A stretch of 64,000 bases of DNA, taken from NCBI GenBank assembly GCA_035262365.1, contig DATFSZ010000114.1, forward strand, positions 3,951-67,950, given 5' to 3'. Positions 1-64,000 of this stretch are shown here, piece by piece (the stretch's first letter is position 1; the number at the start of each line of letters is the position of its first letter). Both the position numbers and the translations under genes were made by a program. The stretch is from Candidatus Binataceae bacterium. GTDB lineage: Bacteria; Desulfobacterota; Binatia; Binatales; Binataceae. The notes below the pieces were generated by a model. That model searched no databases, had not been told where the DNA came from, and saw only the letters and a program-made list of their open reading frames with translations.

Positions 1-694
1 TTCGGGCACGACGCTCATCGAACAGGTCCTGGCGAGTCATTCCCGCGTTCACGCCGCGGGCGAGCTGACGCTGGCAACTGACTGCTTTGACTCGCTACCC
101 ACCATTTGCGGGATAAGCGGCACTCCCTTGGACTGTATTCCAGGCCTCGACCCGAAGAGCGCAGCAGACGTAGCTGCGCGCTATCTCGCGGGGATTTCCT
201 GCCTGGGCGGGGGAAAGGCTCGCGTCACCGACAAGATGCCGGACAATTACCTTTACGTGGGCTTTCTGCATATCTTGTTTCCCAACGCCCGGATCATCCA
301 CTGCCGACGTGACCTTCGCGACATTGCACTCTCATGTTGGCTCACTGAATTTCGCTCCATCCGCTGGGCGTCAAAGCAAGAACATATCGTGGAGCGCATA
401 AAGGAGTATCTCCGCATAACCGAACATTGGCGGCGAGTCCTGCCGAATCGGATGCTGGAAATCCGATACGAGGAGACGGTCGAAAACCTGCAGCCGGTAG
501 CGCGCCGGATGCTCGAATGGCTGGGCATAGAGTGGGAGGACCAATGCCTCAAGTTCCACGAAAGCCCACGTCCGGTTCGGACCGCGAGCCTGGTTCAAGT
601 CCGCGAACCCGTTTACCAGGGCTCGATTGCTCGCTGGAAGAACTATTATCCATTCATGCAAAGCTTCTTCGACAAGCTGCCGCCTTCCGCTTGA
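1..694 (+). CDS. sulfotransferase family protein, 5' end cut by window edge
   Basis: Frame 2 is open from nt 2 (GTTLIEQVLASHSRVHAAGEL, PAPS-binding-loop type motif) and runs into track ORF 128..694. That ORF carries RRDLRDIALSCW (RDxRD-type 3'-phosphate motif) and a C-terminal ARWKNYY. Confidence 0.7.
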   Translation, partial: SGTTLIEQVLASHSRVHAAGELTLATDCFDSLPTICGISGTPLDCIPGLDPKSAADVAARYLAGISCLGGGKARVTDKMPDNYLYVGFLHILFPNARIIHCRRDLRDIALSCWLTEFRSIRWASKQEHIVERIKEYLRITEHWRRVLPNRMLEIRYEETVENLQPVARRMLEWLGIEWEDQCLKFHESPRPVRTASLVQVREPVYQGSIARWKNYYPFMQSFFDKLPPSA

Positions 695-1258
695 AGTTCC
701 TTGTTGGTTCTCTTGTCGGGTGCGATCAAACTGGCAAGCAAGGCCGGTCGATGGCGAAACACCAACGCTGCGTGCCCCTATTACGCGGCTCACACTGAGG
801 TATACCGGGATACCTTGGGCGACGGTGCCGGGGGGCGGACACCGCATCGTTCTCTCTCAAACCGACCCCGACGCCGAGAGCAGCGACCTTCGTTAAATCA
901 TCCTTGAAAGACTCCTCCGCCAAGGCATCACCCATATGATGGCGGTTTTTTTGCATCGCGCCCGCCCGCCAATGCAGCCGACTAAATCGGCGATGGACTT
1001 AGCTCGATCGCTACCACTTGGCGAAGGTCGGGGCCGTCCCATGTGCGGGAGTAGTCGCCAGTCTCGAGCGTAGTCCGGAGTTCAGAGCTTTGGCTGTTTC
1101 GTTGCCAAGTCTGAGCACACAGGCCGAAAGAAACACGACGCTACAAGCCTTTAAGGTCAAAAGCAGGCTCAAACTTCCGTTTGCAAAGAGCTCGGGGTTT
1201 GTGCGAGTTTGAATCGGCACTCCAAAATGAAGACTTTCTAAGCAAAAAGGAGCTAACC

Positions 1259-2323
1259 ATGGGAATCTGGAACAACAAGAGATTAGCGGTCTTGTCAGCC
1301 ATCCTTCTGATCGGCCTCAGCTGTTCGCGTGCCGCGGCCGCTCCCACCAACGTTACGGCATGTGGCACCTTCGGCGCGGGCTCTTATATCGTGGAAAACA
1401 ATATTTCGGTTGGTACCGTAAACTGCCTGACGTTCAACGCCGGGCCGGCGACGCTCGACCTCAACGGCTTTACCGTGTCAGGGAGTGGCGTCAGCACCAA
1501 CGGTGTCTTGGCGATTAACGTTCCCAACCTGACCGTGCGAAACGGGACCATTAAAGGGTTCTCGAGGAGCATCTATGCGACCGGGACGGGTGTGGTCGTT
1601 GATGGAGTGAGAGCGTTGAGCGGTAATCTCAACGCCATTACGGTGGGCTCTAGCAGCACGATTGAAAACTGCCTGGTCAGCGGCCACTCCGGGGGCGGCG
1701 TTCAAGCCGGCAGCAGTGCGACGGTGGTGAACAACACGCTCACCGGTAACACGGGAGACACGATCGTCGTGGGGGACGCAAGTCTCGTTAAAGGCAATAG
1801 GACGAGCCTCAATACCGGAGGTTCGACCGCCGCGATCCGTATCGGAGCAAACTGCAAGGTCGTGGATAACGTTGTTTCAGGCAATTCCTTCGGAGTAGAT
1901 GCCACGGGGGTTAAAAACCTGATCACCGGCAATACGATCTCGAACTGTGTCGAGGGGATTCAAGCCGGCAATGACACGACGATCACCGGGAATAATGTTA
2001 GCGAGAACACTGACAATGGTATTTCGGCCGGCGTTCAATGCCTAATCAGCGGGAATAATGCCAGTGACAATAGCAATGTCGGCATCACAAGCGATATCAA
2101 CACGCTATTCCTGAACAATGTTGCCTCCAACAATGGTAATTTCGGAATTCATGTGAATTCTGGCGGCTCGGCAATAGCAAACGTCACCGACTTCAACGGC
2201 GCTCCAGGGTTGGAGGTAGGGTGCCCAAGTAAAGTTGACAACAATACTGCTTTAAGCAATGCGGTCGCCAACCTTCAAACGTCCGGCGCCGGATGCCTCT
2301 TATCGAATAACCTTGCGCCGTAA
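1259..2323 (+). CDS. secreted right-handed parallel beta-helix (PbH1/NosD-like) repeat protein
   Basis: Track ORF 1181..2323. I prefer the ATG at 1259, which is preceded by AAGGAG. It has a signal peptide (MGIWNNKRLAVLSAILLIGLSCSRAAAAP). The body is ~20-residue G/N/T/V-rich repeats (GN.I..N..GI type). Confidence 0.7.
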   Translation: MGIWNNKRLAVLSAILLIGLSCSRAAAAPTNVTACGTFGAGSYIVENNISVGTVNCLTFNAGPATLDLNGFTVSGSGVSTNGVLAINVPNLTVRNGTIKGFSRSIYATGTGVVVDGVRALSGNLNAITVGSSSTIENCLVSGHSGGGVQAGSSATVVNNTLTGNTGDTIVVGDASLVKGNRTSLNTGGSTAAIRIGANCKVVDNVVSGNSFGVDATGVKNLITGNTISNCVEGIQAGNDTTITGNNVSENTDNGISAGVQCLISGNNASDNSNVGITSDINTLFLNNVASNNGNFGIHVNSGGSAIANVTDFNGAPGLEVGCPSKVDNNTALSNAVANLQTSGAGCLLSNNLAP

Positions 2324-2662
2324 CTCTTGCAGTTGAAGGGACAAGCCGGGGCCAACAGCCCCGGCGAATCTCCGTTCTTGTGGGTGCGGGAAAGCCTGCT
2401 TGCGCCGGAATAAACTTCGCTTGCTCATCAGTCGCCCGTTAGTATTGTTGACACCGCCGGCGATCAATACGGTTCCATTGAGCAGCCGGGCCGCGGAATG
2501 GAAGATGCGCGTTGTCGAGCTACCTCGTACAGTTTGGCAACTTTGGCCTGGCGGCGCCGACTCGGCGCGTTCGGTGTACGACAAACTTCGCTCCCAACGA
2601 TGGCAAGCCGCCACCGCGCGTATGTGCAAATCCCGCGGATTAGCGCAAATCCCCCGCTGCAA
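2300..2662 (-). pseudogene. possible Kelch-repeat gene remnant (or spurious ORF)
   Basis: The 120-aa ORF contains one and a half Kelch-like units. RAESAPPGQ...TRIFHSAARLLNGTVLIAGGVNNTNGRLMS resembles SAELYDP...R..HTATLL.NG.VLVAGG. It has no convincing start or RBS, and the terminator hairpin of the opposite gene lies inside it. Confidence 0.25.
2345..2365 (+). terminator. candidate intrinsic terminator hairpin after the beta-helix gene
   Basis: GCCGGGGC-caaca-GCCCCGGC is a perfect 8-bp GC stem 22 nt after the stop. It is followed by a partly T-rich stretch (gaatctccgttcttg), not a clean U-tract. Confidence 0.4.
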
Positions 2663-2669
2663 CCACGAG

Positions 2670-5600
2670 TTAGCGGGTTCTCACATCATCCAAAAAGCGG
2701 GCTTCGCTTACAGTTCCTTTAGTATCAGCCATCCCATCCATCGCTTGTTGAGCATGACGCGCGTCAGCGCCGCTTACCGGCTCTCGCCCTTGCGCGCAAT
2801 CCGGCGATAAAGGAGCCGTGTCCCCCGCTCTGGCCAACATGTCCGCCGGACCTGGGCTCATCCCGCAAAAGTTTTTGTTGATGGGCGCTTTGTAACACTC
2901 GGCTGCAAGATCCTTAGCGGCGACACATGGCGGCGAGGTATTCGTGGTCGGGCCGCACGGATCGAGCATCGGGTTCCAGGGGTTGGCATCGGTCGGGAAA
3001 CAGGAGGCTTGCGGAGGCGTCGTATCGTTGGCTGCAAAGTTCTCCGGGAGCGTGAACTGGAATCCGATGCAGCCCGCGGTCGGACAGGTGACGTCCTGGC
3101 CCGCATAGCCGCATGTAAGATCGAGTTCTGCCTGGCTCAGGGGCTGAGCCACTTCCTGCGGGCTTCTGCCCACACACTTCTTGGCCGAGGCGTCCCACCG
3201 GCAAAAGGTCTCGGGTAAACATTCGTTCATGGCGGTCGTTTTAAATTCATCCGTGAAAGGCGCCAGGTCGAGGGTTACGGTCATCAACGGGTCGGTGTAA
3301 ACCGCCTTCAAGGCCGGGGAGCTGCCGGGAACGGTCGTAACCGTCAACTTCGTATCGGGAATCCCCACGCGAATCAGCTCTACGGCCGCCTCGGCTTTCT
3401 TTTTATCGAGGCCCGAACCGAAGTAGAAACTGTAGGTCTGCTTGGTGTCCGGCTTGCCATAGACGAGGAAGACATCGTATTTCTGGTTCTTCTCAAAGAC
3501 ATTTACATTTGGGAAACCGTTCTGGCTCTCTCTTTTAGTTGTCGTATCGATGTAGTACTTGCCATGGTTAAGCGTCAAAGATGAGCGCTGAAAAAAACTT
3601 TCTCCTGCCATTCTGATATTTGGCGGCCATATCGATCGCTCCGGCTTGGGAGGGTTATTCATCTTGTCTTCTGTGCCGGTCAGATATTCCCTATACAGGG
3701 GCACGCCGTAGCACTCGGGTGTGGCGCAGTCTTCGCTCCACGCAGAACCACAGCCCGAGCCGCCCTTTTTTGCACAATCCGGGAACACCACCGATGTCAC
3801 GTAATGGTAGGGGCTGGTTCTGGCCGTGGCGCCTTCCTCAGAGCCCTCATCCGATTTGCATTCGGCCCCCTCGACTGGAGCAGCAAAGAAACCATCCAGG
3901 TTGATCGAGCTGGTTTTTCCGTAACCCGTAAGTGAGCCGTCATCGTCGGTCAGGAAGGTTTGGCGGTCTATATCGGTGAAGTTGTTGAACATCGTAGATT
4001 GCTGAGTGCAGTAACGTACCTTTGCCTTGTCTGCATCGGTGCGGTACGTCCCGGCTGTAAATAGCGGTTCGATGACGTAATGACGGATGTCGACCTTGTC
4101 GAAGAAGAGGTTGTTTGAATGGAAGGTAGGTGGATAGTAAAAGCCATTGGACTGCTTCCACGCAATCGCCGCGTTAGGAATGTAACACTGCTTGGTCTTG
4201 CTGTCCCTGGGGATCCCGTTGAAGGATTTGTAGATTGACTTGTCTGCATTGTCTCCCAGTGTGACCTGCTTGATGTCGAGATAAGCATTGGAGTCCTGAT
4301 TGGCGGGGCCATCGTAGATGTTGAACAGGCGCTCGCTGTTGGCAAAGGCAGTAAACTTTCCCAGGACGAATCCGTCGTCCCTGGACATACAGTAGAGGCC
4401 GTTGTCTGAGTTATCGCATTTGAGCCCGAGCGCGTCCGTATTGAACGGACTGAGGACGGATGCATAGGCATAGTCCTTGGTTTGCGGCTGGGTTTCGCCC
4501 GCGAAAACGCTCTTCAGCGCGAGCTCCCACAGCCCCGGGAGGCTCGAGGAGGCGGTATAGTCACCGCCCGATACGAAGCTCAGGCCCGCATTCTGCACGT
4601 CGGAAATGAAGCTGTTGCTGAACAGATACCAGCGCGCGCGCAGCCATACCGCGGCGAAATTGTACTCGGAATAATTGAAGCTGGTGGTATAGCCGTTGAT
4701 TACGCTCACCATGCAGTTGGTTTCGTTTTCATTGGTGCAAAGCTTGGGTTCACACAGTCCCGTCGGGTTGGCGCATTTGGTAGCTTGATGTGCGTTTCCC
4801 GGGTCGATGTCCGGGTAATAGTCATTTTTGCAGACCTGCCACTTGGGGTCCACCACGCATTTTTCGCCGTCCAGGGAAAGCTCGCCACACTTCCCTTTAT
4901 CTTTTCCTGTACCGTCGCAATAGAATTGAGCATCCGGAGCGTAGTCGTTCTTGACAGGTTGCACGATCGGGCCGACTCCGGGACAGCTCTGCGTATAGCC
5001 CACGCTCTGAAATGAAGTCATCGCCGAAGTGCAGAAATTGCCGTCAAAGGTCTTCAGCGGCGAGATGCCGGCATGACTGAAATCAGCCCTCGGGTCCGTA
5101 GATCTCTGCTCGGAAGCGTAGGACTCCCACTGCTGCTTGCGCGAGCCGCTGCTGATATTCGCCGGGACTTCCCAGAAACAGACTCCGCACAAGCCGGCGC
5201 CGGCCGCCATGTTGCCTACGAAGTCGTTCCAGCCGTTGGTGATCCAAAAAACCGCCGGCGTATCCGTGTCACTATTGTATATGACATTCTGGTTTGCTTC
5301 TCTATTAACATAGGGCTTCGGCGACGTGAGGATGCCGGGCACTTTGCGCGGGTTCTGCGGGTTATCGACCGCGGCGCGGGCGAAAATTCCAATGTTTGCG
5401 TCCAGCTTGTTGTTGGCCTCGGTCGCATCTTCCAGATAGTAGCCGTGGCCGATCGAGAGATAGCCCACGTTGCGGGCCAGCGTAACACCGTCGGTCGCGT
5501 GGATGGTGTAGAATCGCGTCATCGATTCACTGACCGAAGAGTCTTTGACAAAAGTGTCCGCGGGGACTTGCCGCGCCATGTGGAAATGGACCGGGTAGTG

Positions 5601-6968
5601 CCCCAGCCGTCCGCCCTGTCCCAGCTGATGGAATTCAACCCCCTGCATCTGGAAGACTTTGAATCCCTGCCGGGCAACCGTATGACCGCCGAAATAGTAG
5701 CCTGTTTTCGCGTCTGGGAAGGGCGTCATGGCTTTGTCGCCTTCGGACACGATGCGAATACTGCGAGTCAGCAACGCTACCGCCGCGCGCGTTTCGGCTG
5801 AGGTCCGATTCAACTTCAGGCGTGAGATGCCCTTGTGGTCCGCTTCGGCCAGGGAATATTTAGCGCCGTTGTGGGTCCACCGAACGCCTTTGGAGGCGCA
5901 GGCGCCGGCCTCGGAGCAGGCGGTGTGGAAGGTAATATTGTCGCCGTCAAACGTATCGATGACCAGTTCTTCAGAGTGGTTGGCCAGATAGTCGGTAGTC
6001 GTGACGACGATATGATCGTTCTTTTCCCAGTCGATGGGAACCGTGCTATCGACCTTGAGTTTGGTGGCCCCGGGCAGGATCGTCCCGTCGAGCCTGCCCC
6101 AACTCCGGCCAGGATCGTTTTCTTTAAGCCTCCGGAGAGTGACCGCGCCTTTCTTGCCAAATAACTGCAGCGTGCCGCCGAAGGAAACCGCCAGCACCTT
6201 GTAACCGAAGTAGCCCGCATTTTTCTTCTGATCGGTTCCGTTGTCGGAAGGCAGCGGAGAATACTGATAGAAGTAGTCCGTGACGCCATTTCCGAGAGGC
6301 ACCTTTGCATTGCCGTTCGAGCTCCAGATGTTGTCGGGAATACCGCAGGTCTTGGGATCCGATTTGCAGACGATTCCCAGCCCGCCTGCTCCCTGGTCTT
6401 TGCCGTAAAGATAAATCGTCAGTTTTCCGCCTTCTCTGCCGATAGGCGCGTCGTCGTTGGCGCTCCCGGCAATCAGGCTCCCCCCGTTCTCCACGAGGAT
6501 TGACTGGGCGTGAAAATTGATCTGTGCATCTTCGAATCTTAGCGTTCCGCCGATGTTGGACTGGGGTTTGGTGTAGATGTTGACGTTACGGTACCAATAC
6601 GTGCCGCCGCCCACCTGGCCGGTGACCTGGCAGTCTCCGGTGACCTCCAGGTCCTCGCCGGCGCCGGGCTTCAAAAATCGGTCGCCTTTGTCCGGGCAAG
6701 TTACTATTGGTACTTCCGGTTCTTCCCGGACCACCGCGGCGGGTTGCGTGTTCATGCCTACTTCCGGTTCATTGCGGAGGGGCAAGCCGGGTTGCTCCAC
6801 GCCCTCGCTGGCGCCCGCCGCTGCATCAGAGCAGATCGGAAAGACCGGCTCCTGCGCCAGTTTACTTCCCCGAAAGAATAGACCATGCAACGCGGGGATT
6901 AGGAATATCGCCATCACCGAGGCGATGAACAGCTTGGTGCGCCTGAGCCTTTGTTTGCTGCCTGCCAT
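2670..6968 (-). CDS. large secreted G8-domain / beta-helix protein (CEMIP-TMEM2-fibrocystin type) with Cys-rich C-terminal half
   Basis: Uninterrupted 1432-aa ORF with an N-terminal hydrophobic anchor/signal (KLFIASVMAIFLIPALHG). The G8-like Gly-rich block reads GGTLRFEDAQINFHAQSILVENGGSLIAGS...LAVSFGGTLQLFGKKG. It is followed by LTRSIRIV and GVEFHQLGQGGRLGHYPVHFHM, which I recognise from G8/PbH1 proteins. Confidence 0.65.
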   Translation of the reverse strand: MAGSKQRLRRTKLFIASVMAIFLIPALHGLFFRGSKLAQEPVFPICSDAAAGASEGVEQPGLPLRNEPEVGMNTQPAAVVREEPEVPIVTCPDKGDRFLKPGAGEDLEVTGDCQVTGQVGGGTYWYRNVNIYTKPQSNIGGTLRFEDAQINFHAQSILVENGGSLIAGSANDDAPIGREGGKLTIYLYGKDQGAGGLGIVCKSDPKTCGIPDNIWSSNGNAKVPLGNGVTDYFYQYSPLPSDNGTDQKKNAGYFGYKVLAVSFGGTLQLFGKKGAVTLRRLKENDPGRSWGRLDGTILPGATKLKVDSTVPIDWEKNDHIVVTTTDYLANHSEELVIDTFDGDNITFHTACSEAGACASKGVRWTHNGAKYSLAEADHKGISRLKLNRTSAETRAAVALLTRSIRIVSEGDKAMTPFPDAKTGYYFGGHTVARQGFKVFQMQGVEFHQLGQGGRLGHYPVHFHMARQVPADTFVKDSSVSESMTRFYTIHATDGVTLARNVGYLSIGHGYYLEDATEANNKLDANIGIFARAAVDNPQNPRKVPGILTSPKPYVNREANQNVIYNSDTDTPAVFWITNGWNDFVGNMAAGAGLCGVCFWEVPANISSGSRKQQWESYASEQRSTDPRADFSHAGISPLKTFDGNFCTSAMTSFQSVGYTQSCPGVGPIVQPVKNDYAPDAQFYCDGTGKDKGKCGELSLDGEKCVVDPKWQVCKNDYYPDIDPGNAHQATKCANPTGLCEPKLCTNENETNCMVSVINGYTTSFNYSEYNFAAVWLRARWYLFSNSFISDVQNAGLSFVSGGDYTASSSLPGLWELALKSVFAGETQPQTKDYAYASVLSPFNTDALGLKCDNSDNGLYCMSRDDGFVLGKFTAFANSERLFNIYDGPANQDSNAYLDIKQVTLGDNADKSIYKSFNGIPRDSKTKQCYIPNAAIAWKQSNGFYYPPTFHSNNLFFDKVDIRHYVIEPLFTAGTYRTDADKAKVRYCTQQSTMFNNFTDIDRQTFLTDDDGSLTGYGKTSSINLDGFFAAPVEGAECKSDEGSEEGATARTSPYHYVTSVVFPDCAKKGGSGCGSAWSEDCATPECYGVPLYREYLTGTEDKMNNPPKPERSIWPPNIRMAGESFFQRSSLTLNHGKYYIDTTTKRESQNGFPNVNVFEKNQKYDVFLVYGKPDTKQTYSFYFGSGLDKKKAEAAVELIRVGIPDTKLTVTTVPGSSPALKAVYTDPLMTVTLDLAPFTDEFKTTAMNECLPETFCRWDASAKKCVGRSPQEVAQPLSQAELDLTCGYAGQDVTCPTAGCIGFQFTLPENFAANDTTPPQASCFPTDANPWNPMLDPCGPTTNTSPPCVAAKDLAAECYKAPINKNFCGMSPGPADMLARAGDTAPLSPDCAQGREPVSGADARHAQQAMDGMADTKGTVSEARFLDDVRTR

Positions 6969-7322
6969 TTTCGGTTCTCCCCTGGTCCGACCTCAAAAAC
7001 GTTTCAGCGACCATCAATGGCTCGTGGTGGTGTTTTGGTAAGCAAACGCCAGTGCCCGCCAATGCCGCTATTTTCGGCGGGGTCAGCGCCCGGCCTGAGG
7101 TTGCCCCTGTTACAGGAGCACCCTGATATATCTCGCGTTTGAAAAATGACCAGGGCCCCGGCGAGCCGCTCCCGCCTTGCCTTCGTTAGGTTGGGGGGAG
7201 GGCGGGGTTTGGCGTCGCGTGCCAGCTCGGAGGTGGGCGGGAACTACGATGCCGGATCGGTCACACTTCAACATGATCGTCAGCGCAACCCTTCTCTTGG
7301 GTACTCTCCCAAAGGAAGAAAA

Positions 7323-7358
7323 GCAAGGATCGCAAGGCGAAAGCAAGGATTGCAAAGT
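7323..7358. repeat. four phased GCAA(G/A)G hexamers, possible regulator-binding array
   Basis: The sequence is aaGCAAGGatcGCAAGGcgaaaGCAAGGattGCAAAG. Hexamer starts are at 7323, 7332, 7343 and 7353, so spacing is 9-11 nt. The array lies ~355-390 bp upstream of the G8 gene start. Confidence 0.3.
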
Positions 7359-7489
7359 CGCCCGTGTAGAAATATTTGCTCCGTTAAAAATGACTTGGAC
7401 GGGCGACGGAATAGCATCAACCCTTTCCATTTGGCACTCGCACGAATCCTGAAAATCTGGCTGTAGCGCTTGCTGTGGCGCAGGCCCGA

Positions 7490-7680
7490 CTTACGCGAGC
7501 AGAACGCGCTCGCCCGGAGGATGAGCGAAAGGCCTGGGGAACTATGCACAACCATCAGCCTCGCGCGGCTGCTCGACCGCACCGGCCGCCGCGACGAAGC
7601 CTGCCGGATGCTCGCGGGATCTACGGCTGGTTCACCGTAGCGGGCTGACACTGCGCGATGCCCGCAGTGCAGCACGACCC
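7490..7680 (+). pseudogene. decayed C-terminal fragment of a TPR/ATPase-type regulator
   Basis: One frame reads ISLARLLDRTGRRDEACRMLAG, a shifted frame reads IYGWFT, and a third reads LTLRDARSAA. Together they resemble the conserved C-terminus (SLARL...G...EA..LLA.IY.WFTEGFDT.DL..A..LL) of large ATPase/TPR regulators. There is no upstream coding body. Confidence 0.3.
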
Positions 7681-7976
7681 CGCCGGTGGAAACCCCTGCG
7701 CCACGCCTACCGCAAACGCCGGGGAGTTCCGATCAAGGGTGAGTCCGGAGAGCTTGATGGATCACGCGGAGGGTGCGTTTGCCGAACTCGACGATGCCCC
7801 AATAGAGCCAAAGACCGGATAGCCGGTCAGCTCTCGGGATCGAACGGATTCACCCACAGGCGGTGCTTCACGTCCAGCGACCCCCTACCGGCGATGCTGT
7901 GGAACATGCTGGTTCAAAACCGGGCCAAAGCCACGCCGAATGGGTCGTTTGGTCTCAAAGCATCTTGAGATCGAGA

Positions 7977-8164
7977 ATCAAAACGAAAATCGCGGTTAAA
8001 ACGAATCAGATTGTTTCCAAAGCTTTACATTTAGTCAAGTCCTGTTAAAATTGTGAAATCCGGGTACTAAAACCGTCTTAAAATTGAGGGATCAAAAGGC
8101 AAATTTGCGCTCGAACGAATCAGATTGTTTTGAATCTTTACAATTCGTCCAATTGTGTCAAACC
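7977..8164. repeat. two imperfect ~75-bp AT-rich direct repeats (7977-8051 and 8091-8164)
   Basis: Both units start atcaaaa.g.aaat.tgcg.t..AACGAATCAGATTGTTT, with the 17-nt core identical. Both continue ..CTTTACA-N16-hexamer. The period is 114 bp, in an AT-rich island upstream of the cytochrome genes. Confidence 0.6.
8024..8051 (+). promoter_or_regulatory. sigma70-like promoter inside repeat unit 1
   Basis: TTTACA (8024-8029), a 16-nt spacer, then TAAAAT (8046-8051). The same position in unit 2 reads TTTACA-N16-CAAACC, which has a poor -10. Confidence 0.3.
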
Positions 8165-8245
8165 TCCGCCGCACAAAGGTTGGGCGCGCGATGGGAAAAT
8201 CAGGCCGAGATAGTGGCGTCTGCTGCCTCGCTGTTCTGAGTAAGA

Positions 8246-8455
8246 ATGAAAATACAACTGTTCATCGTTCTGGCGATTGTGGCCTGTGGTTTGTGGTCCT
8301 GCGGCGGCCGTAGCGGCGGCAACACGGTCAATCCGGCTTTTACGGGTGCCTGCGCGCAATTGCCGGCGGCTTCGGCGCCTGACTTTAATAAACGCCTTAC
8401 TGATTTCGTAGAGCAGAGTTGTTACACAAAGCGGCTGGGGCTTTTCCAGGTTTAA
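8246..8455 (+). pseudogene. truncated paralogue of the N-terminus of the downstream cytochrome (or a small lipoprotein)
   Basis: The 69-aa ORF is MKIQLFIVLAIVACGLWSCGGRSGGNT...GACAQLPAASAPDFNKRLTDFVEQSCYTK. It parallels MKKLFVIFLLIVAGGSWSCSGDSGGNT...GACATLPSPSAPGFTARFNQFVIQLCYQK of the next gene. It stops right after the shared block. Confidence 0.4.
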
Positions 8456-8502
8456 TGTGTCACTCCGTTGGGTCGCGTCTACTAACTCGAATGGTGAATA
8501 GG

Positions 8503-11241
8503 ATGAAGAAGCTCTTCGTTATCTTTCTGCTGATTGTGGCGGGCGGTTCCTGGTCTTGCAGCGGCGATAGCGGCGGCAATACGCCCCTGGTAATCGCAAC
8601 GCCGTCAGCGACCGCGACCGCGACGCCGTCAGCGACCCCGACGCCCAACGTTTCGGGTGCATGCGCAACCTTGCCGTCGCCTTCCGCGCCAGGGTTTACA
8701 GCTCGCTTTAATCAGTTCGTCATACAGCTGTGCTACCAGAAGCAGAACTGGGAGCACGACGTGAATCGGCGCACCAGCCAGGGCCTTCATGCTCCTTTCG
8801 TGAAGCTGTGGTACTCGCCCTCGCTGTACAACTGGATGACCGTTCAGAAGCGAGTAGGACCGGTACCTGACGGCGCGATAGTCATCAAGGAAGAGTATGC
8901 CGATACAGATTTGACTTCCCCCATCCTCTTTTGGAGTGGGATGGTCAGGGATTCAAGCCTTTGGTGGGACGGATGGGATTGGGCGGTCGTTGGGAGCGAA
9001 ACCGGAGGCACACCGGCCCCGACGCCCACGCCTTCCGCCAATGGATGCGCCGCAGTGGTGTATCCGGTTAATGGCCCCACTAGTGTTAACTGTATAGGCT
9101 GCCACGCGTCGGCAATCTCAACCGCCCCCGGAAGCGGAACCTTCTCCACCACGAATTTTCCCTTGACCCCCTCGGCGGTCGGGCACGGATCGCCGGCTGA
9201 CTCGACGAACAGCTCGGCGGGCGCGGCCGCATCATTGCTTGCAAATGCGACGCTTCCGGCCTTCGCGCCGCAGTGGCAAACGCAAGCCCATCCGAATCCA
9301 GTATCGGGATTCACCAGCCGACTGCCGAGCTCGATATTTGCCAATGTAAGGATGCTCCCCGCCTCGACCACCACGGTACCCTGCATGGTGCCCCAGACGC
9401 AGGATTTAGTGGCCTCGAAACCTGCTAAGGTGGGCGGGCCTTCGCTGTTTGTTACTTCGAATCAATGCGCCAGTTGCCACGACGCTACCGACAACACGCC
9501 AAAGCCCACCCACATGCTTTATACGCCACCCGGATCATCGGCTCCGCTTAACCTCTCGACCGCCGGCGAATGGCAATATTCGATGATGGGGCTCTCGGGC
9601 CGCGATCCTATATTCTTCGCCCAACTGGATACCGAGTCGACCGTACATTCCAACCTCCAAGGCAAGCCCAACGCTCCCGGGTTCGTGCAGGATACGTGTT
9701 TATCCTGCCACGGAGTAATGGGACAGCGTCAATTCCACCTGGACAAAGGAAACGCACCTGATACGCTGTTCACCCGCGACCAACTGCAAGATCCCACCTC
9801 GCCATACGGAGCGCTGGCGCGTGATGGGGTCTCGTGCGCGGTTTGCCATCACATGTCAGACGATAAGCTGGACGATCCCTCTGTTTATACGGGGAAATTT
9901 AACGTCGGCCCTGCCGACGTAGTCTATGGTCCCTATCCCTCCGGCGATTCCGACGTGAAGGTCGGCGACAATGTAATTCCGCGGCCGATGAAAAACTCTG
10001 TGGGAATAGTACCGGTATTTGGAGCTCAGGTCGGGCAGGCAAAACTGTGCGCCTCTTGCCACACGATCGTGCTCCCGGTCTATGACGCCGACGGCCATCA
10101 GGTCATTGAGCATGGAGTTCCCAAGACCGACTTCGAGCAGACCACATACCTCGAGTGGCTCAACAGCTCCTTCGTTAAGCAACCGTGCCAGGACTGCCAT
10201 ATGCCTGATAATTTCAAGGGCGCGAAGCTGGAGTTCCAAGTCGCCAATATCGAGGACAGCACATTCCCAGTGGTACCAGACATTGGTCCACCAACATCGT
10301 TGCCGCCTGATCAATTGATTCTCCAGACCCGTACATTCTATGCGCGTCATCAACTCAGCGGCATCAACCCCTTCGCACTTGAAATGTTCGATCAGTTTCA
10401 GGCCGATCTGGGCGTGTACTACCAAGATGGGCTGTTACCGCCGGACCTGCGGAGTACACTCTTCGCCCAGAAAAATGCGGTAGCGGCAGCGGTCAATCAG
10501 GCGCAGACCATGACCTCCCAGGTGACAGTCGACGCCGTAACCAAAAACGACGGACAGCTTATAGCGGACATCCGCGTCCAGAATCTTGCCGGTCATAACT
10601 TCCCCTCGGGAGTGAGCTTCCGCCGCGCATTCCTGGATTTCCGGGTGCTCAACGCTGATGGGCACGTTCTGTGGGAATCCGGCGGCACCAATGGTGACGG
10701 TGTGATCACCGACACGGTCGGCAACCCACTGCTTACCGAATTCTTCAGTCCGTCCCAGCAGACCTTTCAACCGCACTTCTGGACTGGCAATCCGATTACC
10801 AGCGACAAGCAGGTGGAGATCTACGAGGAGATGGTACGTGATCCTCAGGGACAATTGACCACCAGTTTCCTCAGTCTCGATAACAAGGTTAAGGACAACC
10901 GAATTCAGCCTAAAGGAAGGTCTTCCACCGGCCCCAACGCCGATATTCTTGTTCCGGTGGGCACCGGCGCTGACCCCAGCTATAAAGAAGGATGCGGCTG
11001 CAGCGTGGTGCGTTACCAGCTACCGCTCACGGGAGAACTCACGAACGCGGCGCAAGTCCAGGCCACTCTGTATTATCAGAGCATTCCTCCTTACTATCTG
11101 CGCCAGCGCGCCCAGGACGCCAGTGGCCCGGACACTGCGAGACTGGTCAAGTTCACGAACGAGTTGGACGTGAATAAATACACTGAGATTTCCAACTGGA
11201 AACTAAAAATCGCCAGCTCCGGCCCTGTCGATATAAAGTAA
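8503..11241 (+). CDS. six-haem c-type cytochrome lipoprotein
   Basis: Track ORF 8419..11241. I prefer the ATG at 8503 (MKKLFVIFLLIVAGGSWSC, signal/lipobox-like). A PSATATATPSATPTP linker follows. There are six CxxCH motifs: CIGCH, CASCH, CLSCH, CAVCH, CASCH and CQDCH. Confidence 0.8.
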   Translation: MKKLFVIFLLIVAGGSWSCSGDSGGNTPLVIATPSATATATPSATPTPNVSGACATLPSPSAPGFTARFNQFVIQLCYQKQNWEHDVNRRTSQGLHAPFVKLWYSPSLYNWMTVQKRVGPVPDGAIVIKEEYADTDLTSPILFWSGMVRDSSLWWDGWDWAVVGSETGGTPAPTPTPSANGCAAVVYPVNGPTSVNCIGCHASAISTAPGSGTFSTTNFPLTPSAVGHGSPADSTNSSAGAAASLLANATLPAFAPQWQTQAHPNPVSGFTSRLPSSIFANVRMLPASTTTVPCMVPQTQDLVASKPAKVGGPSLFVTSNQCASCHDATDNTPKPTHMLYTPPGSSAPLNLSTAGEWQYSMMGLSGRDPIFFAQLDTESTVHSNLQGKPNAPGFVQDTCLSCHGVMGQRQFHLDKGNAPDTLFTRDQLQDPTSPYGALARDGVSCAVCHHMSDDKLDDPSVYTGKFNVGPADVVYGPYPSGDSDVKVGDNVIPRPMKNSVGIVPVFGAQVGQAKLCASCHTIVLPVYDADGHQVIEHGVPKTDFEQTTYLEWLNSSFVKQPCQDCHMPDNFKGAKLEFQVANIEDSTFPVVPDIGPPTSLPPDQLILQTRTFYARHQLSGINPFALEMFDQFQADLGVYYQDGLLPPDLRSTLFAQKNAVAAAVNQAQTMTSQVTVDAVTKNDGQLIADIRVQNLAGHNFPSGVSFRRAFLDFRVLNADGHVLWESGGTNGDGVITDTVGNPLLTEFFSPSQQTFQPHFWTGNPITSDKQVEIYEEMVRDPQGQLTTSFLSLDNKVKDNRIQPKGRSSTGPNADILVPVGTGADPSYKEGCGCSVVRYQLPLTGELTNAAQVQATLYYQSIPPYYLRQRAQDASGPDTARLVKFTNELDVNKYTEISNWKLKIASSGPVDIK

Positions 11242-11846
11242 GCGAAGTCGGATTGCGGTAAAGCGAAGCAGTTTACCCGGCATTCTGCGCACGCGGCACG
11301 ACAGAACGGCTGAACGGCCACTGTGACAGCCAATGCGATGAAATGCCGGCGCCCAGTTCGGTCGGCCGGTTCCAGAGACTCGTCTTCGAGATTCGCTGAT
11401 GCTCAGCTTAGGCGATAGTTTTATCCAGCCTAGTCAGGGAAATTGTGCCGCCACTTAGGCTCGAGGGGCTGAAGATAACATCGCTTAAGAATAGCTTGTC
11501 CCCACCTGAAACAACTTTGGCAGCAAGATCACTGTGTCGATTTTTGGTTGGGAAAGATCTGGAAGGTCAGGCCTCTTAGAGGACAAGACAGCTGAAAGAA
11601 AGCTTCAAGCCATTATTTGATGTCCGCAACGTAATAGGCCTATCTTTTAGAAACTCAGCGACGATCTAGTCAATCGCATAAACTCTAGCGCATCACACGA
11701 AGAGCGCGCGTTCGGAGCAAGTGATGCTCCGCTTCTATAAACCTCTCCCTGCGTGACGTCTTTCTTAAACGAAAAGCGGTACTTTGCGGCGCGATGGATC
11801 GATATGCGTCATTATTATAGCGAACCATTTTGTGTAGGGGACGGTC

Positions 11847-12524
11847 ATGCGCGGAAGTACCCAATCGAACCTCATTTCCAGAGCCTGGTTTTGCGTGGTG
11901 GCAGGTATTCTATTGTTGACCGGCTCGTCGAGCGCCACTGCCTTCGGCCCAAACGATGATCTTCCACCGATGACCAAGGTCGTATCCGTGGAAGGCGGAT
12001 GGACACATTTCAGCACGGGCCGGCTGGCTGGCAACTACCTCAATGCCTGGAATGTTGGTGCTAGTTTATCGCTGCTACCATTTGGAGTGATCCATAATGA
12101 GAGGTTTTTGCACGGCGCGCTGGACGGCGCTTTGGAAATGGGATTGCAGCCGGCATTTGAGCGCTTCAATACCGTCCATCAGAATTTCGCCGGCGTCCTG
12201 TTCAAGCTGAGATATTACCTGTTCGGGCTCAGCTATGGGCCATTCGTGCCCTGGATTGGCGGCTCAATTGGTCCCGGCTATTCCGACCTCAATATCGGCC
12301 GCGTGCACGACGATAATAAATTGAAGGGTCCTTTTATGGCCGTGATTCTCGGCGAAGTGGGCGTTGCGTACTTTCTCGAACCGCAAAAAGCGTTCTACGT
12401 TGGACTTGAGGCGCAGCACGTGTCGAATGGCGGCTTGAACGGAAGCGAAGCCGAATTGACCACCAACGCCAGCATCAACACACCGTGGGGAATGGTCATA
12501 GGCTTCTCCTGGTTCTTCCGCTGA
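11847..12524 (+). CDS. outer-membrane acyloxyacyl hydrolase, PagL-like lipid A deacylase family
   Basis: It has a signal peptide, alternating beta-barrel-like sequence and a C-terminal GFSWFFR. The HVSNGG motif matches the PagL catalytic H-x-S-N. Confidence 0.55.
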   Translation: MRGSTQSNLISRAWFCVVAGILLLTGSSSATAFGPNDDLPPMTKVVSVEGGWTHFSTGRLAGNYLNAWNVGASLSLLPFGVIHNERFLHGALDGALEMGLQPAFERFNTVHQNFAGVLFKLRYYLFGLSYGPFVPWIGGSIGPGYSDLNIGRVHDDNKLKGPFMAVILGEVGVAYFLEPQKAFYVGLEAQHVSNGGLNGSEAELTTNASINTPWGMVIGFSWFFR

Positions 12525-12893
12525 AACGCTCTTTCATAGTGGGGTGGGTCTCGTTAAACGAGCGGCGGGAGGCACTCGCTCAGTTCCGATCGCTGTTTGT
12601 CCCACCCAGGTTAACAAATAAGTAGGAGACGCTGTCCCAGGCGTTGTGAATGCCCACGAAGAGCAACAGCAGCGCAAGCGGCTCCGACGCCAAACAGAGC
12701 CTCGCGTGTACGGGAGGGAGCCGCCGTTGCAGACAGCGTACCCGCCGCCCTATCGTACCGACCAAACCGTAAGTCACAGTTCCTGGCGCTTGGGCCGGAA
12801 CACGATCTCGGCCGACTGAAGATCGCTTCAATGAACGATGTTAAATGAGAGTGCCTTCTCCCGATGGCCTCTCCACCGACTCGACTGGCGCGA

Positions 12894-13826
12894 TTAGGAA
12901 GCGAAGCGATGCTTCAGCCAGACAGACACTTCCTCCATCGCTTTTTTCGATTTGTCCAGCACGGCTTGCATTCCGAAGAACCCGTGATGCACGCCCTCGT
13001 AGCGCGTAACCTGAGCGGGCACGCCGGCTTCGGCCAGGCGTTTACCATAGTGCTCCCCTTCGTCGCGCAGGACGTCCAATCCGGCGGTGATAATCAACGC
13101 CGGAGGCAGCCCGCTCAAATCTTTCGCGCGCACCGGCGACGCGTAGGGATTATCGGCTTCGGCCTCGTCATTGAGGTAATGACCCCAGTACCATCTCATC
13201 CCCGCCGCCGTGAGGCCGTAGCCCTGGCCGTTCTCCACATAAGAGGGATAGCCGGGTTTGGGATAATCGATGACTGGAACGATCATCAGTTGGCCGCACA
13301 AAGCTGGACCTCCGCGGTCACGGGCCATCATCGCGGTCACCGCGACCAGATTTCCGCCTGCGCTATCTCCGGCCAAAACGATATGCGCCGCGTCGGCGTG
13401 AAGCTCATCGGCATGCGCCGCGGCCCACTTGGTGGCCGCATAACAGTCCTCGGGCGCTGCCGGAAACTTGTTTTCGGGCGCCAAGCGATAATCGACCGAT
13501 ACCACGACGCATCCCGCCGCGTTGCAGTAATTGCGGCATCCCCGATCGTGCGTGTCGAGGCTGCACATAACGAAACCGCTGCCATGAAAGTACATCATCA
13601 GGGGGAACGGCCCCGTGCCGTCGGGCGTGTATATCCGCACCGGCAATTCGCCGCCCGGTCCTGGGATTACCCGGTTGACCACGGACGCGACCGGAAGCGC
13701 GGGCGCCCTGCCGGCCGCGTTGTATTGCGTAGCCAGAGCACGCGCCTGCTCGACGGACAGGGTCTCGAATCGCGGTAGTTTGAGCAATTCATCCAGTATC
13801 GGTTTGAGCTGCGGGTCCACTGGCAT
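12894..13826 (-). CDS. alpha/beta hydrolase, family IV (HSL-type) esterase/lipase
   Basis: HGSGF oxyanion-hole motif and GDSAGGNL nucleophile elbow, in a 310-aa ORF. Confidence 0.85.
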   Translation of the reverse strand: MPVDPQLKPILDELLKLPRFETLSVEQARALATQYNAAGRAPALPVASVVNRVIPGPGGELPVRIYTPDGTGPFPLMMYFHGSGFVMCSLDTHDRGCRNYCNAAGCVVVSVDYRLAPENKFPAAPEDCYAATKWAAAHADELHADAAHIVLAGDSAGGNLVAVTAMMARDRGGPALCGQLMIVPVIDYPKPGYPSYVENGQGYGLTAAGMRWYWGHYLNDEAEADNPYASPVRAKDLSGLPPALIITAGLDVLRDEGEHYGKRLAEAGVPAQVTRYEGVHHGFFGMQAVLDKSKKAMEEVSVWLKHRFAS

Positions 13827-14029
13827 GAAGGTGCCTCCTTGTATCTGTACCGATGCGGCTCCCGGCCTACCGGCGCCGCCTGGCTTGTTTCACGGTGTAC
13901 CAATCTAGCGCGGCGCCACTTGCCAAGCATGCGGGGTTAGAGCGTCATGGGGTGGAAGATGGAAAAGCGTTCAGGGCAGGGGGAAAGATTCTGCTAGACT
14001 CCCACTGGCGATTTTCGAAAGGAGCGATC

Positions 14030-14464
14030 GTGATGGCCAACCCCGATGACTTAGCCGCTGAGATGCATGCCTTCTATCCCCGCTACATCGATTCGTTCAA
14101 CGGCGACGATCACGCCGCGTATGCCGCGAACTTTTCGTTTCCCTGCGTCCTGCTCGGGGGCAAGCAGGCAGTGAGCGTCGTCAACGACGCGGCCACGTGG
14201 ATCACCATGATGGCGAATACCAAAGCGATCATGAGAAGCAAGGGTTGGGACCACACCGGAATCGAAAAGACCTACGCGTGGCCCACTGCTCCCGATATGG
14301 GTCTGCTGATGTCGGACTTCTTGCGTTACCGCAGCGATGGCAGTGTGCTGATGCGCGGCCGCGCCTGCTATACGTTGCGCCGCGAGCACGGCCGACTGAA
14401 AATCATCGCGATGATGGAAGTGGCCCCTCCGATGCTCGGACCCGGCGATATCCCGCGGCCCTAG
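14030..14464 (+). CDS. small NTF2/SnoaL-like hypothetical protein
   Basis: Track ORF 13853..14464. GAAAGGAG precedes the GTG at 14030 and the ATG at 14033 (V-MANPDDLAAEMHAFYPRYIDSFNGDD). The fold assignment rests on composition and length only. Confidence 0.4.
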   Translation: MMANPDDLAAEMHAFYPRYIDSFNGDDHAAYAANFSFPCVLLGGKQAVSVVNDAATWITMMANTKAIMRSKGWDHTGIEKTYAWPTAPDMGLLMSDFLRYRSDGSVLMRGRACYTLRREHGRLKIIAMMEVAPPMLGPGDIPRP

Positions 14465-14804
14465 CAAGGGTTCTCAAAGCGGGCATGGACGCCCGTCTCA
14501 CTTTGTTCCGGTTTACGGTCAAGGCTGAATCGGCCCATTCCCTTGACGGCGGCCCATTGTCACATGGTTGAGCAGGCAGATAAGCTTGAAGTCTCAGCTC
14601 GGCCGCTTGAACGGGACGCTGGCTGAAAATTCGCCTCCAAGGGCTGACCGGATTACCGGAAGCTCCGAGAAGAGCTTTCGGTGGACAAAAAATTTCTCAA
14701 AATAGCCCCTAAATCCTCGCCGCGTGCCATAAAGTTCGCCGCACGCTGCAACCGCCGCGATTTATCTAGCCGCGATCGTCAGAGTTTCAAATAGGATCTT
14801 ATGT

Positions 14805-16244
14805 ATGACCGCCATTTTTGAAACTGGAATTTTTCAAACGGTCGCAGCCACATCCCCGCTTGTGGAGCTGAACAACCGCGCTAGGACGGTCGCAATCGTA
14901 GGCGGCGGCGCCAGCGGCGCGTTGGTTGCCGTCGGACTGATGAAAGCCGCCGCCAAGCCGCTGAACGTTATCATTATTGAGCCTTCCGCGAAGCTCGGGC
15001 GCGGGATTGCTTATGCAACGACCTGCCCAATGCACCTGCTAAACGTGCCCGCCGGCGCAATGAGCGCTTATCCCGATGCGCCGGACCACTTTGTGAATTG
15101 GCTGCGGGAAAATGTCGATGCGGCGCTGACCCCAGAATCCTTCGTGGAGAGGCGTCTGTACGGAGATTATATCGAGAGCGAGTTGCGGCAAGCCGAAATC
15201 GCCACGACGCCGCGGGTGCGTTTGCGCCATGTCCTGGATTGGGTGAAGGCAGCACGATGCAATGAACACGGGGCCGTTCTCGAGCTGGCCGGTGGCGCGC
15301 GCATCGCCGCGCACAGTGTCGTTTTGGCTCTCGGAAACCCGCCGCCATCAAATCCGATTCGCGGGGCCGGCGCTGATACTGTACGGACTGCATGGCCCGC
15401 GCCTCGCGGCTACCAAGTTCAAAAGCAGGATTCAGTCCTGCTGATTGGCTCAGGTCTGACCGCGGTTGACGCAGCGCTGTCTCTCAACTACTTCGGTCAT
15501 CGAGGCAAGATCCACATGGTGTCGCGCCATGGCCTCTGGCCGCTGATTCATCCCGAATATGGTGCGCCGCTGCGGAGCTTTACCAACGTTGACGATCTGA
15601 CAAGGTCGGTGCGCCGTCTGACCGCTGCTCTACGGTTCGACGCGGCGAGTGTGACGGATGACGGTGGTTCGTGGTGCAGTATTGTGGACGGGCTGAGAGC
15701 CTGCACCAGCGAAATCTGGAAGCGGCTTGATTCGGCTGAAAGGCGCAGGTTCCTGAGCCATCTGCAACCTTATTGGGACATTCACCGCCATCGGATGGCG
15801 CCCGAGGTGGCGCGGCGGTTCGCCGCGATGTGCTGCGAAGGCCGGGTTGTTTTACACGCGGGCAGGATTGTGGAGACCGCGCAGGCCCCGAATGGATTGA
15901 TGCGCGTCATCGTCAAAGCGCGCGGGCGCCGCGAAACGCTGATGCTCGAGGTCGCGCGGATAATCAACTGCACCGGTCCCCAAACCGATTATCGCGCGAT
16001 CGCTCAGCCGCTGATTCACGATCTGTTCGCTCAGGGTGTCGCTGCCCAGGACGAACTCAAACTTGGGCTTTTAACGGGACCCGATGGCGCGCTGCTCGGC
16101 GAGGACGGGCTCGCGTCGCGGACCTTTTTTACTCTCGGCCCCCCGCGCAAAGGCACTCTGTGGGAGACCACCGCGATGCCCGAAATCAGGCTGCAAGCGT
16201 CGGTTCTGGCGCGCCGTCTGCTTGGGGATGGCGACGACTGCTAG
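14805..16244 (+). CDS. FAD/NAD(P)-binding oxidoreductase-like protein
   Basis: N-terminal dinucleotide-binding motif VAIVGGGASGALVAVGL and a second LLIGSGLTAVD motif, in a 479-aa ORF. Confidence 0.7.
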   Translation: MTAIFETGIFQTVAATSPLVELNNRARTVAIVGGGASGALVAVGLMKAAAKPLNVIIIEPSAKLGRGIAYATTCPMHLLNVPAGAMSAYPDAPDHFVNWLRENVDAALTPESFVERRLYGDYIESELRQAEIATTPRVRLRHVLDWVKAARCNEHGAVLELAGGARIAAHSVVLALGNPPPSNPIRGAGADTVRTAWPAPRGYQVQKQDSVLLIGSGLTAVDAALSLNYFGHRGKIHMVSRHGLWPLIHPEYGAPLRSFTNVDDLTRSVRRLTAALRFDAASVTDDGGSWCSIVDGLRACTSEIWKRLDSAERRRFLSHLQPYWDIHRHRMAPEVARRFAAMCCEGRVVLHAGRIVETAQAPNGLMRVIVKARGRRETLMLEVARIINCTGPQTDYRAIAQPLIHDLFAQGVAAQDELKLGLLTGPDGALLGEDGLASRTFFTLGPPRKGTLWETTAMPEIRLQASVLARRLLGDGDDC

Positions 16245-17539
16245 GGGATATGCGGCGCATACTCCGTGCCGATATGGCCCTGTGCTTCCAGTTCCTCGTA
16301 CTCTCGATCGGAGTATCCGAGCAACTCCTTGTAAATGTATTCATTATGTTCGCCGAGGCGCACCGGCGGATATCGGATCTCGACAGGGGTTGAAGACAGC
16401 TTCCAGGCCGGGCCCGGATAAAGGTGTTCTCCGCAATCGGCCTGCCTGAGCCGGACGAAGAAGCCGCGCGCCTGCAGATGCGGATCTGCGTAAGCATCGG
16501 CGTCGTCCAGCACCGGGCCCGCGGGAACACCGTGGGACTGCAAGATGGCGGCCGCCTCTCGATGCCCGTGTTGCAACGTCCAGCTCTCGATCAGGGGATC
16601 GAGCGCGTCCTGATTGCGGATGCGTTCGCAAACCGTGGCGAACCGCGGATCGTGAGACCACGGCGGATTCCCCGCCGCATCGCGGAAGCCCCGCCAATGT
16701 TCGTCGGTCGCGATGGTGATTGCGACCCAGCGGTCGTCGCCGCGGCAGCGGTAGGCGCCCTGGGCCGCGTCGGGATCGCGATTTCCGAGGCTCTCCTGAA
16801 CGCGGCCGTTCATCGTGTAGTCCATCACGATATGCCCAATGTCGTTGAGGAACGTCTCGACCATCGAGATGTCAACCAGTTCTCCTCGTCCTGTGCGCCG
16901 GCGCCGGATGAGCGCGATCATGCAACCCATCGCGGCCGATAGCCCGCCGGCGTGGTCGGAAGACACAGCCCACGAATTATGACTCGGGTCGCGATCGCGA
17001 TAGCGGCGCAACAGGTCGTGACCGCAAAACGATTCGGTCTGAAGACCAAAGGCGCGGTAGTCGCGATAGGGTCCGGTCTGGCCAAAAGAGGAGAGGCGTA
17101 CGAACACGATGTCGGGTTTTATGCCGCGCAGCCATTCGTAGGTTATACCCATCCGCTCCAGGGAACTGGGCGTGTTGTTTTCCATTACCGCGTCGCTGAT
17201 CCGGACCAGGCGGCCAAACACCTCAAGTCCTGACGGCTTGCGCAGATCGATGGTCATCCCCAGTTTGTTGCGGGCCATGTAATTGAAAAATGGATAGCGG
17301 TTCCAGGGGCGCTCGCCGGGATCGCGGTTGGGATATCCACCCGACGTGGTTATCCATTGCCGTGCCATTTCACGGGTGGGACGTGCGAGCACCCCGCGCG
17401 TTTGATTGGGAAAAACCTGGGTGGTCTCGACGCGAATAACCTCCGCGCCCATGTCCGCCAGCACCATCGTGCTATAGGGCATCGCCGCGACCAGACCAAG
17501 GTCAATGATTCGAATCCCTTCCAGCGGCAACGGCGTCAT
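16241..17539 (-). CDS. family III CoA-transferase (CaiB/BaiF type)
   Basis: The N-terminus LEGIRIIDLGLVAAMPYSTMVLADMGAEVIRVE is typical of the family. 432 aa. Confidence 0.85.
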   Translation of the reverse strand: MTPLPLEGIRIIDLGLVAAMPYSTMVLADMGAEVIRVETTQVFPNQTRGVLARPTREMARQWITTSGGYPNRDPGERPWNRYPFFNYMARNKLGMTIDLRKPSGLEVFGRLVRISDAVMENNTPSSLERMGITYEWLRGIKPDIVFVRLSSFGQTGPYRDYRAFGLQTESFCGHDLLRRYRDRDPSHNSWAVSSDHAGGLSAAMGCMIALIRRRRTGRGELVDISMVETFLNDIGHIVMDYTMNGRVQESLGNRDPDAAQGAYRCRGDDRWVAITIATDEHWRGFRDAAGNPPWSHDPRFATVCERIRNQDALDPLIESWTLQHGHREAAAILQSHGVPAGPVLDDADAYADPHLQARGFFVRLRQADCGEHLYPGPAWKLSSTPVEIRYPPVRLGEHNEYIYKELLGYSDREYEELEAQGHIGTEYAPHIP

Positions 17540-17562
17540 GAGAGTAGCCTCCGGCTGCGCCT

Positions 17563-18774
17563 TCAGATCACCGCGGCGGCGCTGAGCGCGGCAAGGTCTT
17601 CGGGCCCGTAACCCAACTGGCCGAGAACTTCCGCATTGTGCTGCCCGAGCAAGGGGGCAGAGCGGCGAATGACATAGGAATTCTCATTCATTTTCAATGG
17701 CGCCCCCGGATAGCTGAGGCGGCCCGCAACCGGATGGTCAATCGGGACAAAGAAGTTTCGTTCCATCAACTGTTTGTCGTCGACCAAATCAGCGACTGTG
17801 TTGAGCGGTGCGCACGGCAGACCTCCGGCTTGGAACCGGTCGCATAGCTCGCGTTTGGTGCGTGCCATGCACCATGGGATCCAATAACTGTTGAACCGGT
17901 CGCTGGACGCGCGGTCACGTAGCGGCGGTCGAAAGCCGGGATCCTTGATCCAGTCTTCATCGACCGCCTGAACAAACTCGTCCCACCGGCTTATACCCAC
18001 CGAAATCTCAAACAAGCCATCCGCGCATGAATTTAAAAAGGGCGGCGGGTCGAGGCCCTGGACGGCGGGCTTGCGCTGCAGCCGATCGCCGCAATACTGA
18101 TAGGCAACCAACGCCACGCCGCGCCGGTCCGGTGCAGCAGCCAACGTCTCCATGATCGACAAATCGACCTGCTGGCCAACCCCGGAAAGCTGTGCGCCGT
18201 AATAGACGCACAACGTGGCGACGGCGGCTGCCTGGCCGGCCAGGTGAAGGTTCAGCTTGTTGGCCATCGTGGCGGGCTCGGCATCGGGTGCCCCGGTGCC
18301 CCACATCTCATGGCCCATCGCATAAAGGACCAGCTCCGAGGCGTTCCAGTCCCGATACGGGCCGGTCTGGCCGAAGTTGCTGATCGAGGTCATTACCAGC
18401 CCCGGATTGATCTCCTTGAGCCGCTCGTAACCGAGACCGAAGGACGTCATCGCACCCGCTCGAAAGTTTTCTACAAGGATGTCCGCCGATCGCGCCAGCC
18501 TCAGAAATATTGCCCGGCCCGTATCGCACTTGAGATTCAAGGTGATGCTTCGTTTGTTGGTGTTGAGATGCAAAAACAATCCGCTGCGCTCGGGATGGGG
18601 CACATCGCCTGCAAACGGCCCAAGCCAGCGGGCCGGGTCGCCGCGCCCCGGCTGCTCGATCTTCACGACATCGGCACCGTAATCGCCTAAAAGCTTGGTG
18701 CAGAATGGACCAGCCACGTGACGGGTCAAGTCAAGGACCCGCACTCCTTGCAGTGTCTGGGTTGCCGTATCCAC
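17563..18774 (-). CDS. family III CoA-transferase (CaiB/BaiF type), paralogue of the preceding gene
   Basis: N-terminus LQGVRVLDLTRHVAGPFCTKLLGDYGADVVKIEQP. 403 aa. Confidence 0.85.
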   Translation of the reverse strand: MDTATQTLQGVRVLDLTRHVAGPFCTKLLGDYGADVVKIEQPGRGDPARWLGPFAGDVPHPERSGLFLHLNTNKRSITLNLKCDTGRAIFLRLARSADILVENFRAGAMTSFGLGYERLKEINPGLVMTSISNFGQTGPYRDWNASELVLYAMGHEMWGTGAPDAEPATMANKLNLHLAGQAAAVATLCVYYGAQLSGVGQQVDLSIMETLAAAPDRRGVALVAYQYCGDRLQRKPAVQGLDPPPFLNSCADGLFEISVGISRWDEFVQAVDEDWIKDPGFRPPLRDRASSDRFNSYWIPWCMARTKRELCDRFQAGGLPCAPLNTVADLVDDKQLMERNFFVPIDHPVAGRLSYPGAPLKMNENSYVIRRSAPLLGQHNAEVLGQLGYGPEDLAALSAAAVI

Positions 18775-18975
18775 GATCCTGCACCTCGCGTAGCCGCACG
18801 CATCACGCAGCGCACGCGGCCGTAGGCTCTTTGTAGCGCAGTTCCGATGCAGTTGCGCAACCCCAGGATCGGGAGCAGTCGAGGCGGCAAATCGAAAAGA
18901 GCCGATAGCAGACAGGATCTAATCTTGGATCGGTGCGCGTACACCCGAATGCTTATCTACCATAATGCTGCGCCT

Positions 18976-19721
18976 ATGATGCCGAAGTTCCAGGAGGCGC
19001 TTGAAAAGGGCGATCTCAATGCGCTCCGGCATTGCGCGAAGAGCGACCTTCACAATCACGGCATTGGAGGCGGCGACCGGGCCTTTCTTCTGGAGCGCAC
19101 CGGACGCGATATAGCGCCGCTTAATCGCAGTCTCTCATCGATTGCCGGGATGCACGCATGGGTCGATGAGAACGTGGACGGAATTTTCGCGGGCCGCGAG
19201 GGCCGTCTGCTGGCGTTTGAAGCGGCGCTGGTTCTGGCTCGGCGCGACGGTGTGACGCGCCTGGAGATCGGTGAGGACGTGTGGGCATCCACGCTTTTCG
19301 ACGGCTCGGCGGCTGAACTTACGCGCGAGCTCAGGCAGGTGCATAGCCGCGTCGCGCCGGCGATGGAATGGATTGCGCAGATCGGACTTTCCCGCCATTG
19401 CGCGATCGGCGACCTTGAGCGCTGGCTCCCGCCGTTTCTGGCGGCCGGCTTTTATCGAACACTCGATTTGTCGGGGGATGAGTTCGCGCAACCTCAATGT
19501 CTTCCCGACTTCCAATCTGATGCTCGGACGCGTCGGCGCCCTGGAATCACATCCGATCCGAAAGCTTTATGATGCGGGCGTGAGGGTGACCGTCAATTCC
19601 GACGACGCGCTGATCTTCGGCCGCACCGTGTTCGGAGGAATTCCTCGCTCTTTATCGCGCCGGTTTATTCAATCCCGCGGAGCTGGACGAAATCCGGCTT
19701 AACGGATTGAGCGATATCTAG
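18976..19721 (+). pseudogene. adenosine/AMP deaminase-family gene with internal deletion and two frame changes
   Basis: Frame 1 reads MMPKF...SDLHNHGIGGGD...TLDLSGDEFAQP. Around 19490-19500 the reading jumps to frame 2 (NVFPTSNLMLGRVGALESHPIRKLYDAGVRVTVNSDDALIFGRTV). Around 19630-19640 it jumps to frame 3 (SEEFLALYRAGLFNPAELDEIRLNGLSDI, stop at 19719-19721). The segment that carries HAGE and RIGHG in adenosine deaminases is absent. Confidence 0.6.
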
Positions 19722-19964
19722 CTGACCGGCTTCATCCCATCGCCATCAAAACGCGCGCGGCGCAGGCTCCATGGAATCCTGCGACACCTATATTGAATCA
19801 GGTGGAAGATTCCTTTCGCCGTCTATTTTTTAACGTGTTGCAGCAAATATGTACAAACAGACAAAGCTCGGATAGAACCTAACAATCCGAACCCTGGCAC
19901 GCAACCCGATCAGTTTTGGACACCTACTTACAGTTTGTCAGAACTTCTATTGGGGGTCGCGAAA

Positions 19965-21444
19965 ATGCTCAAGAAAGTTGAATTGGTTGGCATACTAGCC
20001 GGCGCTATTTGGTTCTGCTCGGGTTTCAGCGAGGTCTTTGCCCACGAGCCACATGTCTGCCCGCCCGGAATCAACGATAGTCCTGCGCTGGCCGGGCATC
20101 TGAACCAGAGCGACGTCATCAAAATGCCCTTTGCCAAGGTTTTCGCCGCCGGACTGGTGCTTTTTGTGACCAATTTCAACGCCTGCGACGGAGCGGGCCG
20201 TCCCGGCACCAACGGCGGCGTAACACCGCGTCCGTTGGACCCGCTGAAAGGACCCCGCTTCACGCGGCTTTCCGCTCCCGAGGCCAATTCCTGTGCGGGC
20301 TGCCACAGCCAGCCGCAGGCCGGCGGCGCGGGCGACTTCGTGGCAAACGTATTTGTGCTTGCCCAGAATCAGATCCCGGTCAGCGGTATGCTGCTTAACC
20401 CCGACTTCAGCCAGACCTTCCTGGAGCGCAACACACTGGGGATGTTTGGTTCGGGCGCGATCGAGCTGCTGGGACGGGAAATGACCGCCGACCTTTCGGC
20501 ACTCAAAGCTCAAGCGCTAAAAAGCGCCATCGCCACGCGCAAGGACGTGTCAACCACGCTGCTTACGAAGGGAGTTTCCTTCGGCTCCCTAATCGCTCAT
20601 CCCGACGGCACGATCGATTCCAGCGGAGTCGTCGGCGTCGATGCGGATCTGATTATTCAGACCGTTTTCGCGCAAGGGCGCGATGCGCTCGGTGCGCGAA
20701 TTCAGCGTTAACGCCTTCAGCCAGCATCACGGAATGCAGGCAGTAGAGCGTTTCGGACTGGACACCGATCCCGATGGCGACGGAATCACGAATGAGTTGA
20801 CAATCGGCGACATTACCGCGGCGTCGGTTTTTCAAGCCGCGCTGCCGGTGCCAATTGAGTCAACCAGGAAAGGAAACAATAAAACCGCCGCGCGAGGCGA
20901 AAAGCTCTTCGCTCAGGTCGGGTGCACCGGATGCCACATACCGGCGCTCCCGCTGGACCATACGACCTTCTGCGATCCCGATCCGGCCAACCCCGGCAGC
21001 GGACCGTTCAAGACCTTTAACGACACTTCGCAGGCCGTTTGCTTCGATCTGCGCCACACCTCGGGGCTGGCGGATGACGGAATGGTGCACGCGTACACTG
21101 ATCTGAAGCGCCATGTGATCTGCGATCAGAACAAGGCTCATTACTGCAACGAACCTGCCTCTCCGCTGCAACCCGACGACGGCATGCAGGCGTTGCCGCA
21201 AGACCAGTTCCTGAGCTCAAAGCTGTGGGACGTAGGAAACTCAGCGCCGTTCGGGCATCGCGGAGACCTCGACACGATTTACGCCGCAATCGTGGCGCAT
21301 GGCGGCGAGGCGACCAGTTCGGAAGCGCAGTATGAAGGATTGCCGGCCTCCGACCAGGCTGCGATCGTGGCGTTTCTGAAAACGCTTGTCATGCCCATTA
21401 TCAAAGGCGACCCCAATCCCCAAACCGGTTCGCCCTCGTCCTGA
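19965..21444 (+). pseudogene. di-haem oxidoreductase (DUF1111 family), frameshifted near 20655-20662
   Basis: Track ORFs 19935..20711 and 20683..21444 are the two halves of one protein. The join reads ...GVDADLII / RPFSRKGAMRSVREFSVNAFSQHHGMQAVERFG. There are two CxxCH motifs (CAGCH, CTGCH) and a signal peptide from the ATG at 19965. The span is 3n+1 nt. Confidence 0.7.
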
Positions 21445-21628
21445 GCACATCGCCCCCGGAGCCATAACCGAGGTCGGGGCTGAGGGGCCTTTCTTCGCTC
21501 CGAAATCGGATGATTCGCGGCGAGCTTTGCGGATAAGCGCGGAGCTCGACCTTTATGCTATTAACCCGATGTTACGCGACGGTACGAGTGGAGTTGTCGC
21601 CAGTTTACAAGGGTCAAAGGAGGCGCTC

Positions 21629-22240
21629 ATGATGGAAGCCCGCCGAATCAGACGCGTCGCGATTGTGCTCGCATTGATTGTTCTGGCGAGTTGGACAATG
21701 CCGGCGGCCCAAGAGGGGTCGTCCGATGCGATGGCGCAAGTGAAGTCGGCGGTTGAAAAGGCGCGCAAGATCCTGGCTGATCCCGGTTACAAATCCGCAC
21801 CGCAGAGCAAGCGAACCGAACTGCTGAAATTGCTGGATAATAATTTTGCTTTCGACGACATGGCGCGTTCATCTCTCGGCTCTTACTGGAAGAAGCTGAA
21901 TCCAGACCAGCGTGGACGCTTCGTCGAACTCTTTCACCAGCGCCTGGAGCGCCGCTACGTCAAGATCATCGAAGACTATTCGGGTGCACAAATCAATTTC
22001 GTAAGGGAAAGTCCGAGCGGACCCGATCGCGCGGAAGTTTATACGAACGTAGTAAATCCGATGCTTGCAGAGCCGCTCCAGATGAACTACCTTCTCCAAC
22101 GGTCCGGCGGCGCCTGGAAAGTGTACGATCTGGACATAGGCGGCATCAGCGAGGTCGACAGTTACCGCAAGGAATATGTGCAGATCATCAACAGCCAGGG
22201 CTACGACGCACTACTTAAGCATATTGCCAATCCCGCCTAG
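21629..22240 (+). CDS. mlaC: MlaC/Ttg2D-family phospholipid-binding periplasmic protein
   Basis: AAAGGAGG precedes the ATG at 21629 and a signal peptide follows. Family-typical blocks are FAFDDMARSSLGSYWKKLNPDQRGRFVELF and WKVYDLDIGGISEVDSYRKEY. Confidence 0.7.
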   Translation: MMEARRIRRVAIVLALIVLASWTMPAAQEGSSDAMAQVKSAVEKARKILADPGYKSAPQSKRTELLKLLDNNFAFDDMARSSLGSYWKKLNPDQRGRFVELFHQRLERRYVKIIEDYSGAQINFVRESPSGPDRAEVYTNVVNPMLAEPLQMNYLLQRSGGAWKVYDLDIGGISEVDSYRKEYVQIINSQGYDALLKHIANPA

Positions 22241-22305
22241 CAGGCTGGCAGGCCAGGTGCCTGAGGCTTGGAAATCCGCACGCCTTTGTTCCGGACCAAG
22301 CTCTT

Positions 22306-24800
22306 TCAGTTCGGAACGCTCTGGTCCGGCTTGATTCCCCAGATTCCAGTGGCGTACTCGGCGATCGCGCGATCGCTTGAGAAGCGGCCCATGCGAGCAA
22401 CGTTCAGGACCGCTTTTTCTAGCCACAGTTGGCGATTTGAATAGTCCTCCCACACGCGATCCCGGATCGCCAGGTAAGAGGAGAAGTCCGCGAGATGGAA
22501 GTAGTGGTCGGAGCTCAATAGTGCGTCATATATCCATTTGAACAAGCCAGGCTCGTTGGGGTTAAACCGGTTGGCGGCAAGTTCGTCGAGCACGCGCCTT
22601 AACTTGGGGTCGCGTTCATAGATTTCACGCGGGCGGTAATTCCCGCTCTGGTTGAGAGTTTCAATCTCGTCGGCAGTGAGACCGAAAATATAAATGTTGT
22701 CGGCGCCGGCTTCCTCGAGGATTTCGATGTTGGCGCCATCGAGAGTGCCGATGGTGAGCGCACCGTTCATCGCGAACTTCATATTACCGGTTCCGGACGC
22801 TTCGGTGCCCGCGGTCGAAATTTGCTCGCTGAGATCCGCTGCTGCCACCAGTCTCTGCGCCACCGAAACCTTATAGTCGGGCACGAAAGCGACTTTCAGC
22901 AAGCCCTTGGTTGCGGGGTCGTGATTGATCGTGTCCGCCATCGAATTGATCAGTTTGATAATCATGCGCGCCGCCCAGTAACCCGGTGCCGCCTTTCCCG
23001 CAAAGATGTGCGTGCGCGCCACCTGGGGCGTTACTCCATCTTCGACGATAGCCAGATAATCGTTGATAATCGCGAGCACGAGCAGCAACTGGCGTTTATA
23101 CTCGTGGATGCGCTTGGCTTGCACGTCGAACAAGGATTCGGGGTCAACGCCGACATGGCCGGTCTTTTCGATAAGGGTCGCCAACACTTCCTTGTTGGCG
23201 CGCTTGACGGCGGCGAAACCGTCGAGGAAGCCGCGCTGGCCCGCGTAGCGTTCCAGTTCGCGCAGTTTCTCCAGGTCGCAGATCCAACCGGCGCCGATAT
23301 TGGCGGATATGAGCTGCGCGAGCCCCGGATTGGCCTCCAACAGCCATCGCCGCTGGGTCACGCCGTTGGTTTTGTTGTTGAATCGATCCGGCCACATGCG
23401 GGCGAAGTCCGGAACCAGCCGCGTTTTGACCAAGTCGGAGTGCAGTTTCGACACGCCATTGACCGAATGCGAACCGACGATCGCGAGATTCGCCATCCGT
23501 AGGTGCCGCTGTGGGCCCTCCTCGATCAGCGACATCCGCGCGATCCGCCCGCTGTCATCGGGCGAGAGGGCAATGGCGTCGTCCAGGAAGCGCCGGTTGA
23601 TCTCGTAAATGATTTCCAGATGGCGTGGCAGCATGCGCTCAAGCAGTTCCACCGGCCAGCGCTCCAGCGCCTCCGGCATCAGAGTATGATTGGTGTAGGC
23701 GCAGGTCGCGCGCGTGTGGCGCCAGGCGGTCTCCCATTCCAGATCGTGTTCGTCCACCAGCAGACGCATCAATTCGGCAATTGTCAGCGCCGGATGAGTA
23801 TCGTTGAGCTGGATAGCGACCTTGTCGGGAAATGCATCGAAATCTTTGTGCAGACGAAGATATTGCCGAACGATATCGCGAACGGCGCACGCAACGAAAA
23901 AATACTCCTGCTGCAGCCGCAATTCGCGCCCCGCAGCCATCGAGTCGGAGGGGTAGAGGACCTTGGAAATTGTTTCCGAGACTATCTTATCTTCAACGGC
24001 CTTGAAGTAGTCGCCCTCATTAAAAATTTTTATGTCAAAATAATCCGAAGCGCGCGCGGAATACAGGCGCAGCAGATTGACCGTGCGGCCGCCGTAGCCC
24101 ACGATCGGCAGGTCATGCGGGACGCCGACTATAACGCGCCAATCAAGCCACATCGGGTTGTAATTCCCGTACCGGTCGTGAGACTTTTCGATTCGGCCGT
24201 AAAGCGGGATTAAGCAGGCTTCCTCGGGCCGGGCAATCAGCCACGGTGAGTAGGCGGGGGACCACTGGTCTGGCTGTTCGAGTTGGTAGCCATTTTGTCG
24301 ATTTCCTGCTTGAACAGCCCGAACTCGTAATTTATTCCGTAACCGTAACCGGCAATACCCAGCGACGCCATCGAATCCAGAAAGCAAGCCGCCAGACGGC
24401 CAAGGCCCCCATTTCCCAATGCAGGGTCGGGTTCGTACTCCAAGATCCGGTCCAGGTCGACTCCGTGCCGATTCAGCAACTCGCGGCATCGCCGGGTAAG
24501 GTCCAGATTGGCCAGGTTGTTGTCCAACGAGCGGCCGACCAGAAACTCCATGGAAAGATAGTAAACGCGCTTCGCGTCGGCGCGGTCGAAAGCGTTCTGG
24601 CTCTCGACCATCCGCTCGACAATCAGGTCTCTGACCGCCAGCGAGACCGCCTTATACCAATCGCCGTCGCACATTTGCGAGCTGTCCCTGGCGATCGAGT
24701 ACCGGATGTGCCTCAGCACACGCGCCTCGAAAGCTTCAGACCGGGCTTCGAAAATGTTGCTCAAAACTGCCTGACTGGCGCGCTGCGCACTAGTTGCCAT
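22306..24800 (-). pseudogene. glgP: glycogen/maltodextrin phosphorylase, frameshifted near 24295-24300
   Basis: Track ORF 24237..24800 is the N-terminus (...LGNGGLGRLAACFLDSMASLGIAGYGYGINYEFGLFKQEID). Track ORF 22306..24489 continues it (QNGYQLEQPDQW... to the end). The span is 2495 nt (3n+2), and one extra nt would give an 831-aa protein. Confidence 0.85.
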
Positions 24801-24856
24801 CGACGTTTCCCCCCTGATGTTTCTTCAGCCCAAGCCGGTTTCAGACGCGGCCGGCG

Positions 24857-25681
24857 TCATCGTAAAGCGCGGGCATAAGCGCGGACACCTTCCTGCCAAG
24901 GCGGGAGTACTATCGCCGGCTCTTGAGCGGTGGTGAGGACGGAGTTGTGCGGGCGCGGCGCCGGCGCCGGAAACTCGGCATGAGACACCGGCACGACCTC
25001 CGTCTCCAATCCCAGGCTGCAGAACAGCATCCGCGTCAACTCAAATCGTGACGCGCCTCCCTGTCCAGCCAGGTGATAAACGCCATAGGCCTCGGAACGA
25101 ATCAGCTCCGAAATTGCCTGGGCCAAATGAGGCGCGTAAGTCGGCGAACCGTACTGGTCACTTACCGCTTTGACTTGGGGCCGTTGGCTGAGCGAGCGCA
25201 TCGTCTTGAGGAAGTTCCTCCCGGCCGGATGAAACAGCCATGCCGTACGCACGATATAATGGCGGCAATTCAACTCCTTCACCGCAATCTCACCGGCCAA
25301 CTTGCTCAAGCCGTACGCGGAAAGAGGCCGCGGCAGGTCGAATTCGTGATAAGGACGATCGGCGGCGCCGTCAAATACGTAGTCAGTCGATACGTGAAGC
25401 AGGGGAATTCCGGCCGCCGCCGTGGCCAATGCGAGGTTTCGCGGACCCAGCGCGTTGATTCGGTATGCCTGCGCCGTGTTGCTTTCCGCCCCGTCCACGT
25501 CGTTGTATGCGGCGGAGTTGATTACCAAATCCGGAGTGAACGTGGTAATCGCTTGGCGCACGTCGGCGAGCCGGGTGATATCTAGCCGATCGCGGTCCGC
25601 GCCCTGGACCTCATCGTTTACCAGCGCGGCCACCAGCGAGCGTCCCAGTTGTCCGGCGCATCCGGCGATCAGGATCTTCAC
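24857..25681 (-). CDS. rfbD: dTDP-4-dehydrorhamnose reductase
   Basis: I prefer the GTG at 25681 (VKILIAGCAGQLGRSL), which overlaps the rfbC stop as GTGA. It has the SDR-type fold with YVFDG. Confidence 0.85.
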   Translation of the reverse strand: MKILIAGCAGQLGRSLVAALVNDEVQGADRDRLDITRLADVRQAITTFTPDLVINSAAYNDVDGAESNTAQAYRINALGPRNLALATAAAGIPLLHVSTDYVFDGAADRPYHEFDLPRPLSAYGLSKLAGEIAVKELNCRHYIVRTAWLFHPAGRNFLKTMRSLSQRPQVKAVSDQYGSPTYAPHLAQAISELIRSEAYGVYHLAGQGGASRFELTRMLFCSLGLETEVVPVSHAEFPAPAPRPHNSVLTTAQEPAIVLPPWQEGVRAYARALR

Positions 25682-26241
25682 GCCACCTCCCGCCGGTAGC
25701 GCGGCAGATGCTCGAGCAATTCGTCGAGTGTTTGCCCGCCGCGATCCTTGTCCGACAACAACGGATCGGCGGTCGGCCATTCGATGCCGATTGCCGGATC
25801 ATTCCAGATGATCCGCAGTTCGTCGGACGGGTCATAAAAGTCAGTGCACTTGTACTCCACCTCGGCCACCGTGCTACGCACGAAGAATCCGTGCGCGAAC
25901 CCGGGCGGAATGTAGCATTGAAGGAAATTGTCCGCGCTCAGTTCGGTCTTGATCCAATGCCGGAAGGTGGGCGAGCCCTGCCGGATATCGACTACCACGT
26001 CGCAGATCTCGCCCTGCAGGACGCGGATCAATTTTCCCTGCGGATGGCAGCGCTGGGCGTGAAGGCCCCTGATCGTACCGCGCGTGGAACGGGAATGATT
26101 GTCCTGCACAAAGGGCTCCACAATGCCGCCCTCGCGGTACTTGCATTGCTGGTAGGTTTCCAGGAAGAATCCCCGCGAATCCTTGAACACGTCGGGGCTG
26201 ATTACCAACACCCCCTCAAGCTCGGTGCAAATGATTTTCAT
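25678..26241 (-). CDS. rfbC: dTDP-4-dehydrorhamnose 3,5-epimerase
   Basis: MKIICTELEGVLVISPDVFKDSRGFFLETYQ...RGLHAQ is a typical RmlC. The start is the ATG at 26241. Confidence 0.9.
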   Translation of the reverse strand: MKIICTELEGVLVISPDVFKDSRGFFLETYQQCKYREGGIVEPFVQDNHSRSTRGTIRGLHAQRCHPQGKLIRVLQGEICDVVVDIRQGSPTFRHWIKTELSADNFLQCYIPPGFAHGFFVRSTVAEVEYKCTDFYDPSDELRIIWNDPAIGIEWPTADPLLSDKDRGGQTLDELLEHLPRYRREVA

Positions 26242-26282
26242 CGCAATATTATTCCGCCTGTTCGATGACTCCGGCTTTTCGA

Positions 26283-27185
26283 TCATTCTGGCTGTTCGAT
26301 CATTCTGGAGAGATACTCACCATAACTGCTCTTGCCCATTCGCCGGGCAATAGCCAGAACGTCCTCGGCGTTGATATAGCCCATCCGGAACGCGATCTCT
26401 TCCAGGCAGGCGGTATGCAGTCCCTGGCGCTCCTGGATAGCCTGAATGAAGTTGGAAGCCTGATGCATCGACTCATGCGTTCCGGTGTCGAGCCAGGCGA
26501 ACCCGCGGCCCAGCTTTTCGACATGCAACACGCCGCGCCGAAGGTATTCAACGTTGACGTCGGTAATCTCGAGCTCGCCGCGCGCCGAAGGCTTGAGCGC
26601 GCGCGCGATGTCCACGACCTGGCGGTCGTAAAAATAAAGACCGGTCACCGCATAGGATGAGCGGGGATGAGCCGGTTTCTCCTCGATACTGATTGCGCGG
26701 CCCGCCTGATCGAACTCCACCACACCGTAGCGTTCCGGATCGCGCACGCGATAACCAAACACCGTGGCGCCGCTGACTCGGGCGGAAGCCCGCTGCAGAA
26801 ATTCGGGCAGACCGTGGCCGAAAAAGATATTGTCGCCCAGCGCCAGCGCCACGTTGTCTTTCCCGATGAAATCGCGGCCAATGATAAAGGCCTGCGCGAT
26901 GCCCTCGGGCTTGGGCTGTATCGCGTATTCGATATTTAGATTCCAGTCCGAGCCTGATCCGAGCAGCCGGCGAAAGCTTTCGCTCTCATGCGGCGCCGTG
27001 ATGAGCAAGATGTCGCGGATGCCGGCCATCATCAGGACCGACAGCGGGTAGTACAGCAGAGGCTTGTCATACACCGGCGCCAATTGTTTGTTGACCGCAC
27101 GGGTAACCGGGTAGAGCCGGGTTCCCGACCCGGCGGCGAGCAGGATTCCCTTGCGCCGCGATATGCCGTTGGATTCATTGCTCAT
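26283..27185 (-). CDS. rfbA: glucose-1-phosphate thymidylyltransferase
   Basis: [37 protein letters not shown] has an intact GxGTRL motif. The ATG at 27185 overlaps the upstream stop as ATGA. Confidence 0.9.
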
Positions 27186-28678
27186 GCTTTGCTCACCTCC
27201 CGTTGCGGATAGGAGCCGCCGCCCGTGGCCGGAATCCATGACGCGGTCTTGAACAACGCGCGCACGGCCGCGCCGAGCATCGCGATATCGTTCCATTCGC
27301 TGCGGACGCGCGCGTAATATCCCTCCGCCACTCGCTTCTCTTCATCGGGAGCCTCCGGCCCGAGGGCCAGCCGGGTGGGTCCGATCAGACCAACCGGAGC
27401 TTCCTCGCGCAGCCGCTCCCAGTCCGCTTCGAGCATGGCTTCCCTCTCGGGGGGCATCGCCTCCACCCCAATCATCCGAAGATTTCCTCCCAGCACCGCC
27501 AGCAACAGCGGCAACCACTTAAGCGCCGGAACCGGCGTTGCGCCTTCCAGCGTAACGAAAATTTTACGCCGCTCGATTCCGCCGGCCCGATCGAGCTTGT
27601 TGCCCACCAGACGCACCCGTCGAAACGGATGAGTCGGCCTACTAATGATCGAGGCGAGGAACATCAAGGGCCACAGCGGCGCTGAAATAAGCAATGCCAG
27701 GAGTCCCAAACATCGATGCATCAGGCTGGCGAAGCCAGTGGTGTAGCCGGTGCGCTTCAGACCGGAGAGCAGGAATGAGTCCACCACGCGGGTAACCGCC
27801 CCGGTCGATACGCTGATAAGATAATTGGTGGAAACGATCGAGTCGCATACATCCACCATTTCACCAACGTAGGTATGCGGCAGGATAACGGCGCAGCGCA
27901 GAGTCGACTGCCGGTCGATTATTACGTCGTCGTTGAGCACTACTTCGTTCATTATTTCCGCCGAGTGATCGATACGGCACCGGGAGCCAACGAAGATGCA
28001 GGTACCCTTGATTGCGGTGGCGGGCAGGCGCGACTGGCGTCCCAGGCGGACGCCCGGCGCGACCTCGCGTCCGGGAACGATCAAGGCTCCGAAGCGGCCC
28101 GCCGCCGCGTCGATATTGGCGCGATGGTATTGCGCCAGTGATGCGATTAGCGACACGTTGCCTTCGGGGAGGTCGAGTAGCGGAAGAGTCGCCGGCGAAG
28201 CGGCGCTTTGCTCGGGGTCGGCCATCAGCTGCCAGCTCGCCTGATCGCTCTGAGTAGCAAGTCTTATCGCCGCCGGCCGGCCTCCGTACACGGCTTCGGC
28301 CGGCTGACGACCGGCCATGGCGAGCGCGAGGAATTTCTTGAGCAGCGGAGTCCGCAGCAGGTCCCCGCGCATCATCAGGAAATGCTCGCTCAATTGGCCG
28401 GCCACCTTGCGCACTACCTGATCGGGGCTCTCATTGGGCCGCACCAGTACATATTCAAGACGCATCCCCCAGCGCGCACCGTTACCGAGTTCCTGTTCCA
28501 ACCGATCGGCATGCGCCGAGGCGATCACCAGGGCCTCGCGAATCCCCGCGAAGGCCAGGTCCTCGAGCGCAAAGACCACCAGCGGTTTACCTACCACCGG
28601 CAGCAGCGCCGCGCAGGTGCGCTCGGTAAGCGGCATCAGGGCTTTGCCCGGCCGATCGACGAACACAAGCGCTTGCAT
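27182..28678 (-). CDS. fusion protein: degenerate sugar-nucleotidyltransferase-like domain + hexapeptide-repeat region + degenerate monotopic phosphoglycosyltransferase-like C-terminal domain
   Basis: The ATG at 28678 shares one nt with the rfbB stop. The N-terminus [41 protein letters not shown] is NTP-transferase-like but lacks GxGTRL. The C-terminus has a hydrophobic helix ([22 protein letters not shown]). It then reads [25 protein letters not shown] where PGTs have [21 protein letters not shown]. Confidence 0.6.
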
Positions 28679-29784
28679 CAGTGCTCCAGAGTTTCTCCCC
28701 GTGTGGCCCCCAATCCCAGTCGTGTGCGGTCGTAACGTCCACTCTGAACCGCGGCGCACCAATCGGCGTTCGACAGGTACCAATGCACGGTGCGCCGGAT
28801 ACCGTCTTCGAACGAGCATTCGGGATGCCATCCCAACTCGCGGCGGATCTTGCTGATATCGGTTGCATAGCGGCGATCGTGTCCGGGGCGGTCAGGCACG
28901 AACACGCGCAGATCGCGGTAGTTCTTGACGCCGCGGGCGCGCAGAGCGGCGTTGCCCGCGGCCGGCAGTTTTTCCTCCAGCGCGGCGCAAATCGTATCGA
29001 CCATCTGCAAATTGTTGCGCTCGCTGCATCCGCCAATGTTGTATTTCTCGCCCAACCGTCCGACGCGCAACACTGCAAACAGGGCCGCGCAATGATCCTC
29101 CACGAACAGCCAGTCGCGCACGTTGAGACCGTCGCCATAGACGGGCAGTTCCCGGCCCGCCATCGCGTTGAGAACCATCAGCGGAACCAGCTTTTCGGGA
29201 TACTGGTAGTAACCATAGTTGTTGGTGCAGTTGGTAGTTAAAGTGGGTAGTTTGAAGGTCTCGTGATAGGCGCGTACGAAATGGTCGGCCGCGGCCTTGG
29301 ACGCGGCGTATGGCGAGTTGGGCGCATAATGCGTATCTTCGCGGAACAGACCTTCCGCGCCCAGGCTGCCGTACACCTCGTCGGTCGAGACCTGCACAAA
29401 CCTGAAGGAGCCTTGTTTGTCTCCGAGCCGCCGGTAGTATGCAAGCGCGGCCTCCAGCAATTCGAACGTGCCGGCCACGTTGGCGTCGAGGAAGTTGCGC
29501 GGTCCGTCGATCGAGCGGTCGACGTGAGTCTCCGCGGCGAAGTGAACAATCGCGGTGGGCCGAAACCGCTCCAGCGTGTTGTTGACCGCCTCCCGGTCGC
29601 AAATGTCGCCTTTTACGAACGCAAAGCGCCCATCATTTTCCACCTCCCTCAGGTTGAGCAGAGAGCCCGCGTAGGTAAGTTTGTCGAAGACGACCAGCGA
29701 CGCATGGCTGCGCCGGATCGCGAATCGCACGAAGTTGGATCCAATGAAACCGGCCCCCCCGGTTACCAGTATGGTTTCCATCAA
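28678..29784 (-). CDS. rfbB: dTDP-glucose 4,6-dehydratase
   Basis: MMETILVTGGAGFIGSNF...YAASKAAADHFVRAY is a typical RmlB. 368 aa. Confidence 0.9.
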   Translation of the reverse strand: MMETILVTGGAGFIGSNFVRFAIRRSHASLVVFDKLTYAGSLLNLREVENDGRFAFVKGDICDREAVNNTLERFRPTAIVHFAAETHVDRSIDGPRNFLDANVAGTFELLEAALAYYRRLGDKQGSFRFVQVSTDEVYGSLGAEGLFREDTHYAPNSPYAASKAAADHFVRAYHETFKLPTLTTNCTNNYGYYQYPEKLVPLMVLNAMAGRELPVYGDGLNVRDWLFVEDHCAALFAVLRVGRLGEKYNIGGCSERNNLQMVDTICAALEEKLPAAGNAALRARGVKNYRDLRVFVPDRPGHDRRYATDISKIRRELGWHPECSFEDGIRRTVHWYLSNADWCAAVQSGRYDRTRLGLGATRGETLEH

Positions 29785-29826
29785 ATCAGGAATCCCCCCG
29801 ATCTATTCAGCGCCTGACAGCGCGGC

Positions 29827-30618
29827 CTAGTATGCCCCTCGGCCCAGCAGCACCGCCGGAATCGTCTTCAGCAGCAACTTGATATCCATCCACACCGACT
29901 GGGACTCGATATACGCGGAGTCCAGTTCCACCTGTTGCGCGAAGGGAATGTCGGAGCGTCCGGACACCTGCCAGACACAGGTGATGCCGGGTTTGACCTC
30001 GAGCCGGCGCCGATCGGACGGCGTATATTGGCTGACTTCGCTCGGCACCGGCGGCCGCGGACCCACCAGCGACATGTCGCCCTTCAAAACGTTCCATAGC
30101 TGCGGCAGTTCATCGATTGAGGCTCGGCGAATATAACGTCCCACCCTGGTTATGCGCGGATCCTGCTTCATCTTGAACGTAACGCCGCCGCTCATCTCGT
30201 TGCTTGCCGCCAGCGCAGTCTTGCGCGCCTCGGCATCTATATACATTGAGCGAAACTTGTATATCTGGAATGGTTTGCCCCATTTTCCGATTCGAGACTG
30301 TTTGAAAAGAACGGAGCCGGGCGAATCCATTCGAATGAGCAGTGCAATTGACGCCAGCATTGGCGCCAGAACGATTAGGAGGAAAACAGATCCGGCTATG
30401 TCTATCACACGTTTAAGTGCTCGCGTGCTGCCGATAACCGTCATCCACACCGACCGCTTGAACGCCGCCCGCAGCCGCACTGAGCGGCTCAGGCGCCCAC
30501 TTGAGGAGTAACGCTTGAGCAGACGGTCGCGGAACTCCAAGGCCTTCTGATGCTGCATCCTCGATTCCACGCGCGGTTTGTTTAAATCGACAAACGTTGG
30601 TTTGCGCTCGGCTTCCAT
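29827..30618 (-). CDS. canonical monotopic polyprenyl-phosphate phosphoglycosyltransferase (bacterial sugar transferase, PglC/WbaP-C type), priming enzyme
   Basis: It carries the full motif set: KFRSM, IDELPQLWNVLKGDMSLVGPRPP and KPGITCVWQVSGRS. Confidence 0.85.
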   Translation of the reverse strand: MEAERKPTFVDLNKPRVESRMQHQKALEFRDRLLKRYSSSGRLSRSVRLRAAFKRSVWMTVIGSTRALKRVIDIAGSVFLLIVLAPMLASIALLIRMDSPGSVLFKQSRIGKWGKPFQIYKFRSMYIDAEARKTALAASNEMSGGVTFKMKQDPRITRVGRYIRRASIDELPQLWNVLKGDMSLVGPRPPVPSEVSQYTPSDRRRLEVKPGITCVWQVSGRSDIPFAQQVELDSAYIESQSVWMDIKLLLKTIPAVLLGRGAY

Positions 30619-30650
30619 AATCTATATTTTACAAACACTATATTCCGCGC

Positions 30651-31970
30651 TTATTCAGGCTGGTCTCTGACTTCCTTCCATACGCGGTATAGAAATAGCG
30701 GGTTGCCGATCAGGTAGCGGCGCCACATTCGTCCCGGTTCTTGCGTGAGCCGCCATACCCATTCGAGGCCGATCTCGCGCAGCCACATTGGAGCGCGGGG
30801 GATGTTGCCGGAATAGAAGTCGAACAGGCCGCCGACGCCGATCAAAACCGGCGGCCAGAGTTCCGCGCGATGAGCCGCCAGCCACAAGTCTTGTCTGGGC
30901 GCGCCCATTGCCACGAGCAGGATTTTGGCACCAGACGAATTGATTTGATGTATTACGGCCGGCGTATCTGCGGCGGCAAAAAACCCGTCATGAGCTCCGG
31001 CGATCGGCAGTTGCAGATATTTCAGTTGCATCGCGGCAGCGGCCGCGGCGGCAACCGAGGGCTGCGCGCCGAGCAGAAAGAGCGGGATTTCTTCGGCGGC
31101 GGCACGCGCGCATAGTTGCGGGAAAAGGTCCGTGCCGTTAACGTTCTCGAGCATCGGCGTGCCTTTCATACGGCCGCCCAGATGGATTCCAATCCCGTCC
31201 GGCAGCACCCGCTCCGATTCCATCAGGACCTGACGGTAGTCGGAGTTAGTATAGGCTATGTTCAGACAGTCCGGATTCACGAAGCATAGTTGTGAGCGAG
31301 ATCCTGCCTGCGCGCGGCTGATAATCCATTCGACCGCCTCGTTCATACTGGTGTTGGTGATGTCGATGCCGAAGAAGCTCAGGATTGGGGCGGCTTCGGC
31401 GGCGGCGCTGTTACGCAGAACGGAGCCCGGTATCGCGCGGGCCATCAAGCCCAGGTCGGCGCGCAGGCTTTGGCCGTAATAGAACTGGCGGTCGAGGTCG
31501 TGCTCGCTCTCGTAGGCCACGCCTATGCCTTTGCGCAGCCAATAAGCTGAGACGATTCCGGGGCGAATCCAAAAGCGCACCTGTCCATCCAGCGGGACCG
31601 CCAATGCTTCCTGCGGAGTAAGCGGGCGCGGCCCTGCAAAGGACATGTCGCCCTTGACTACGTTGATCAGCACTGCCAACGAGCGGCCCGGGGCCGCGGT
31701 GGCGAAGGACAGCAGCGCAAAGGGCGTCCTGAAGCGGCCGACGGCCGCTGTGCGATCGAAGGCACGCCCCGTCTTTGCCCTGGCATAGATTGCGCGCAGC
31801 AGCATCAAGGGCGACAACGCCAGGAGTGCGGCCAACGCAGCGCTGAAGTCCAAAAGGCGGCGGACTGCTTCCTCCACGAATATCCAGGCGGCGGCGAACT
31901 GCCGCACCCGGGCGGCGCGCATGCGACGCGGCCGGCGCCCCAGCGGACCGGGTATTTCAACCGTCTCCAT
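30651..31970 (-). CDS. fusion: degenerate PGT-like N-terminal domain + WecG/TagA/CpsF (GT26) glycosyltransferase
   Basis: The N-terminal part reads RRLLDFSAALAALLALSPLMLL...LINVVKGDMSFAGPRP...RPGIVSAYWL but lacks KFRxM and the DE of DELPQ. The C-terminal part (LLVAMGAPRQDLW...GVGGLFDFYSGNIPRAPMWLREIGLEWVWRLTQEPGRMWRRY) is typical GT26. Confidence 0.7.
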   Translation of the reverse strand: METVEIPGPLGRRPRRMRAARVRQFAAAWIFVEEAVRRLLDFSAALAALLALSPLMLLRAIYARAKTGRAFDRTAAVGRFRTPFALLSFATAAPGRSLAVLINVVKGDMSFAGPRPLTPQEALAVPLDGQVRFWIRPGIVSAYWLRKGIGVAYESEHDLDRQFYYGQSLRADLGLMARAIPGSVLRNSAAAEAAPILSFFGIDITNTSMNEAVEWIISRAQAGSRSQLCFVNPDCLNIAYTNSDYRQVLMESERVLPDGIGIHLGGRMKGTPMLENVNGTDLFPQLCARAAAEEIPLFLLGAQPSVAAAAAAAMQLKYLQLPIAGAHDGFFAAADTPAVIHQINSSGAKILLVAMGAPRQDLWLAAHRAELWPPVLIGVGGLFDFYSGNIPRAPMWLREIGLEWVWRLTQEPGRMWRRYLIGNPLFLYRVWKEVRDQPE

Positions 31971-32502
31971 CGCGCTCCGCTGCCGGCCGTGAGTTGGACG
32001 AATCCTTGCGCGGAATGATTCGCGCCGGCACTCCGACCGCGATCGAGTTGGCTGGAATGTCGGTGAGGACTACTGCGTTCGCGCCGATCGCTACGTCGTC
32101 GCCGATACTAATCGTGCCCAGGATTTTGGCGCCGGCGCCGATATCGACGCGGTTGCCGATCGACGGAGCGCCGCGCACTCCCGTATGCCGCAGTCCGACC
32201 GTGACGCCGTTGCGCACTACCACGTCGTCGCCGAAGCGGGTATCGCCGCTGATTATGATGTCGCCAAAATGCTCGATCCTAAATCGCCGTCCCATCTCGA
32301 CCTCGCAGGGCAGGTCGATTCCGGTCGCGATCTGGCTAATCAACTTGAGCGCCTTGTAGGCGATCGAAAACGGCAGCCGCAGGAAGCGGTTACCAATTCG
32401 ATAGCGCCAGCGTCCGAAGCGATATATCGCCATTACCCAGAGTCCCTGGCGGCTCCAGTCCCCTTCGTACGTCTTGATATCTTCTCGCAGGTTGTCGAAC
32501 AT
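31957..32502 (-). CDS. hexapeptide-repeat O-acetyltransferase (serine acetyltransferase-like, EPS type)
   Basis: I prefer the ATG at 32502 (MFDNLREDIKTYEGDW...). LbH repeats: IGNRVDIGAGAKILGTISIGDDVAIGANAVVLTDIPANSIAVGVPARI. Confidence 0.7.
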   Translation of the reverse strand: MFDNLREDIKTYEGDWSRQGLWVMAIYRFGRWRYRIGNRFLRLPFSIAYKALKLISQIATGIDLPCEVEMGRRFRIEHFGDIIISGDTRFGDDVVVRNGVTVGLRHTGVRGAPSIGNRVDIGAGAKILGTISIGDDVAIGANAVVLTDIPANSIAVGVPARIIPRKDSSNSRPAAERDGDG

Positions 32503-32534
32503 CGCTTTCGTACCGCCGGTTGAATCGCGCTCGC

Positions 32535-33524
32535 TTACCACGGCTTGGGCGGGCAGATGAGGCCGCCGCGGGTATCGCGCCAGGCTTGCTGCGACGCCGC
32601 CACCATGAGCTGTGAGTCCTCTGCCTTGGCCAGACTGTTCGGGTCGCGGCGCCGGCGCGCCAAAAGCGCGCGCAGCCGATACCACTGGGCCTCCGCGTTC
32701 ATCGCGCAGAACGCTCCCGCGAACCCATGATGCTTGCGGTAATAGAGGTAACCGGCGCGCATCCGCCACAGGGTCAGCTGCCGCCCCGACGACGACATCG
32801 ACAGGCGCGTGACGGTCTTGGATGACTCGCCGCCCAGATGCACCACGACCACGTCGGGCCAGTACCAGACCTGGTAGCCGGCGGCCTTGACCCGCCGGCA
32901 CAGGTCGACTTCCTCGTAGTAGAGAAAAAAGCGTTCGTCAAAATAACCAATCTGCTCGAGCAAGTCGCGCCGGATGATACTGTAGGCGCCCGGCACCCAG
33001 TCCACCTGCGCCGGTTGCTGTTGGTCAGCCCAGGTGCGATCGAAGCGGCCGAAGAAGCGCGAATGCGCATATTTCGCCGCCAGGCCGGAGAGGGCGAGAA
33101 AATCGTTCAGCACCGAGGGAAACGTCCGCGCCGAGGGCTGCCACGAACCGTCGCGGCCAATCAGCCGGGCGCCGGCCAGGCCGACCCGCGGTGCGCGGTC
33201 CATTTTTTCCACCGAGCGGCGCAGCGCGTCGGTTTCGGGAAACGCGTCGGAGTTGAGCAGCACCACGTAGCGGCCGCGCGCGACCGCGAAGCCGCGGTTG
33301 TTGGCGGCGGCGAAGCCCAAATTGATATCGCTGCGAATGAGCTTAATCTCGGGAAATTCCGCGTCGATCATCTCGGCGGAGCTGTCGCGCGACGCGTTGT
33401 CGACCACGATCGTCTCCAGGCTGACGCCGTCGGCTTGACGATAAAGCGTGCCGATACACTCGCGCAGCAGGTCGCGCGTATTGAACGAAACGATCACCAC
33501 CGAAACGTCAGGCGCCGGACTCAT
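32535..33524 (-). CDS. glycosyltransferase family 2
   Basis: The ATG at 33524 forms an ATGA overlap. Motifs: VSVVIVSFNTRDLL...VDNASRDSS...LLNSDA. Confidence 0.8.
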   Translation of the reverse strand: MSPAPDVSVVIVSFNTRDLLRECIGTLYRQADGVSLETIVVDNASRDSSAEMIDAEFPEIKLIRSDINLGFAAANNRGFAVARGRYVVLLNSDAFPETDALRRSVEKMDRAPRVGLAGARLIGRDGSWQPSARTFPSVLNDFLALSGLAAKYAHSRFFGRFDRTWADQQQPAQVDWVPGAYSIIRRDLLEQIGYFDERFFLYYEEVDLCRRVKAAGYQVWYWPDVVVVHLGGESSKTVTRLSMSSSGRQLTLWRMRAGYLYYRKHHGFAGAFCAMNAEAQWYRLRALLARRRRDPNSLAKAEDSQLMVAASQQAWRDTRGGLICPPKPW

Positions 33525-34708
33525 TTGGCTCCCCCCTGGGTGTTGTGGCGGGCCGTACGCACCCAATCGGCGTTCTTGCGGGCCGCCCGGCCAATCGCCG
33601 GCGCCAGCGCGAGTTTCCAGATGATATAAAAGGGAGCGAACGCCAGCGCCGCGAAATCGGCGATCGTACCCCCGCCCACCACGATCGCCGCCCCGACGTG
33701 TGCAACGACCACCCCCAGCGCCGCCGCCCCATACCATCGCGCAGCCGCCAAAGGTATCGCCAGCGTCAGCATCAGCAGGGCGGCGTGAAAGGCCAGCGGC
33801 AGCAGCAGCAATTCCAAAAGCGGCTCGGCCAGCGCGAACCGCCCGGCGCCAAGGTCAGCCAGCAGAATCGGAACCTGCTCGCGGATCATTCGTATCCGTC
33901 CACCCTCCCAGCGGGCGCGCTGCGTGCCCGCCGCCGATCCCGCGGCCGGCATCTCACCCCACACCGAGGTCCGATCGGCGAAGCGTACTCTTTTGCCGGC
34001 GCGGACCAGGCGCAGGTGATATTCGAGATCCTCGACCACCGAATGCGCGTCGTAAGGAACCGCGCTCAGCGTTGCGCGGGTAAGTGCGAAGCCATTGCCC
34101 AGGATGCCGGCCGACAGCCGCAGCCGATCGCGTCCGCGCGGTCGCAGCACGTTAAACGCCATCAGCGCGACGTTCATCAAGCGGGTGCGCATCGAAGCGC
34201 CCGGATTGAGCACTCCGTAGCGGCATTGCACCGCGTCCGCGCCGCCGGCCAGCATGCGCTCAATCTCAGCGACGAAGTTCGGCTCGACGGCCGAATCGGC
34301 GTCGACCACCGCCAGTGCGTCGAATCCCTCCGCGAGCAGGATCCCGAAGGCATACCTGAGCGCGTAGCCCTTGCCGCGGCGGGTGCGGTCCTCGCGCACG
34401 ATCACCCGCGCGCCCGCGCCGCCCGCGCGCTCGGCGGTGCGGTCCTCGCAGTTGTCGGCCACCACCACGATTGAATGCCGCGAATCGGCCGGCACGCATC
34501 GCCTGAGGCTCGTGACCGCGCCGGCAACCCCGCGCTCCTCGTTGTGAGCGGGCACGACCACCGCGATGCGGCCGACGTGCCGAGTGGAGGTTGGCTCGGT
34601 GCGGGCGGGAAGGCATCCGGCAACCGTGAGGATGATCAACTCGACGCATCCGGGCAGCGTCAGAGCACAAAGCGCAAGTGCCGCCAGCGCCCCAATTGCC
34701 GCGATCAA
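33521..34708 (-). CDS. membrane-embedded glycosyltransferase family 2
   Basis: An N-terminal TM segment, then IAVVVPAHNEE...VVADNCEDRT...VVDADS, then C-terminal TM segments. The TTG start forms a TTGA overlap with the upstream stop. Confidence 0.75.
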   Translation of the reverse strand: MIAAIGALAALALCALTLPGCVELIILTVAGCLPARTEPTSTRHVGRIAVVVPAHNEERGVAGAVTSLRRCVPADSRHSIVVVADNCEDRTAERAGGAGARVIVREDRTRRGKGYALRYAFGILLAEGFDALAVVDADSAVEPNFVAEIERMLAGGADAVQCRYGVLNPGASMRTRLMNVALMAFNVLRPRGRDRLRLSAGILGNGFALTRATLSAVPYDAHSVVEDLEYHLRLVRAGKRVRFADRTSVWGEMPAAGSAAGTQRARWEGGRIRMIREQVPILLADLGAGRFALAEPLLELLLLPLAFHAALLMLTLAIPLAAARWYGAAALGVVVAHVGAAIVVGGGTIADFAALAFAPFYIIWKLALAPAIGRAARKNADWVRTARHNTQGGAK

Positions 34709-36936
34709 GGCTGCTGTCCTCCCGGTTGCGCCGCCGTCAAGGCCGCCAGTCCGTATGGCGGCAGCGTCACCATTACGCCGTTGCCAACCACGGTGGGCAG
34801 GGACTGCGCGATTTCCACCTGAGGGCGCTCCTCGTTGGTCGAAAACGGCGACTTCGATTCCAGCCGCAGGATTCGAGCGGGTAGCCCAGCTCCCCGTTGT
34901 CCGGGGAATTCAATCCGGACCGTCATCGGCTTATCCGCCGCCGAGGCCACTACTGCGGACCATCGCGTCCCGTTGAGGAAGGCCGCGGCCGAGACCTTTG
35001 AGCTGTTGGCCGAAACCGGGTAGAAGCTGCCGCCGAAGGCTTGGTTTAGCATCGCGATTGCAAGTCCGGTTGGACGCAAACGCGGGGCGCCGGCCAGATC
35101 GCGCGTGACGCCCCACAGCCGGGCGAAGCCGCCGCGCGCTGCGGTTGACGCGTCAAACCCGGCCAACACGTAGGGACACTGGATTGTGGCGCCGCGGTTA
35201 AGCGACTCAATTATCCGCCACGCAATCGCGGTGCCCGACGCCGCGCCCGCGATCAGCGAATTGCGCTCGGAATCGGGCGCGTCGCCGCCGATGGTATGGA
35301 GGTTGACTTCGTAAACCGCGAGGTCCTTCTTGAACCGCTCCACAATGCGAGCGATCGCCGGCAGGCCCGCTGCGGAATCCTCGAACAGGGCCGCCAGAGG
35401 TTCGGGCGGCGGCGCGGCCGCCAGCGAATACAAAAAGTATGGAGCGACAGCCAACGTGTCGGCGGCCGGTGCATTCGCGGCCAGGCGCGCGTCAAGGCCG
35501 GGGTTGGCGTACTGCCCGCCCACGATCATCCGCAGCGGCGGCGCCGCTCCGGCGCCCTCGCGGATCAGCCGGAACGCGCGGCTGGCCACGGCGCCATAGG
35601 TTTGCGGATCCGGTATGGCCGCAGGCCGGAAAATCGCGTTCCAGTTCTCGTTGCCGAATTCGAGCGCGATCTCGTCGAATCGCCGCGCGGCGTTTTGCGC
35701 CGCCAGAAATTTGCCCAGCCCAACCAGCTCCGAGTCCGAGAAGGTAGCCGGCACCACGATCCACGGACGCGCATCGACGCGCCGGCACAGATCGAGAAAA
35801 TCAGGCAGCGAATAACCAAACTGGGTCTGGTCGCCGGGCCGGTAGCGGGTGGGATGGCGCGCAAAGGCCGGCGCGATCCGGTTGGCCAGCGTATCGGCCA
35901 ACTGTCCCTGCCAGTCGCGCAGGTAGCCCGGATGAAGCGCGCGCAACGCGGCGATCACTTCTGCGCGAAACGGTGTCGGCGCGGAATTCATGGCGCGCAA
36001 ATCGACGTCGTCCAAAAGCACGCGGCCCCCAGCCGTCCCCGCCGCGGAAAAGCGCAGCTCCAACGTCGCGCACGGCGCCTCCTCGTCCTGGCCGTCGAAA
36101 TCAAGCGAAGTCATCTGCCACGAACCGGAGGGCTCAATCCTGCGGTCGAGAAACGGCGCAGACCCGACCCGGCCGAAGCTAACCCGTAGCGCGGCTTGTG
36201 CGCTTCCGATCGGCGCCATGACGCCGTCCACGCGGCTCCAGAACAGCAGACGCCACGGCCCGTTGACCGGCAGCAACTTGCCGGCACGATCGGTAATCGC
36301 GTCCAGGTAGGAACTCACCTGCGCCGGAGCGCCGGTGCCCAGCGTCAAACTCAAGGCGCTGTGGCCGGGGCTGCCGGGCCGATGTTCGGCGTTCTCGACG
36401 CTGACCCGGTGGGCGGAGGACCGCGCTACCCACCAATTGGCGGCAGGCCCCGGCTCGCTCTCCCGCGTAATCGCGACCACGTCGCCGGCGGCCAGATGAG
36501 CCGGCATCGGGTCGGCTTCATAAAACGGCATCCCATGCGGCCCGGCCGGCTTGGAGCCCACCAACACTCCCTCAATCCCGGCGCCGGCGCCGCTGCGCAC
36601 GTCGTAATGCGCGCCGCGCCAGAAATCGCCGGGCCGTGCCAGCCAGGATTGGTCGTCCTCGAAACCGCGCGCGTCAACTTCACTGATGATCACAAGCGCG
36701 CGGTCGATGGTGGTCTCGAAGCCCGGATTCATCAGCACGTTGGAGCTGAGCTGCTCGGCTCCCCATGAAGTCCAGGTGCCCAGGTTAACTCCGAGCCGCG
36801 CGACGTTGCGCCGCGCCGGCTGCGCGCTCACTCTGAGAAGGATCGGCTGGCCGGGGCGCGGCGCGTTTGGTCGCGCGATCAGGACCGACAACGCCGCCAG
36901 GCTCACGGCACCCAGGATGAAGCTGCGCGCCCTCAC
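34705..36936 (-). CDS. secreted hypothetical protein, possible clan GH-A glycoside hydrolase
   Basis: Track ORF 34705..37470. Its first 178 codons overlap the upstream GT gene, so I prefer the GTG at 36936 (GTGA overlap). That start gives a signal peptide, VRARSFILGAVSLAALSVLIARP. Candidate acid/base motif IALEFGNENWN and candidate nucleophile LAVYEVNLH. Confidence 0.45.
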   Translation of the reverse strand: MRARSFILGAVSLAALSVLIARPNAPRPGQPILLRVSAQPARRNVARLGVNLGTWTSWGAEQLSSNVLMNPGFETTIDRALVIISEVDARGFEDDQSWLARPGDFWRGAHYDVRSGAGAGIEGVLVGSKPAGPHGMPFYEADPMPAHLAAGDVVAITRESEPGPAANWWVARSSAHRVSVENAEHRPGSPGHSALSLTLGTGAPAQVSSYLDAITDRAGKLLPVNGPWRLLFWSRVDGVMAPIGSAQAALRVSFGRVGSAPFLDRRIEPSGSWQMTSLDFDGQDEEAPCATLELRFSAAGTAGGRVLLDDVDLRAMNSAPTPFRAEVIAALRALHPGYLRDWQGQLADTLANRIAPAFARHPTRYRPGDQTQFGYSLPDFLDLCRRVDARPWIVVPATFSDSELVGLGKFLAAQNAARRFDEIALEFGNENWNAIFRPAAIPDPQTYGAVASRAFRLIREGAGAAPPLRMIVGGQYANPGLDARLAANAPAADTLAVAPYFLYSLAAAPPPEPLAALFEDSAAGLPAIARIVERFKKDLAVYEVNLHTIGGDAPDSERNSLIAGAASGTAIAWRIIESLNRGATIQCPYVLAGFDASTAARGGFARLWGVTRDLAGAPRLRPTGLAIAMLNQAFGGSFYPVSANSSKVSAAAFLNGTRWSAVVASAADKPMTVRIEFPGQRGAGLPARILRLESKSPFSTNEERPQVEIAQSLPTVVGNGVMVTLPPYGLAALTAAQPGGQQP

Positions 36937-38222
36937 CCGTCGGCCTCCAGCCGGCGCCGGAAGATCTCCCCCAAACGTGCGATGTTGAGGTCCAGATTGT
37001 AATGCTCCACCACGCGCCTGCGGCCCGTCTGCGCTAGGCGCCGGCGCAGTTCGGTGTCGTCCATCAGGCGGCGCAACGCGTTGGCCAGCGCGGCTTCGTC
37101 GGAAGGGGCGACCAGCAGGCCGTCCAGCCCGTCGCGGATCAGTTCCGGGATGCCGGTGATGAAGGTGGCGACGCACGGGATCTCCATCGCCATCGCCTCC
37201 ATCAGCACCACCGGGATGCCTTCGGCGAAACTGGCCAGCGCGAAAACGTCGGCAGCCTCGTAGATGGGGCGGATACGATCGGGATTGACGGATCCTTCGA
37301 ACACGACCGCGCCGTCCAGGCCGCGCCGGCGCGCGTCCTCTTGCAGCGCGCTCCGGTCGGGTCCGTCGCCCACCAGGCGCAGGCGCACCCGGCGTCCCTC
37401 GCGCACCAGCCGGTCGACCGCGGCAATCAGGATGTGCTGTCCCTTGGCCGCGACCAGCCGGCCCACGCACAGTATTTCGAATCGATCCGACCCCGCATGC
37501 GCGGCCCGCGGCGCGAATTCATCCAGGAAGACTCCGAGCGGCGCGACTTCCAACTTCCCCCACTGCTCGGGAGGCGACAGTTTCATCAACTGGCTGCGCG
37601 CGTACATGCCGATACAGCAGATGAACGACGCGCCCGCGATTTTTTCCGCCAGGCAGTAACCCGGCGCGTCATAAAACTCGTCGGGTCCGTGCACGGTGAG
37701 CGACAAACCGATCGGATAGGCGCGGGCGGCGATCAGCCCGACGGTGGATGCGGGGGTGGCGAAGTGAACGTGCAGATGCCGCACAGCCGCCGCGCGCATC
37801 CATTCGCCGATCATCACCGCCTCGACGAAGTAGAACATCCCGTAAAGCAGCTTTTTGAGGTCGGTGCCGCCCAGGCGCAACGCGAACATCATCGCGGCCA
37901 GGTACTTAAGCGGGCGGCGCGCGATGGCCGCGAGATGGGCGCTCAGCGCTGCGCTTATTCCGGCCGGTTTGACCATAAAGGTGGCCGCCGCCTCCTCGCG
38001 CTCCTGCCCGGTGAGTTTTTCCGGCGGCCGGTCGGGATGGTTGATCGAAGCGGTGTGAATCTCGAAGCCCAACTCGCGAAGGCGCCGCACCTCGCGCAAT
38101 ATGAAGGTATGCGAGATGCGCGGGTATTCGCTCACCAGGTAGGCGACCTGCACGCGCCCATTGGAATTGCGCACGGTTTGCCCCCCGCCCGCGCCGATCG
38201 CACCTGATTGCCGATCCGCCAT
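36933..38222 (-). CDS. glycosyltransferase family 4 (GT-B, WcaL-like)
   Basis: VAYLVSEYPRISHTFILREV at the N-terminus. C-terminal GT1/GT4 block ASFAEGIPVVLMEAMAMEIPCVAT...PELI. Confidence 0.8.
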   Translation of the reverse strand: MADRQSGAIGAGGGQTVRNSNGRVQVAYLVSEYPRISHTFILREVRRLRELGFEIHTASINHPDRPPEKLTGQEREEAAATFMVKPAGISAALSAHLAAIARRPLKYLAAMMFALRLGGTDLKKLLYGMFYFVEAVMIGEWMRAAAVRHLHVHFATPASTVGLIAARAYPIGLSLTVHGPDEFYDAPGYCLAEKIAGASFICCIGMYARSQLMKLSPPEQWGKLEVAPLGVFLDEFAPRAAHAGSDRFEILCVGRLVAAKGQHILIAAVDRLVREGRRVRLRLVGDGPDRSALQEDARRRGLDGAVVFEGSVNPDRIRPIYEAADVFALASFAEGIPVVLMEAMAMEIPCVATFITGIPELIRDGLDGLLVAPSDEAALANALRRLMDDTELRRRLAQTGRRRVVEHYNLDLNIARLGEIFRRRLEADG

Positions 38223-39578
38223 CAGTACATCACCCGCTTAAAGCGCGGCACCGGCGCCGCGACCGGCTCGCAGCCGGCCTGCGCGGCGTCCCCGCTCCGG
38301 CTCAGCACTAGTCCTTCGGCCCATCCGGTCATCAGAAACAGCACCTGCACCGCCTGCATCCCGAGATACACGGTGGCGATCGACACCATCACGGCCAGGT
38401 ATCCGCCCAGCAATGAGAACGCGAGCGACCCGCCCGGCGAGGACCATGGACGCGCCCATCCGTAGCGCCCCAGCCGCGCGATCATCCAGATGAAGATGGA
38501 CAGCAACAGGGCCAGCGCCGTGACCCCGTGCATCAGCGATAGCAGCAGGTAGTAGTTGTCGATCGACGGCATCCCGGGCACCTTGGGCCATCCGTTGCGG
38601 CCCCAGCCGAAGGCGGCATGCTCCTGCGCGATCGCGATATATTTGTCGAGCAATTCCTTGCGGTACGCGGCGGTCTCCTGCGAGACGGATTTTGCGCCCG
38701 CGCGCCCGACCGAGACGTAGGACTTGAACGCCAGGTAGGCCGGGGTTCCGACCGCGAACACCAGCACCAGGGTGATGGTCAGCGCGCGCGCGATTGGCCG
38801 CGCGCCCCAGCAGGATCGCGATCATGCCGAAGAATTCGCCGATCCAGGGTCCGCGGCACAGCGTCATGAAGCTGCCCGCCGCGATTGCATAGGTCAGGAA
38901 GCGCGCAGGCTTGATCGGCAGCCACTTCATCCGGCCCTCCCAGTAGCCGTTCCATTCCAGCCAGCGCTGGACCCGGTAGGCGACCGCGAAGATCACTCCG
39001 GCCAGGATCGCGTGCCCGTAGGGTCCGGCGATACGCGCAAAGCCGTAGCGGAAGGTGGTGACCCATCCGGTCTGCCCGGGGAAAAAGCGGCTTAGGATCA
39101 TCTGCGCCGGATTGGAACCCATCCTGAATTCGAACACCGAGACGACGGCGACCGCCGCCATCAGTGCGCAAAACTTGCGTGCGAACTCGACGCGTAGTCC
39201 CTGCGGCTCCACCAGCGCCTTGGCCAGCACATAAGGCGCGATGATATTGGCCACGCAGTCGAACATCAGGTTTTGCGAATCGGAGTAGTTGGTGTTGATG
39301 AACTCCGAATACGCCATCTCCAACGCGAGGCCGAAGATCAGCAGGTCGGTTATCGAAAAGCGCCAGCGCCCCCCGCCGCGCATCACGAACAGCGCGAAGA
39401 TCGGAATGATCGCCGCTTCATTGAAAGTGGGATCGGGCAGTCCCGGCAGCACCCAGCGATAGTAGTCGGGCAGCAGTAGGAGGACGGGCAGATACACGTC
39501 GATCAGCGCCAGGGCGGGACCGCGGCGCAAACACACGATAAGCGCGATCAGTCCCGGGATACCGGCGATTGCGGCCAT
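38222..39578 (-). pseudogene. Wzy/O-antigen-ligase-like polytopic membrane protein, frame broken in a (CG)n run at about 38782-38792
   Basis: Track ORF 38238..39701 is membrane-protein-like from the ATG at 39578 up to ...FGMIAILLGRAANRARA, then turns into Arg/Gly-rich nonsense. Track ORF 38222..38767 continues as hydrophobic sequence (..VLVFAVGTPAYLAF...). The span is 3n+1 nt. It is the only polymerase candidate in the locus. Confidence 0.6.
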
Positions 39579-40813
39579 CAGCGGCTCCCCTCGAACAGGC
39601 CCCGGATCGCCTGGGCCCGCAGGCCGTACCAGAAGGTGCGCGTCTCGCGCAGCGCGCGCTCGCGGGCGCCGGCCGCGACGGCAGCCAACGTCGGCCGGCA
39701 CTGGTCAAGCCGCTGAAGCTCGGCCGCCAACGCTTCGGCGTCATCCAGCGGACAGATCCATCCGTCCACGCCCTCGCGCACCGTGTCGATACTGGCCTCG
39801 GTGCGAAAAGCGACCACCGGAGTGCCGCCCGCCATCGCATCATAAAAGGCGCGCCCGAAGTCCGTGGTGCGATGCGGCATCGCGAACAGATGGCCCGCCG
39901 CGATGGCGCCATAAATCGCAGATCCAGGCGGCAAAGCCCCCTTGAGCGACACCCGATCGCCCACCTTCAGCCGCTCAATCATCACGTTCAACCGGCCGAT
40001 GGCCGGGCCTTCGCCGTAAATCCGGATTTCCACGCCGACGCCGCGCTGCTTGAGGATCGCAGCCGCGGTAATCAGGAACTCGAATCCCTTAAGCGCGCGC
40101 AGACGCGCGGCGCCCACCACGATTAACCGATCGCCGTCGAGGATCGAGCGCCGCTTGCGTTCAAAATCGCCCCGGGGGATCACGTCGCTCGCTTCATGGC
40201 CGGGCTGGCGAATCGCGATTGAGTTGCGCGCCGCCTGGCGGTAGCGGCGCACAGTGGCCGGGGTATGCATGAAGGTCAGCGAGGCGCTGGCCGCGCTGTC
40301 GCGCACGCGCCGATCCATGATGCGCAGCTGCCAGTCACGACGCATTCGCTGCAGCCGGCCGCTGGACATGCGGTTGTACTCCCATCCCAGCATGTCGACG
40401 AAATCCTCGGCGATTACGAACAGGGTCTTTTTGCCCAACTTGACCGCTTTGTCATGGGCGTAGGCCAGCGCCAGATAGGGCGGGAAGAAATTGCTGGTAT
40501 GCACCAGGTCGGCCCCGGCCACGGCGTCGCGCAGGACGCGCCGTATGCTGAGCCATTTGGGCAAATCGCGCGAGGTGCGGATAGCGCTAAAGCCGATGAA
40601 TTCGAATCCGTCGCCGCTGTTGACCGAGCCGGTTGCCGGGCCCCATCCGTGCAGCTCGGCCGCCGACACCTGCGGTGCGGCGATCGTGATCGGCCCGATG
40701 GAGTCGCGCAGACCTTGAAGGTCGCGCAGCCACAACGCGTCGAGTTCCACCGCTGCGGCGCTGCGCGCAAACGGGATGTGCGTCACCTGAAGGTAGCGGA
40801 TCGGCGCACTCAT
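39578..40813 (-). CDS. glycosyltransferase family 4
   Basis: GT-B C-terminal block GRAFYDAMAGGTPVVAF. 411 aa. ATGA overlap with the upstream gene. Confidence 0.8.
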   Translation of the reverse strand: MSAPIRYLQVTHIPFARSAAAVELDALWLRDLQGLRDSIGPITIAAPQVSAAELHGWGPATGSVNSGDGFEFIGFSAIRTSRDLPKWLSIRRVLRDAVAGADLVHTSNFFPPYLALAYAHDKAVKLGKKTLFVIAEDFVDMLGWEYNRMSSGRLQRMRRDWQLRIMDRRVRDSAASASLTFMHTPATVRRYRQAARNSIAIRQPGHEASDVIPRGDFERKRRSILDGDRLIVVGAARLRALKGFEFLITAAAILKQRGVGVEIRIYGEGPAIGRLNVMIERLKVGDRVSLKGALPPGSAIYGAIAAGHLFAMPHRTTDFGRAFYDAMAGGTPVVAFRTEASIDTVREGVDGWICPLDDAEALAAELQRLDQCRPTLAAVAAGARERALRETRTFWYGLRAQAIRGLFEGSR

Positions 40814-42129
40814 GGTTGCATCGCTCCTGAGCGAATCGTTGCGTGCGCGCCCGCCCTTAACATCGCGCCACCGGGCAAATCGCGGTACAGGCGCAAAGCC
40901 TGCTCAATCTTGGCGTCCCAACTGAAGTATCGCTCCGCGCGCCGGCGCCCTTCCTCGCCCTTGCGCCGCCATTGCTCGGGAGCGGCTGCGATCTCTTGCA
41001 GCGCGGCGGCGAAGGCTTGGCTGACCGCTTGCGGCCCTGCGGCGGGGGCCAGGCGCCCGACTTTTTCATCGACGATTTCCGCCGGACCGCCGAAGTCCAC
41101 CGCGATCACCGGGCGTGCGGAGGCCATCGCTTCGAGCAGCACCGCGCCGCCCGATTCTCGGATCGAGGGAAGGAAGAAAACATGCGCTGCCCGCATCCGT
41201 GCGGCGACTTCGTCCAGCCCCAGTGCGCCGCAAAACTCAACCCGATCGGCTACGCCGAGGCGGCCTGCGCAAGCTTCCCATTGCCGGCGCATCGGTCCGT
41301 CGCCCACTACGCTCAGGCGCACTTCGATTGTGTCGCGCACGGCGGCGATCGCCTCGAGCAGCATCGTCAGGCCTTTGAAGGGGACCAGGCGGCCGACGAA
41401 CAGCGCCTGCAGCGGCTGTCCCGCGCCCGGCGCGGGCGGCCATGGGGCTGCGCGAAAGCGCCCCAGGTCAACACCGTTTTCGAGCATCGGCACGCAGCGC
41501 GGGCGACAGCGCGGCGCGATACTGGCGGCGGTAGCGCGCGTTGCCACCAGGATCATCGCCGCGTTGCGCGTCGAGCCCGCAATCCAGTCGGCGGCGCGGC
41601 CGAAGTTGCGCAGCGGGTAGAGCCATGCCGAGTCCTGGCTTAGCACGGAGTGGAACGCCGCCGGCGTGCCGAGCCCGCTGTTGAGCGGCCCCAGCACCAG
41701 CGGGAGGCCCAATTGATGCAGCCGGGTTGCGGCAGCGGTGGTGACCGGCGTTACCGCGTGGACCAGGTCCCAACGCGCGCCGCGCGCGGCGCGCCGACGC
41801 GTCAAGTGCAACGCTTGGCGGTCGTAGGCGTAGAAATCGATCGACGCGAACATGAACACGGCATGCTCGCTGTTGCGAAACAGCCGCCGCGCGACTGCGA
41901 ACAGCGGGCGCGCCAACCATTCGGTATCGATATAGATCACCTCGGAATCGGCCAGCGGCGCTCCCGCGCGCGTAAGCGCCGGAGCATTGCGCACCTGGGT
42001 CAGCAAGGTGACCGGAGTCCGCCGCGCCAGTCGCTGGTACCATTCCCATCCAATCTGCGAGACCGAGCCCATCCCCGGACCGCATTGATAGGCCGACAGC
42101 AGGATGCGCGGATGACGCTCGGTGCTCAC
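40810..42129 (-). CDS. glycosyltransferase family 4
   Basis: GT-B C-terminal block [33 protein letters not shown]. The GTG start forms a GTGA overlap. Confidence 0.8.
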
Positions 42130-42713
42130 ACTTTCTCCCTGTGCGGCAGCAGCTTTGCGGGGATACCCACCACGGTTGCGCCGGCCGGCACGTCGCGCGT
42201 AACCACCGCGTTGGCGCCGACGACGGCATTGGCGCCGATCGTCACGCCGGGCAAAACGGTCACGCCGCGGCCCAGCCAGGCGTTGCGTCCAATCCGAATC
42301 GGCGCCGCGTCGTGGCCCGTGTAGCGCACGGTTTGCTCCGGCGCCAGGCGATGGTTGGCGTCGCGGATGCTGGAGTATTCGCCGATCATCACGCCGGCTT
42401 CGATTTCAATGTGGGCGAATGAAACGATATGCACGCCGCGCGAGATCACCACGCCGTCGCCGATATGAATCGCGCCGTCTTCCTGTGTTTCCAGGTATAA
42501 CCCGCGGTAGAGGAACAGGTTGCGGCCGACCCGGATACGCGCCGAGCCGTGGATTTCGGCGACGCCCAGGATCACCACCGAGGGATCCACCGGCGCGCCG
42601 GTGCCGGCGGCCAGGCGCGCATGAGCCCAGGCCCGGCACAGCGGCTGGCCCACGCGTCGCGCGATGACCGCCGCCGGCGCCAGCGCGCGAACTGCGAGCG
42701 ACTTGGCATTCAT
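42126..42713 (-). CDS. hexapeptide-repeat acetyltransferase (WcaF/sugar O-acetyltransferase-like)
   Basis: I prefer the ATG at 42713 (ATGA overlap). LbH repeats: [47 protein letters not shown]. Confidence 0.75.
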
Positions 42714-43774
42714 CCCCGACCGCTCCGTGAAAGCGGTTGGCCCGCGGGCGCTGCGCCGCCGGGCTCGCGCCCGCCGTCCTTGTATTCGATAAGACTCGCA
42801 ATCCGGCCGGCGCGCCGGTCGCGCCAGTAGCGGAGCTGACCGAACAGGATCGGGATCTGCTGCAAGTGGGAATGCAGCCCATAGAGCAGGCGGGTGGTGA
42901 AATCGGGCGACTTCCATCGCACGCGCTGCGCCGTGCGCAGCGCAAGCACAACCACGATTGCAGCCGCAGCCGCGATTGGCGCCATGGAGCGCATCGCCAG
43001 TGAAGCGGCCGGCGCGCCCGCGGCCACCGCCAGGAGCATCGCGCCGTGGACGCGGTTGCGCCGCGCCTCCGCCCGCCACAGATTGGTCCCGTCGGCGCCG
43101 AAGCGATCCGAGACCTCGGCGTACGCATAGCCGGCGCGCAGCGCGCGCCGCCAATATTGCGACCAGCGCGTCATCGCCAGGTCGTGACCGGTCATAGGCC
43201 GGTCAACGTGCAGGATCCGGTAGCCGTGGGCGCGGATGCGCTGGCACATTTCGGGCTCCTCGCCCGCGATCAGGCGCTCGTCAAAGCCGCCCACTTCCTG
43301 CAGAACGGTGCGGCGCATCAGCGCGTCGCCGCCGCAGAACTCGGAAACACCGGGCGGATAGATCCAGTCCAGATCGAGCACGCGGTTGAAGATCGAGTCG
43401 TGCGCGGCAAGCTCGCGTCGATGCCCCCACACCACCGCCAACCGAGGATCGGCGAAGTCGCTCAGCGAGGCGGCGACAAAATCCGCCGCGAGCAGCGTGT
43501 CGCCGTCCACGAACATCACGATCGGCGCCCTTGCCGAGCGCCATCCCGCGTTGCGGCCCACCGCGGCGCATGGCCGGGCGGGACGCACCGTGAGCACCCG
43601 GGCGCCCAGGGCGGCCGCGCGTTGCGGGCTGCCGTCGGTGGAGGCCGAATCGACATAGATCACCTCGACCCCGCCGGCGGGCGGGTTGATCGCGGCAACC
43701 GACTGCAAGCATCGCGTGAGCCGCTCACCCTCGTTGCGGCCGATGATCACGATCGAAACGGCCGGCCCGCTCAT
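42710..43774 (-). CDS. glycosyltransferase family 2
   Basis: I prefer the ATG at 43774 (ATGA overlap). Motifs: [14 protein letters not shown]...[10 protein letters not shown]...FVDGDT. Confidence 0.8.
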
Positions 43775-44844
43775 GGCGTGTCTCCGCGCAGGAGGCGGCG
43801 ATAGTCGGCGATCCGGGCCGCCGCCGAGAACCGGGTCGCGAGCGTGTGCCGCCCGCCGCGCACAACGCTGTTGAGCAGATCGGGATGGGCCCCTGCCAGT
43901 TCGACCAGCCGCGCGGCCAGCGAGCCGCAATCATCGGCGCGAAAGCGAAAGCCGCTGACCCCGTCCTCGACCAGGTCTCCCGCGCCGCCGCGGTCCGGCA
44001 CCAGCGCCGGAACCCCGGCCGCCATTGCTTCGAGGATCGCCACGCCGAAGGGCTCGGTGGGACACAGATGCACCAGCAGGTCGGAGGCGGCCAGACGCGC
44101 TTGCACGTTGGGTTGAAATCCCTCGATCCTGATTTGCGGATGAGTGGCGGCGGCACGCGCGCGCAGCGCCTCGATATCGTAGCCGCTGCCCAGCACCTCG
44201 ACGCTCAGGGTGCGCAGCGCCGGCTCGCGATCGAAGGCGTCGAGCAGTAGATCGACGCGCTTTTGCGGATCCAGGCGCGAGACCACCAGCAACCGCCGCA
44301 CGCCGGCGCGGCAAAAAGGCGCGCGCCGCGGCGCCGCGGCCAACTGGGTGTCGGGCAGAAAATTCTCGATTACCCGGATTGTAGAGGCGGCGACGCCGTT
44401 GGCCACCAGGCGCGCGCGCACGAAGCACGACACTGCCACGAAAACCACGCCCAGGCGGTTGAGGCGGCGCTTGCGGCCGTAGCTGTCGCGTTCATCGGCG
44501 CCGCCGTGGACGACGTGCAGATGCGGCAGGCGGCGATGCCACAGCGTGCTCCACGCCGCGGCGGCCAGCGAATGAATCACGCCGGTGGCGATGAAGGCCA
44601 GGCGCCGGTTGCGGGCGAAATACGGCATCAGTTTCATCGCCACGTCCCGTGCGCCGCCAAATGGCACCGCGCCGAAGCCCATACGGGCCGCCTCGCGCAG
44701 CGCCGGGCCGGGCGGCGCAAAGATCGTGACCGCGAACTCATCGGCCACGCCCGCCGCGGTTGCCAACGCCATGCGCTCGGTCCCGTACAGATTGCCGCTG
44801 TGCAGGACGTATAAAAGCGGCACGCCGCCATTATTCGGCCTCAT
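43771..44844 (-). CDS. glycosyltransferase family 4
   Basis: LLYVLHSGNLYGTERMAL at the N-terminus and CPTEPFGVAILEAMAAGVPALV in the C-terminal half. Confidence 0.8.
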   Translation of the reverse strand: MRPNNGGVPLLYVLHSGNLYGTERMALATAAGVADEFAVTIFAPPGPALREAARMGFGAVPFGGARDVAMKLMPYFARNRRLAFIATGVIHSLAAAAWSTLWHRRLPHLHVVHGGADERDSYGRKRRLNRLGVVFVAVSCFVRARLVANGVAASTIRVIENFLPDTQLAAAPRRAPFCRAGVRRLLVVSRLDPQKRVDLLLDAFDREPALRTLSVEVLGSGYDIEALRARAAATHPQIRIEGFQPNVQARLAASDLLVHLCPTEPFGVAILEAMAAGVPALVPDRGGAGDLVEDGVSGFRFRADDCGSLAARLVELAGAHPDLLNSVVRGGRHTLATRFSAAARIADYRRLLRGDTP

Positions 44845-46993
44845 GCCAAAACCATCGCGCCAGGCGCTCCACCGGGAGTCCCAGCGGCAGCACCGACGCG
44901 CTTGCCTCGCGCCCGTCGCCCGCCTCGTGGCCCATACGGCTCAGCACGGCGCCGACCACCGGCGGCGACAGCCGTTCCAAAAGCCGCACGGCGCGCCGCA
45001 CCACGGGGGCGTACTCGCGCGCCATCACCACCAGGATCAAGGCGGCGGGCAGACCGATCAGCATCTCGGATTCCGAGGAATCGAGCAGCGGCGGGGCGTC
45101 GATCAGCGCCAGGTCGCAGCTCTCTGCCATCCGGTCGAACAGGCCGCGCAGGTCGTTCAGCTTCCACACCCGATGGAAGTCGAAGGCGTTGCCCAGCGGC
45201 ATCCGCTCCGGCAGATCGCCCGCGGGCGGAACCAGCGCTTCCTTGAGCGTCGCGCTGCCCGCCAGCGCTTCGATCAGGCCCGGCGCCGATGACGACAATC
45301 GGTAGCGTTTATCTACATGCTCGACGTTGGCCTCGACCGCGACGGCCTTGACGCCCAGCGCCGAGATCTCGCGCGCCAGGTCCAGCACCAGGGTGCTGAC
45401 GCCCGCGCCGCAGTGGCATCCGCTGAGCACGAACAGCCGGGTGCCCGAGGCGCGCCGCTCGCGCGCGATGGCGAGCGCAATATGCCTTATCAGGTCGCGT
45501 CCGCGGACGGTCAGCCGCTCGCTGTCGTCAAGGGTGACGCCCAGGGGCGGGAATTCCAAAATCCGATGCAGCTCGCCGGCGCTCAGCACGCGCGGGTCGA
45601 GGTAATCGATCGCGACCGGAAGCGTGGCGCCCAGCCCCACCCCCGCGATCGCGAAGATCAAAAAGAGCTTGGTGCGTCCGCCCTTGACCGGAATATCCGG
45701 CGCCCGCGCGGCCGAGGCCAGCCGCACGAATCCGGGCGCTTTGGTTTCCAGGGTCAGGAAGTTGATGCGGTCGTCGATCTCGTCGATCTGCTTGCGTGCG
45801 CGGTCGCTTTGGGAGCGCAGATTGAGCGCTTCGTTGTAGCGGTTGGCGAACTCGGCGACCTGGCCGCGCAGCGTTTCCAGTTGCGCCGCCAGCCCCGCCT
45901 CCGTGCGCCGGGTCTGCTCGACCTGGGCCTGCGCCTGCGACAGCTCCTCCTTGGCCTTGTTCGCCCGCCCTTGCAGCAGCATCGCGCGGATCCGCTCCAG
46001 CGCCTGCGCCGTCATCCGGGACAGTTCGCGATCGATATCGGCGAGTTCCGCCATCAGCGCCGCGCGCCCCGGATGGCCGGGCGCCAGGCCGCGCAGTTGC
46101 AGGAACACCGCCGCCTTGCGCCGGTAAAGCTCGGTGCGCAGGTCGCCCAGCGCGCGATCATTGGCCAGCACCTCCTGCGCCTGCGATTCGACCTGCAAGT
46201 CCGAGATGCGCTTGACGTGCGACTCCAGGGCGGCCTCCTTGGCCTCCGCGTCGATACGCTGGCGGCGCGCGACGTTGAGCGCCTCGTTGGCGTCCACCAG
46301 CTCCTTGTCGTAGGGGTTGATGAATTTCTCCTCGAAGGTCGAGATGCCCAGTTCCTGGCCAATCTCGGCCTGGCGCTGAGCGGCGTCCTTGATTTGGCTT
46401 TCGAGATCCTTGCGCCGCTCCTGCAGGAGCAGGATTCGGCGATCGCTGCCGTAGAGTTCCTGGCTTTGCTGGCGCTCCAGGTAGGCGGCCGCCACGGCGT
46501 TGACGACATCGGCCAAGCCCTGGCGCTGTTGCGCTTCCAGACTCAGTGTTACCAGGTAGGTGTCGGGCACCGGATGAACCGCCAGCGCGCTCATCAGGCG
46601 CTCGGCCGCGCGCCGGTCGGTTTCGCCGCGACGCTGCCACAGCCAACGCCGGGCGCCCAGGCGCGCCAGCGCCGCCTGCGCGGTCTCGTAGCTGTCGATA
46701 TCGACCACCTGCTGCTGTACGTATTCGCGGTAATCGGAGTTGGAATTAAACCGCAGCTCAACGTCTTCCTGGAGCGTCTTGCTGAACACCGGAGAGATCC
46801 GAATGGCCGCCTCCGCCATGTACGTGGGCGTGCCCTTGAGCGCCGCCACCATCGCTCCCAGCATGATCATCACTGCCGCCGTGGCGCCCGCGGCCCATCG
46901 ATGCCGCCTGAGGCTGGCTGCCGGTGCGATCTTGCGGCCCGGTGCCGCGGTGACTGCCTGCGAGGTCGCCGATCCGGTAAATGCGGCATTCAA
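44831..46993 (-). CDS. polysaccharide co-polymerase (Wzz/Wzc-like chain-length determinant) with degenerate C-terminal P-loop domain
   Basis: Track ORF 44831..47557. The part upstream of 46993 overlaps wzx, and the start is uncertain (the TTG at 46993 makes a TTGA overlap). It has a TM segment (AAVMIMLGAMVAAL), a long coiled-coil region and a second TM. After those come VLSGCHCGAGVST in the Walker A position (no Lys) and LALIDAPPLL (Walker B-like). Confidence 0.7.
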   Translation of the reverse strand: MNAAFTGSATSQAVTAAPGRKIAPAASLRRHRWAAGATAAVMIMLGAMVAALKGTPTYMAEAAIRISPVFSKTLQEDVELRFNSNSDYREYVQQQVVDIDSYETAQAALARLGARRWLWQRRGETDRRAAERLMSALAVHPVPDTYLVTLSLEAQQRQGLADVVNAVAAAYLERQQSQELYGSDRRILLLQERRKDLESQIKDAAQRQAEIGQELGISTFEEKFINPYDKELVDANEALNVARRQRIDAEAKEAALESHVKRISDLQVESQAQEVLANDRALGDLRTELYRRKAAVFLQLRGLAPGHPGRAALMAELADIDRELSRMTAQALERIRAMLLQGRANKAKEELSQAQAQVEQTRRTEAGLAAQLETLRGQVAEFANRYNEALNLRSQSDRARKQIDEIDDRINFLTLETKAPGFVRLASAARAPDIPVKGGRTKLFLIFAIAGVGLGATLPVAIDYLDPRVLSAGELHRILEFPPLGVTLDDSERLTVRGRDLIRHIALAIARERRASGTRLFVLSGCHCGAGVSTLVLDLAREISALGVKAVAVEANVEHVDKRYRLSSSAPGLIEALAGSATLKEALVPPAGDLPERMPLGNAFDFHRVWKLNDLRGLFDRMAESCDLALIDAPPLLDSSESEMLIGLPAALILVVMAREYAPVVRRAVRLLERLSPPVVGAVLSRMGHEAGDGREASASVLPLGLPVERLARWFWHEAE

Positions 46994-48603
46994 GCCTCGC
47001 CTCCGCGCAGCGCCGGAACCAGACGCGCGAGATGCTGCCGAATGACCGCGCCAAACCAGTAGCGCTCGCCCGGTTCCAGAACGCTCAGGCTGACCACCGC
47101 CACCAGCACGGCCGAATACAGCGCTCCGACCAGCGTCATCAGGGCGGCACCGCCCCAGCGGCTGGTATGCGCGACGCCGTAGTAGGCGGGAATCGCGAAG
47201 AGCAATCCCACCAGGTAGGGAACCAATCCTGGTATCACTACGAATTCCAGGTAGCGGCGGCCCGGAATGGCCAGCAGATGGTTGGCCCAGCAGATGAAGA
47301 TGATCGCCGATACCACCGTCGCCGCCGCGACCGCCGATCCCAGTCCGACTACCGTCCAGCGGCCGGCGATGATCCACGACGCGGGCACCGCCATCGCCAG
47401 CACCGCGAGGTTGCCCAGCGAGTAGACGAATTCCTGACCCGGGCGGCCCATCCCGCGCAGCATCGAGGTGCCCGGCGCGGTCATCAGATGGACCTGCGTG
47501 GAGACACAGAACACCACCATCAGGAGCGCCGTCCCCGGATACAGCTTGCCCATCCAAACCAGCAGGATGGGCACCGGCGAGGTGGCCAGCAATCCGCAGA
47601 TGTAGGCCGCCGACAGGTTCATGTAGCGCGCGCCCTTTAGATAGAGCTTGGCCATCGCCTCGCGTCCCTCATCGGTGCCTTCCAGTCCGCCGTGCAGATA
47701 TGAGGCCGCCGGCATGAAGGCGGTGGCGAACGCGCTGGGCACCGAGGCCGCCATCGCTGGCAGCTTCTTGCCAATATCGAGCAGGCCGGCCGCGTCCAGC
47801 CCAATCAGCGGCGCGGCGATCGCACGCTCGATCGAGTTAAGTCCGATGGCCAGCAGTCCCTGCAGCTGCGTGATGCCGCCGAAGCTCATCAGCACCGCGG
47901 CCGCCTCTCGCGAGCATTTAAACGGCGACAGCGAAAGCCAGTGGAGCTTGCGATGCGCGACGGCGGCGGACAGCGCGTTGGCCAGCAGGGTGCGGATCAC
48001 GAAGGCGTAGGCCAGACCGCGGATACCGTAGCCGGCGCCCACCAACGCGAAGATGAGCGCCGTCTCCACCAGATAAGAGATCGCCCAGATGGTCTGGACT
48101 TCCGCCGTGCGCTGGCATCCGGAGAGCGCGTCGTCAAAGCAGCACAGCGCCAGGTCGAGCAGGAAGATCGCAACTACGCTCAGCACCACCATCCGGGCGT
48201 CGGCCTGCAGCGCGGGCGGCACCTTGAGCAGCACGATCACGCGGGGCAGACACAGCGCCATCAGGGTGAACAGCACAAGCGCGATAGTCAAAGTGGCGGT
48301 GACCCCGGTTGAAAGCAGGGCGTTGGCCTTACCCGGCTGGCCGCGCGACATATACTGCGCGATATACTTCACGTAGGCATTGGAAACTCCCAGGGTGGAC
48401 ATGCCTACGTAGGAGACCAGGATAAAAACCGTGGCCCACAGGCCGTAGGCCTCCATGCCGATATGGGCGACTACGAAGGGCGGGATGAAGAAGCGCGAGA
48501 GCAGGTAGCCGACGCGCGCCGCGACGTCGACGCCGACGTTGCGCGACAGCGCCTCGCGCACCGTGGCGGCGTGGCCTTGGGGGGCCGCCGGCGGCGTGCT
48601 CAT
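46990..48603 (-). CDS. wzx: oligosaccharide flippase (Wzx, MOP superfamily)
   Basis: 537-aa polytopic ORF with a typical polysaccharide-biosynthesis-protein N-terminus (NVGVDVAARVGYLLSRFFIPPFVVAHIG). ATGA overlap with wza. Confidence 0.8.
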   Translation of the reverse strand: MSTPPAAPQGHAATVREALSRNVGVDVAARVGYLLSRFFIPPFVVAHIGMEAYGLWATVFILVSYVGMSTLGVSNAYVKYIAQYMSRGQPGKANALLSTGVTATLTIALVLFTLMALCLPRVIVLLKVPPALQADARMVVLSVVAIFLLDLALCCFDDALSGCQRTAEVQTIWAISYLVETALIFALVGAGYGIRGLAYAFVIRTLLANALSAAVAHRKLHWLSLSPFKCSREAAAVLMSFGGITQLQGLLAIGLNSIERAIAAPLIGLDAAGLLDIGKKLPAMAASVPSAFATAFMPAASYLHGGLEGTDEGREAMAKLYLKGARYMNLSAAYICGLLATSPVPILLVWMGKLYPGTALLMVVFCVSTQVHLMTAPGTSMLRGMGRPGQEFVYSLGNLAVLAMAVPASWIIAGRWTVVGLGSAVAAATVVSAIIFICWANHLLAIPGRRYLEFVVIPGLVPYLVGLLFAIPAYYGVAHTSRWGGAALMTLVGALYSAVLVAVVSLSVLEPGERYWFGAVIRQHLARLVPALRGGEA

Positions 48604-49655
48604 TTGAACATCCCCACCGCGAACAGCATGGTCTGGGTCACCGGCGTGAACTGCGACAGGAAGTACCCGACCTTGGCCATCCGGCTTTGCGGCACATAGA
48701 TGACGTCGCCTTCCTCCAGCATGTAGTTGTGCTCGCCGCGCGCGCGCAGGTACTCGTTGATGTCGATGGTTTTCTGCACGCCGATCGAGGGGCGCGCCAG
48801 CACCACGCGGTTGCGGGCGCCGTTGACGGTAAGGCCGCCGGCCTGCGCCACCGCGTCCATGAACGACATGTCGGGAGTCAGCCGGTAGGCGCCCGGCTTG
48901 TTGACCTCGCCCATCACGTAGATCAGCTGGTCGTCGGCGTCGGGTATATAGATGATGTCGCCGCGGCGCATTCTGATGTTGAGGCTCAGGTCGCGGCCCT
49001 TGAGCAGAGCCTTTAGATTGATCCAGACGATCTCGTGGCGTCCGCGGAAGATCGCGCAGCGGTTGAGCGCCGCCTTGTCCGCGCCGACCCCGCCCACCGG
49101 CAGCGTGCCGGCCTCGGCCAGCGCGTCCAGCAGATGCAGCGGGCCGCTGAAATGGATGGTCCCGGGCTTGCTGACGCGCCCCAGCACCAGCACCGAGTTG
49201 CTGGCATAGCTCTGCACCTCAACCGTGGCCACCGGATCCAGGTAGTCGGTGGCCAGCGCGCGGCTGAGCTGCGCTCCGGCCTGGTCGGGCGTCAGGTAGG
49301 CCAGTTGCTGCGATCCTACAACTGGCAGCGATATCCTACCATCGGGACCGATTGTATGTTTGCCCGACAAGTCCTCATGCCCCCAGACGGTCACGTTGAC
49401 TTCGTCGCCGGGACCGATCGTATAGGGCCCCGCCGAAACGCCGGTTTCGAATTGCTGCAAAGCCCGCTGGGCGTCGAATGGAGCCGCCTCATGGCGCTGG
49501 GCGGCCTGGAAGGCGCGGTAGTCGTCGGAGGGCACATCGGACAGGCGTGCACTGGAACAGGAGATCGCGGCGACGGCCATCAGGCACAGTCCCGCGGCCC
49601 ACGCGCTTGCGGCGCTCAGCGGTTGTAAAAAACGCACAACTTGACTGCGTCGCAT
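48600..49655 (-). CDS. wza: polysaccharide export outer-membrane lipoprotein (Wza family)
   Basis: Track ORF 48600..50006. I prefer the ATG at 49655 (MRRSQVVRFLQPLSAASAWAAGLCLMAVAAISC, lipoprotein signal). Poly_export/SLBB-like body: YTIGPGDEVNVTVWGHEDLSG...GDIIYIP...GDVIYVPQS. Confidence 0.8.
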   Translation of the reverse strand: MRRSQVVRFLQPLSAASAWAAGLCLMAVAAISCSSARLSDVPSDDYRAFQAAQRHEAAPFDAQRALQQFETGVSAGPYTIGPGDEVNVTVWGHEDLSGKHTIGPDGRISLPVVGSQQLAYLTPDQAGAQLSRALATDYLDPVATVEVQSYASNSVLVLGRVSKPGTIHFSGPLHLLDALAEAGTLPVGGVGADKAALNRCAIFRGRHEIVWINLKALLKGRDLSLNIRMRRGDIIYIPDADDQLIYVMGEVNKPGAYRLTPDMSFMDAVAQAGGLTVNGARNRVVLARPSIGVQKTIDINEYLRARGEHNYMLEEGDVIYVPQSRMAKVGYFLSQFTPVTQTMLFAVGMFK

Positions 49656-49667
49656 TGCGCGGTGAGG

Positions 49668-50015
49668 ATGAATGCGATGAACCTGGCCGCTGAGAAACAC
49701 GAAGGTACGGATGTGGTACGGATGCCACGGCGCATGGACGCGGCCGCAGCCGACGCGCTGCGCAGCGAGTTGCGCGACCTGGCCGGGGGTGGAAGCGGGC
49801 GCCTGCTGCTGGACATGTCGGCGGTGAAGTTCATCGATTCCACCGGCCTGGGCGTGATCGTGACCGCGATGAAAGCGGCCCGTGACCGCGGCGGCCGCCT
49901 GGCGATGTTCGCCTTGCCCGACAAGGTGCGCATGCTGGTTGAGCTGACCCGACTTCACTTGGTGTTCCACATCTACGCGGACGAGGCGGCGGCGATGGCC
50001 GCTCAATCGCCCTGA
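49668..50015 (+). CDS. STAS-domain anti-sigma-factor antagonist (SpoIIAA/RsbV-like), copy 2, antisense to its neighbours
   Basis: Track ORF 49641..50015 begins with TTG, and I prefer the ATG at 49668 (MNAMNL...). LLLDMSAVKFIDSTGLGVIVTAMK carries the conserved phosphorylatable Ser in DST. Its 3' end overlaps the convergent kinase gene by 13 nt. Confidence 0.75.
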   Translation: MNAMNLAAEKHEGTDVVRMPRRMDAAAADALRSELRDLAGGGSGRLLLDMSAVKFIDSTGLGVIVTAMKAARDRGGRLAMFALPDKVRMLVELTRLHLVFHIYADEAAAMAAQSP

Positions 50016-50515
50016 TCTTGCTTTCGCCCTGACCTTGGATTCGCCCCAATTTTGAATTCGCCCGGCGATGGGGTTGCGCTGGAGCGGGACGCCAAGGCGT
50101 CGAGGTGTCTGGTCATCGACAGAACATTTCTGCCCCCGGCGCTTTGGTAGGTGACCTCGTCCATCAGGGATTGGATGATGAACAGCCCGCGGCCGCTGTC
50201 GGCCAGCGGCGCCTCATGGCCGGGCGGCGCGGGCCGCTGCAGCATCTGCGGCGGCAAGGTACGTCCCGTGTCGGCCACCTTGGCGATCACTGCCTGCGGC
50301 GTCAGCGCGAAATGCACCTCCACCTCGTTACCTGGCCGTTCGCGGTAGGCGTGGCGGATGCAATTGTTGACCGCCTCGACCACGCACAACTCAACCTTGA
50401 AGGCTTCCTGCTCGGAGAGGCCGGCTTCGCGGCAGATGTGATTGACCGCAACTCCCACCAGCGCGCCGTTCTCCAGGCGGCTCTCGATCGTCAGCTTGAT
50501 TGAGCCGGCCAGCAT
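50003..50515 (-). CDS. RsbW/SpoIIAB-like anti-sigma serine kinase (HATPase_c)
   Basis: N-box EAVNNCIRHAY and G-boxes VADTGRTL and DSGRGLFIIQSLMDEV. 170 aa. Confidence 0.75.
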   Translation of the reverse strand: MLAGSIKLTIESRLENGALVGVAVNHICREAGLSEQEAFKVELCVVEAVNNCIRHAYRERPGNEVEVHFALTPQAVIAKVADTGRTLPPQMLQRPAPPGHEAPLADSGRGLFIIQSLMDEVTYQSAGGRNVLSMTRHLDALASRSSATPSPGEFKIGANPRSGRKQDQGD

Positions 50516-50524
50516 CGCGGAGCT

Positions 50525-50866
50525 CTACCGGCCTGAAACCGCGCTCAGCGCCATCGCCGGGTCGGGATACATCTGGAAGACCTTGTCGAGGCGGGTCAGA
50601 CGAAACAGGCTGGCGACCGTGTCGCGCACGCCGCCGATGACGATCTCGCCCTGGCCGCCCAGCAGCTTGAGCACGGAGACCAGCGCGCCCAGGCCGGCGC
50701 TGTCGATAAATTCCACCTCGGAGAGATCCACCGCGATGAAGCGGTTGCCGGCCTTTATCAGCGCGCCGACCTTTTCCTTGAATTCCGGTGCGCTGCGCGC
50801 GTCCATCCGCTTGTCCAGCACCTTCAGCCGCAGCGCACCCGAGCTTATTTGTTGTTCGAGGTTCAC
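50525..50866 (-). CDS. STAS-domain anti-sigma-factor antagonist (RsbV-like), copy 1
   Basis: FIAVDLSEVEFIDSAGLGALVSVLK with the conserved Ser. GTG start 6 nt after the upstream stop. Confidence 0.8.
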   Translation of the reverse strand: MNLEQQISSGALRLKVLDKRMDARSAPEFKEKVGALIKAGNRFIAVDLSEVEFIDSAGLGALVSVLKLLGGQGEIVIGGVRDTVASLFRLTRLDKVFQMYPDPAMALSAVSGR

Positions 50867-50872
50867 GTGTCT

Positions 50873-52090
50873 TCAGCCCTCCATCGTGCCTTGTAATTCC
50901 AATCCACACACAGTGAAGTCGTCGGTGGGCGGCGCGCCGCGCGCAAAAGTATTAACCTGATGGGTCAGCCGCTCGCAGGCCGCGGGCAGGCTTTCATTGC
51001 GGGTGGCGCACAGCTCCCGGGCCAGGCGGTCCTGACCGAAGAGTTCTTCGTTGCTGTTTTCGCGCTCGATAACGCCGTCGCTGTGGAGAAAGACCCGATC
51101 GCCGGGGTCGAGCTGGATCAAACCTTCATCGAAGGGCAGGCCGCCGCCGAGCCCGATAATCGTTCCACCCCGGTTGAGGTTTTCGATCGCGCCGCCGGCC
51201 CGCACCACCAGCGGCGGCGGATGGCCGCCGCAACTGAAAAGCAGTTGGTGGGTCTTGCAGTTGAGGACCAGGTACACGATGGTCAGGAACTTGCCGAAGC
51301 GCTCCATCGGGTATTCGCTGTCGAGCCGGCGCAGCACCTCGGCCGGGGAGGCGATCCGGTATTTGCCGTCCGGGGAGCGGTGCACCGAGCAGCCGCTATC
51401 TGCGGACATGCTGCGGGACACCGCGACGGTCACCATCGCCGCAGGCACGCCGTGGCCGCAGACGTCGACGATGTAGATGCCAAGATGCTCGGCGTCGAGC
51501 CAAAAGACGTTGAAGAAATCGCCGCCCACGGAATCGCACGGCTCAAAACACCAGTCCAGTTTCACCCACGGCTCCGCGATCGCCTTCGAGCGGGGCAGCA
51601 GGCTTGACTGAATGTCGCGTGCCGCCTTGAGGTCCTGCTCCAGCTGGATCTGCCGGGCCAGGAGTTCGGCATTGCTGCGGCGCAGGTCACGGGTCAGCAT
51701 GCTGAGCTGGATTTGGGTCTTGGCGCGCGCCGCCACCTCGGCGATGTTAAAGGGTTTGCTGACATAGTCGGCGGCGCCCAGTTCCAACCCGTGAACCCGA
51801 TTGGCCGCCTCGCTCAAGGCGGACAGGAATATGATTGGTATTTCCGCAAAGCGCGGGTCGCCCTTCAGTTCCGCGCACACCTGGTAGCCATCTTTGCGCG
51901 GCATCATCACGTCCAGCAGAATCAGGTCGGGGTTGTGCGCATGCACCATTTCGATTGCCTGCTCTCCATCCTCGGCGCTGATGGTCTGGTAGCCGCGGCG
52001 GGTGAGGGCCACCTCGAGCAGCCGGCGGTTGGTCTGGCTGTCGTCGACTATCAGGATGCGGGCGGGGCGCTGGCCTTCGGCTGTTTCCAT
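50873..52090 (-). CDS. response-regulator receiver fused to PP2C/SpoIIE phosphatase (RsbU-like)
   Basis: The REC domain reads ARILIVDDSQTNRRLLE...DLILLDVMMPRKDGYQV. The PP2C domain reads ARDIQSSLLP...GGDFFNVF...DVCGHGVPAAM...FLHSDGV. Confidence 0.85.
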   Translation of the reverse strand: METAEGQRPARILIVDDSQTNRRLLEVALTRRGYQTISAEDGEQAIEMVHAHNPDLILLDVMMPRKDGYQVCAELKGDPRFAEIPIIFLSALSEAANRVHGLELGAADYVSKPFNIAEVAARAKTQIQLSMLTRDLRRSNAELLARQIQLEQDLKAARDIQSSLLPRSKAIAEPWVKLDWCFEPCDSVGGDFFNVFWLDAEHLGIYIVDVCGHGVPAAMVTVAVSRSMSADSGCSVHRSPDGKYRIASPAEVLRRLDSEYPMERFGKFLTIVYLVLNCKTHQLLFSCGGHPPPLVVRAGGAIENLNRGGTIIGLGGGLPFDEGLIQLDPGDRVFLHSDGVIERENSNEELFGQDRLARELCATRNESLPAACERLTHQVNTFARGAPPTDDFTVCGLELQGTMEG

Positions 52091-52448
52091 AGCTTGCCTC
52101 GAAACGGTTCGATGTTCCGACCTGGGTTGACGTCAATCCGCTGGAAGCGAAGAAAGTCTCGCGGTGAGCTCATGCACAGGTCAGCAGAACTACGACGAAT
52201 ATAGCTTCGCACTCAAAGCTGGGACTGATTCATCCCAGGGTAATATCCGATCAACGTTAAACCTCCGTTTGCTCTGCGTGACTAGTACATGGCAATCGGG
52301 CCAGAATACCGTCGATGCTGGCAAAATGGGGAGTTCAAATCTGTGAAAAGGCTTCGAAGGATGCGGCGCCAATAAATGGCAAGCGCGCGCGGCTGACTTA
52401 AGTATACTTCAGATTGGCTTCGACCAACCGCGTCGCGGCGCAACTGAG

Positions 52449-52477
52449 TAGTTTGATCAAACCCGCGATAGTATAAT
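52449..52477 (+). promoter_or_regulatory. possible sigma70-type promoter for the PHP gene
   Basis: TAGTTT-N17-TATAAT, with TATAAT at about 52472-52477. If it is used, the TTG at 52492 would be nearly leaderless. The TTG at 52528, preceded by AGGGGG, would then be the better start. Confidence 0.3.
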
Positions 52478-52491
52478 CGTGATGGGTTACG

Positions 52492-53280
52492 TTGACCGCA
52501 TCAACGGATCCAAATAGGGGGAATCAATTGATTAGTCTGGCTGATTTACATATGCATACCACGGCCAGCGACGGTACGCTGTCGCCGCAGGCTCTGGTTA
52601 ACGCGGTTCTTGTGCATCAATTGCGCAGCACGGACGCATGCGTGCTGCGGGTCATTGCGATCACCGATCATGACACGCTGTCCGGCGCCTGGACCGCGCT
52701 TGCATACAAGAAGTTGTTGCACGAGGAGGCGGATTTGGAGATTATCCCGGGCGCGGAGATCAGCTCAGCCGACGGACACATTGTGGCGTTGAACATCCGG
52801 GAGATTGTGCCCAAGGGGATGAGCGCCGCGGCCACTATCGAGGCCATCCATGAGCAGGGCGGACTGGCGATCGCGGCGCACCCGTTCGCCTACTTTCCCG
52901 GCATCAAGGAGCTCAAAGGTATCAAGCGGCTGATTGGCGATCCGGCGGTCGGCGGCGTCGTGGACGCGATTGAGTCATGCAACGCCAACCCCACCGAAAC
53001 ACTGAATAATCACTTCACCCGATGGTTCAACCGCCGCCACCTGCGCCGCCCCGAGGTGGGGGGAAGCGATTGTCATTTCCTGTCGGCGGTGGCCCGCACG
53101 GGCACCAGCTTTCCCGGCCGAAGCGCGGCCGACCTGATGCGGGCGATCCGCGACGGAACCACCCGCCCGGTTGGCGCGGTGTATGGCCCAGCCTCGCTCT
53201 ATGCGTATCTGCGCGATCGCCTGGCCTGGAAACGGTTTTGCGCGGCCGATCCGATCGTGCGCGTCTTCCACGACTGGTAG
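52492..53280 (+). CDS. PHP-domain metal-dependent phosphoesterase (TrpH/YciV-like)
   Basis: LADLHMHTTASDGTLSPQALV...ITDHDTLSG...AAHPFAY. The start is ambiguous between the TTG at 52492 and the TTG at 52528. Confidence 0.7.
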   Translation: MTASTDPNRGNQLISLADLHMHTTASDGTLSPQALVNAVLVHQLRSTDACVLRVIAITDHDTLSGAWTALAYKKLLHEEADLEIIPGAEISSADGHIVALNIREIVPKGMSAAATIEAIHEQGGLAIAAHPFAYFPGIKELKGIKRLIGDPAVGGVVDAIESCNANPTETLNNHFTRWFNRRHLRRPEVGGSDCHFLSAVARTGTSFPGRSAADLMRAIRDGTTRPVGAVYGPASLYAYLRDRLAWKRFCAADPIVRVFHDW

Positions 53281-53296
53281 CCGGCGCGCGACTGAC

Positions 53297-55042
53297 TCAC
53301 GCTCGCACCGGCTCGATCGGCCAGGGGAAGCCATCGGGCAGATTGCCGGTTTCGATAAAGCGCCGGGTCAGTTTTCCATGCAGACGCGACCACTCCTTCC
53401 TGACATCCGCGGCGGGTGCACCGTAGAGCAGGTTGTCCATCTGCCCCGGATCGTTTTTGAGGTTGTACAGTTCATACTGGAGCCCGCCGCCGTCCAGGCT
53501 GAAGTAAACAGCGTAGGTCCAGTCGCCCTCACGAATTGCCCGGATATGCCCGCCCGGAATGCCGGCCGGGAGAAAGAACAAATCATCAAAAGAAAAAATC
53601 GCGTGATCCTGCACGCTGCGTTTCCGGTCGAGCATTACGGGTACGATGCTCGTTCCCGGCGCGTAAGATTGTCGACCGGGGACGCCGGCCAGAATGGTGG
53701 GCATCAGATCCAGATGGTCATAGAATGCGGTGGTCTCCACCGGTTCCGGGAAGAGCTTTTTGTTGTGAACGATCAGCGGGATGTGAACCATCTCCTCGTA
53801 AACGGTGTAGGCCTTTTCGCGCATCCCATGCGACAGACCGCCCTCGCCGTGATCGGCGAATCGCAGGATGACGGTATTGTCCATCAGCCCGGTTTCTTCC
53901 AGCGTGTCGAGCACCGTCATTACGTGCCGGTCGGCCAGTTTGTTGAGGTAAGCGTAGAAATTCACGTACTCACGCCGCTTCTGCGGGGTATCCAAGGGGG
54001 CAAACTTGTCGTAACTGGCGCGGGCGGCCCGCTGCACGCTGGGCTTTTTCAGCAGGTTGTCGTCATAGTTGGGCGGCAGTTCGATTCCCAGGTCGGCGAA
54101 ACTTTCGCGCTGGTAGCCGGCTATTTTCCAGAAGTGCGGGTAAACATAGACGTCGTGAGGATTGACCAGCGACACGAACAGGCAGAAGGGCTTGCCGAGC
54201 CTGGGCGCCCGATTCTTGAGGAACTCGACCACGCTTTCACCGAAACCCGGAGTCTGACCGCGGCTCGCCCGGCTATGACCTTCGACGTAGCGCCCGTCGT
54301 TGTCGGGATCGCCGCCGCCCAGGGTGGCGATTCCGTTGAACTTGCCGAACTCGGTCGGTTGCCATCGCTCGATCGCGTTGCCGGCGTCGGGCGGGTTCCA
54401 GCCGGACCAGCCGTAATTCAGCTCCATCGCTTTGATATCTTCGGCGGTCCAGTCCACGCCGCCGTTTCCGGGCGCGGCGTTTACCGCGTAGCTGAGATGC
54501 CACTTGCCTTTCCAGACCACCTCGTAGCCGGCCTTCGCGGCGAGCAGGGAGGCGATGTTCGGCAGGCGATTCTTATGCGCCAGGCCGGGCCACAGGAATG
54601 TTCGCGTAACGCGATTTATCGGCGCGAAACGCCCGGTCATCATCAGCGCGCGTGACGGCGAGCATTGGCAAGCGGCCGTGTACGCGCGGTTGAAGTACAG
54701 GCCGTTGCGTTTGAGGCGCTGGAGCCCCGGAAGATGTTTCTCCGCCCATCCGGAAGGCCAATGCATATGATGGCGTTCCTGGTCGGTCATCAGGACGACG
54801 ATGTTGGGGGCCTTGAGCATAGAGGCCGGCTTGCGAATTGCGGCATTGGTGATCGCCGGCCGGGCGCTGTGAGCCAAGGCGGCGGCGAGACCCGCGCCCG
54901 CGGAAATCTTCAGCAGGCGGCGACGCGTTATCGAGGCCGACCCGATCGACCTTTCCGCCGTCTGCTCAAGTGCCGTGGCACCTGCGTCGGCGTTGCCGCG
55001 TTTCTCGACCATTATGTCTCGGATTTCCGGATTTTTACCCAT
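53297..55042 (-). CDS. Tat-exported sulfatase (formylglycine-dependent arylsulfatase family)
   Basis: Twin-arginine signal ITRRRLLKISAGAGLAAALA and CxPxR motif CQCSPSRALMMTG. I prefer the ATG at 55042 within track ORF 53297..55138. Confidence 0.85.
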   Translation of the reverse strand: MGKNPEIRDIMVEKRGNADAGATALEQTAERSIGSASITRRRLLKISAGAGLAAALAHSARPAITNAAIRKPASMLKAPNIVVLMTDQERHHMHWPSGWAEKHLPGLQRLKRNGLYFNRAYTAACQCSPSRALMMTGRFAPINRVTRTFLWPGLAHKNRLPNIASLLAAKAGYEVVWKGKWHLSYAVNAAPGNGGVDWTAEDIKAMELNYGWSGWNPPDAGNAIERWQPTEFGKFNGIATLGGGDPDNDGRYVEGHSRASRGQTPGFGESVVEFLKNRAPRLGKPFCLFVSLVNPHDVYVYPHFWKIAGYQRESFADLGIELPPNYDDNLLKKPSVQRAARASYDKFAPLDTPQKRREYVNFYAYLNKLADRHVMTVLDTLEETGLMDNTVILRFADHGEGGLSHGMREKAYTVYEEMVHIPLIVHNKKLFPEPVETTAFYDHLDLMPTILAGVPGRQSYAPGTSIVPVMLDRKRSVQDHAIFSFDDLFFLPAGIPGGHIRAIREGDWTYAVYFSLDGGGLQYELYNLKNDPGQMDNLLYGAPAADVRKEWSRLHGKLTRRFIETGNLPDGFPWPIEPVRA

Positions 55043-55406
55043 CAGCTTTGCTTTCTCGCCAGTAGCAACCAGAGGGCGGCTGCGAGGGGCTTTGCGGATC
55101 GAAGCCGATAAGTAACCGCCAAGCGGGATTATCGTCAAGATGTAGTGTTATCCGACAAACCAGCAGCGCCGCGCCCGGCCGGATCGGTTTCTCCAAACGG
55201 TCTCCCTGAACCCGCACTACTGATACAGCTTGGGCGCAAGCAGGTCGCTCTCCACTAGCCACAAACTCCGCGCACCGGGCGCGCCGAGTCCGGGCGAAAG
55301 TCAAGCCCGCGGCCACCATTTCGTCGGGTTTATGCCTGGTTCACATACCGACGCCGTTGCGTCGTCCGTGATCCGCGGCGGGCGTGCGATCTGATGACGA
55401 CGTTGC

Positions 55407-57734
55407 TTACAACCCGATCTGCACGATTGTCGCGCCGGCGCCGCCTGCTTGCGGCTCGGCTTCGCGATAGGCGGTGCAGTAGGGCGAGGTGCTGAGGTAG
55501 TCGCGCACGGCGCGGCGCAGGGCGCCCGAGCCGACGCCGTGGATCACGCGCACTTCGGACTGGTTGGTTAGGTAGGCCTGGTCGAGGAACTCCTCGAGGC
55601 GGCGCAGCGCGTCGGGTGCGCGCATCCCAATCAGGTTGAGTTCGCCAGTTTCGCCGCGCGGCGCGCTGACCGTGACGGTCGCGGGCAGCGCCGCCTTTGG
55701 CCGGCCGCGCGCGCGTCGCAGCCGGCCGGGTGCGACTTCGATACGCAATCCGCCGCGGCCGATTACCGCTTTGTCGGGCTCCAGCGCCAATAGCTCGCCC
55801 TGTATATCCGAATCGGCCAACTCGACCAGCTCGCCGACGCTAAGCGGCCGCGTGTCGGCAGGCTCCGAGATAATTTCGGGTGCAAGTTGCCCCACTTCGG
55901 CGCCGGCGCGCTCGATGAATTGCCGGATTTCAGCGCGCGGCCGCCGCGAGGATTTCAACTCAGCCAGCAACCGCGCCGCCTCGCGATTGAAAGCCGCGGA
56001 CATTTGGCGGAACTCGGCGCGCACCTTCTCGCGTTCGGTGCTGGCGCGCGCGGCGGCCTCTTCGGCGGCCTGCATCGCCGCCAGATGAGCCCGCTGGCGC
56101 TGATGCTCGCTAACTCTCATATCCTCGGTTTGCCGGGCAAGCTCTGCGCGCTGTGCCTCGAGGCGGCGCAACGCATCCTCAAGCTCCGCGCTGCCGGCGG
56201 GGCGTGCCTGTTGCGCCGCGCCGACGACCTCGGCGGGGAGGCCCAGCCGCTCGGCTACCGCCAGGCCGAAACTCTGACCGACGGTATGCGGCCTGAGCGT
56301 GAAGCGGGGCGTGAGGCTGTGCTCGTCGAAATCGACGGCGGCACTTTCCAATTCCGTGCTGCCGTAGGCATAGAGCTTGACCGCGGTTGAATGGGTCGCG
56401 ATCGCAAACAGGCATCGGTGTGCGGCCAGGTATTTCATCAATCCGATCGTAAGCGCGCCACCCTCGGCCGGGTCGGTCCCAGCTCCGGGCTCATCAAGGA
56501 TAACCAGCGCTGGCTCCTTCAGCTCGCGCAAGATTTCGGCCAGGTTGGCGATGTGGGCCGAGAAGGTGGAAAGGTCGGCTTCGATTGATTGTTCGTCGCC
56601 GATGTCCGCGCCGATGCTGCGAAAGACCATCAGCCGGCTGCCGTGTTCGGCAGGCGTCAGCAACCCGCTTTGCGCCATTAGGCAGAGCAGGCCGATGGTT
56701 TTGAGGGCCACGGTTTTGCCGCCGGTGTTTGGACCCGAGATCACGATTCCACGCCGATCCGGCGGGATATTCACCTCGATCGGCACGACCGTGCGCCCAC
56801 TGGCCATCAGCAGCGGATGGCGCGCGGCGGCCAGCGTAATTCCCTCGGCGACGATCTCCGGCTCGACGCATCCATAGCGCTCGGCGAACACCGCGCGCGC
56901 ATTAAGCGCGTCGATCGCAACCAGCGCCTCGAACGTCAAGCGCAACTGCGGCAGGTAGCTGCGCACCATCGCGGTGAGCTGAGCCAGGATGCGCCGCTCC
57001 TCGGCTTCGACTTCTCGTTCGATCATCATCAGGCGGTTGTTCAATCCCACCGCCCACAACGGCTCGACGAACAGCGTTTCACCCGACACTGACCGATCCT
57101 GCACGATACCTTCCAGGCGCTCGGCGTAATTGGGCTTCATCGGCAGCACGAAGCGCCGGTTGCGGATCGTCACCAGGTGATCGCTGAGAAACGGCTGCAT
57201 CCCGGTCTGATCGAGCATCCGGGCCAGGCGCTGCTCCAACTCGGCACGTTCATCGCGCAGGCGCATGCGCAGGCGCTTGAGTTCGCGGCTGGCGTCGTCG
57301 AGCAGATCGCCGTCGTCGGCCAAGGCCTTGAGAAGAGCGTCGGCCAGCTCCTTGGGCGCGAGCAGCGAGGCGACCAACTCGGCGACGGCGCGAAAGCGCT
57401 CGCAGCGCGAGCGCAGGAAGGCTTCGAGATGGCGCGCGGCAAGCACGAACTGACGCACGTCGATCAAAGTCTTGCCATCCAGCGTGGCGCCTTCCATCGC
57501 GGCCACGCCGAAGAGCGGATTCTGGTCCTTGAACTCGCCAATCGGCAGCGAGCCGGCATGGGAGCGCAATTCGACCAGCTCGCTGGTGGCGCGCAGCCGC
57601 CTTCGCACTTCGTCCGGATCGGTCGCAGGCGCCATTGCCGCGACCCGGCGCCGGCCCGGTTCGGAAACTGCCAGCGCCGTGACGAGGGCAAGAACCTTGT
57701 CGAATTCGAGCGCTCTAAGGTCGCGGCTTCGCAT
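55407..57734 (-). CDS. mutS2: endonuclease MutS2 (MutS domain + C-terminal Smr)
   Basis: Walker A GPNTGGKTVALKTIGL, DEPGAGTDP and a C-terminal Smr domain (LNLIGMRAPDALRRLEEFLDQAYL...VRVIHGVGSGALRRAV). Confidence 0.9.
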   Translation of the reverse strand: MRSRDLRALEFDKVLALVTALAVSEPGRRRVAAMAPATDPDEVRRRLRATSELVELRSHAGSLPIGEFKDQNPLFGVAAMEGATLDGKTLIDVRQFVLAARHLEAFLRSRCERFRAVAELVASLLAPKELADALLKALADDGDLLDDASRELKRLRMRLRDERAELEQRLARMLDQTGMQPFLSDHLVTIRNRRFVLPMKPNYAERLEGIVQDRSVSGETLFVEPLWAVGLNNRLMMIEREVEAEERRILAQLTAMVRSYLPQLRLTFEALVAIDALNARAVFAERYGCVEPEIVAEGITLAAARHPLLMASGRTVVPIEVNIPPDRRGIVISGPNTGGKTVALKTIGLLCLMAQSGLLTPAEHGSRLMVFRSIGADIGDEQSIEADLSTFSAHIANLAEILRELKEPALVILDEPGAGTDPAEGGALTIGLMKYLAAHRCLFAIATHSTAVKLYAYGSTELESAAVDFDEHSLTPRFTLRPHTVGQSFGLAVAERLGLPAEVVGAAQQARPAGSAELEDALRRLEAQRAELARQTEDMRVSEHQRQRAHLAAMQAAEEAAARASTEREKVRAEFRQMSAAFNREAARLLAELKSSRRPRAEIRQFIERAGAEVGQLAPEIISEPADTRPLSVGELVELADSDIQGELLALEPDKAVIGRGGLRIEVAPGRLRRARGRPKAALPATVTVSAPRGETGELNLIGMRAPDALRRLEEFLDQAYLTNQSEVRVIHGVGSGALRRAVRDYLSTSPYCTAYREAEPQAGGAGATIVQIGL

Positions 57735-57835
57735 CGAGGGATATGGCTGCCTTGCGCCGAGCGTTCGAAGAGATAGAGATAAACATGCAGTCTAAAATCT
57801 AGCGCAACTGCGCCGCGACGGCATCAGGTGGGCAA

Positions 57836-59446
57836 ATGGAACGGATCGAATCACGGGTGAACACCGCGAGCGAGGATTTCCGCCGCAATCGCGAGGTGAT
57901 GGAAACTGCGGTGGGGCAACTGCGCGAGCGCATCGAGCAGGTCCGGCTGGGCGGCCCGGAGGAGGCCCGGACGCGCCATACGGGAAGGGGCAAGCTATTG
58001 GTCCGCGAGCGAATTCGCCGCCTGCTCGATCCCGGCACTCCGTTCCTGGAGCTATCCGCGCTGGCCGCCAACGGGATGTATGCCGACGAGGCGCCGGGCT
58101 CGGGGCTGGTAACCGGTATCGGCCGGCTGATGGGGCGCGAGGCGGTAGTGGTTGCCAACGACGCCACGGTCAAGGGCGGCACGTACTATCCGGTGACGGT
58201 CAAGAAGCATCTGCGCGCACAGGAAATCGCGATGGACAACCGCCTGCCGTGCGTCTACCTGGTGGACTCGGGCGGCGCGTTTCTGCCGATGCAGGCCGAC
58301 GTGTTTCCTGACCGCGAGCACTTCGGACGCATCTTCTACAACCAGGCCCGGATGTCCGCGGCCGGTATTCCACAGATCGCGGTCGTCATGGGTTCGTGTA
58401 CGGCGGGCGGCGCCTACGTCCCGGCGATGTGCGACGAAAACGTGATCGTCAAGGAGCAGGGCACGGTTTTTTTGGCCGGACCGCCGCTGGTGCGCGCGGC
58501 CACCGGAGAGGAGGTCAGCGCCGAGGAGCTGGGTGGCGGCGATGTCCATACCAGGATCTCTGGGGTCAGCGACCATCTGGCCGAGGACGACGCGCACGCG
58601 CTGGAAATCGCGCGCTCGATCGCGGAAAACCTGGCGCCGCATGTGGCCGATCCGATCGAGCAGGCGCAGCCGGAAGATCCCTATTACGATCCGGCTGAGC
58701 TGTATGGAATCGTTTCGGCCGACACTCGCAAGCCCTACGACGTGCGCGAGGTGATTGCGCGGCTGGTGGACGGCAGCCGGATGCACGAATTCAAGGCGCG
58801 CTACGGCCCCACGCTGGTGACGGGATTCGGGCGGTTGTTCGGATATCCGGTCGGGATAATCGCCAATAATGGAGTGCTGTTCAGCGAATCTGCTCTGAAG
58901 GCGACGCACTTTATCGAAATCTGCTGCCAGCGGCGTACCCCGCTGGTTTTTCTCCAGAACATCACCGGGTTCATCGTGGGTAAGCGTTACGAGCAGGGCG
59001 GGATAGCCAAAGACGGCGCCAAGATGGTCAACGCGGTGGCCAATGCGCAAGTGCCGAAGTTTACCGTCATCATCGGCGCGTCCAACGGGGCCGGAAATTA
59101 CGGCATGTGCGGCCGCGCCTACAGTCCGCGCCTGCTTTTCATGTGGCCCAACGCGCGGATTTCCGTAATGGGCGGCGAGCAGGCGGCCAATACTCTCCTG
59201 ACGGTGAAGCTTGATCAGCTGAAGCGCTCGGGCCAAACGATGAGCGAGGCGGACCAATCGGAGTTCGTGCGCCCAACGCGCCAAAAATATGAGGTGGAAT
59301 CGAGCTGCTACTATTCTACGGCGCGGCTGTGGGACGACGGCGTACTGGACCCCCTCGAAACCCGCGCGGCATTGGCGCTCGGGATAGCGGCCTCATTTAA
59401 CGCCCCGATCCCGCCGCCAGCCAGCTTCGGGGTGGTGCGTATGTAA
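57836..59446 (+). CDS. acyl-CoA carboxylase carboxyltransferase subunit (methylcrotonyl-CoA carboxylase beta-like)
   Basis: The 536-aa ORF reads [27 protein letters not shown]...[13 protein letters not shown]...[23 protein letters not shown]. No biotin-carboxylase partner lies in the window. Confidence 0.85.
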
Positions 59447-59574
59447 TGCCAATGCCTGACTTCAGAGGCGCGGCCAAGATTTTTTGCCCGGCTTTGCGTA
59501 AACGGTCGAAACCTATATAAATGTCCGGATCTATTTCGCCACCTTTGTGGTTTTTAGAAACGAGGTGAGGCTTT

Positions 59575-59934
59575 ATGCCCTGGACGATAACCCGCCTTTG
59601 CATTGATTGCGTCGATACCGGCTGCGTCAGCGTCTGCCCGGTCGATTGCATCTACGAGTATGTCGGTGAGGACAAAGCCAAATTCCCCAACATGCTCTAT
59701 ATCAACCCCGACGAATGCATCGACTGCGGCGCCTGCGAGCCCGAATGCCCGTGGCAGGCGATCTTCGAGGAACCGGCTGTACCCGACGTGTTCAAGGACG
59801 ACATTCCGCTCAACCATGCGACCCTGGATGAACCAGATTCCTTCAAGGTGAAGCAGCACGAGGGCAAGGAACAGCCCACTCCCGAACAGGTAGCCGCGAA
59901 CAAGGAAAAATGGGGTTACGACCCCAACGCGTGA
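59575..59934 (+). CDS. ferredoxin (FdxA-like, two Cys clusters)
   Basis: [18 protein letters not shown] and [25 protein letters not shown] lies upstream of the ATG. Confidence 0.85.
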
Positions 59935-59945
59935 CCATCACCGGC

Positions 59946-59984
59946 CCGCCCTTGCGGACAGCTTTGAAATGGCCGCGAGGGCGG
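59946..59984. terminator. hairpin between convergent ferredoxin and jag genes
   Basis: CCGCCCTTGCGG, a 15-nt loop, then CCGCGAGGGCGG. This gives a 12-bp stem with one G-U pair. There is no U-tract on either strand. Confidence 0.3.
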
Positions 59985-60050
59985 AGCTTCCAATCAGGCA
60001 GGCTCGGAGTTGTGCGCTAACGATGCAATGATCCGAGCGCCGAGAGCAAT

Positions 60051-61076
60051 TCAAACGATTCGTTTCTGACCGTGCTTGAAGCCGCCTTGCTGGCCCGGGG
60101 TTTCTTGTCCCTCGCGCCGTTGACGGGGCTGGCGGCGTGGTTGACCGCTTTCGCGTTCTCCCGATTCCCGGTTGATATCGGTGGGCACGATCTCGAGCGC
60201 GCGCATGTACCCGTTGCCCATCGAGCGCGTGGTGATCATCGGGTCGTCCTTCAGCGCCAGATGCACGATACGGCGGTCGCGCGGCGGCATCGGCTCCAAC
60301 GCAACCGTCTTGCGCTCGCGCTTGGCCCGCTCACCCATCGCCAATGCCATCCGCTCCAACTGCTGGCCGCGTCGGGCACGGTAAGCGGCGACATCTAGAG
60401 TCACCGGAACCGCGTCCTTGATGCGGCGGGCCACCAGGCGGTTGATCATGTACTCCATCGCATCCAGCGTCTGGCCATGGCGCCCGATGAGGATGCCTGA
60501 ACCGTCGCCCTTGATATCGATATGGATCGATTCGGCGTCGCCGGAAACCGCGGTCTCGGCCTTCTCGCCCATCAAGTCGAGGACCTCCCGGATCAGCCGG
60601 TGAGCCTCCTTGCTTTGCTCATCGAGGTCGGCGCTGCGCCGGGCCGGACCACCGTCGCCGGCGTCCTCTTCGATCCCTTGGGTGCGCGATCCCCGCCCTT
60701 CCTCCACCGGCTCCGCCACCACTTCCTCGGCGGCCGAAAAATCCTCGCGCCGCCCTCGCACCTCGTCGCCGCGAGCCGGTTCCTCACGGCTCCGCGTGAT
60801 GGTGACTTCCGCCGCTGCGGCGCGCATGGTCACGGTTTCCTGGCGGCCCGGCGGTGCGGTAGGAGGCGCGGCGACCTCGCTGCGCGCGCCCTCGGGAGCA
60901 CGACGTCTGACGCGCACCCGCGCGGGACGCGCGCCCAGGCCCAGCAGGCCCGATCTGGGAGTGGCCAGGACCTCGATGGAAACGTCTGCTTCTTCGGCGC
61001 CGAGCTTGGCCAGGGCTTCACGAATCGCCGCTTCGACGCTGGCGCCTTCCGCTTCAATATAGTCGTTAGGGGTCAT
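60051..61076 (-). CDS. jag: Jag/KhpB-type RNA-binding protein (Jag_N, KH, R3H) with expanded low-complexity linker and tail
   Basis: Jag_N is EAEGASVEAAIREALAKLG and KH is GILIGRHGQTLDAMEYMINRL. R3H is PMPPRDRRIVHLALKDDPMITTRSMGNGYMRALEIVP. The gene is in the conserved position after yidC. Confidence 0.8.
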   Translation of the reverse strand: MTPNDYIEAEGASVEAAIREALAKLGAEEADVSIEVLATPRSGLLGLGARPARVRVRRRAPEGARSEVAAPPTAPPGRQETVTMRAAAAEVTITRSREEPARGDEVRGRREDFSAAEEVVAEPVEEGRGSRTQGIEEDAGDGGPARRSADLDEQSKEAHRLIREVLDLMGEKAETAVSGDAESIHIDIKGDGSGILIGRHGQTLDAMEYMINRLVARRIKDAVPVTLDVAAYRARRGQQLERMALAMGERAKRERKTVALEPMPPRDRRIVHLALKDDPMITTRSMGNGYMRALEIVPTDINRESGERESGQPRRQPRQRREGQETPGQQGGFKHGQKRIV

Positions 61077-62740
61077 GCGTTAGCCGGACTCAGCTGTTTG
61101 AATTCGCGGTTGAGGACGTATTGCTGGGCCATCCCCAGCACATTGGAGCAAAAATAATATAACGTCAGACCCGAAGGAAAATTCAGGAACATGATGGTGA
61201 ACACCAGCGGCATCAGCATCATCATCCGCTGCTGGCTGGGGTCGGGCGATTGCGGCGTCATCTGCTGCTGGAAATAGGTGCTGACACCCATCAGCAACAC
61301 CAGCACGGGGATTCCGCCGCAGGGCAGGAACGCGAGCTTGGGAACGTGCGGAATCGGCAGGCATTCAGGCGCCGAAAGGTCGCGGATCCAGCCCACGAAC
61401 GGCGCATGACGCAGCTCCACCGCGTTGAGCAAGGCCTCGTAAAGGCCGATAAAAATCGGCAACTGCAGGAGCATCGGCAGGCATCCGCCCAGCGGGTTGA
61501 CGTGGTTGCGCTTGTAGAGGTCCACCATTTCGCGATTGAGCCGGTCGCGGTCGTCCTTGAACTTCTCGCGCAGCCTTTCGACCTGCGGCTGCAGGCGCTG
61601 CAGACGCATCATCGAACGCTGGCTCTTGATCGACATGGGCAGGAACGCCACTCGGATTGCCACAGTGAGAAGGATGATATCCACGCCCCAGTTGGGCGCG
61701 ATGTAGTGAAATAACTTAAGCGCGCGCAGGAAGGCAAGCGCTAAAATTCCCGACCAGCCGAAGTCGATTGCGCGGTTCAGCAGCGGGTTGACTTCTTCCA
61801 GCGTGGTGAGGTTCTTGGGGCCCATGTAGACGCGCGTTGCCAACCGCACGGCGCCATCGGCCGCGTGTGGTGCGAACAGCATCGCGGCGGTCGCCTCACT
61901 GCCGTTGAAGTCCATCGCGACCGTTCCCTCCTGCGGACTCTTAGGAAGAAAAACCGTCAGGAAGTAACGATCGCCGAACCCGACGTAGGTGATGTTTCCC
62001 TTCAGCGGCTCGACGCCCTTGCGCAGCGCCTTCTCCGCCTTGACCGCGGCCTTGTTGTTGACCAGCGCCTGGATCTCCGGGATGTCGTAGTAGCCCTGAT
62101 GCGCGGTTAGCGGCTCGCTCATGTTGAGGCCGACCGCCTTTACTTCGCCCGGCGGACCGCTAACCTCGGCATCAAGGTTGAAAACGTAGCCGCTGCCCTC
62201 CAAATCGATCGCCTTGGACATCTTCAGCCCTGCCGAGGCGGTCGTAAAGGTCAAATGGGCGTGTTGGAGGTCGTGCAGCACGATCCGGTCTGGCCCGTTG
62301 GAATTATAATTCAGCGTCCGATCGTCAAGCCTGCCGTGGTTGGTTTCGATCACCAGTCCCAATGGCAACTGGCCGCCTGGCGCTGGCGTGACCAATTCCA
62401 TGAGCGGACTGTCGGGACGCGCCGTTTCGCGAAATTTCTTGAGCCGCAAGCTCAGCAGACGGCCGCCCTGGGTGGTGAACTTTGCGATAAAGGTGTCGGT
62501 CTCAACCTCGATTGCACGCGCCGTCGCGGTCCCGGCGGCGGGCATCGAAGTGATTGGCGCGGAAGGCAACGTTGACGGCGCATTAGTCGGAACCGCCGCC
62601 GCACTGGGACTAACCTGGTTCTCGGCCGCGGTCTGCGCCTGTTGCTCCTTGGGCGGATAGAGCCGTTTCAAAACCAGTTCCTGGTAAGCAAGCACCGCCA
62701 CGAAGGACAGAGCCACTGCGATCAAAAGTCGTGTATCCAA
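61073..62740 (-). CDS. yidC: membrane protein insertase YidC
   Basis: 555 aa, with NPLGGCLPMLLQLPIFIGLYEAL and FLNFPSGLTLYYFCSNVLGMAQQ. Confidence 0.9.
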   Translation of the reverse strand: MDTRLLIAVALSFVAVLAYQELVLKRLYPPKEQQAQTAAENQVSPSAAAVPTNAPSTLPSAPITSMPAAGTATARAIEVETDTFIAKFTTQGGRLLSLRLKKFRETARPDSPLMELVTPAPGGQLPLGLVIETNHGRLDDRTLNYNSNGPDRIVLHDLQHAHLTFTTASAGLKMSKAIDLEGSGYVFNLDAEVSGPPGEVKAVGLNMSEPLTAHQGYYDIPEIQALVNNKAAVKAEKALRKGVEPLKGNITYVGFGDRYFLTVFLPKSPQEGTVAMDFNGSEATAAMLFAPHAADGAVRLATRVYMGPKNLTTLEEVNPLLNRAIDFGWSGILALAFLRALKLFHYIAPNWGVDIILLTVAIRVAFLPMSIKSQRSMMRLQRLQPQVERLREKFKDDRDRLNREMVDLYKRNHVNPLGGCLPMLLQLPIFIGLYEALLNAVELRHAPFVGWIRDLSAPECLPIPHVPKLAFLPCGGIPVLVLLMGVSTYFQQQMTPQSPDPSQQRMMMLMPLVFTIMFLNFPSGLTLYYFCSNVLGMAQQYVLNREFKQLSPANA

Positions 62741-62752
62741 GGCACTCCTTAA

Positions 62753-62989
62753 CTAGCGGCCGGATTTGGGCGACGGGCCTTGCGGGACCGGATCGTAATC
62801 GTAGCGGCCCCACGGGTGGCATCGGGCGAGCCGCCGGATCGCGAGGTATCCGCCGCGCCACAGACCATGGCACGCCAGAGCGGTCTTCGCGTAGCGCGAG
62901 CAACTGGGTTCGAAACGGCATGCGATTGCCGACTGCCCGGCCAAAAACGGCGCGAGCAGTGCGTGATACAAATTCAGCATCAATGTCAT
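62753..62989 (-). CDS. yidD: membrane protein insertion efficiency factor YidD
   Basis: CRFEPSCSRYAKTALACHGLWRGGYLAIRRLARCHPWG. I prefer the ATG at 62989 within track ORF 62753..63115. Confidence 0.8.
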   Translation of the reverse strand: MTLMLNLYHALLAPFLAGQSAIACRFEPSCSRYAKTALACHGLWRGGYLAIRRLARCHPWGRYDYDPVPQGPSPKSGR

Positions 62990-63127
62990 TGCGATCACGG
63001 CCGGGCTGCGGCTCGTCGACGCCGCTAACGATGCTGAATCCATGGAAAAACGATATGGTTTTAATTCTCTGGGGTACATATTGCCCATGCCGGGAGTCAT
63101 AACGCCGGATTTCAACTAACCCACCGC

Positions 63128-63475
63128 TCAGCGCTCCGGGCTCTCCGCGGACTCCAACCGCCGCGCCATACCCGACAAGGCGGGCTTCAGTTCCGCGGTT
63201 ACCGCCTGGGTCTTGAGTTGCGCGGCGCCTTTTCGGGCGACAATCATCACCGCGCTTTCGCGTTGCAACACCGCTCTGAGGGAGCATCGAAAGCTTTCGC
63301 GCAGCCTGCGTTTGGTTCGGTTGCGGATCACTGCGTTGCCAATCTGCCGTGAAACGGAAGACCCAAGCCGCGCGACCTGCTGGCCCGGCAGCCGTGCCAG
63401 ATAGATGACGAAATGCGCGGTCTGAAACCGGATTCCCAATTGCCGTACACGCAGGAACTCGGCGCGGCGACGCAA
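63128..63475 (-). CDS. rnpA: ribonuclease P protein component
   Basis: RRRAEFLRVRQLG...SRQIGNAVIRNRTKRRLRE carries the RNR motif. There is no in-frame ATG after rpmH. The TTG at about 63475 is a guess, and the upstream part of track ORF 63128..63685 overlaps rpmH out of frame. Confidence 0.7.
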   Translation of the reverse strand: MRRRAEFLRVRQLGIRFQTAHFVIYLARLPGQQVARLGSSVSRQIGNAVIRNRTKRRLRESFRCSLRAVLQRESAVMIVARKGAAQLKTQAVTAELKPALSGMARRLESAESPER

Positions 63476-63513
63476 ACGAGACCCTTTGCCGAAGCTGGCG
63501 TCGGGTCTGCCGC

Positions 63514-63672
63514 TTAGCCGGGCTGTTTGGACGGGATCGAAACCGTAAGGCGGCGGCGACCCTTGTTGCGCCGGCGTTTCAGCACACGACGTCCGCCGGG
63601 CGTTGCCATCCGGGCGAGGAACCCGTGAGTCCGTTTTCGCCGCCGATTGCTGGGTTGATAAGTCCTTTTCAT
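63514..63672 (-). CDS. rpmH: 50S ribosomal protein L34
   Basis: Not in the ORF track because it is under 60 aa. Hand translation gives [52 protein letters not shown] followed by TAA. It sits in the canonical position upstream of rnpA. Confidence 0.85.
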
Positions 63673-63934
63673 CTTTATCTGTCAATTTCTATAGAAGTTT
63701 GCACCGGTTCTCCCACACTCTCAATTGGGATTAAGTGCGGGCACCTGAGGCAAACGGAATAATCCGTACCAGCTTGCCAAGCAGGAAATCGCTGCGAAAA
63801 CCGAGACCCGCCGGTAACATTGCTTGGTCCAATGCAACCACACGGCGGGCCACAGAGCAAGGTACCGCCCTCTCCTGCTGTCGGCCAGCAGGGCAAGGAC
63901 GAAGCACCAGTTCGCTAAGGCTGGATTGCCGCGT

Positions 63935-64000
63935 TTAGGCGGTGCGATCTCTGGTTTTCAGCTCGCGCTCGGCCGCCAGCCAGTCGTCGAGATGGTGGCC
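63935..64000 (-). CDS. 3' end of a gene running off the window, DUF2934-like C-terminus
   Basis: The reverse strand reads ...GHHLDDWLAAERELKTRDRTA followed by TAA at 63935-63937. DDWL.AE.EL resembles DUF2934 proteins. Only 21 codons are visible. Confidence 0.3.
   Translation of the reverse strand, partial: GHHLDDWLAAERELKTRDRTA

Follow-up and report, generated by a model that had tools for sequence, protein, structure and literature searches.

A stretch of 64,000 nucleotides from a Candidatus Binataceae genome, called the window here, carries a 498-aa open reading frame (gene X) whose ATG overlaps the stop codon of rfbB as TGATG and whose TGA overlaps the ATG of rfbA as ATGA. This two-sided coupling had been pointed out in an initial annotation made from the DNA alone, and its naming of the neighbours as RfbA, RfbB and, further upstream, a canonical phosphoglycosyltransferase (PGT; gene B) agrees with the TIGR01207, TIGR01181 and PF02397 matches listed in Table 1. 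A longer, 549-aa version of gene X starting at 28831 was dropped; it overlaps rfbB, and its start is unsupported because the N-termini of the homologues align at M1 of the 498-aa form.

Table 1. Features of the gene X locus, in window positions
Feature	Positions	Strand	Evidence
Gene A: second pseudo-PGT fold fused to a WecG/TagA/CpsF (GT26) glycosyltransferase	30651..31970	minus	PF02397, PF03808, orthologue alignment
Gene B: live small PGT	29827..30618	minus	PF02397 E 1.5e-69; orthologue alignment
rfbB: dTDP-glucose 4,6-dehydratase; stop overlaps gene X start	28678..29784	minus	TIGR01181 458.8 bits vs cut-off 365
Gene X (498 aa): pseudo-nucleotidyltransferase + left-handed beta-helix (LbH) + pseudo-PGT	27182..28678 (incl. 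stop codon)	minus	ORF reading, domain searches, homologues
Gene X residues 1-200: nucleotidyltransferase (NT) fold, degenerate signature, truncated sugar-binding half	28079..28678	minus	PF00483, hhalign, column counts in 176 relatives, Foldseek
Gene X residues 201-300: short LbH, GMPPB_C / eIF2B-epsilon type	27779..28078	minus	LbH models below cut-off; AlphaFold strands
Gene X residues 301-313: flexible linker	27740..27778	minus	pLDDT < 50 at 300-314; end point of naturally short homologues
Gene X residues 314-480: pseudo-PGT domain	27239..27739	minus	HMM profiles, hhalign, AlphaFold + Foldseek
rfbA: glucose-1-phosphate thymidylyltransferase; ATG overlaps gene X stop	26283..27185	minus	TIGR01207 478 bits vs cut-off 360; PF00483 E 1e-72

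The N-terminal part of gene X belongs to the sugar nucleotidyltransferases by fold. PF00483 matches residues 11-131 (E 5e-9, 36.5 bits against a Pfam cut-off of 21.2), covering only profile positions 10-135 of 245, which is the first half, and hhalign gives a 97% probability of homology with the RfbA of the window. The signature, which had been described as degenerate from the outset, is indeed so: at this site a stretch of 12 residues in gene X stands against 12 residues of RfbA (10 opposite 10 in the hhalign alignment of the region), and the loop reads D-R-P-G-K-A-L where active enzymes have G-x-G-T-R-L, present in RfbA as an intact GSGTRL. Across 176 relatives the loop consensus is A-D-R-x-G-x-(E/A)-L, with the position of the catalytic Arg occupied by Glu in 95 and by Ala in 32 of them, and the position of the conserved Lys that follows the signature, K25 in RmlA numbering, is variable (V/P/A/L). 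Neither the EKP motif for the sugar-phosphate nor the WxDxG metal motif occurs in the consensus of the family. The NT-LbH module thus keeps motifs that determine the fold (GKP, GDGxRWG, RGD and YHRANLD) and none of the residues that bind the nucleotide or the sugar-phosphate. By the same column counts, positions that once belonged to the active site still hold four conserved charged residues (D8, R9, R104 and D106), and these could form a new ligand or catalytic site instead of a filled-in pocket.

Structural comparison leads to the same families. The AlphaFold model of full-length gene X (pLDDT 85) retrieves tlr0611, VTC1, GMPPA/B, AGPase and eIF2B in Foldseek, with E-values of 1e-16 to 1e-12 against NT-LbH structures; as the N-terminal part dominates this search and only NT-LbH matches are returned, the C-terminal domain was modelled separately. 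The LbH itself is visible as a ladder of β-strands at residues 204-297 (pLDDT > 90 in the model), and GMPPB_C and other LbH models place it at residues 214-289, the matches to PF25087, PF25084 and PF00132 scoring under their cut-offs. The hexapeptide models are weak as well (PF00132 16.3 bits against 27, Hexapep_GlmU 15.8 against 23.3), and the best of the LbH models, itself a weak match below cut-off, is of the non-catalytic GMPPB_C type.

The C-terminal domain is predicted to be a complete monotopic PGT fold with a re-entrant membrane helix. Its elements follow in the order of the PGT blocks that the initial annotation had recognised: a helix-break-helix re-entrant segment at 314-346 with the break S332-x-P334-L-W-P, a β-hairpin, and then LKWLP, GVEA and APVGLIGP. 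Helices 314-331 and 335-346 flank the break, in which S332 is kept in 151 and P334 in 170 of the 176 relatives. PF02397 matches the single sequence only at residues 389-476 (profile positions 91-178 of 179, E 0.0047) and below its cut-off, with 16.9 bits against 27. The relationship reaches significance once family profiles are used: with the profile of the C-terminal domain, PglC (E 5e-6) and WbaP are the only sequence matches in the PDB. The model of residues 311-498 (pLDDT 87.6) likewise has only PglC and WbaP as full-length PDB matches in Foldseek (TM 0.65-0.66 over 168-204 columns), the next match having an E-value of 0.9. Similarity to both enzyme families is thereby confirmed, above the cut-off for PF00483 and by family profiles and Foldseek for the PGT part.

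What this PGT fold has lost is the catalytic apparatus. The site of the Asp-Glu dyad is K387-W388, with LKWLPLL opposite IDELPQL, and a DE dyad is found in none of the 176 relatives, all of which have R/K/A/S followed by H/Y/R/W at these positions. GVEA stands opposite GPRP; the family form is G-V-x-P, in which PRP has become VxP and the arginine is lost. The hhalign and HMMER alignments agree on the catalytic-site substitutions, and those that the initial annotation had named at the dyad, at GPRP and at the NT signature could all be reproduced. At the KFRSM site the motif is gone as it had stated, but the simple replacement by FVTLEG that it proposed does not hold, as the profile-profile alignment shows a deletion of about 45 residues from KFRSM to DPRITRVGRxIRR instead. 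By these alignments gene X has neither the Asp-Glu pair of nucleophile and base nor the PRP arginine, and the segment that binds the NDP-sugar is missing entirely. Proper alignment brings back no intact catalytic residues in either fold, and the losses, which hold across the 176 relatives, are family-wide and no local accident. Judged from the sequence, gene X is very probably non-catalytic in both of its enzyme folds.

It could still be argued that gene X is a cryptic enzyme in which a remodelled NT pocket (D8-R9, K31, R69, R104-G-D106) or the LbH acts on a lipid-linked intermediate in some other reaction, for example a phospho-, acyl- or glycosyl-transfer, while the dead PGT fold holds a substrate linked to undecaprenyl pyrophosphate. 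The strong conservation of the former active-site positions across the family would fit, the PGT fold natively binds polyprenyl phosphate, and a lipid-linked acceptor presented by the fold would explain why gene A joins the same dead fold to a bona fide transferase. Yet the conserved residues of the NT part belong for the most part to motifs that set the fold and are shared with active enzymes, and they form no new constellation; the LbH appears to be of the short, non-catalytic GMPPB_C type and lies under all acyltransferase cut-offs, and forms of X without the PGT fold exist. No NT-fold enzyme is known to work without the phosphate-binding loop. A cryptic activity is quite improbable.

Gene X is not confined to the window. 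The same architecture is shared by 56 close homologue clusters, and matches to gene X at E<=1e-30 extend to at least 1156 clusters (50% identity) in several phyla, with carriers among the Binataceae, Holophagales, Phycisphaerales, Competibacteraceae, Chromatiaceae, Methylococcales and Beggiatoaceae. Compared with the orthologue at locus L059 (65% amino acid identity), dN is 0.26 overall, with 0.30 for the NT fold, 0.13 for the LbH and 0.28 for the pseudo-PGT domain; as dS is saturated against L059, the sole close orthologue compared as DNA, dN per domain is given and no formal dN/dS. Spread and dN together mark gene X as a real gene under selection. The loss of catalytic residues from both folds could also be taken to mean that gene X is a non-functional relic or artefact, be it a pseudogene in decay, a chimera of the assembly or a gene carried along neutrally in the operon, and in the closest GTDB relative (L035) gene X is in fact broken across three frames. 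This reading is effectively refuted: the full-length architecture recurs in several phyla, on independent contigs that number in the hundreds, all three domains are conserved with a dN that is low against the saturated dS, synteny and translational coupling are conserved, and the AlphaFold models are confident. The concern that the frame might be an assembly chimera, which had been raised beforehand, falls with the independent contigs.

Upstream of gene X lie two further genes with PGT folds. Gene B keeps KFRSM, DE, GPRP and PGIT and scores 305.6 bits against TIGR03025, at profile positions 252-445 of 445 only; it is a catalytic domain of the large-PGT type without the N-terminal regulatory region of large PGTs. 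Gene A carries a GT26 domain (PF03808, E 4e-60) and a PF02397 match restricted to profile positions 91-174 of 179, in which DE is replaced by LA and GPRP is retained. The pseudo-PGTs of genes A and X align nearly without gaps in hhalign (95% probability, E 2.7e-8), and their alignment with the live PGT has large gaps (85% probability, E 6.5e-6), so that the two dead folds are nearer to each other than either is to the live one. The dead fold of gene A, of the same shortened type as that of gene X, had been overlooked in the initial annotation, as had the conserved trio A-B-X.

The order A-B-X was found in all five homologue contexts looked at first. Of 43 species loci seeded with X, 35 have both A and B upstream, and X lies no more than 2.6 kb from A in 54 of 56 metagenome loci seeded with A, with one further locus where X is inverted (about 55 of 56); gene X is thus tied genomically to a priming PGT. 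Overlaps of start and stop codons, or gaps of 3 nt, recur among A, B and X in orthologous loci. Genes A and B form a single open reading frame in 11 of the 56 metagenome loci (about a fifth) and in L055-L057, with the junction read directly in L056. Naturally short, Thiodiazotropha-type forms of X that lack the PGT-like domain and end exactly at the linker occur at four loci, all with fused A-B, and in L055, L057 and L131 the stop directly follows the FLLA motif; a separate pseudo-PGT ORF beside the short forms was not found even at E<=10. Six Competibacteraceae species have an intact and well-conserved X and neither A nor B within 10 kb upstream, and X may therefore work without adjacent partners. 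In the one of these loci that is annotated (L048), X directly follows a shortened phosphopantetheinyl-transferase ORF which precedes A in L001. Genes resembling the RsbU/V/W partner-switching system also travel with the locus.

The rfb genes, on the other hand, cannot serve as the defining context of gene X, and this candidate was dropped. A true rfbB adjoins X in only 4 of the 43 species-level loci, rfbB between gene B and gene X is confined to Binataceae-like lineages, and the trio without rfb is the rule; in Competibacteraceae, Methylococcales, Chromatiaceae, Holophagales and Phycisphaerales X comes directly after the small PGT with no rfb genes near. The rfb setting is lineage-specific, and the link to dTDP-rhamnose synthesis proposed in the initial annotation is not general.

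This bears on an alternative in which gene X is a sensor of nucleotides or nucleotide sugars, its NT pocket binding dTDP-rhamnose, a UDP-sugar or UMP so as to gate the priming PGT and link it to rhamnose synthesis. Translational coupling of X between rfbB and rfbA in the window and in Binataceae-type relatives speaks for a sensor, as do the charged residues D8, R9, R104 and D106 still conserved at pocket positions and the existence of inactive NT-LbH paralogues that sense a product, such as GMPPA, a Foldseek match of X. A precedent at the PGT is given by the regulatory domain of WbaP, which binds UMP, UDP and UTP (PMC10312794). Against it stand the rarity of rfb adjacency and the state of the pocket, in which there is no GxGTR loop and no K25 equivalent, nor any EKP motif or WxDxG metal site; Pfam covers the first half of the NT fold only, and the Glu found so often at the catalytic Arg argues against phosphate binding. 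At the level of residues nothing supports a sensor, for the pocket has lost its sugar-phosphate half, its Lys and the loop that binds phosphate, and the reading is improbable. Of the non-catalytic, membrane-docked scaffold or sensor with a rhamnose link that had been suggested at the start, the catalytic loss, the membrane module and the linkage to a PGT are retained, and the general rhamnose link and the sensor residues are not.

A comparison with known systems is instructive. In the lost catalysis of an NT(-LbH) fold gene X agrees with GMPPA, GalF, GlgD and the eIF2B subunits, which make up a functional class and not one family. GMPPA, the inactive paralogue that regulates GMPPB (PDB 7D72-7D74), ranks with the best matches in both structure and sequence, and in it, as in X, a short LbH comes after the NT fold; it acts as partner or regulator of an active enzyme, and GalF, GlgD and eIF2B gamma/epsilon are similar. 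GMPPA still binds GDP-mannose, whereas X has lost the nucleotide-binding loop itself and carries a PGT-like membrane domain. Its conserved partners are a PGT and a GT26 enzyme instead of an active NT paralogue, next to which (rfbA) it is found in a minority of lineages only.

With PglC (PDB 8E37, 8G1N) and the catalytic domain of WbaP (8T53) the C-terminal 185 residues of X have the whole fold in common, including the Ser-x-Pro break; unlike these, X is without the Asp-Glu dyad and the PRP arginine, is missing the segment with KFRSM and DPRIT, and scores below the Pfam cut-off. Passages of PMC11626204, citing O'Toole et al. 2021, describe a BiPGT class in which an acetyltransferase or glycosyltransferase is fused to a monoPGT core. 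Gene X resembles BiPGTs in joining a soluble sugar-pathway domain to a domain of monoPGT fold, and gene A, like the natural A-B fusions, recalls the GT-PGT fusions, but both halves of X lack catalytic residues and those passages name no fusion type with an NT-LbH partner. Regulation of monoPGTs in cis and in trans has precedents in the regulatory domain of WbaP, a nucleotide-sensing, dimerising Rossmann-like DUF (PMC10312794), and in EpsW, a receiver-domain protein that activates EpsZ (PMC12802240). Both are non-catalytic and control the initiating PGT post-translationally; the NT-LbH module of X is unrelated in fold to either, and a similar role for X would be by analogy.

What goes further than folds, lost residues and synteny is inferred: gene X would be a non-catalytic accessory subunit of the machinery that primes exopolysaccharide synthesis, a reading to which we would give an even chance. 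The dead PGT domain would be a docking module at the membrane interface, through which X, as well as A, comes to lie next to the live gene B. Against this reading stands that small PGTs such as PglC have been reported as functional monomers (PMC10312794), so that hetero-association through PGT folds would lack a precedent. The NT-LbH module would act as a platform for oligomerisation or regulation, as GMPPA does for GMPPB, and may supply in trans what large PGTs like WbaP hold in cis as a regulatory domain. The trio could thereby couple the first step, transfer of a sugar-1-phosphate onto undecaprenyl phosphate, to the second, transfer by the GT26 enzyme. In the lineage of the window rfbBACD would have been inserted around X, which would therefore be co-translated with the supply of dTDP-rhamnose.

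An extension of this accessory-subunit model is unlikely but can be stated precisely. A, B and X may form a priming complex at the membrane interface that combines one live PGT fold with two dead ones, the latter dedicated to docking and to handing over the lipid carrier, so that the GT26 domain receives undecaprenyl-pyrophosphate-sugar by channelling from the small PGT; the NT-LbH module of X would gate or oligomerise the complex, possibly under control of the RsbU/V/W-like genes. If this is true, pseudo-PGTs would join the pseudoenzymes as a new class, and the regulatory domain of large PGTs would have a trans-acting counterpart.

In the searchable literature, a scope outside which the fusion list of O'Toole et al. 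2021 lies, no paper joins PGT with pseudoenzyme, or with catalytically inactive and nucleotidyltransferase together, and the co-mentions of PF02397 and PF00483 looked unrelated to this fusion by their titles and abstracts. The gene X family, which is large, cross-phylum and uncharacterised, is absent from this literature, as are the other dead-PGT family, that of the GT26 fusion, and the three-gene module with its natural fusions. How the first committed, carrier-lipid-consuming step of bacterial polysaccharide synthesis is controlled is an open question, and few mechanisms of monotopic PGT regulation are known, namely the nucleotide-sensing domain of WbaP and the EpsW-EpsZ pair. Pseudo-PGT domains as modules for membrane docking or complex formation with a small PGT are a testable addition to these, and gene X is carried by the cultured Methylovulum miyakonense HT12, M. 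psychrotolerans Sph1 and Thiocapsa sp. KS1. In databases the family is mislabelled as “NDP-sugar synthase” or “mannose-1-phosphate guanylyltransferase/phosphomannomutase”; its members should not be tallied as sugar-nucleotide synthases or as PGTs when pathways are reconstructed, for instance that of Competibacter EPS in activated sludge.

Gene X encodes a protein composed of a sugar-nucleotidyltransferase (NT) fold, a left-handed beta-helix (LbH) and a C-terminal domain resembling monotopic phosphoglycosyltransferases (PGTs), a make-up proposed in the initial annotation and borne out by profile searches and structure prediction. In Pfam, residues 11-131 match the first half only of PF00483 (E 5e-9; model positions 10-135 of 245), and the short LbH models GMPPB_C, LbH_EIF2B and Hexapep over residues 214-289 all stay below cut-off, as does PF02397 over residues 389-476 (E 0.0047; model positions 91-178 of 179). 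The NCBIfam search contained no family-specific model and gave only sub-threshold matches to NT-LbH enzymes (Arch_glmU, rmlA_long and a mannose-1-phosphate guanylyltransferase). With a profile of 53 family sequences, the N-terminal part matched PDB sequences of GMPPB, a cyanobacterial UDP-glucose pyrophosphorylase, eIF2B epsilon and gamma, and RmlA, and the only matches of the C-terminal part were PglC and WbaP, which were again the sole PDB matches (PglC at E 5e-6) when the C-terminal 188 residues were profiled by themselves. The full-length AlphaFold2 model reaches a pLDDT of 85, residues 300-314 forming a disordered linker, and the C-domain was modelled with a pLDDT of 87.6 and a pTM of 0.80. 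Foldseek paired the N-terminal 300 residues with the NT-LbH proteins tlr0611, VTC1, GMPPA/GMPPB, ADP-glucose pyrophosphorylase and eIF2B, and the C-domain exclusively with PglC and WbaP (TM 0.65-0.66 over 168-204 aligned columns; next match E 0.9). In the model, helices 314-331 and 335-346 are separated by a break at S332-x-P334, as would be expected of a re-entrant membrane helix.

Judged from an alignment of 176 near-full-length relatives, the catalytic and substrate-binding residues have gone from both enzyme-like domains throughout the family. When the NT domain is aligned with the RfbA of the window (hhalign, 97% probability), G-S-G-T-R-L falls opposite (D)-R-x-G-x-(E/A)-L, which confirms the degenerate pyrophosphorylase signature first described. 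The catalytic Arg column holds Glu in 95 of the 176, the Lys position after it is variable, and the second half of the NT profile, with the sugar-phosphate and second metal sites, has no counterpart in X. What is kept in this part (GKP, GDGxRWG, RGD and the linker helix YHRANLD) is mostly skeleton common to active enzymes, with R9 and R104 as added charged positions specific to the family. The conservation of these two together with D8 and D106 would fit a cryptic new enzyme using the four residues, a reading that seems quite unlikely. In the PGT-like domain, which retains the re-entrant-helix module, the columns of the Asp-Glu dyad hold R/K/A/S followed by H/Y/R/W, with DE in 0/176, and the GPRP of PGTs has become G-V-x-P. 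Profile-profile alignment with the live PGT family opens gaps of about 45 residues exactly at KFRSM...DPRITRVGRxIRR, which implies that this block was deleted and not substituted. Of the replacement of catalytic blocks originally proposed, the loss of the dyad and the altered GPRP therefore stand, and the KFRSM block has to be read as a deletion.

The family is large. A word-indexed search recovered 56 clusters whose members share this architecture at a length of about 490 aa, with 35-76% identity. An exhaustive profile search at E<=1e-30 brought in at least 1156 cluster representatives (50% identity); the top 150 all have E<1e-77 and are mostly full length. Among species-level genomes, carriers include Candidatus Binataceae (73% identity, probable relatives of the window's genome), Holophagales, a Phycisphaerales MAG, many Competibacteraceae, Thiocapsa sp. 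KS1, Methylovulum miyakonense HT12, M. psychrotolerans Sph1, Candidatus Marithrix and Thiodiazotropha. X is strongly conserved relative to its orthologue at locus L059 (65% identity), with a dN of 0.26 overall (NT 0.30, LbH 0.13, pseudo-PGT 0.28) and saturation at synonymous sites; for RfbA and RfbC the dN is 0.14 and 0.17. One architecture in many clusters, carriers in several lineages and these rates exclude an assembly chimera, a concern raised at the outset, as well as a decaying relic; the reading of X as relic or artefact is effectively refuted and hardly credible. The source names "NDP-sugar synthase" and "mannose-1-phosphate guanylyltransferase/phosphomannomutase" are not tenable for this protein.

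In the window, X lies within a long minus-strand Wzx/Wzy-type exopolysaccharide (EPS) operon that runs from Wza (48600-50006) and contains a MatE-like flippase, GT4 and GT2 glycosyltransferases and hexapeptide acyltransferases. As first annotated, its reading frame is coupled on both sides, overlapping the rfbB stop as TGATG and the rfbA start as ATGA, with GGAG-type Shine-Dalgarno sequences 5' of both the X and rfbA starts. A 549-aa version from 28831 in a mechanical ORF list was rejected, as it begins inside rfbB and the N-termini of homologues align at M1. The flanking rfb genes are genuine, with RfbA (TIGR01207, 478 bits) and RfbB (TIGR01181, 459 bits) above cut-off and RfbC and RfbD next in order after RfbA.

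The conserved setting of X is the trio A-B-X and not rfb, with this order in every homologue context opened. The linkage is tight in both directions: in an X-seeded survey of 43 species-level loci with at least 2.6 kb upstream, B was present in 37 and both A and B in 35, and in a reciprocal A-seeded survey of 56 metagenome loci with enough downstream sequence, X lay within 2.6 kb in 54, with one more carrying X inverted and one without it. A true rfbB directly precedes X in only 4 of the 43. The order rfbB-X-rfbACD, taken initially as the setting of X, occurs only in Binataceae-like lineages (L004-L007, L009, L011, L019, L035, L058, L064, L068). Loci of Competibacteraceae, Methylococcales, Chromatiaceae, Holophagales and Phycisphaerales have X immediately after B, frequently separated by 3 nt, with no rfb genes in the vicinity. 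The idea first put forward, in which X senses nucleotide sugars and so connects dTDP-rhamnose with priming, is weakened by this restriction and by the loss of every phosphate- and sugar-binding motif, and we regard it as unlikely. Six MAGs of Competibacteraceae or related lineages (L018, L027, L032, L044, L048, L049) carry an intact, well-conserved X and have neither A nor B within 10 kb upstream of it. L048 has a shorter form of the phosphopantetheinyl-transferase ORF found before A in the Competibacter locus L001 (173 vs 297 aa), and X comes directly after it.

Features of the trio, its natural variants and the partner-switching set
Feature	Locus	Coordinates	Strand	Description
Gene X	window	28678 (ATG) to 27182 (stop)	-	498-aa ORF, read from the sequence
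Gene B	window	29827-30618	-	live small PGT, every motif intact; upstream of rfbB
Gene A	window	30651-31970	-	N-terminus PF02397 positions 91-174 only, C-terminal WecG/TagA/CpsF (GT26); upstream of rfbB
A-B fusion	L055	7821-9956		single ORF, pseudo-PGT + GT26 + live PGT
A-B fusion	L056	7644-9986		single ORF, same make-up
A-B fusion	L057	7673-9901		single ORF, same make-up
Short X	L055	9872-10918		NT-LbH only
Short X	L057	9926-10912		NT-LbH only
Short X	L131	7823-8830		NT-LbH only
Short X	L132			NT-LbH only
Partner-switching set	window	50003-52090	-	whole set
Receiver-PP2C/SpoIIE phosphatase	window	50873-52090	-	partner-switching set
STAS protein	window	50525-50866	-	partner-switching set
RsbW-like HATPase_c_2 kinase	window	50003-50515	-	partner-switching set

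Gene A carries a dead PGT fold of its own, kept in all orthologues, in which LA takes the place of DE, GPRP is retained and the stretch KFRSM...DPRIT has been deleted. In profile alignments the pseudo-PGT domain of X matches that of A almost without gaps (95% probability, E 2.7e-8) and is more distant from the live PGT (85% probability, E 6.5e-6); the domain of A, too, stands nearer to that of X than to the live PGT. The two dead domains thus have the same shortened design and probably derive from a common dead ancestor. In gene B, a conserved stretch of about 65 residues extends the N-terminus ahead of the re-entrant helix, and GRGAY is invariant at the C-terminus. Gene B passes TIGR03025 over profile positions 252-445 of 445 only, so that its catalytic domain is of the large-PGT EPS type but without the four-TM and N-terminal regulatory region of WbaP-like enzymes.

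L055-L057 and 11 of the 56 metagenome loci (among them L088, L096, L101, L117, L118, L126, L128, L130 and L131) have A and B joined in a single reading frame, giving proteins of 712-781 aa; in L056 the order is pseudo-PGT, GT26 and a PGT with intact SIDELPQL...GPRP. Such fusions are Rosetta-stone evidence that A and B work together. All four loci with a short X, of which L055 and L057 belong to Thiodiazotropha, have fused A-B; the short protein ends at the linker right after the FLLA motif, and no separate pseudo-PGT ORF was found near it.

Our preferred reading, held with about half confidence, is that X assists the A/B priming pair as a partner without catalytic activity; much less confidence attaches to any particular mechanism. 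As an accessory subunit of the priming step, X would have its functional core in the NT-LbH module, an oligomerisation or regulatory platform comparable to GMPPA, GalF, GlgD and eIF2B gamma/epsilon, and the pseudo-PGT domain would serve as a membrane-interface docking module that may be dispensable in some lineages with fused A-B. As gene B lacks the WbaP-like regulatory region, the supply of PGT regulation in trans by X is attractive, if unproven. Both WbaP, with its nucleotide-sensing domain (PMC10312794), and EpsW-EpsZ (PMC12802240) offer precedents for post-translational control of an initiating PGT. Inactive NT-LbH paralogues are already known, as are PGTs fused to other sugar-pathway domains, including the BiPGT class, described with acetyltransferase or glycosyltransferase domains on the PGT (PMC11626204). 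In the searchable literature, a scope that leaves aside a 2021 network catalogue of PGT fusions, no description was found of a dead monotopic PGT fold, of its fusion to NT-LbH or of the A-B-X module, in keeping with the initial remark that no characterised protein is known with this combination.

The partner-switching set heads the EPS operon directly upstream of Wza and may exert post-translational control of the EPS locus. In Competibacter the trio likewise has this set upstream (L001:1-980), a PHP-STAS protein follows X in L009 (9467-10615), and a PHP protein is encoded at 52492-53277 (+) in the window. Three minus-strand ORFs of the EPS operon have no Pfam match (34705-37470, 921 aa; 38238-39701, 487 aa; 44831-47557, 908 aa) and may be polymerase or chain-length/export components, or novel. 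In Competibacter (L001:15220-16986 and equivalents), an exosortase, an XrtH-associated gene and a Sel1 protein are found about 6 kb downstream of the trio. In Candidatus Binataceae SMAG_U6541, the closest GTDB relative (73% identity), frameshifts spread X over three reading frames (L035:9965-11483), owing either to MAG errors or to pseudogenisation. The glycogen phosphorylase gene of the window (22306-24800, -) is also split by a frameshift, due either to a recent mutation or to an indel from sequencing or assembly: ORF 24237-24800 encodes the first 170 residues and ORF 22306-24489 the remainder, and, set against the intact 831-aa orthologue of L059, the pieces join exactly at ...FKQEID/NGYQLEQPD.
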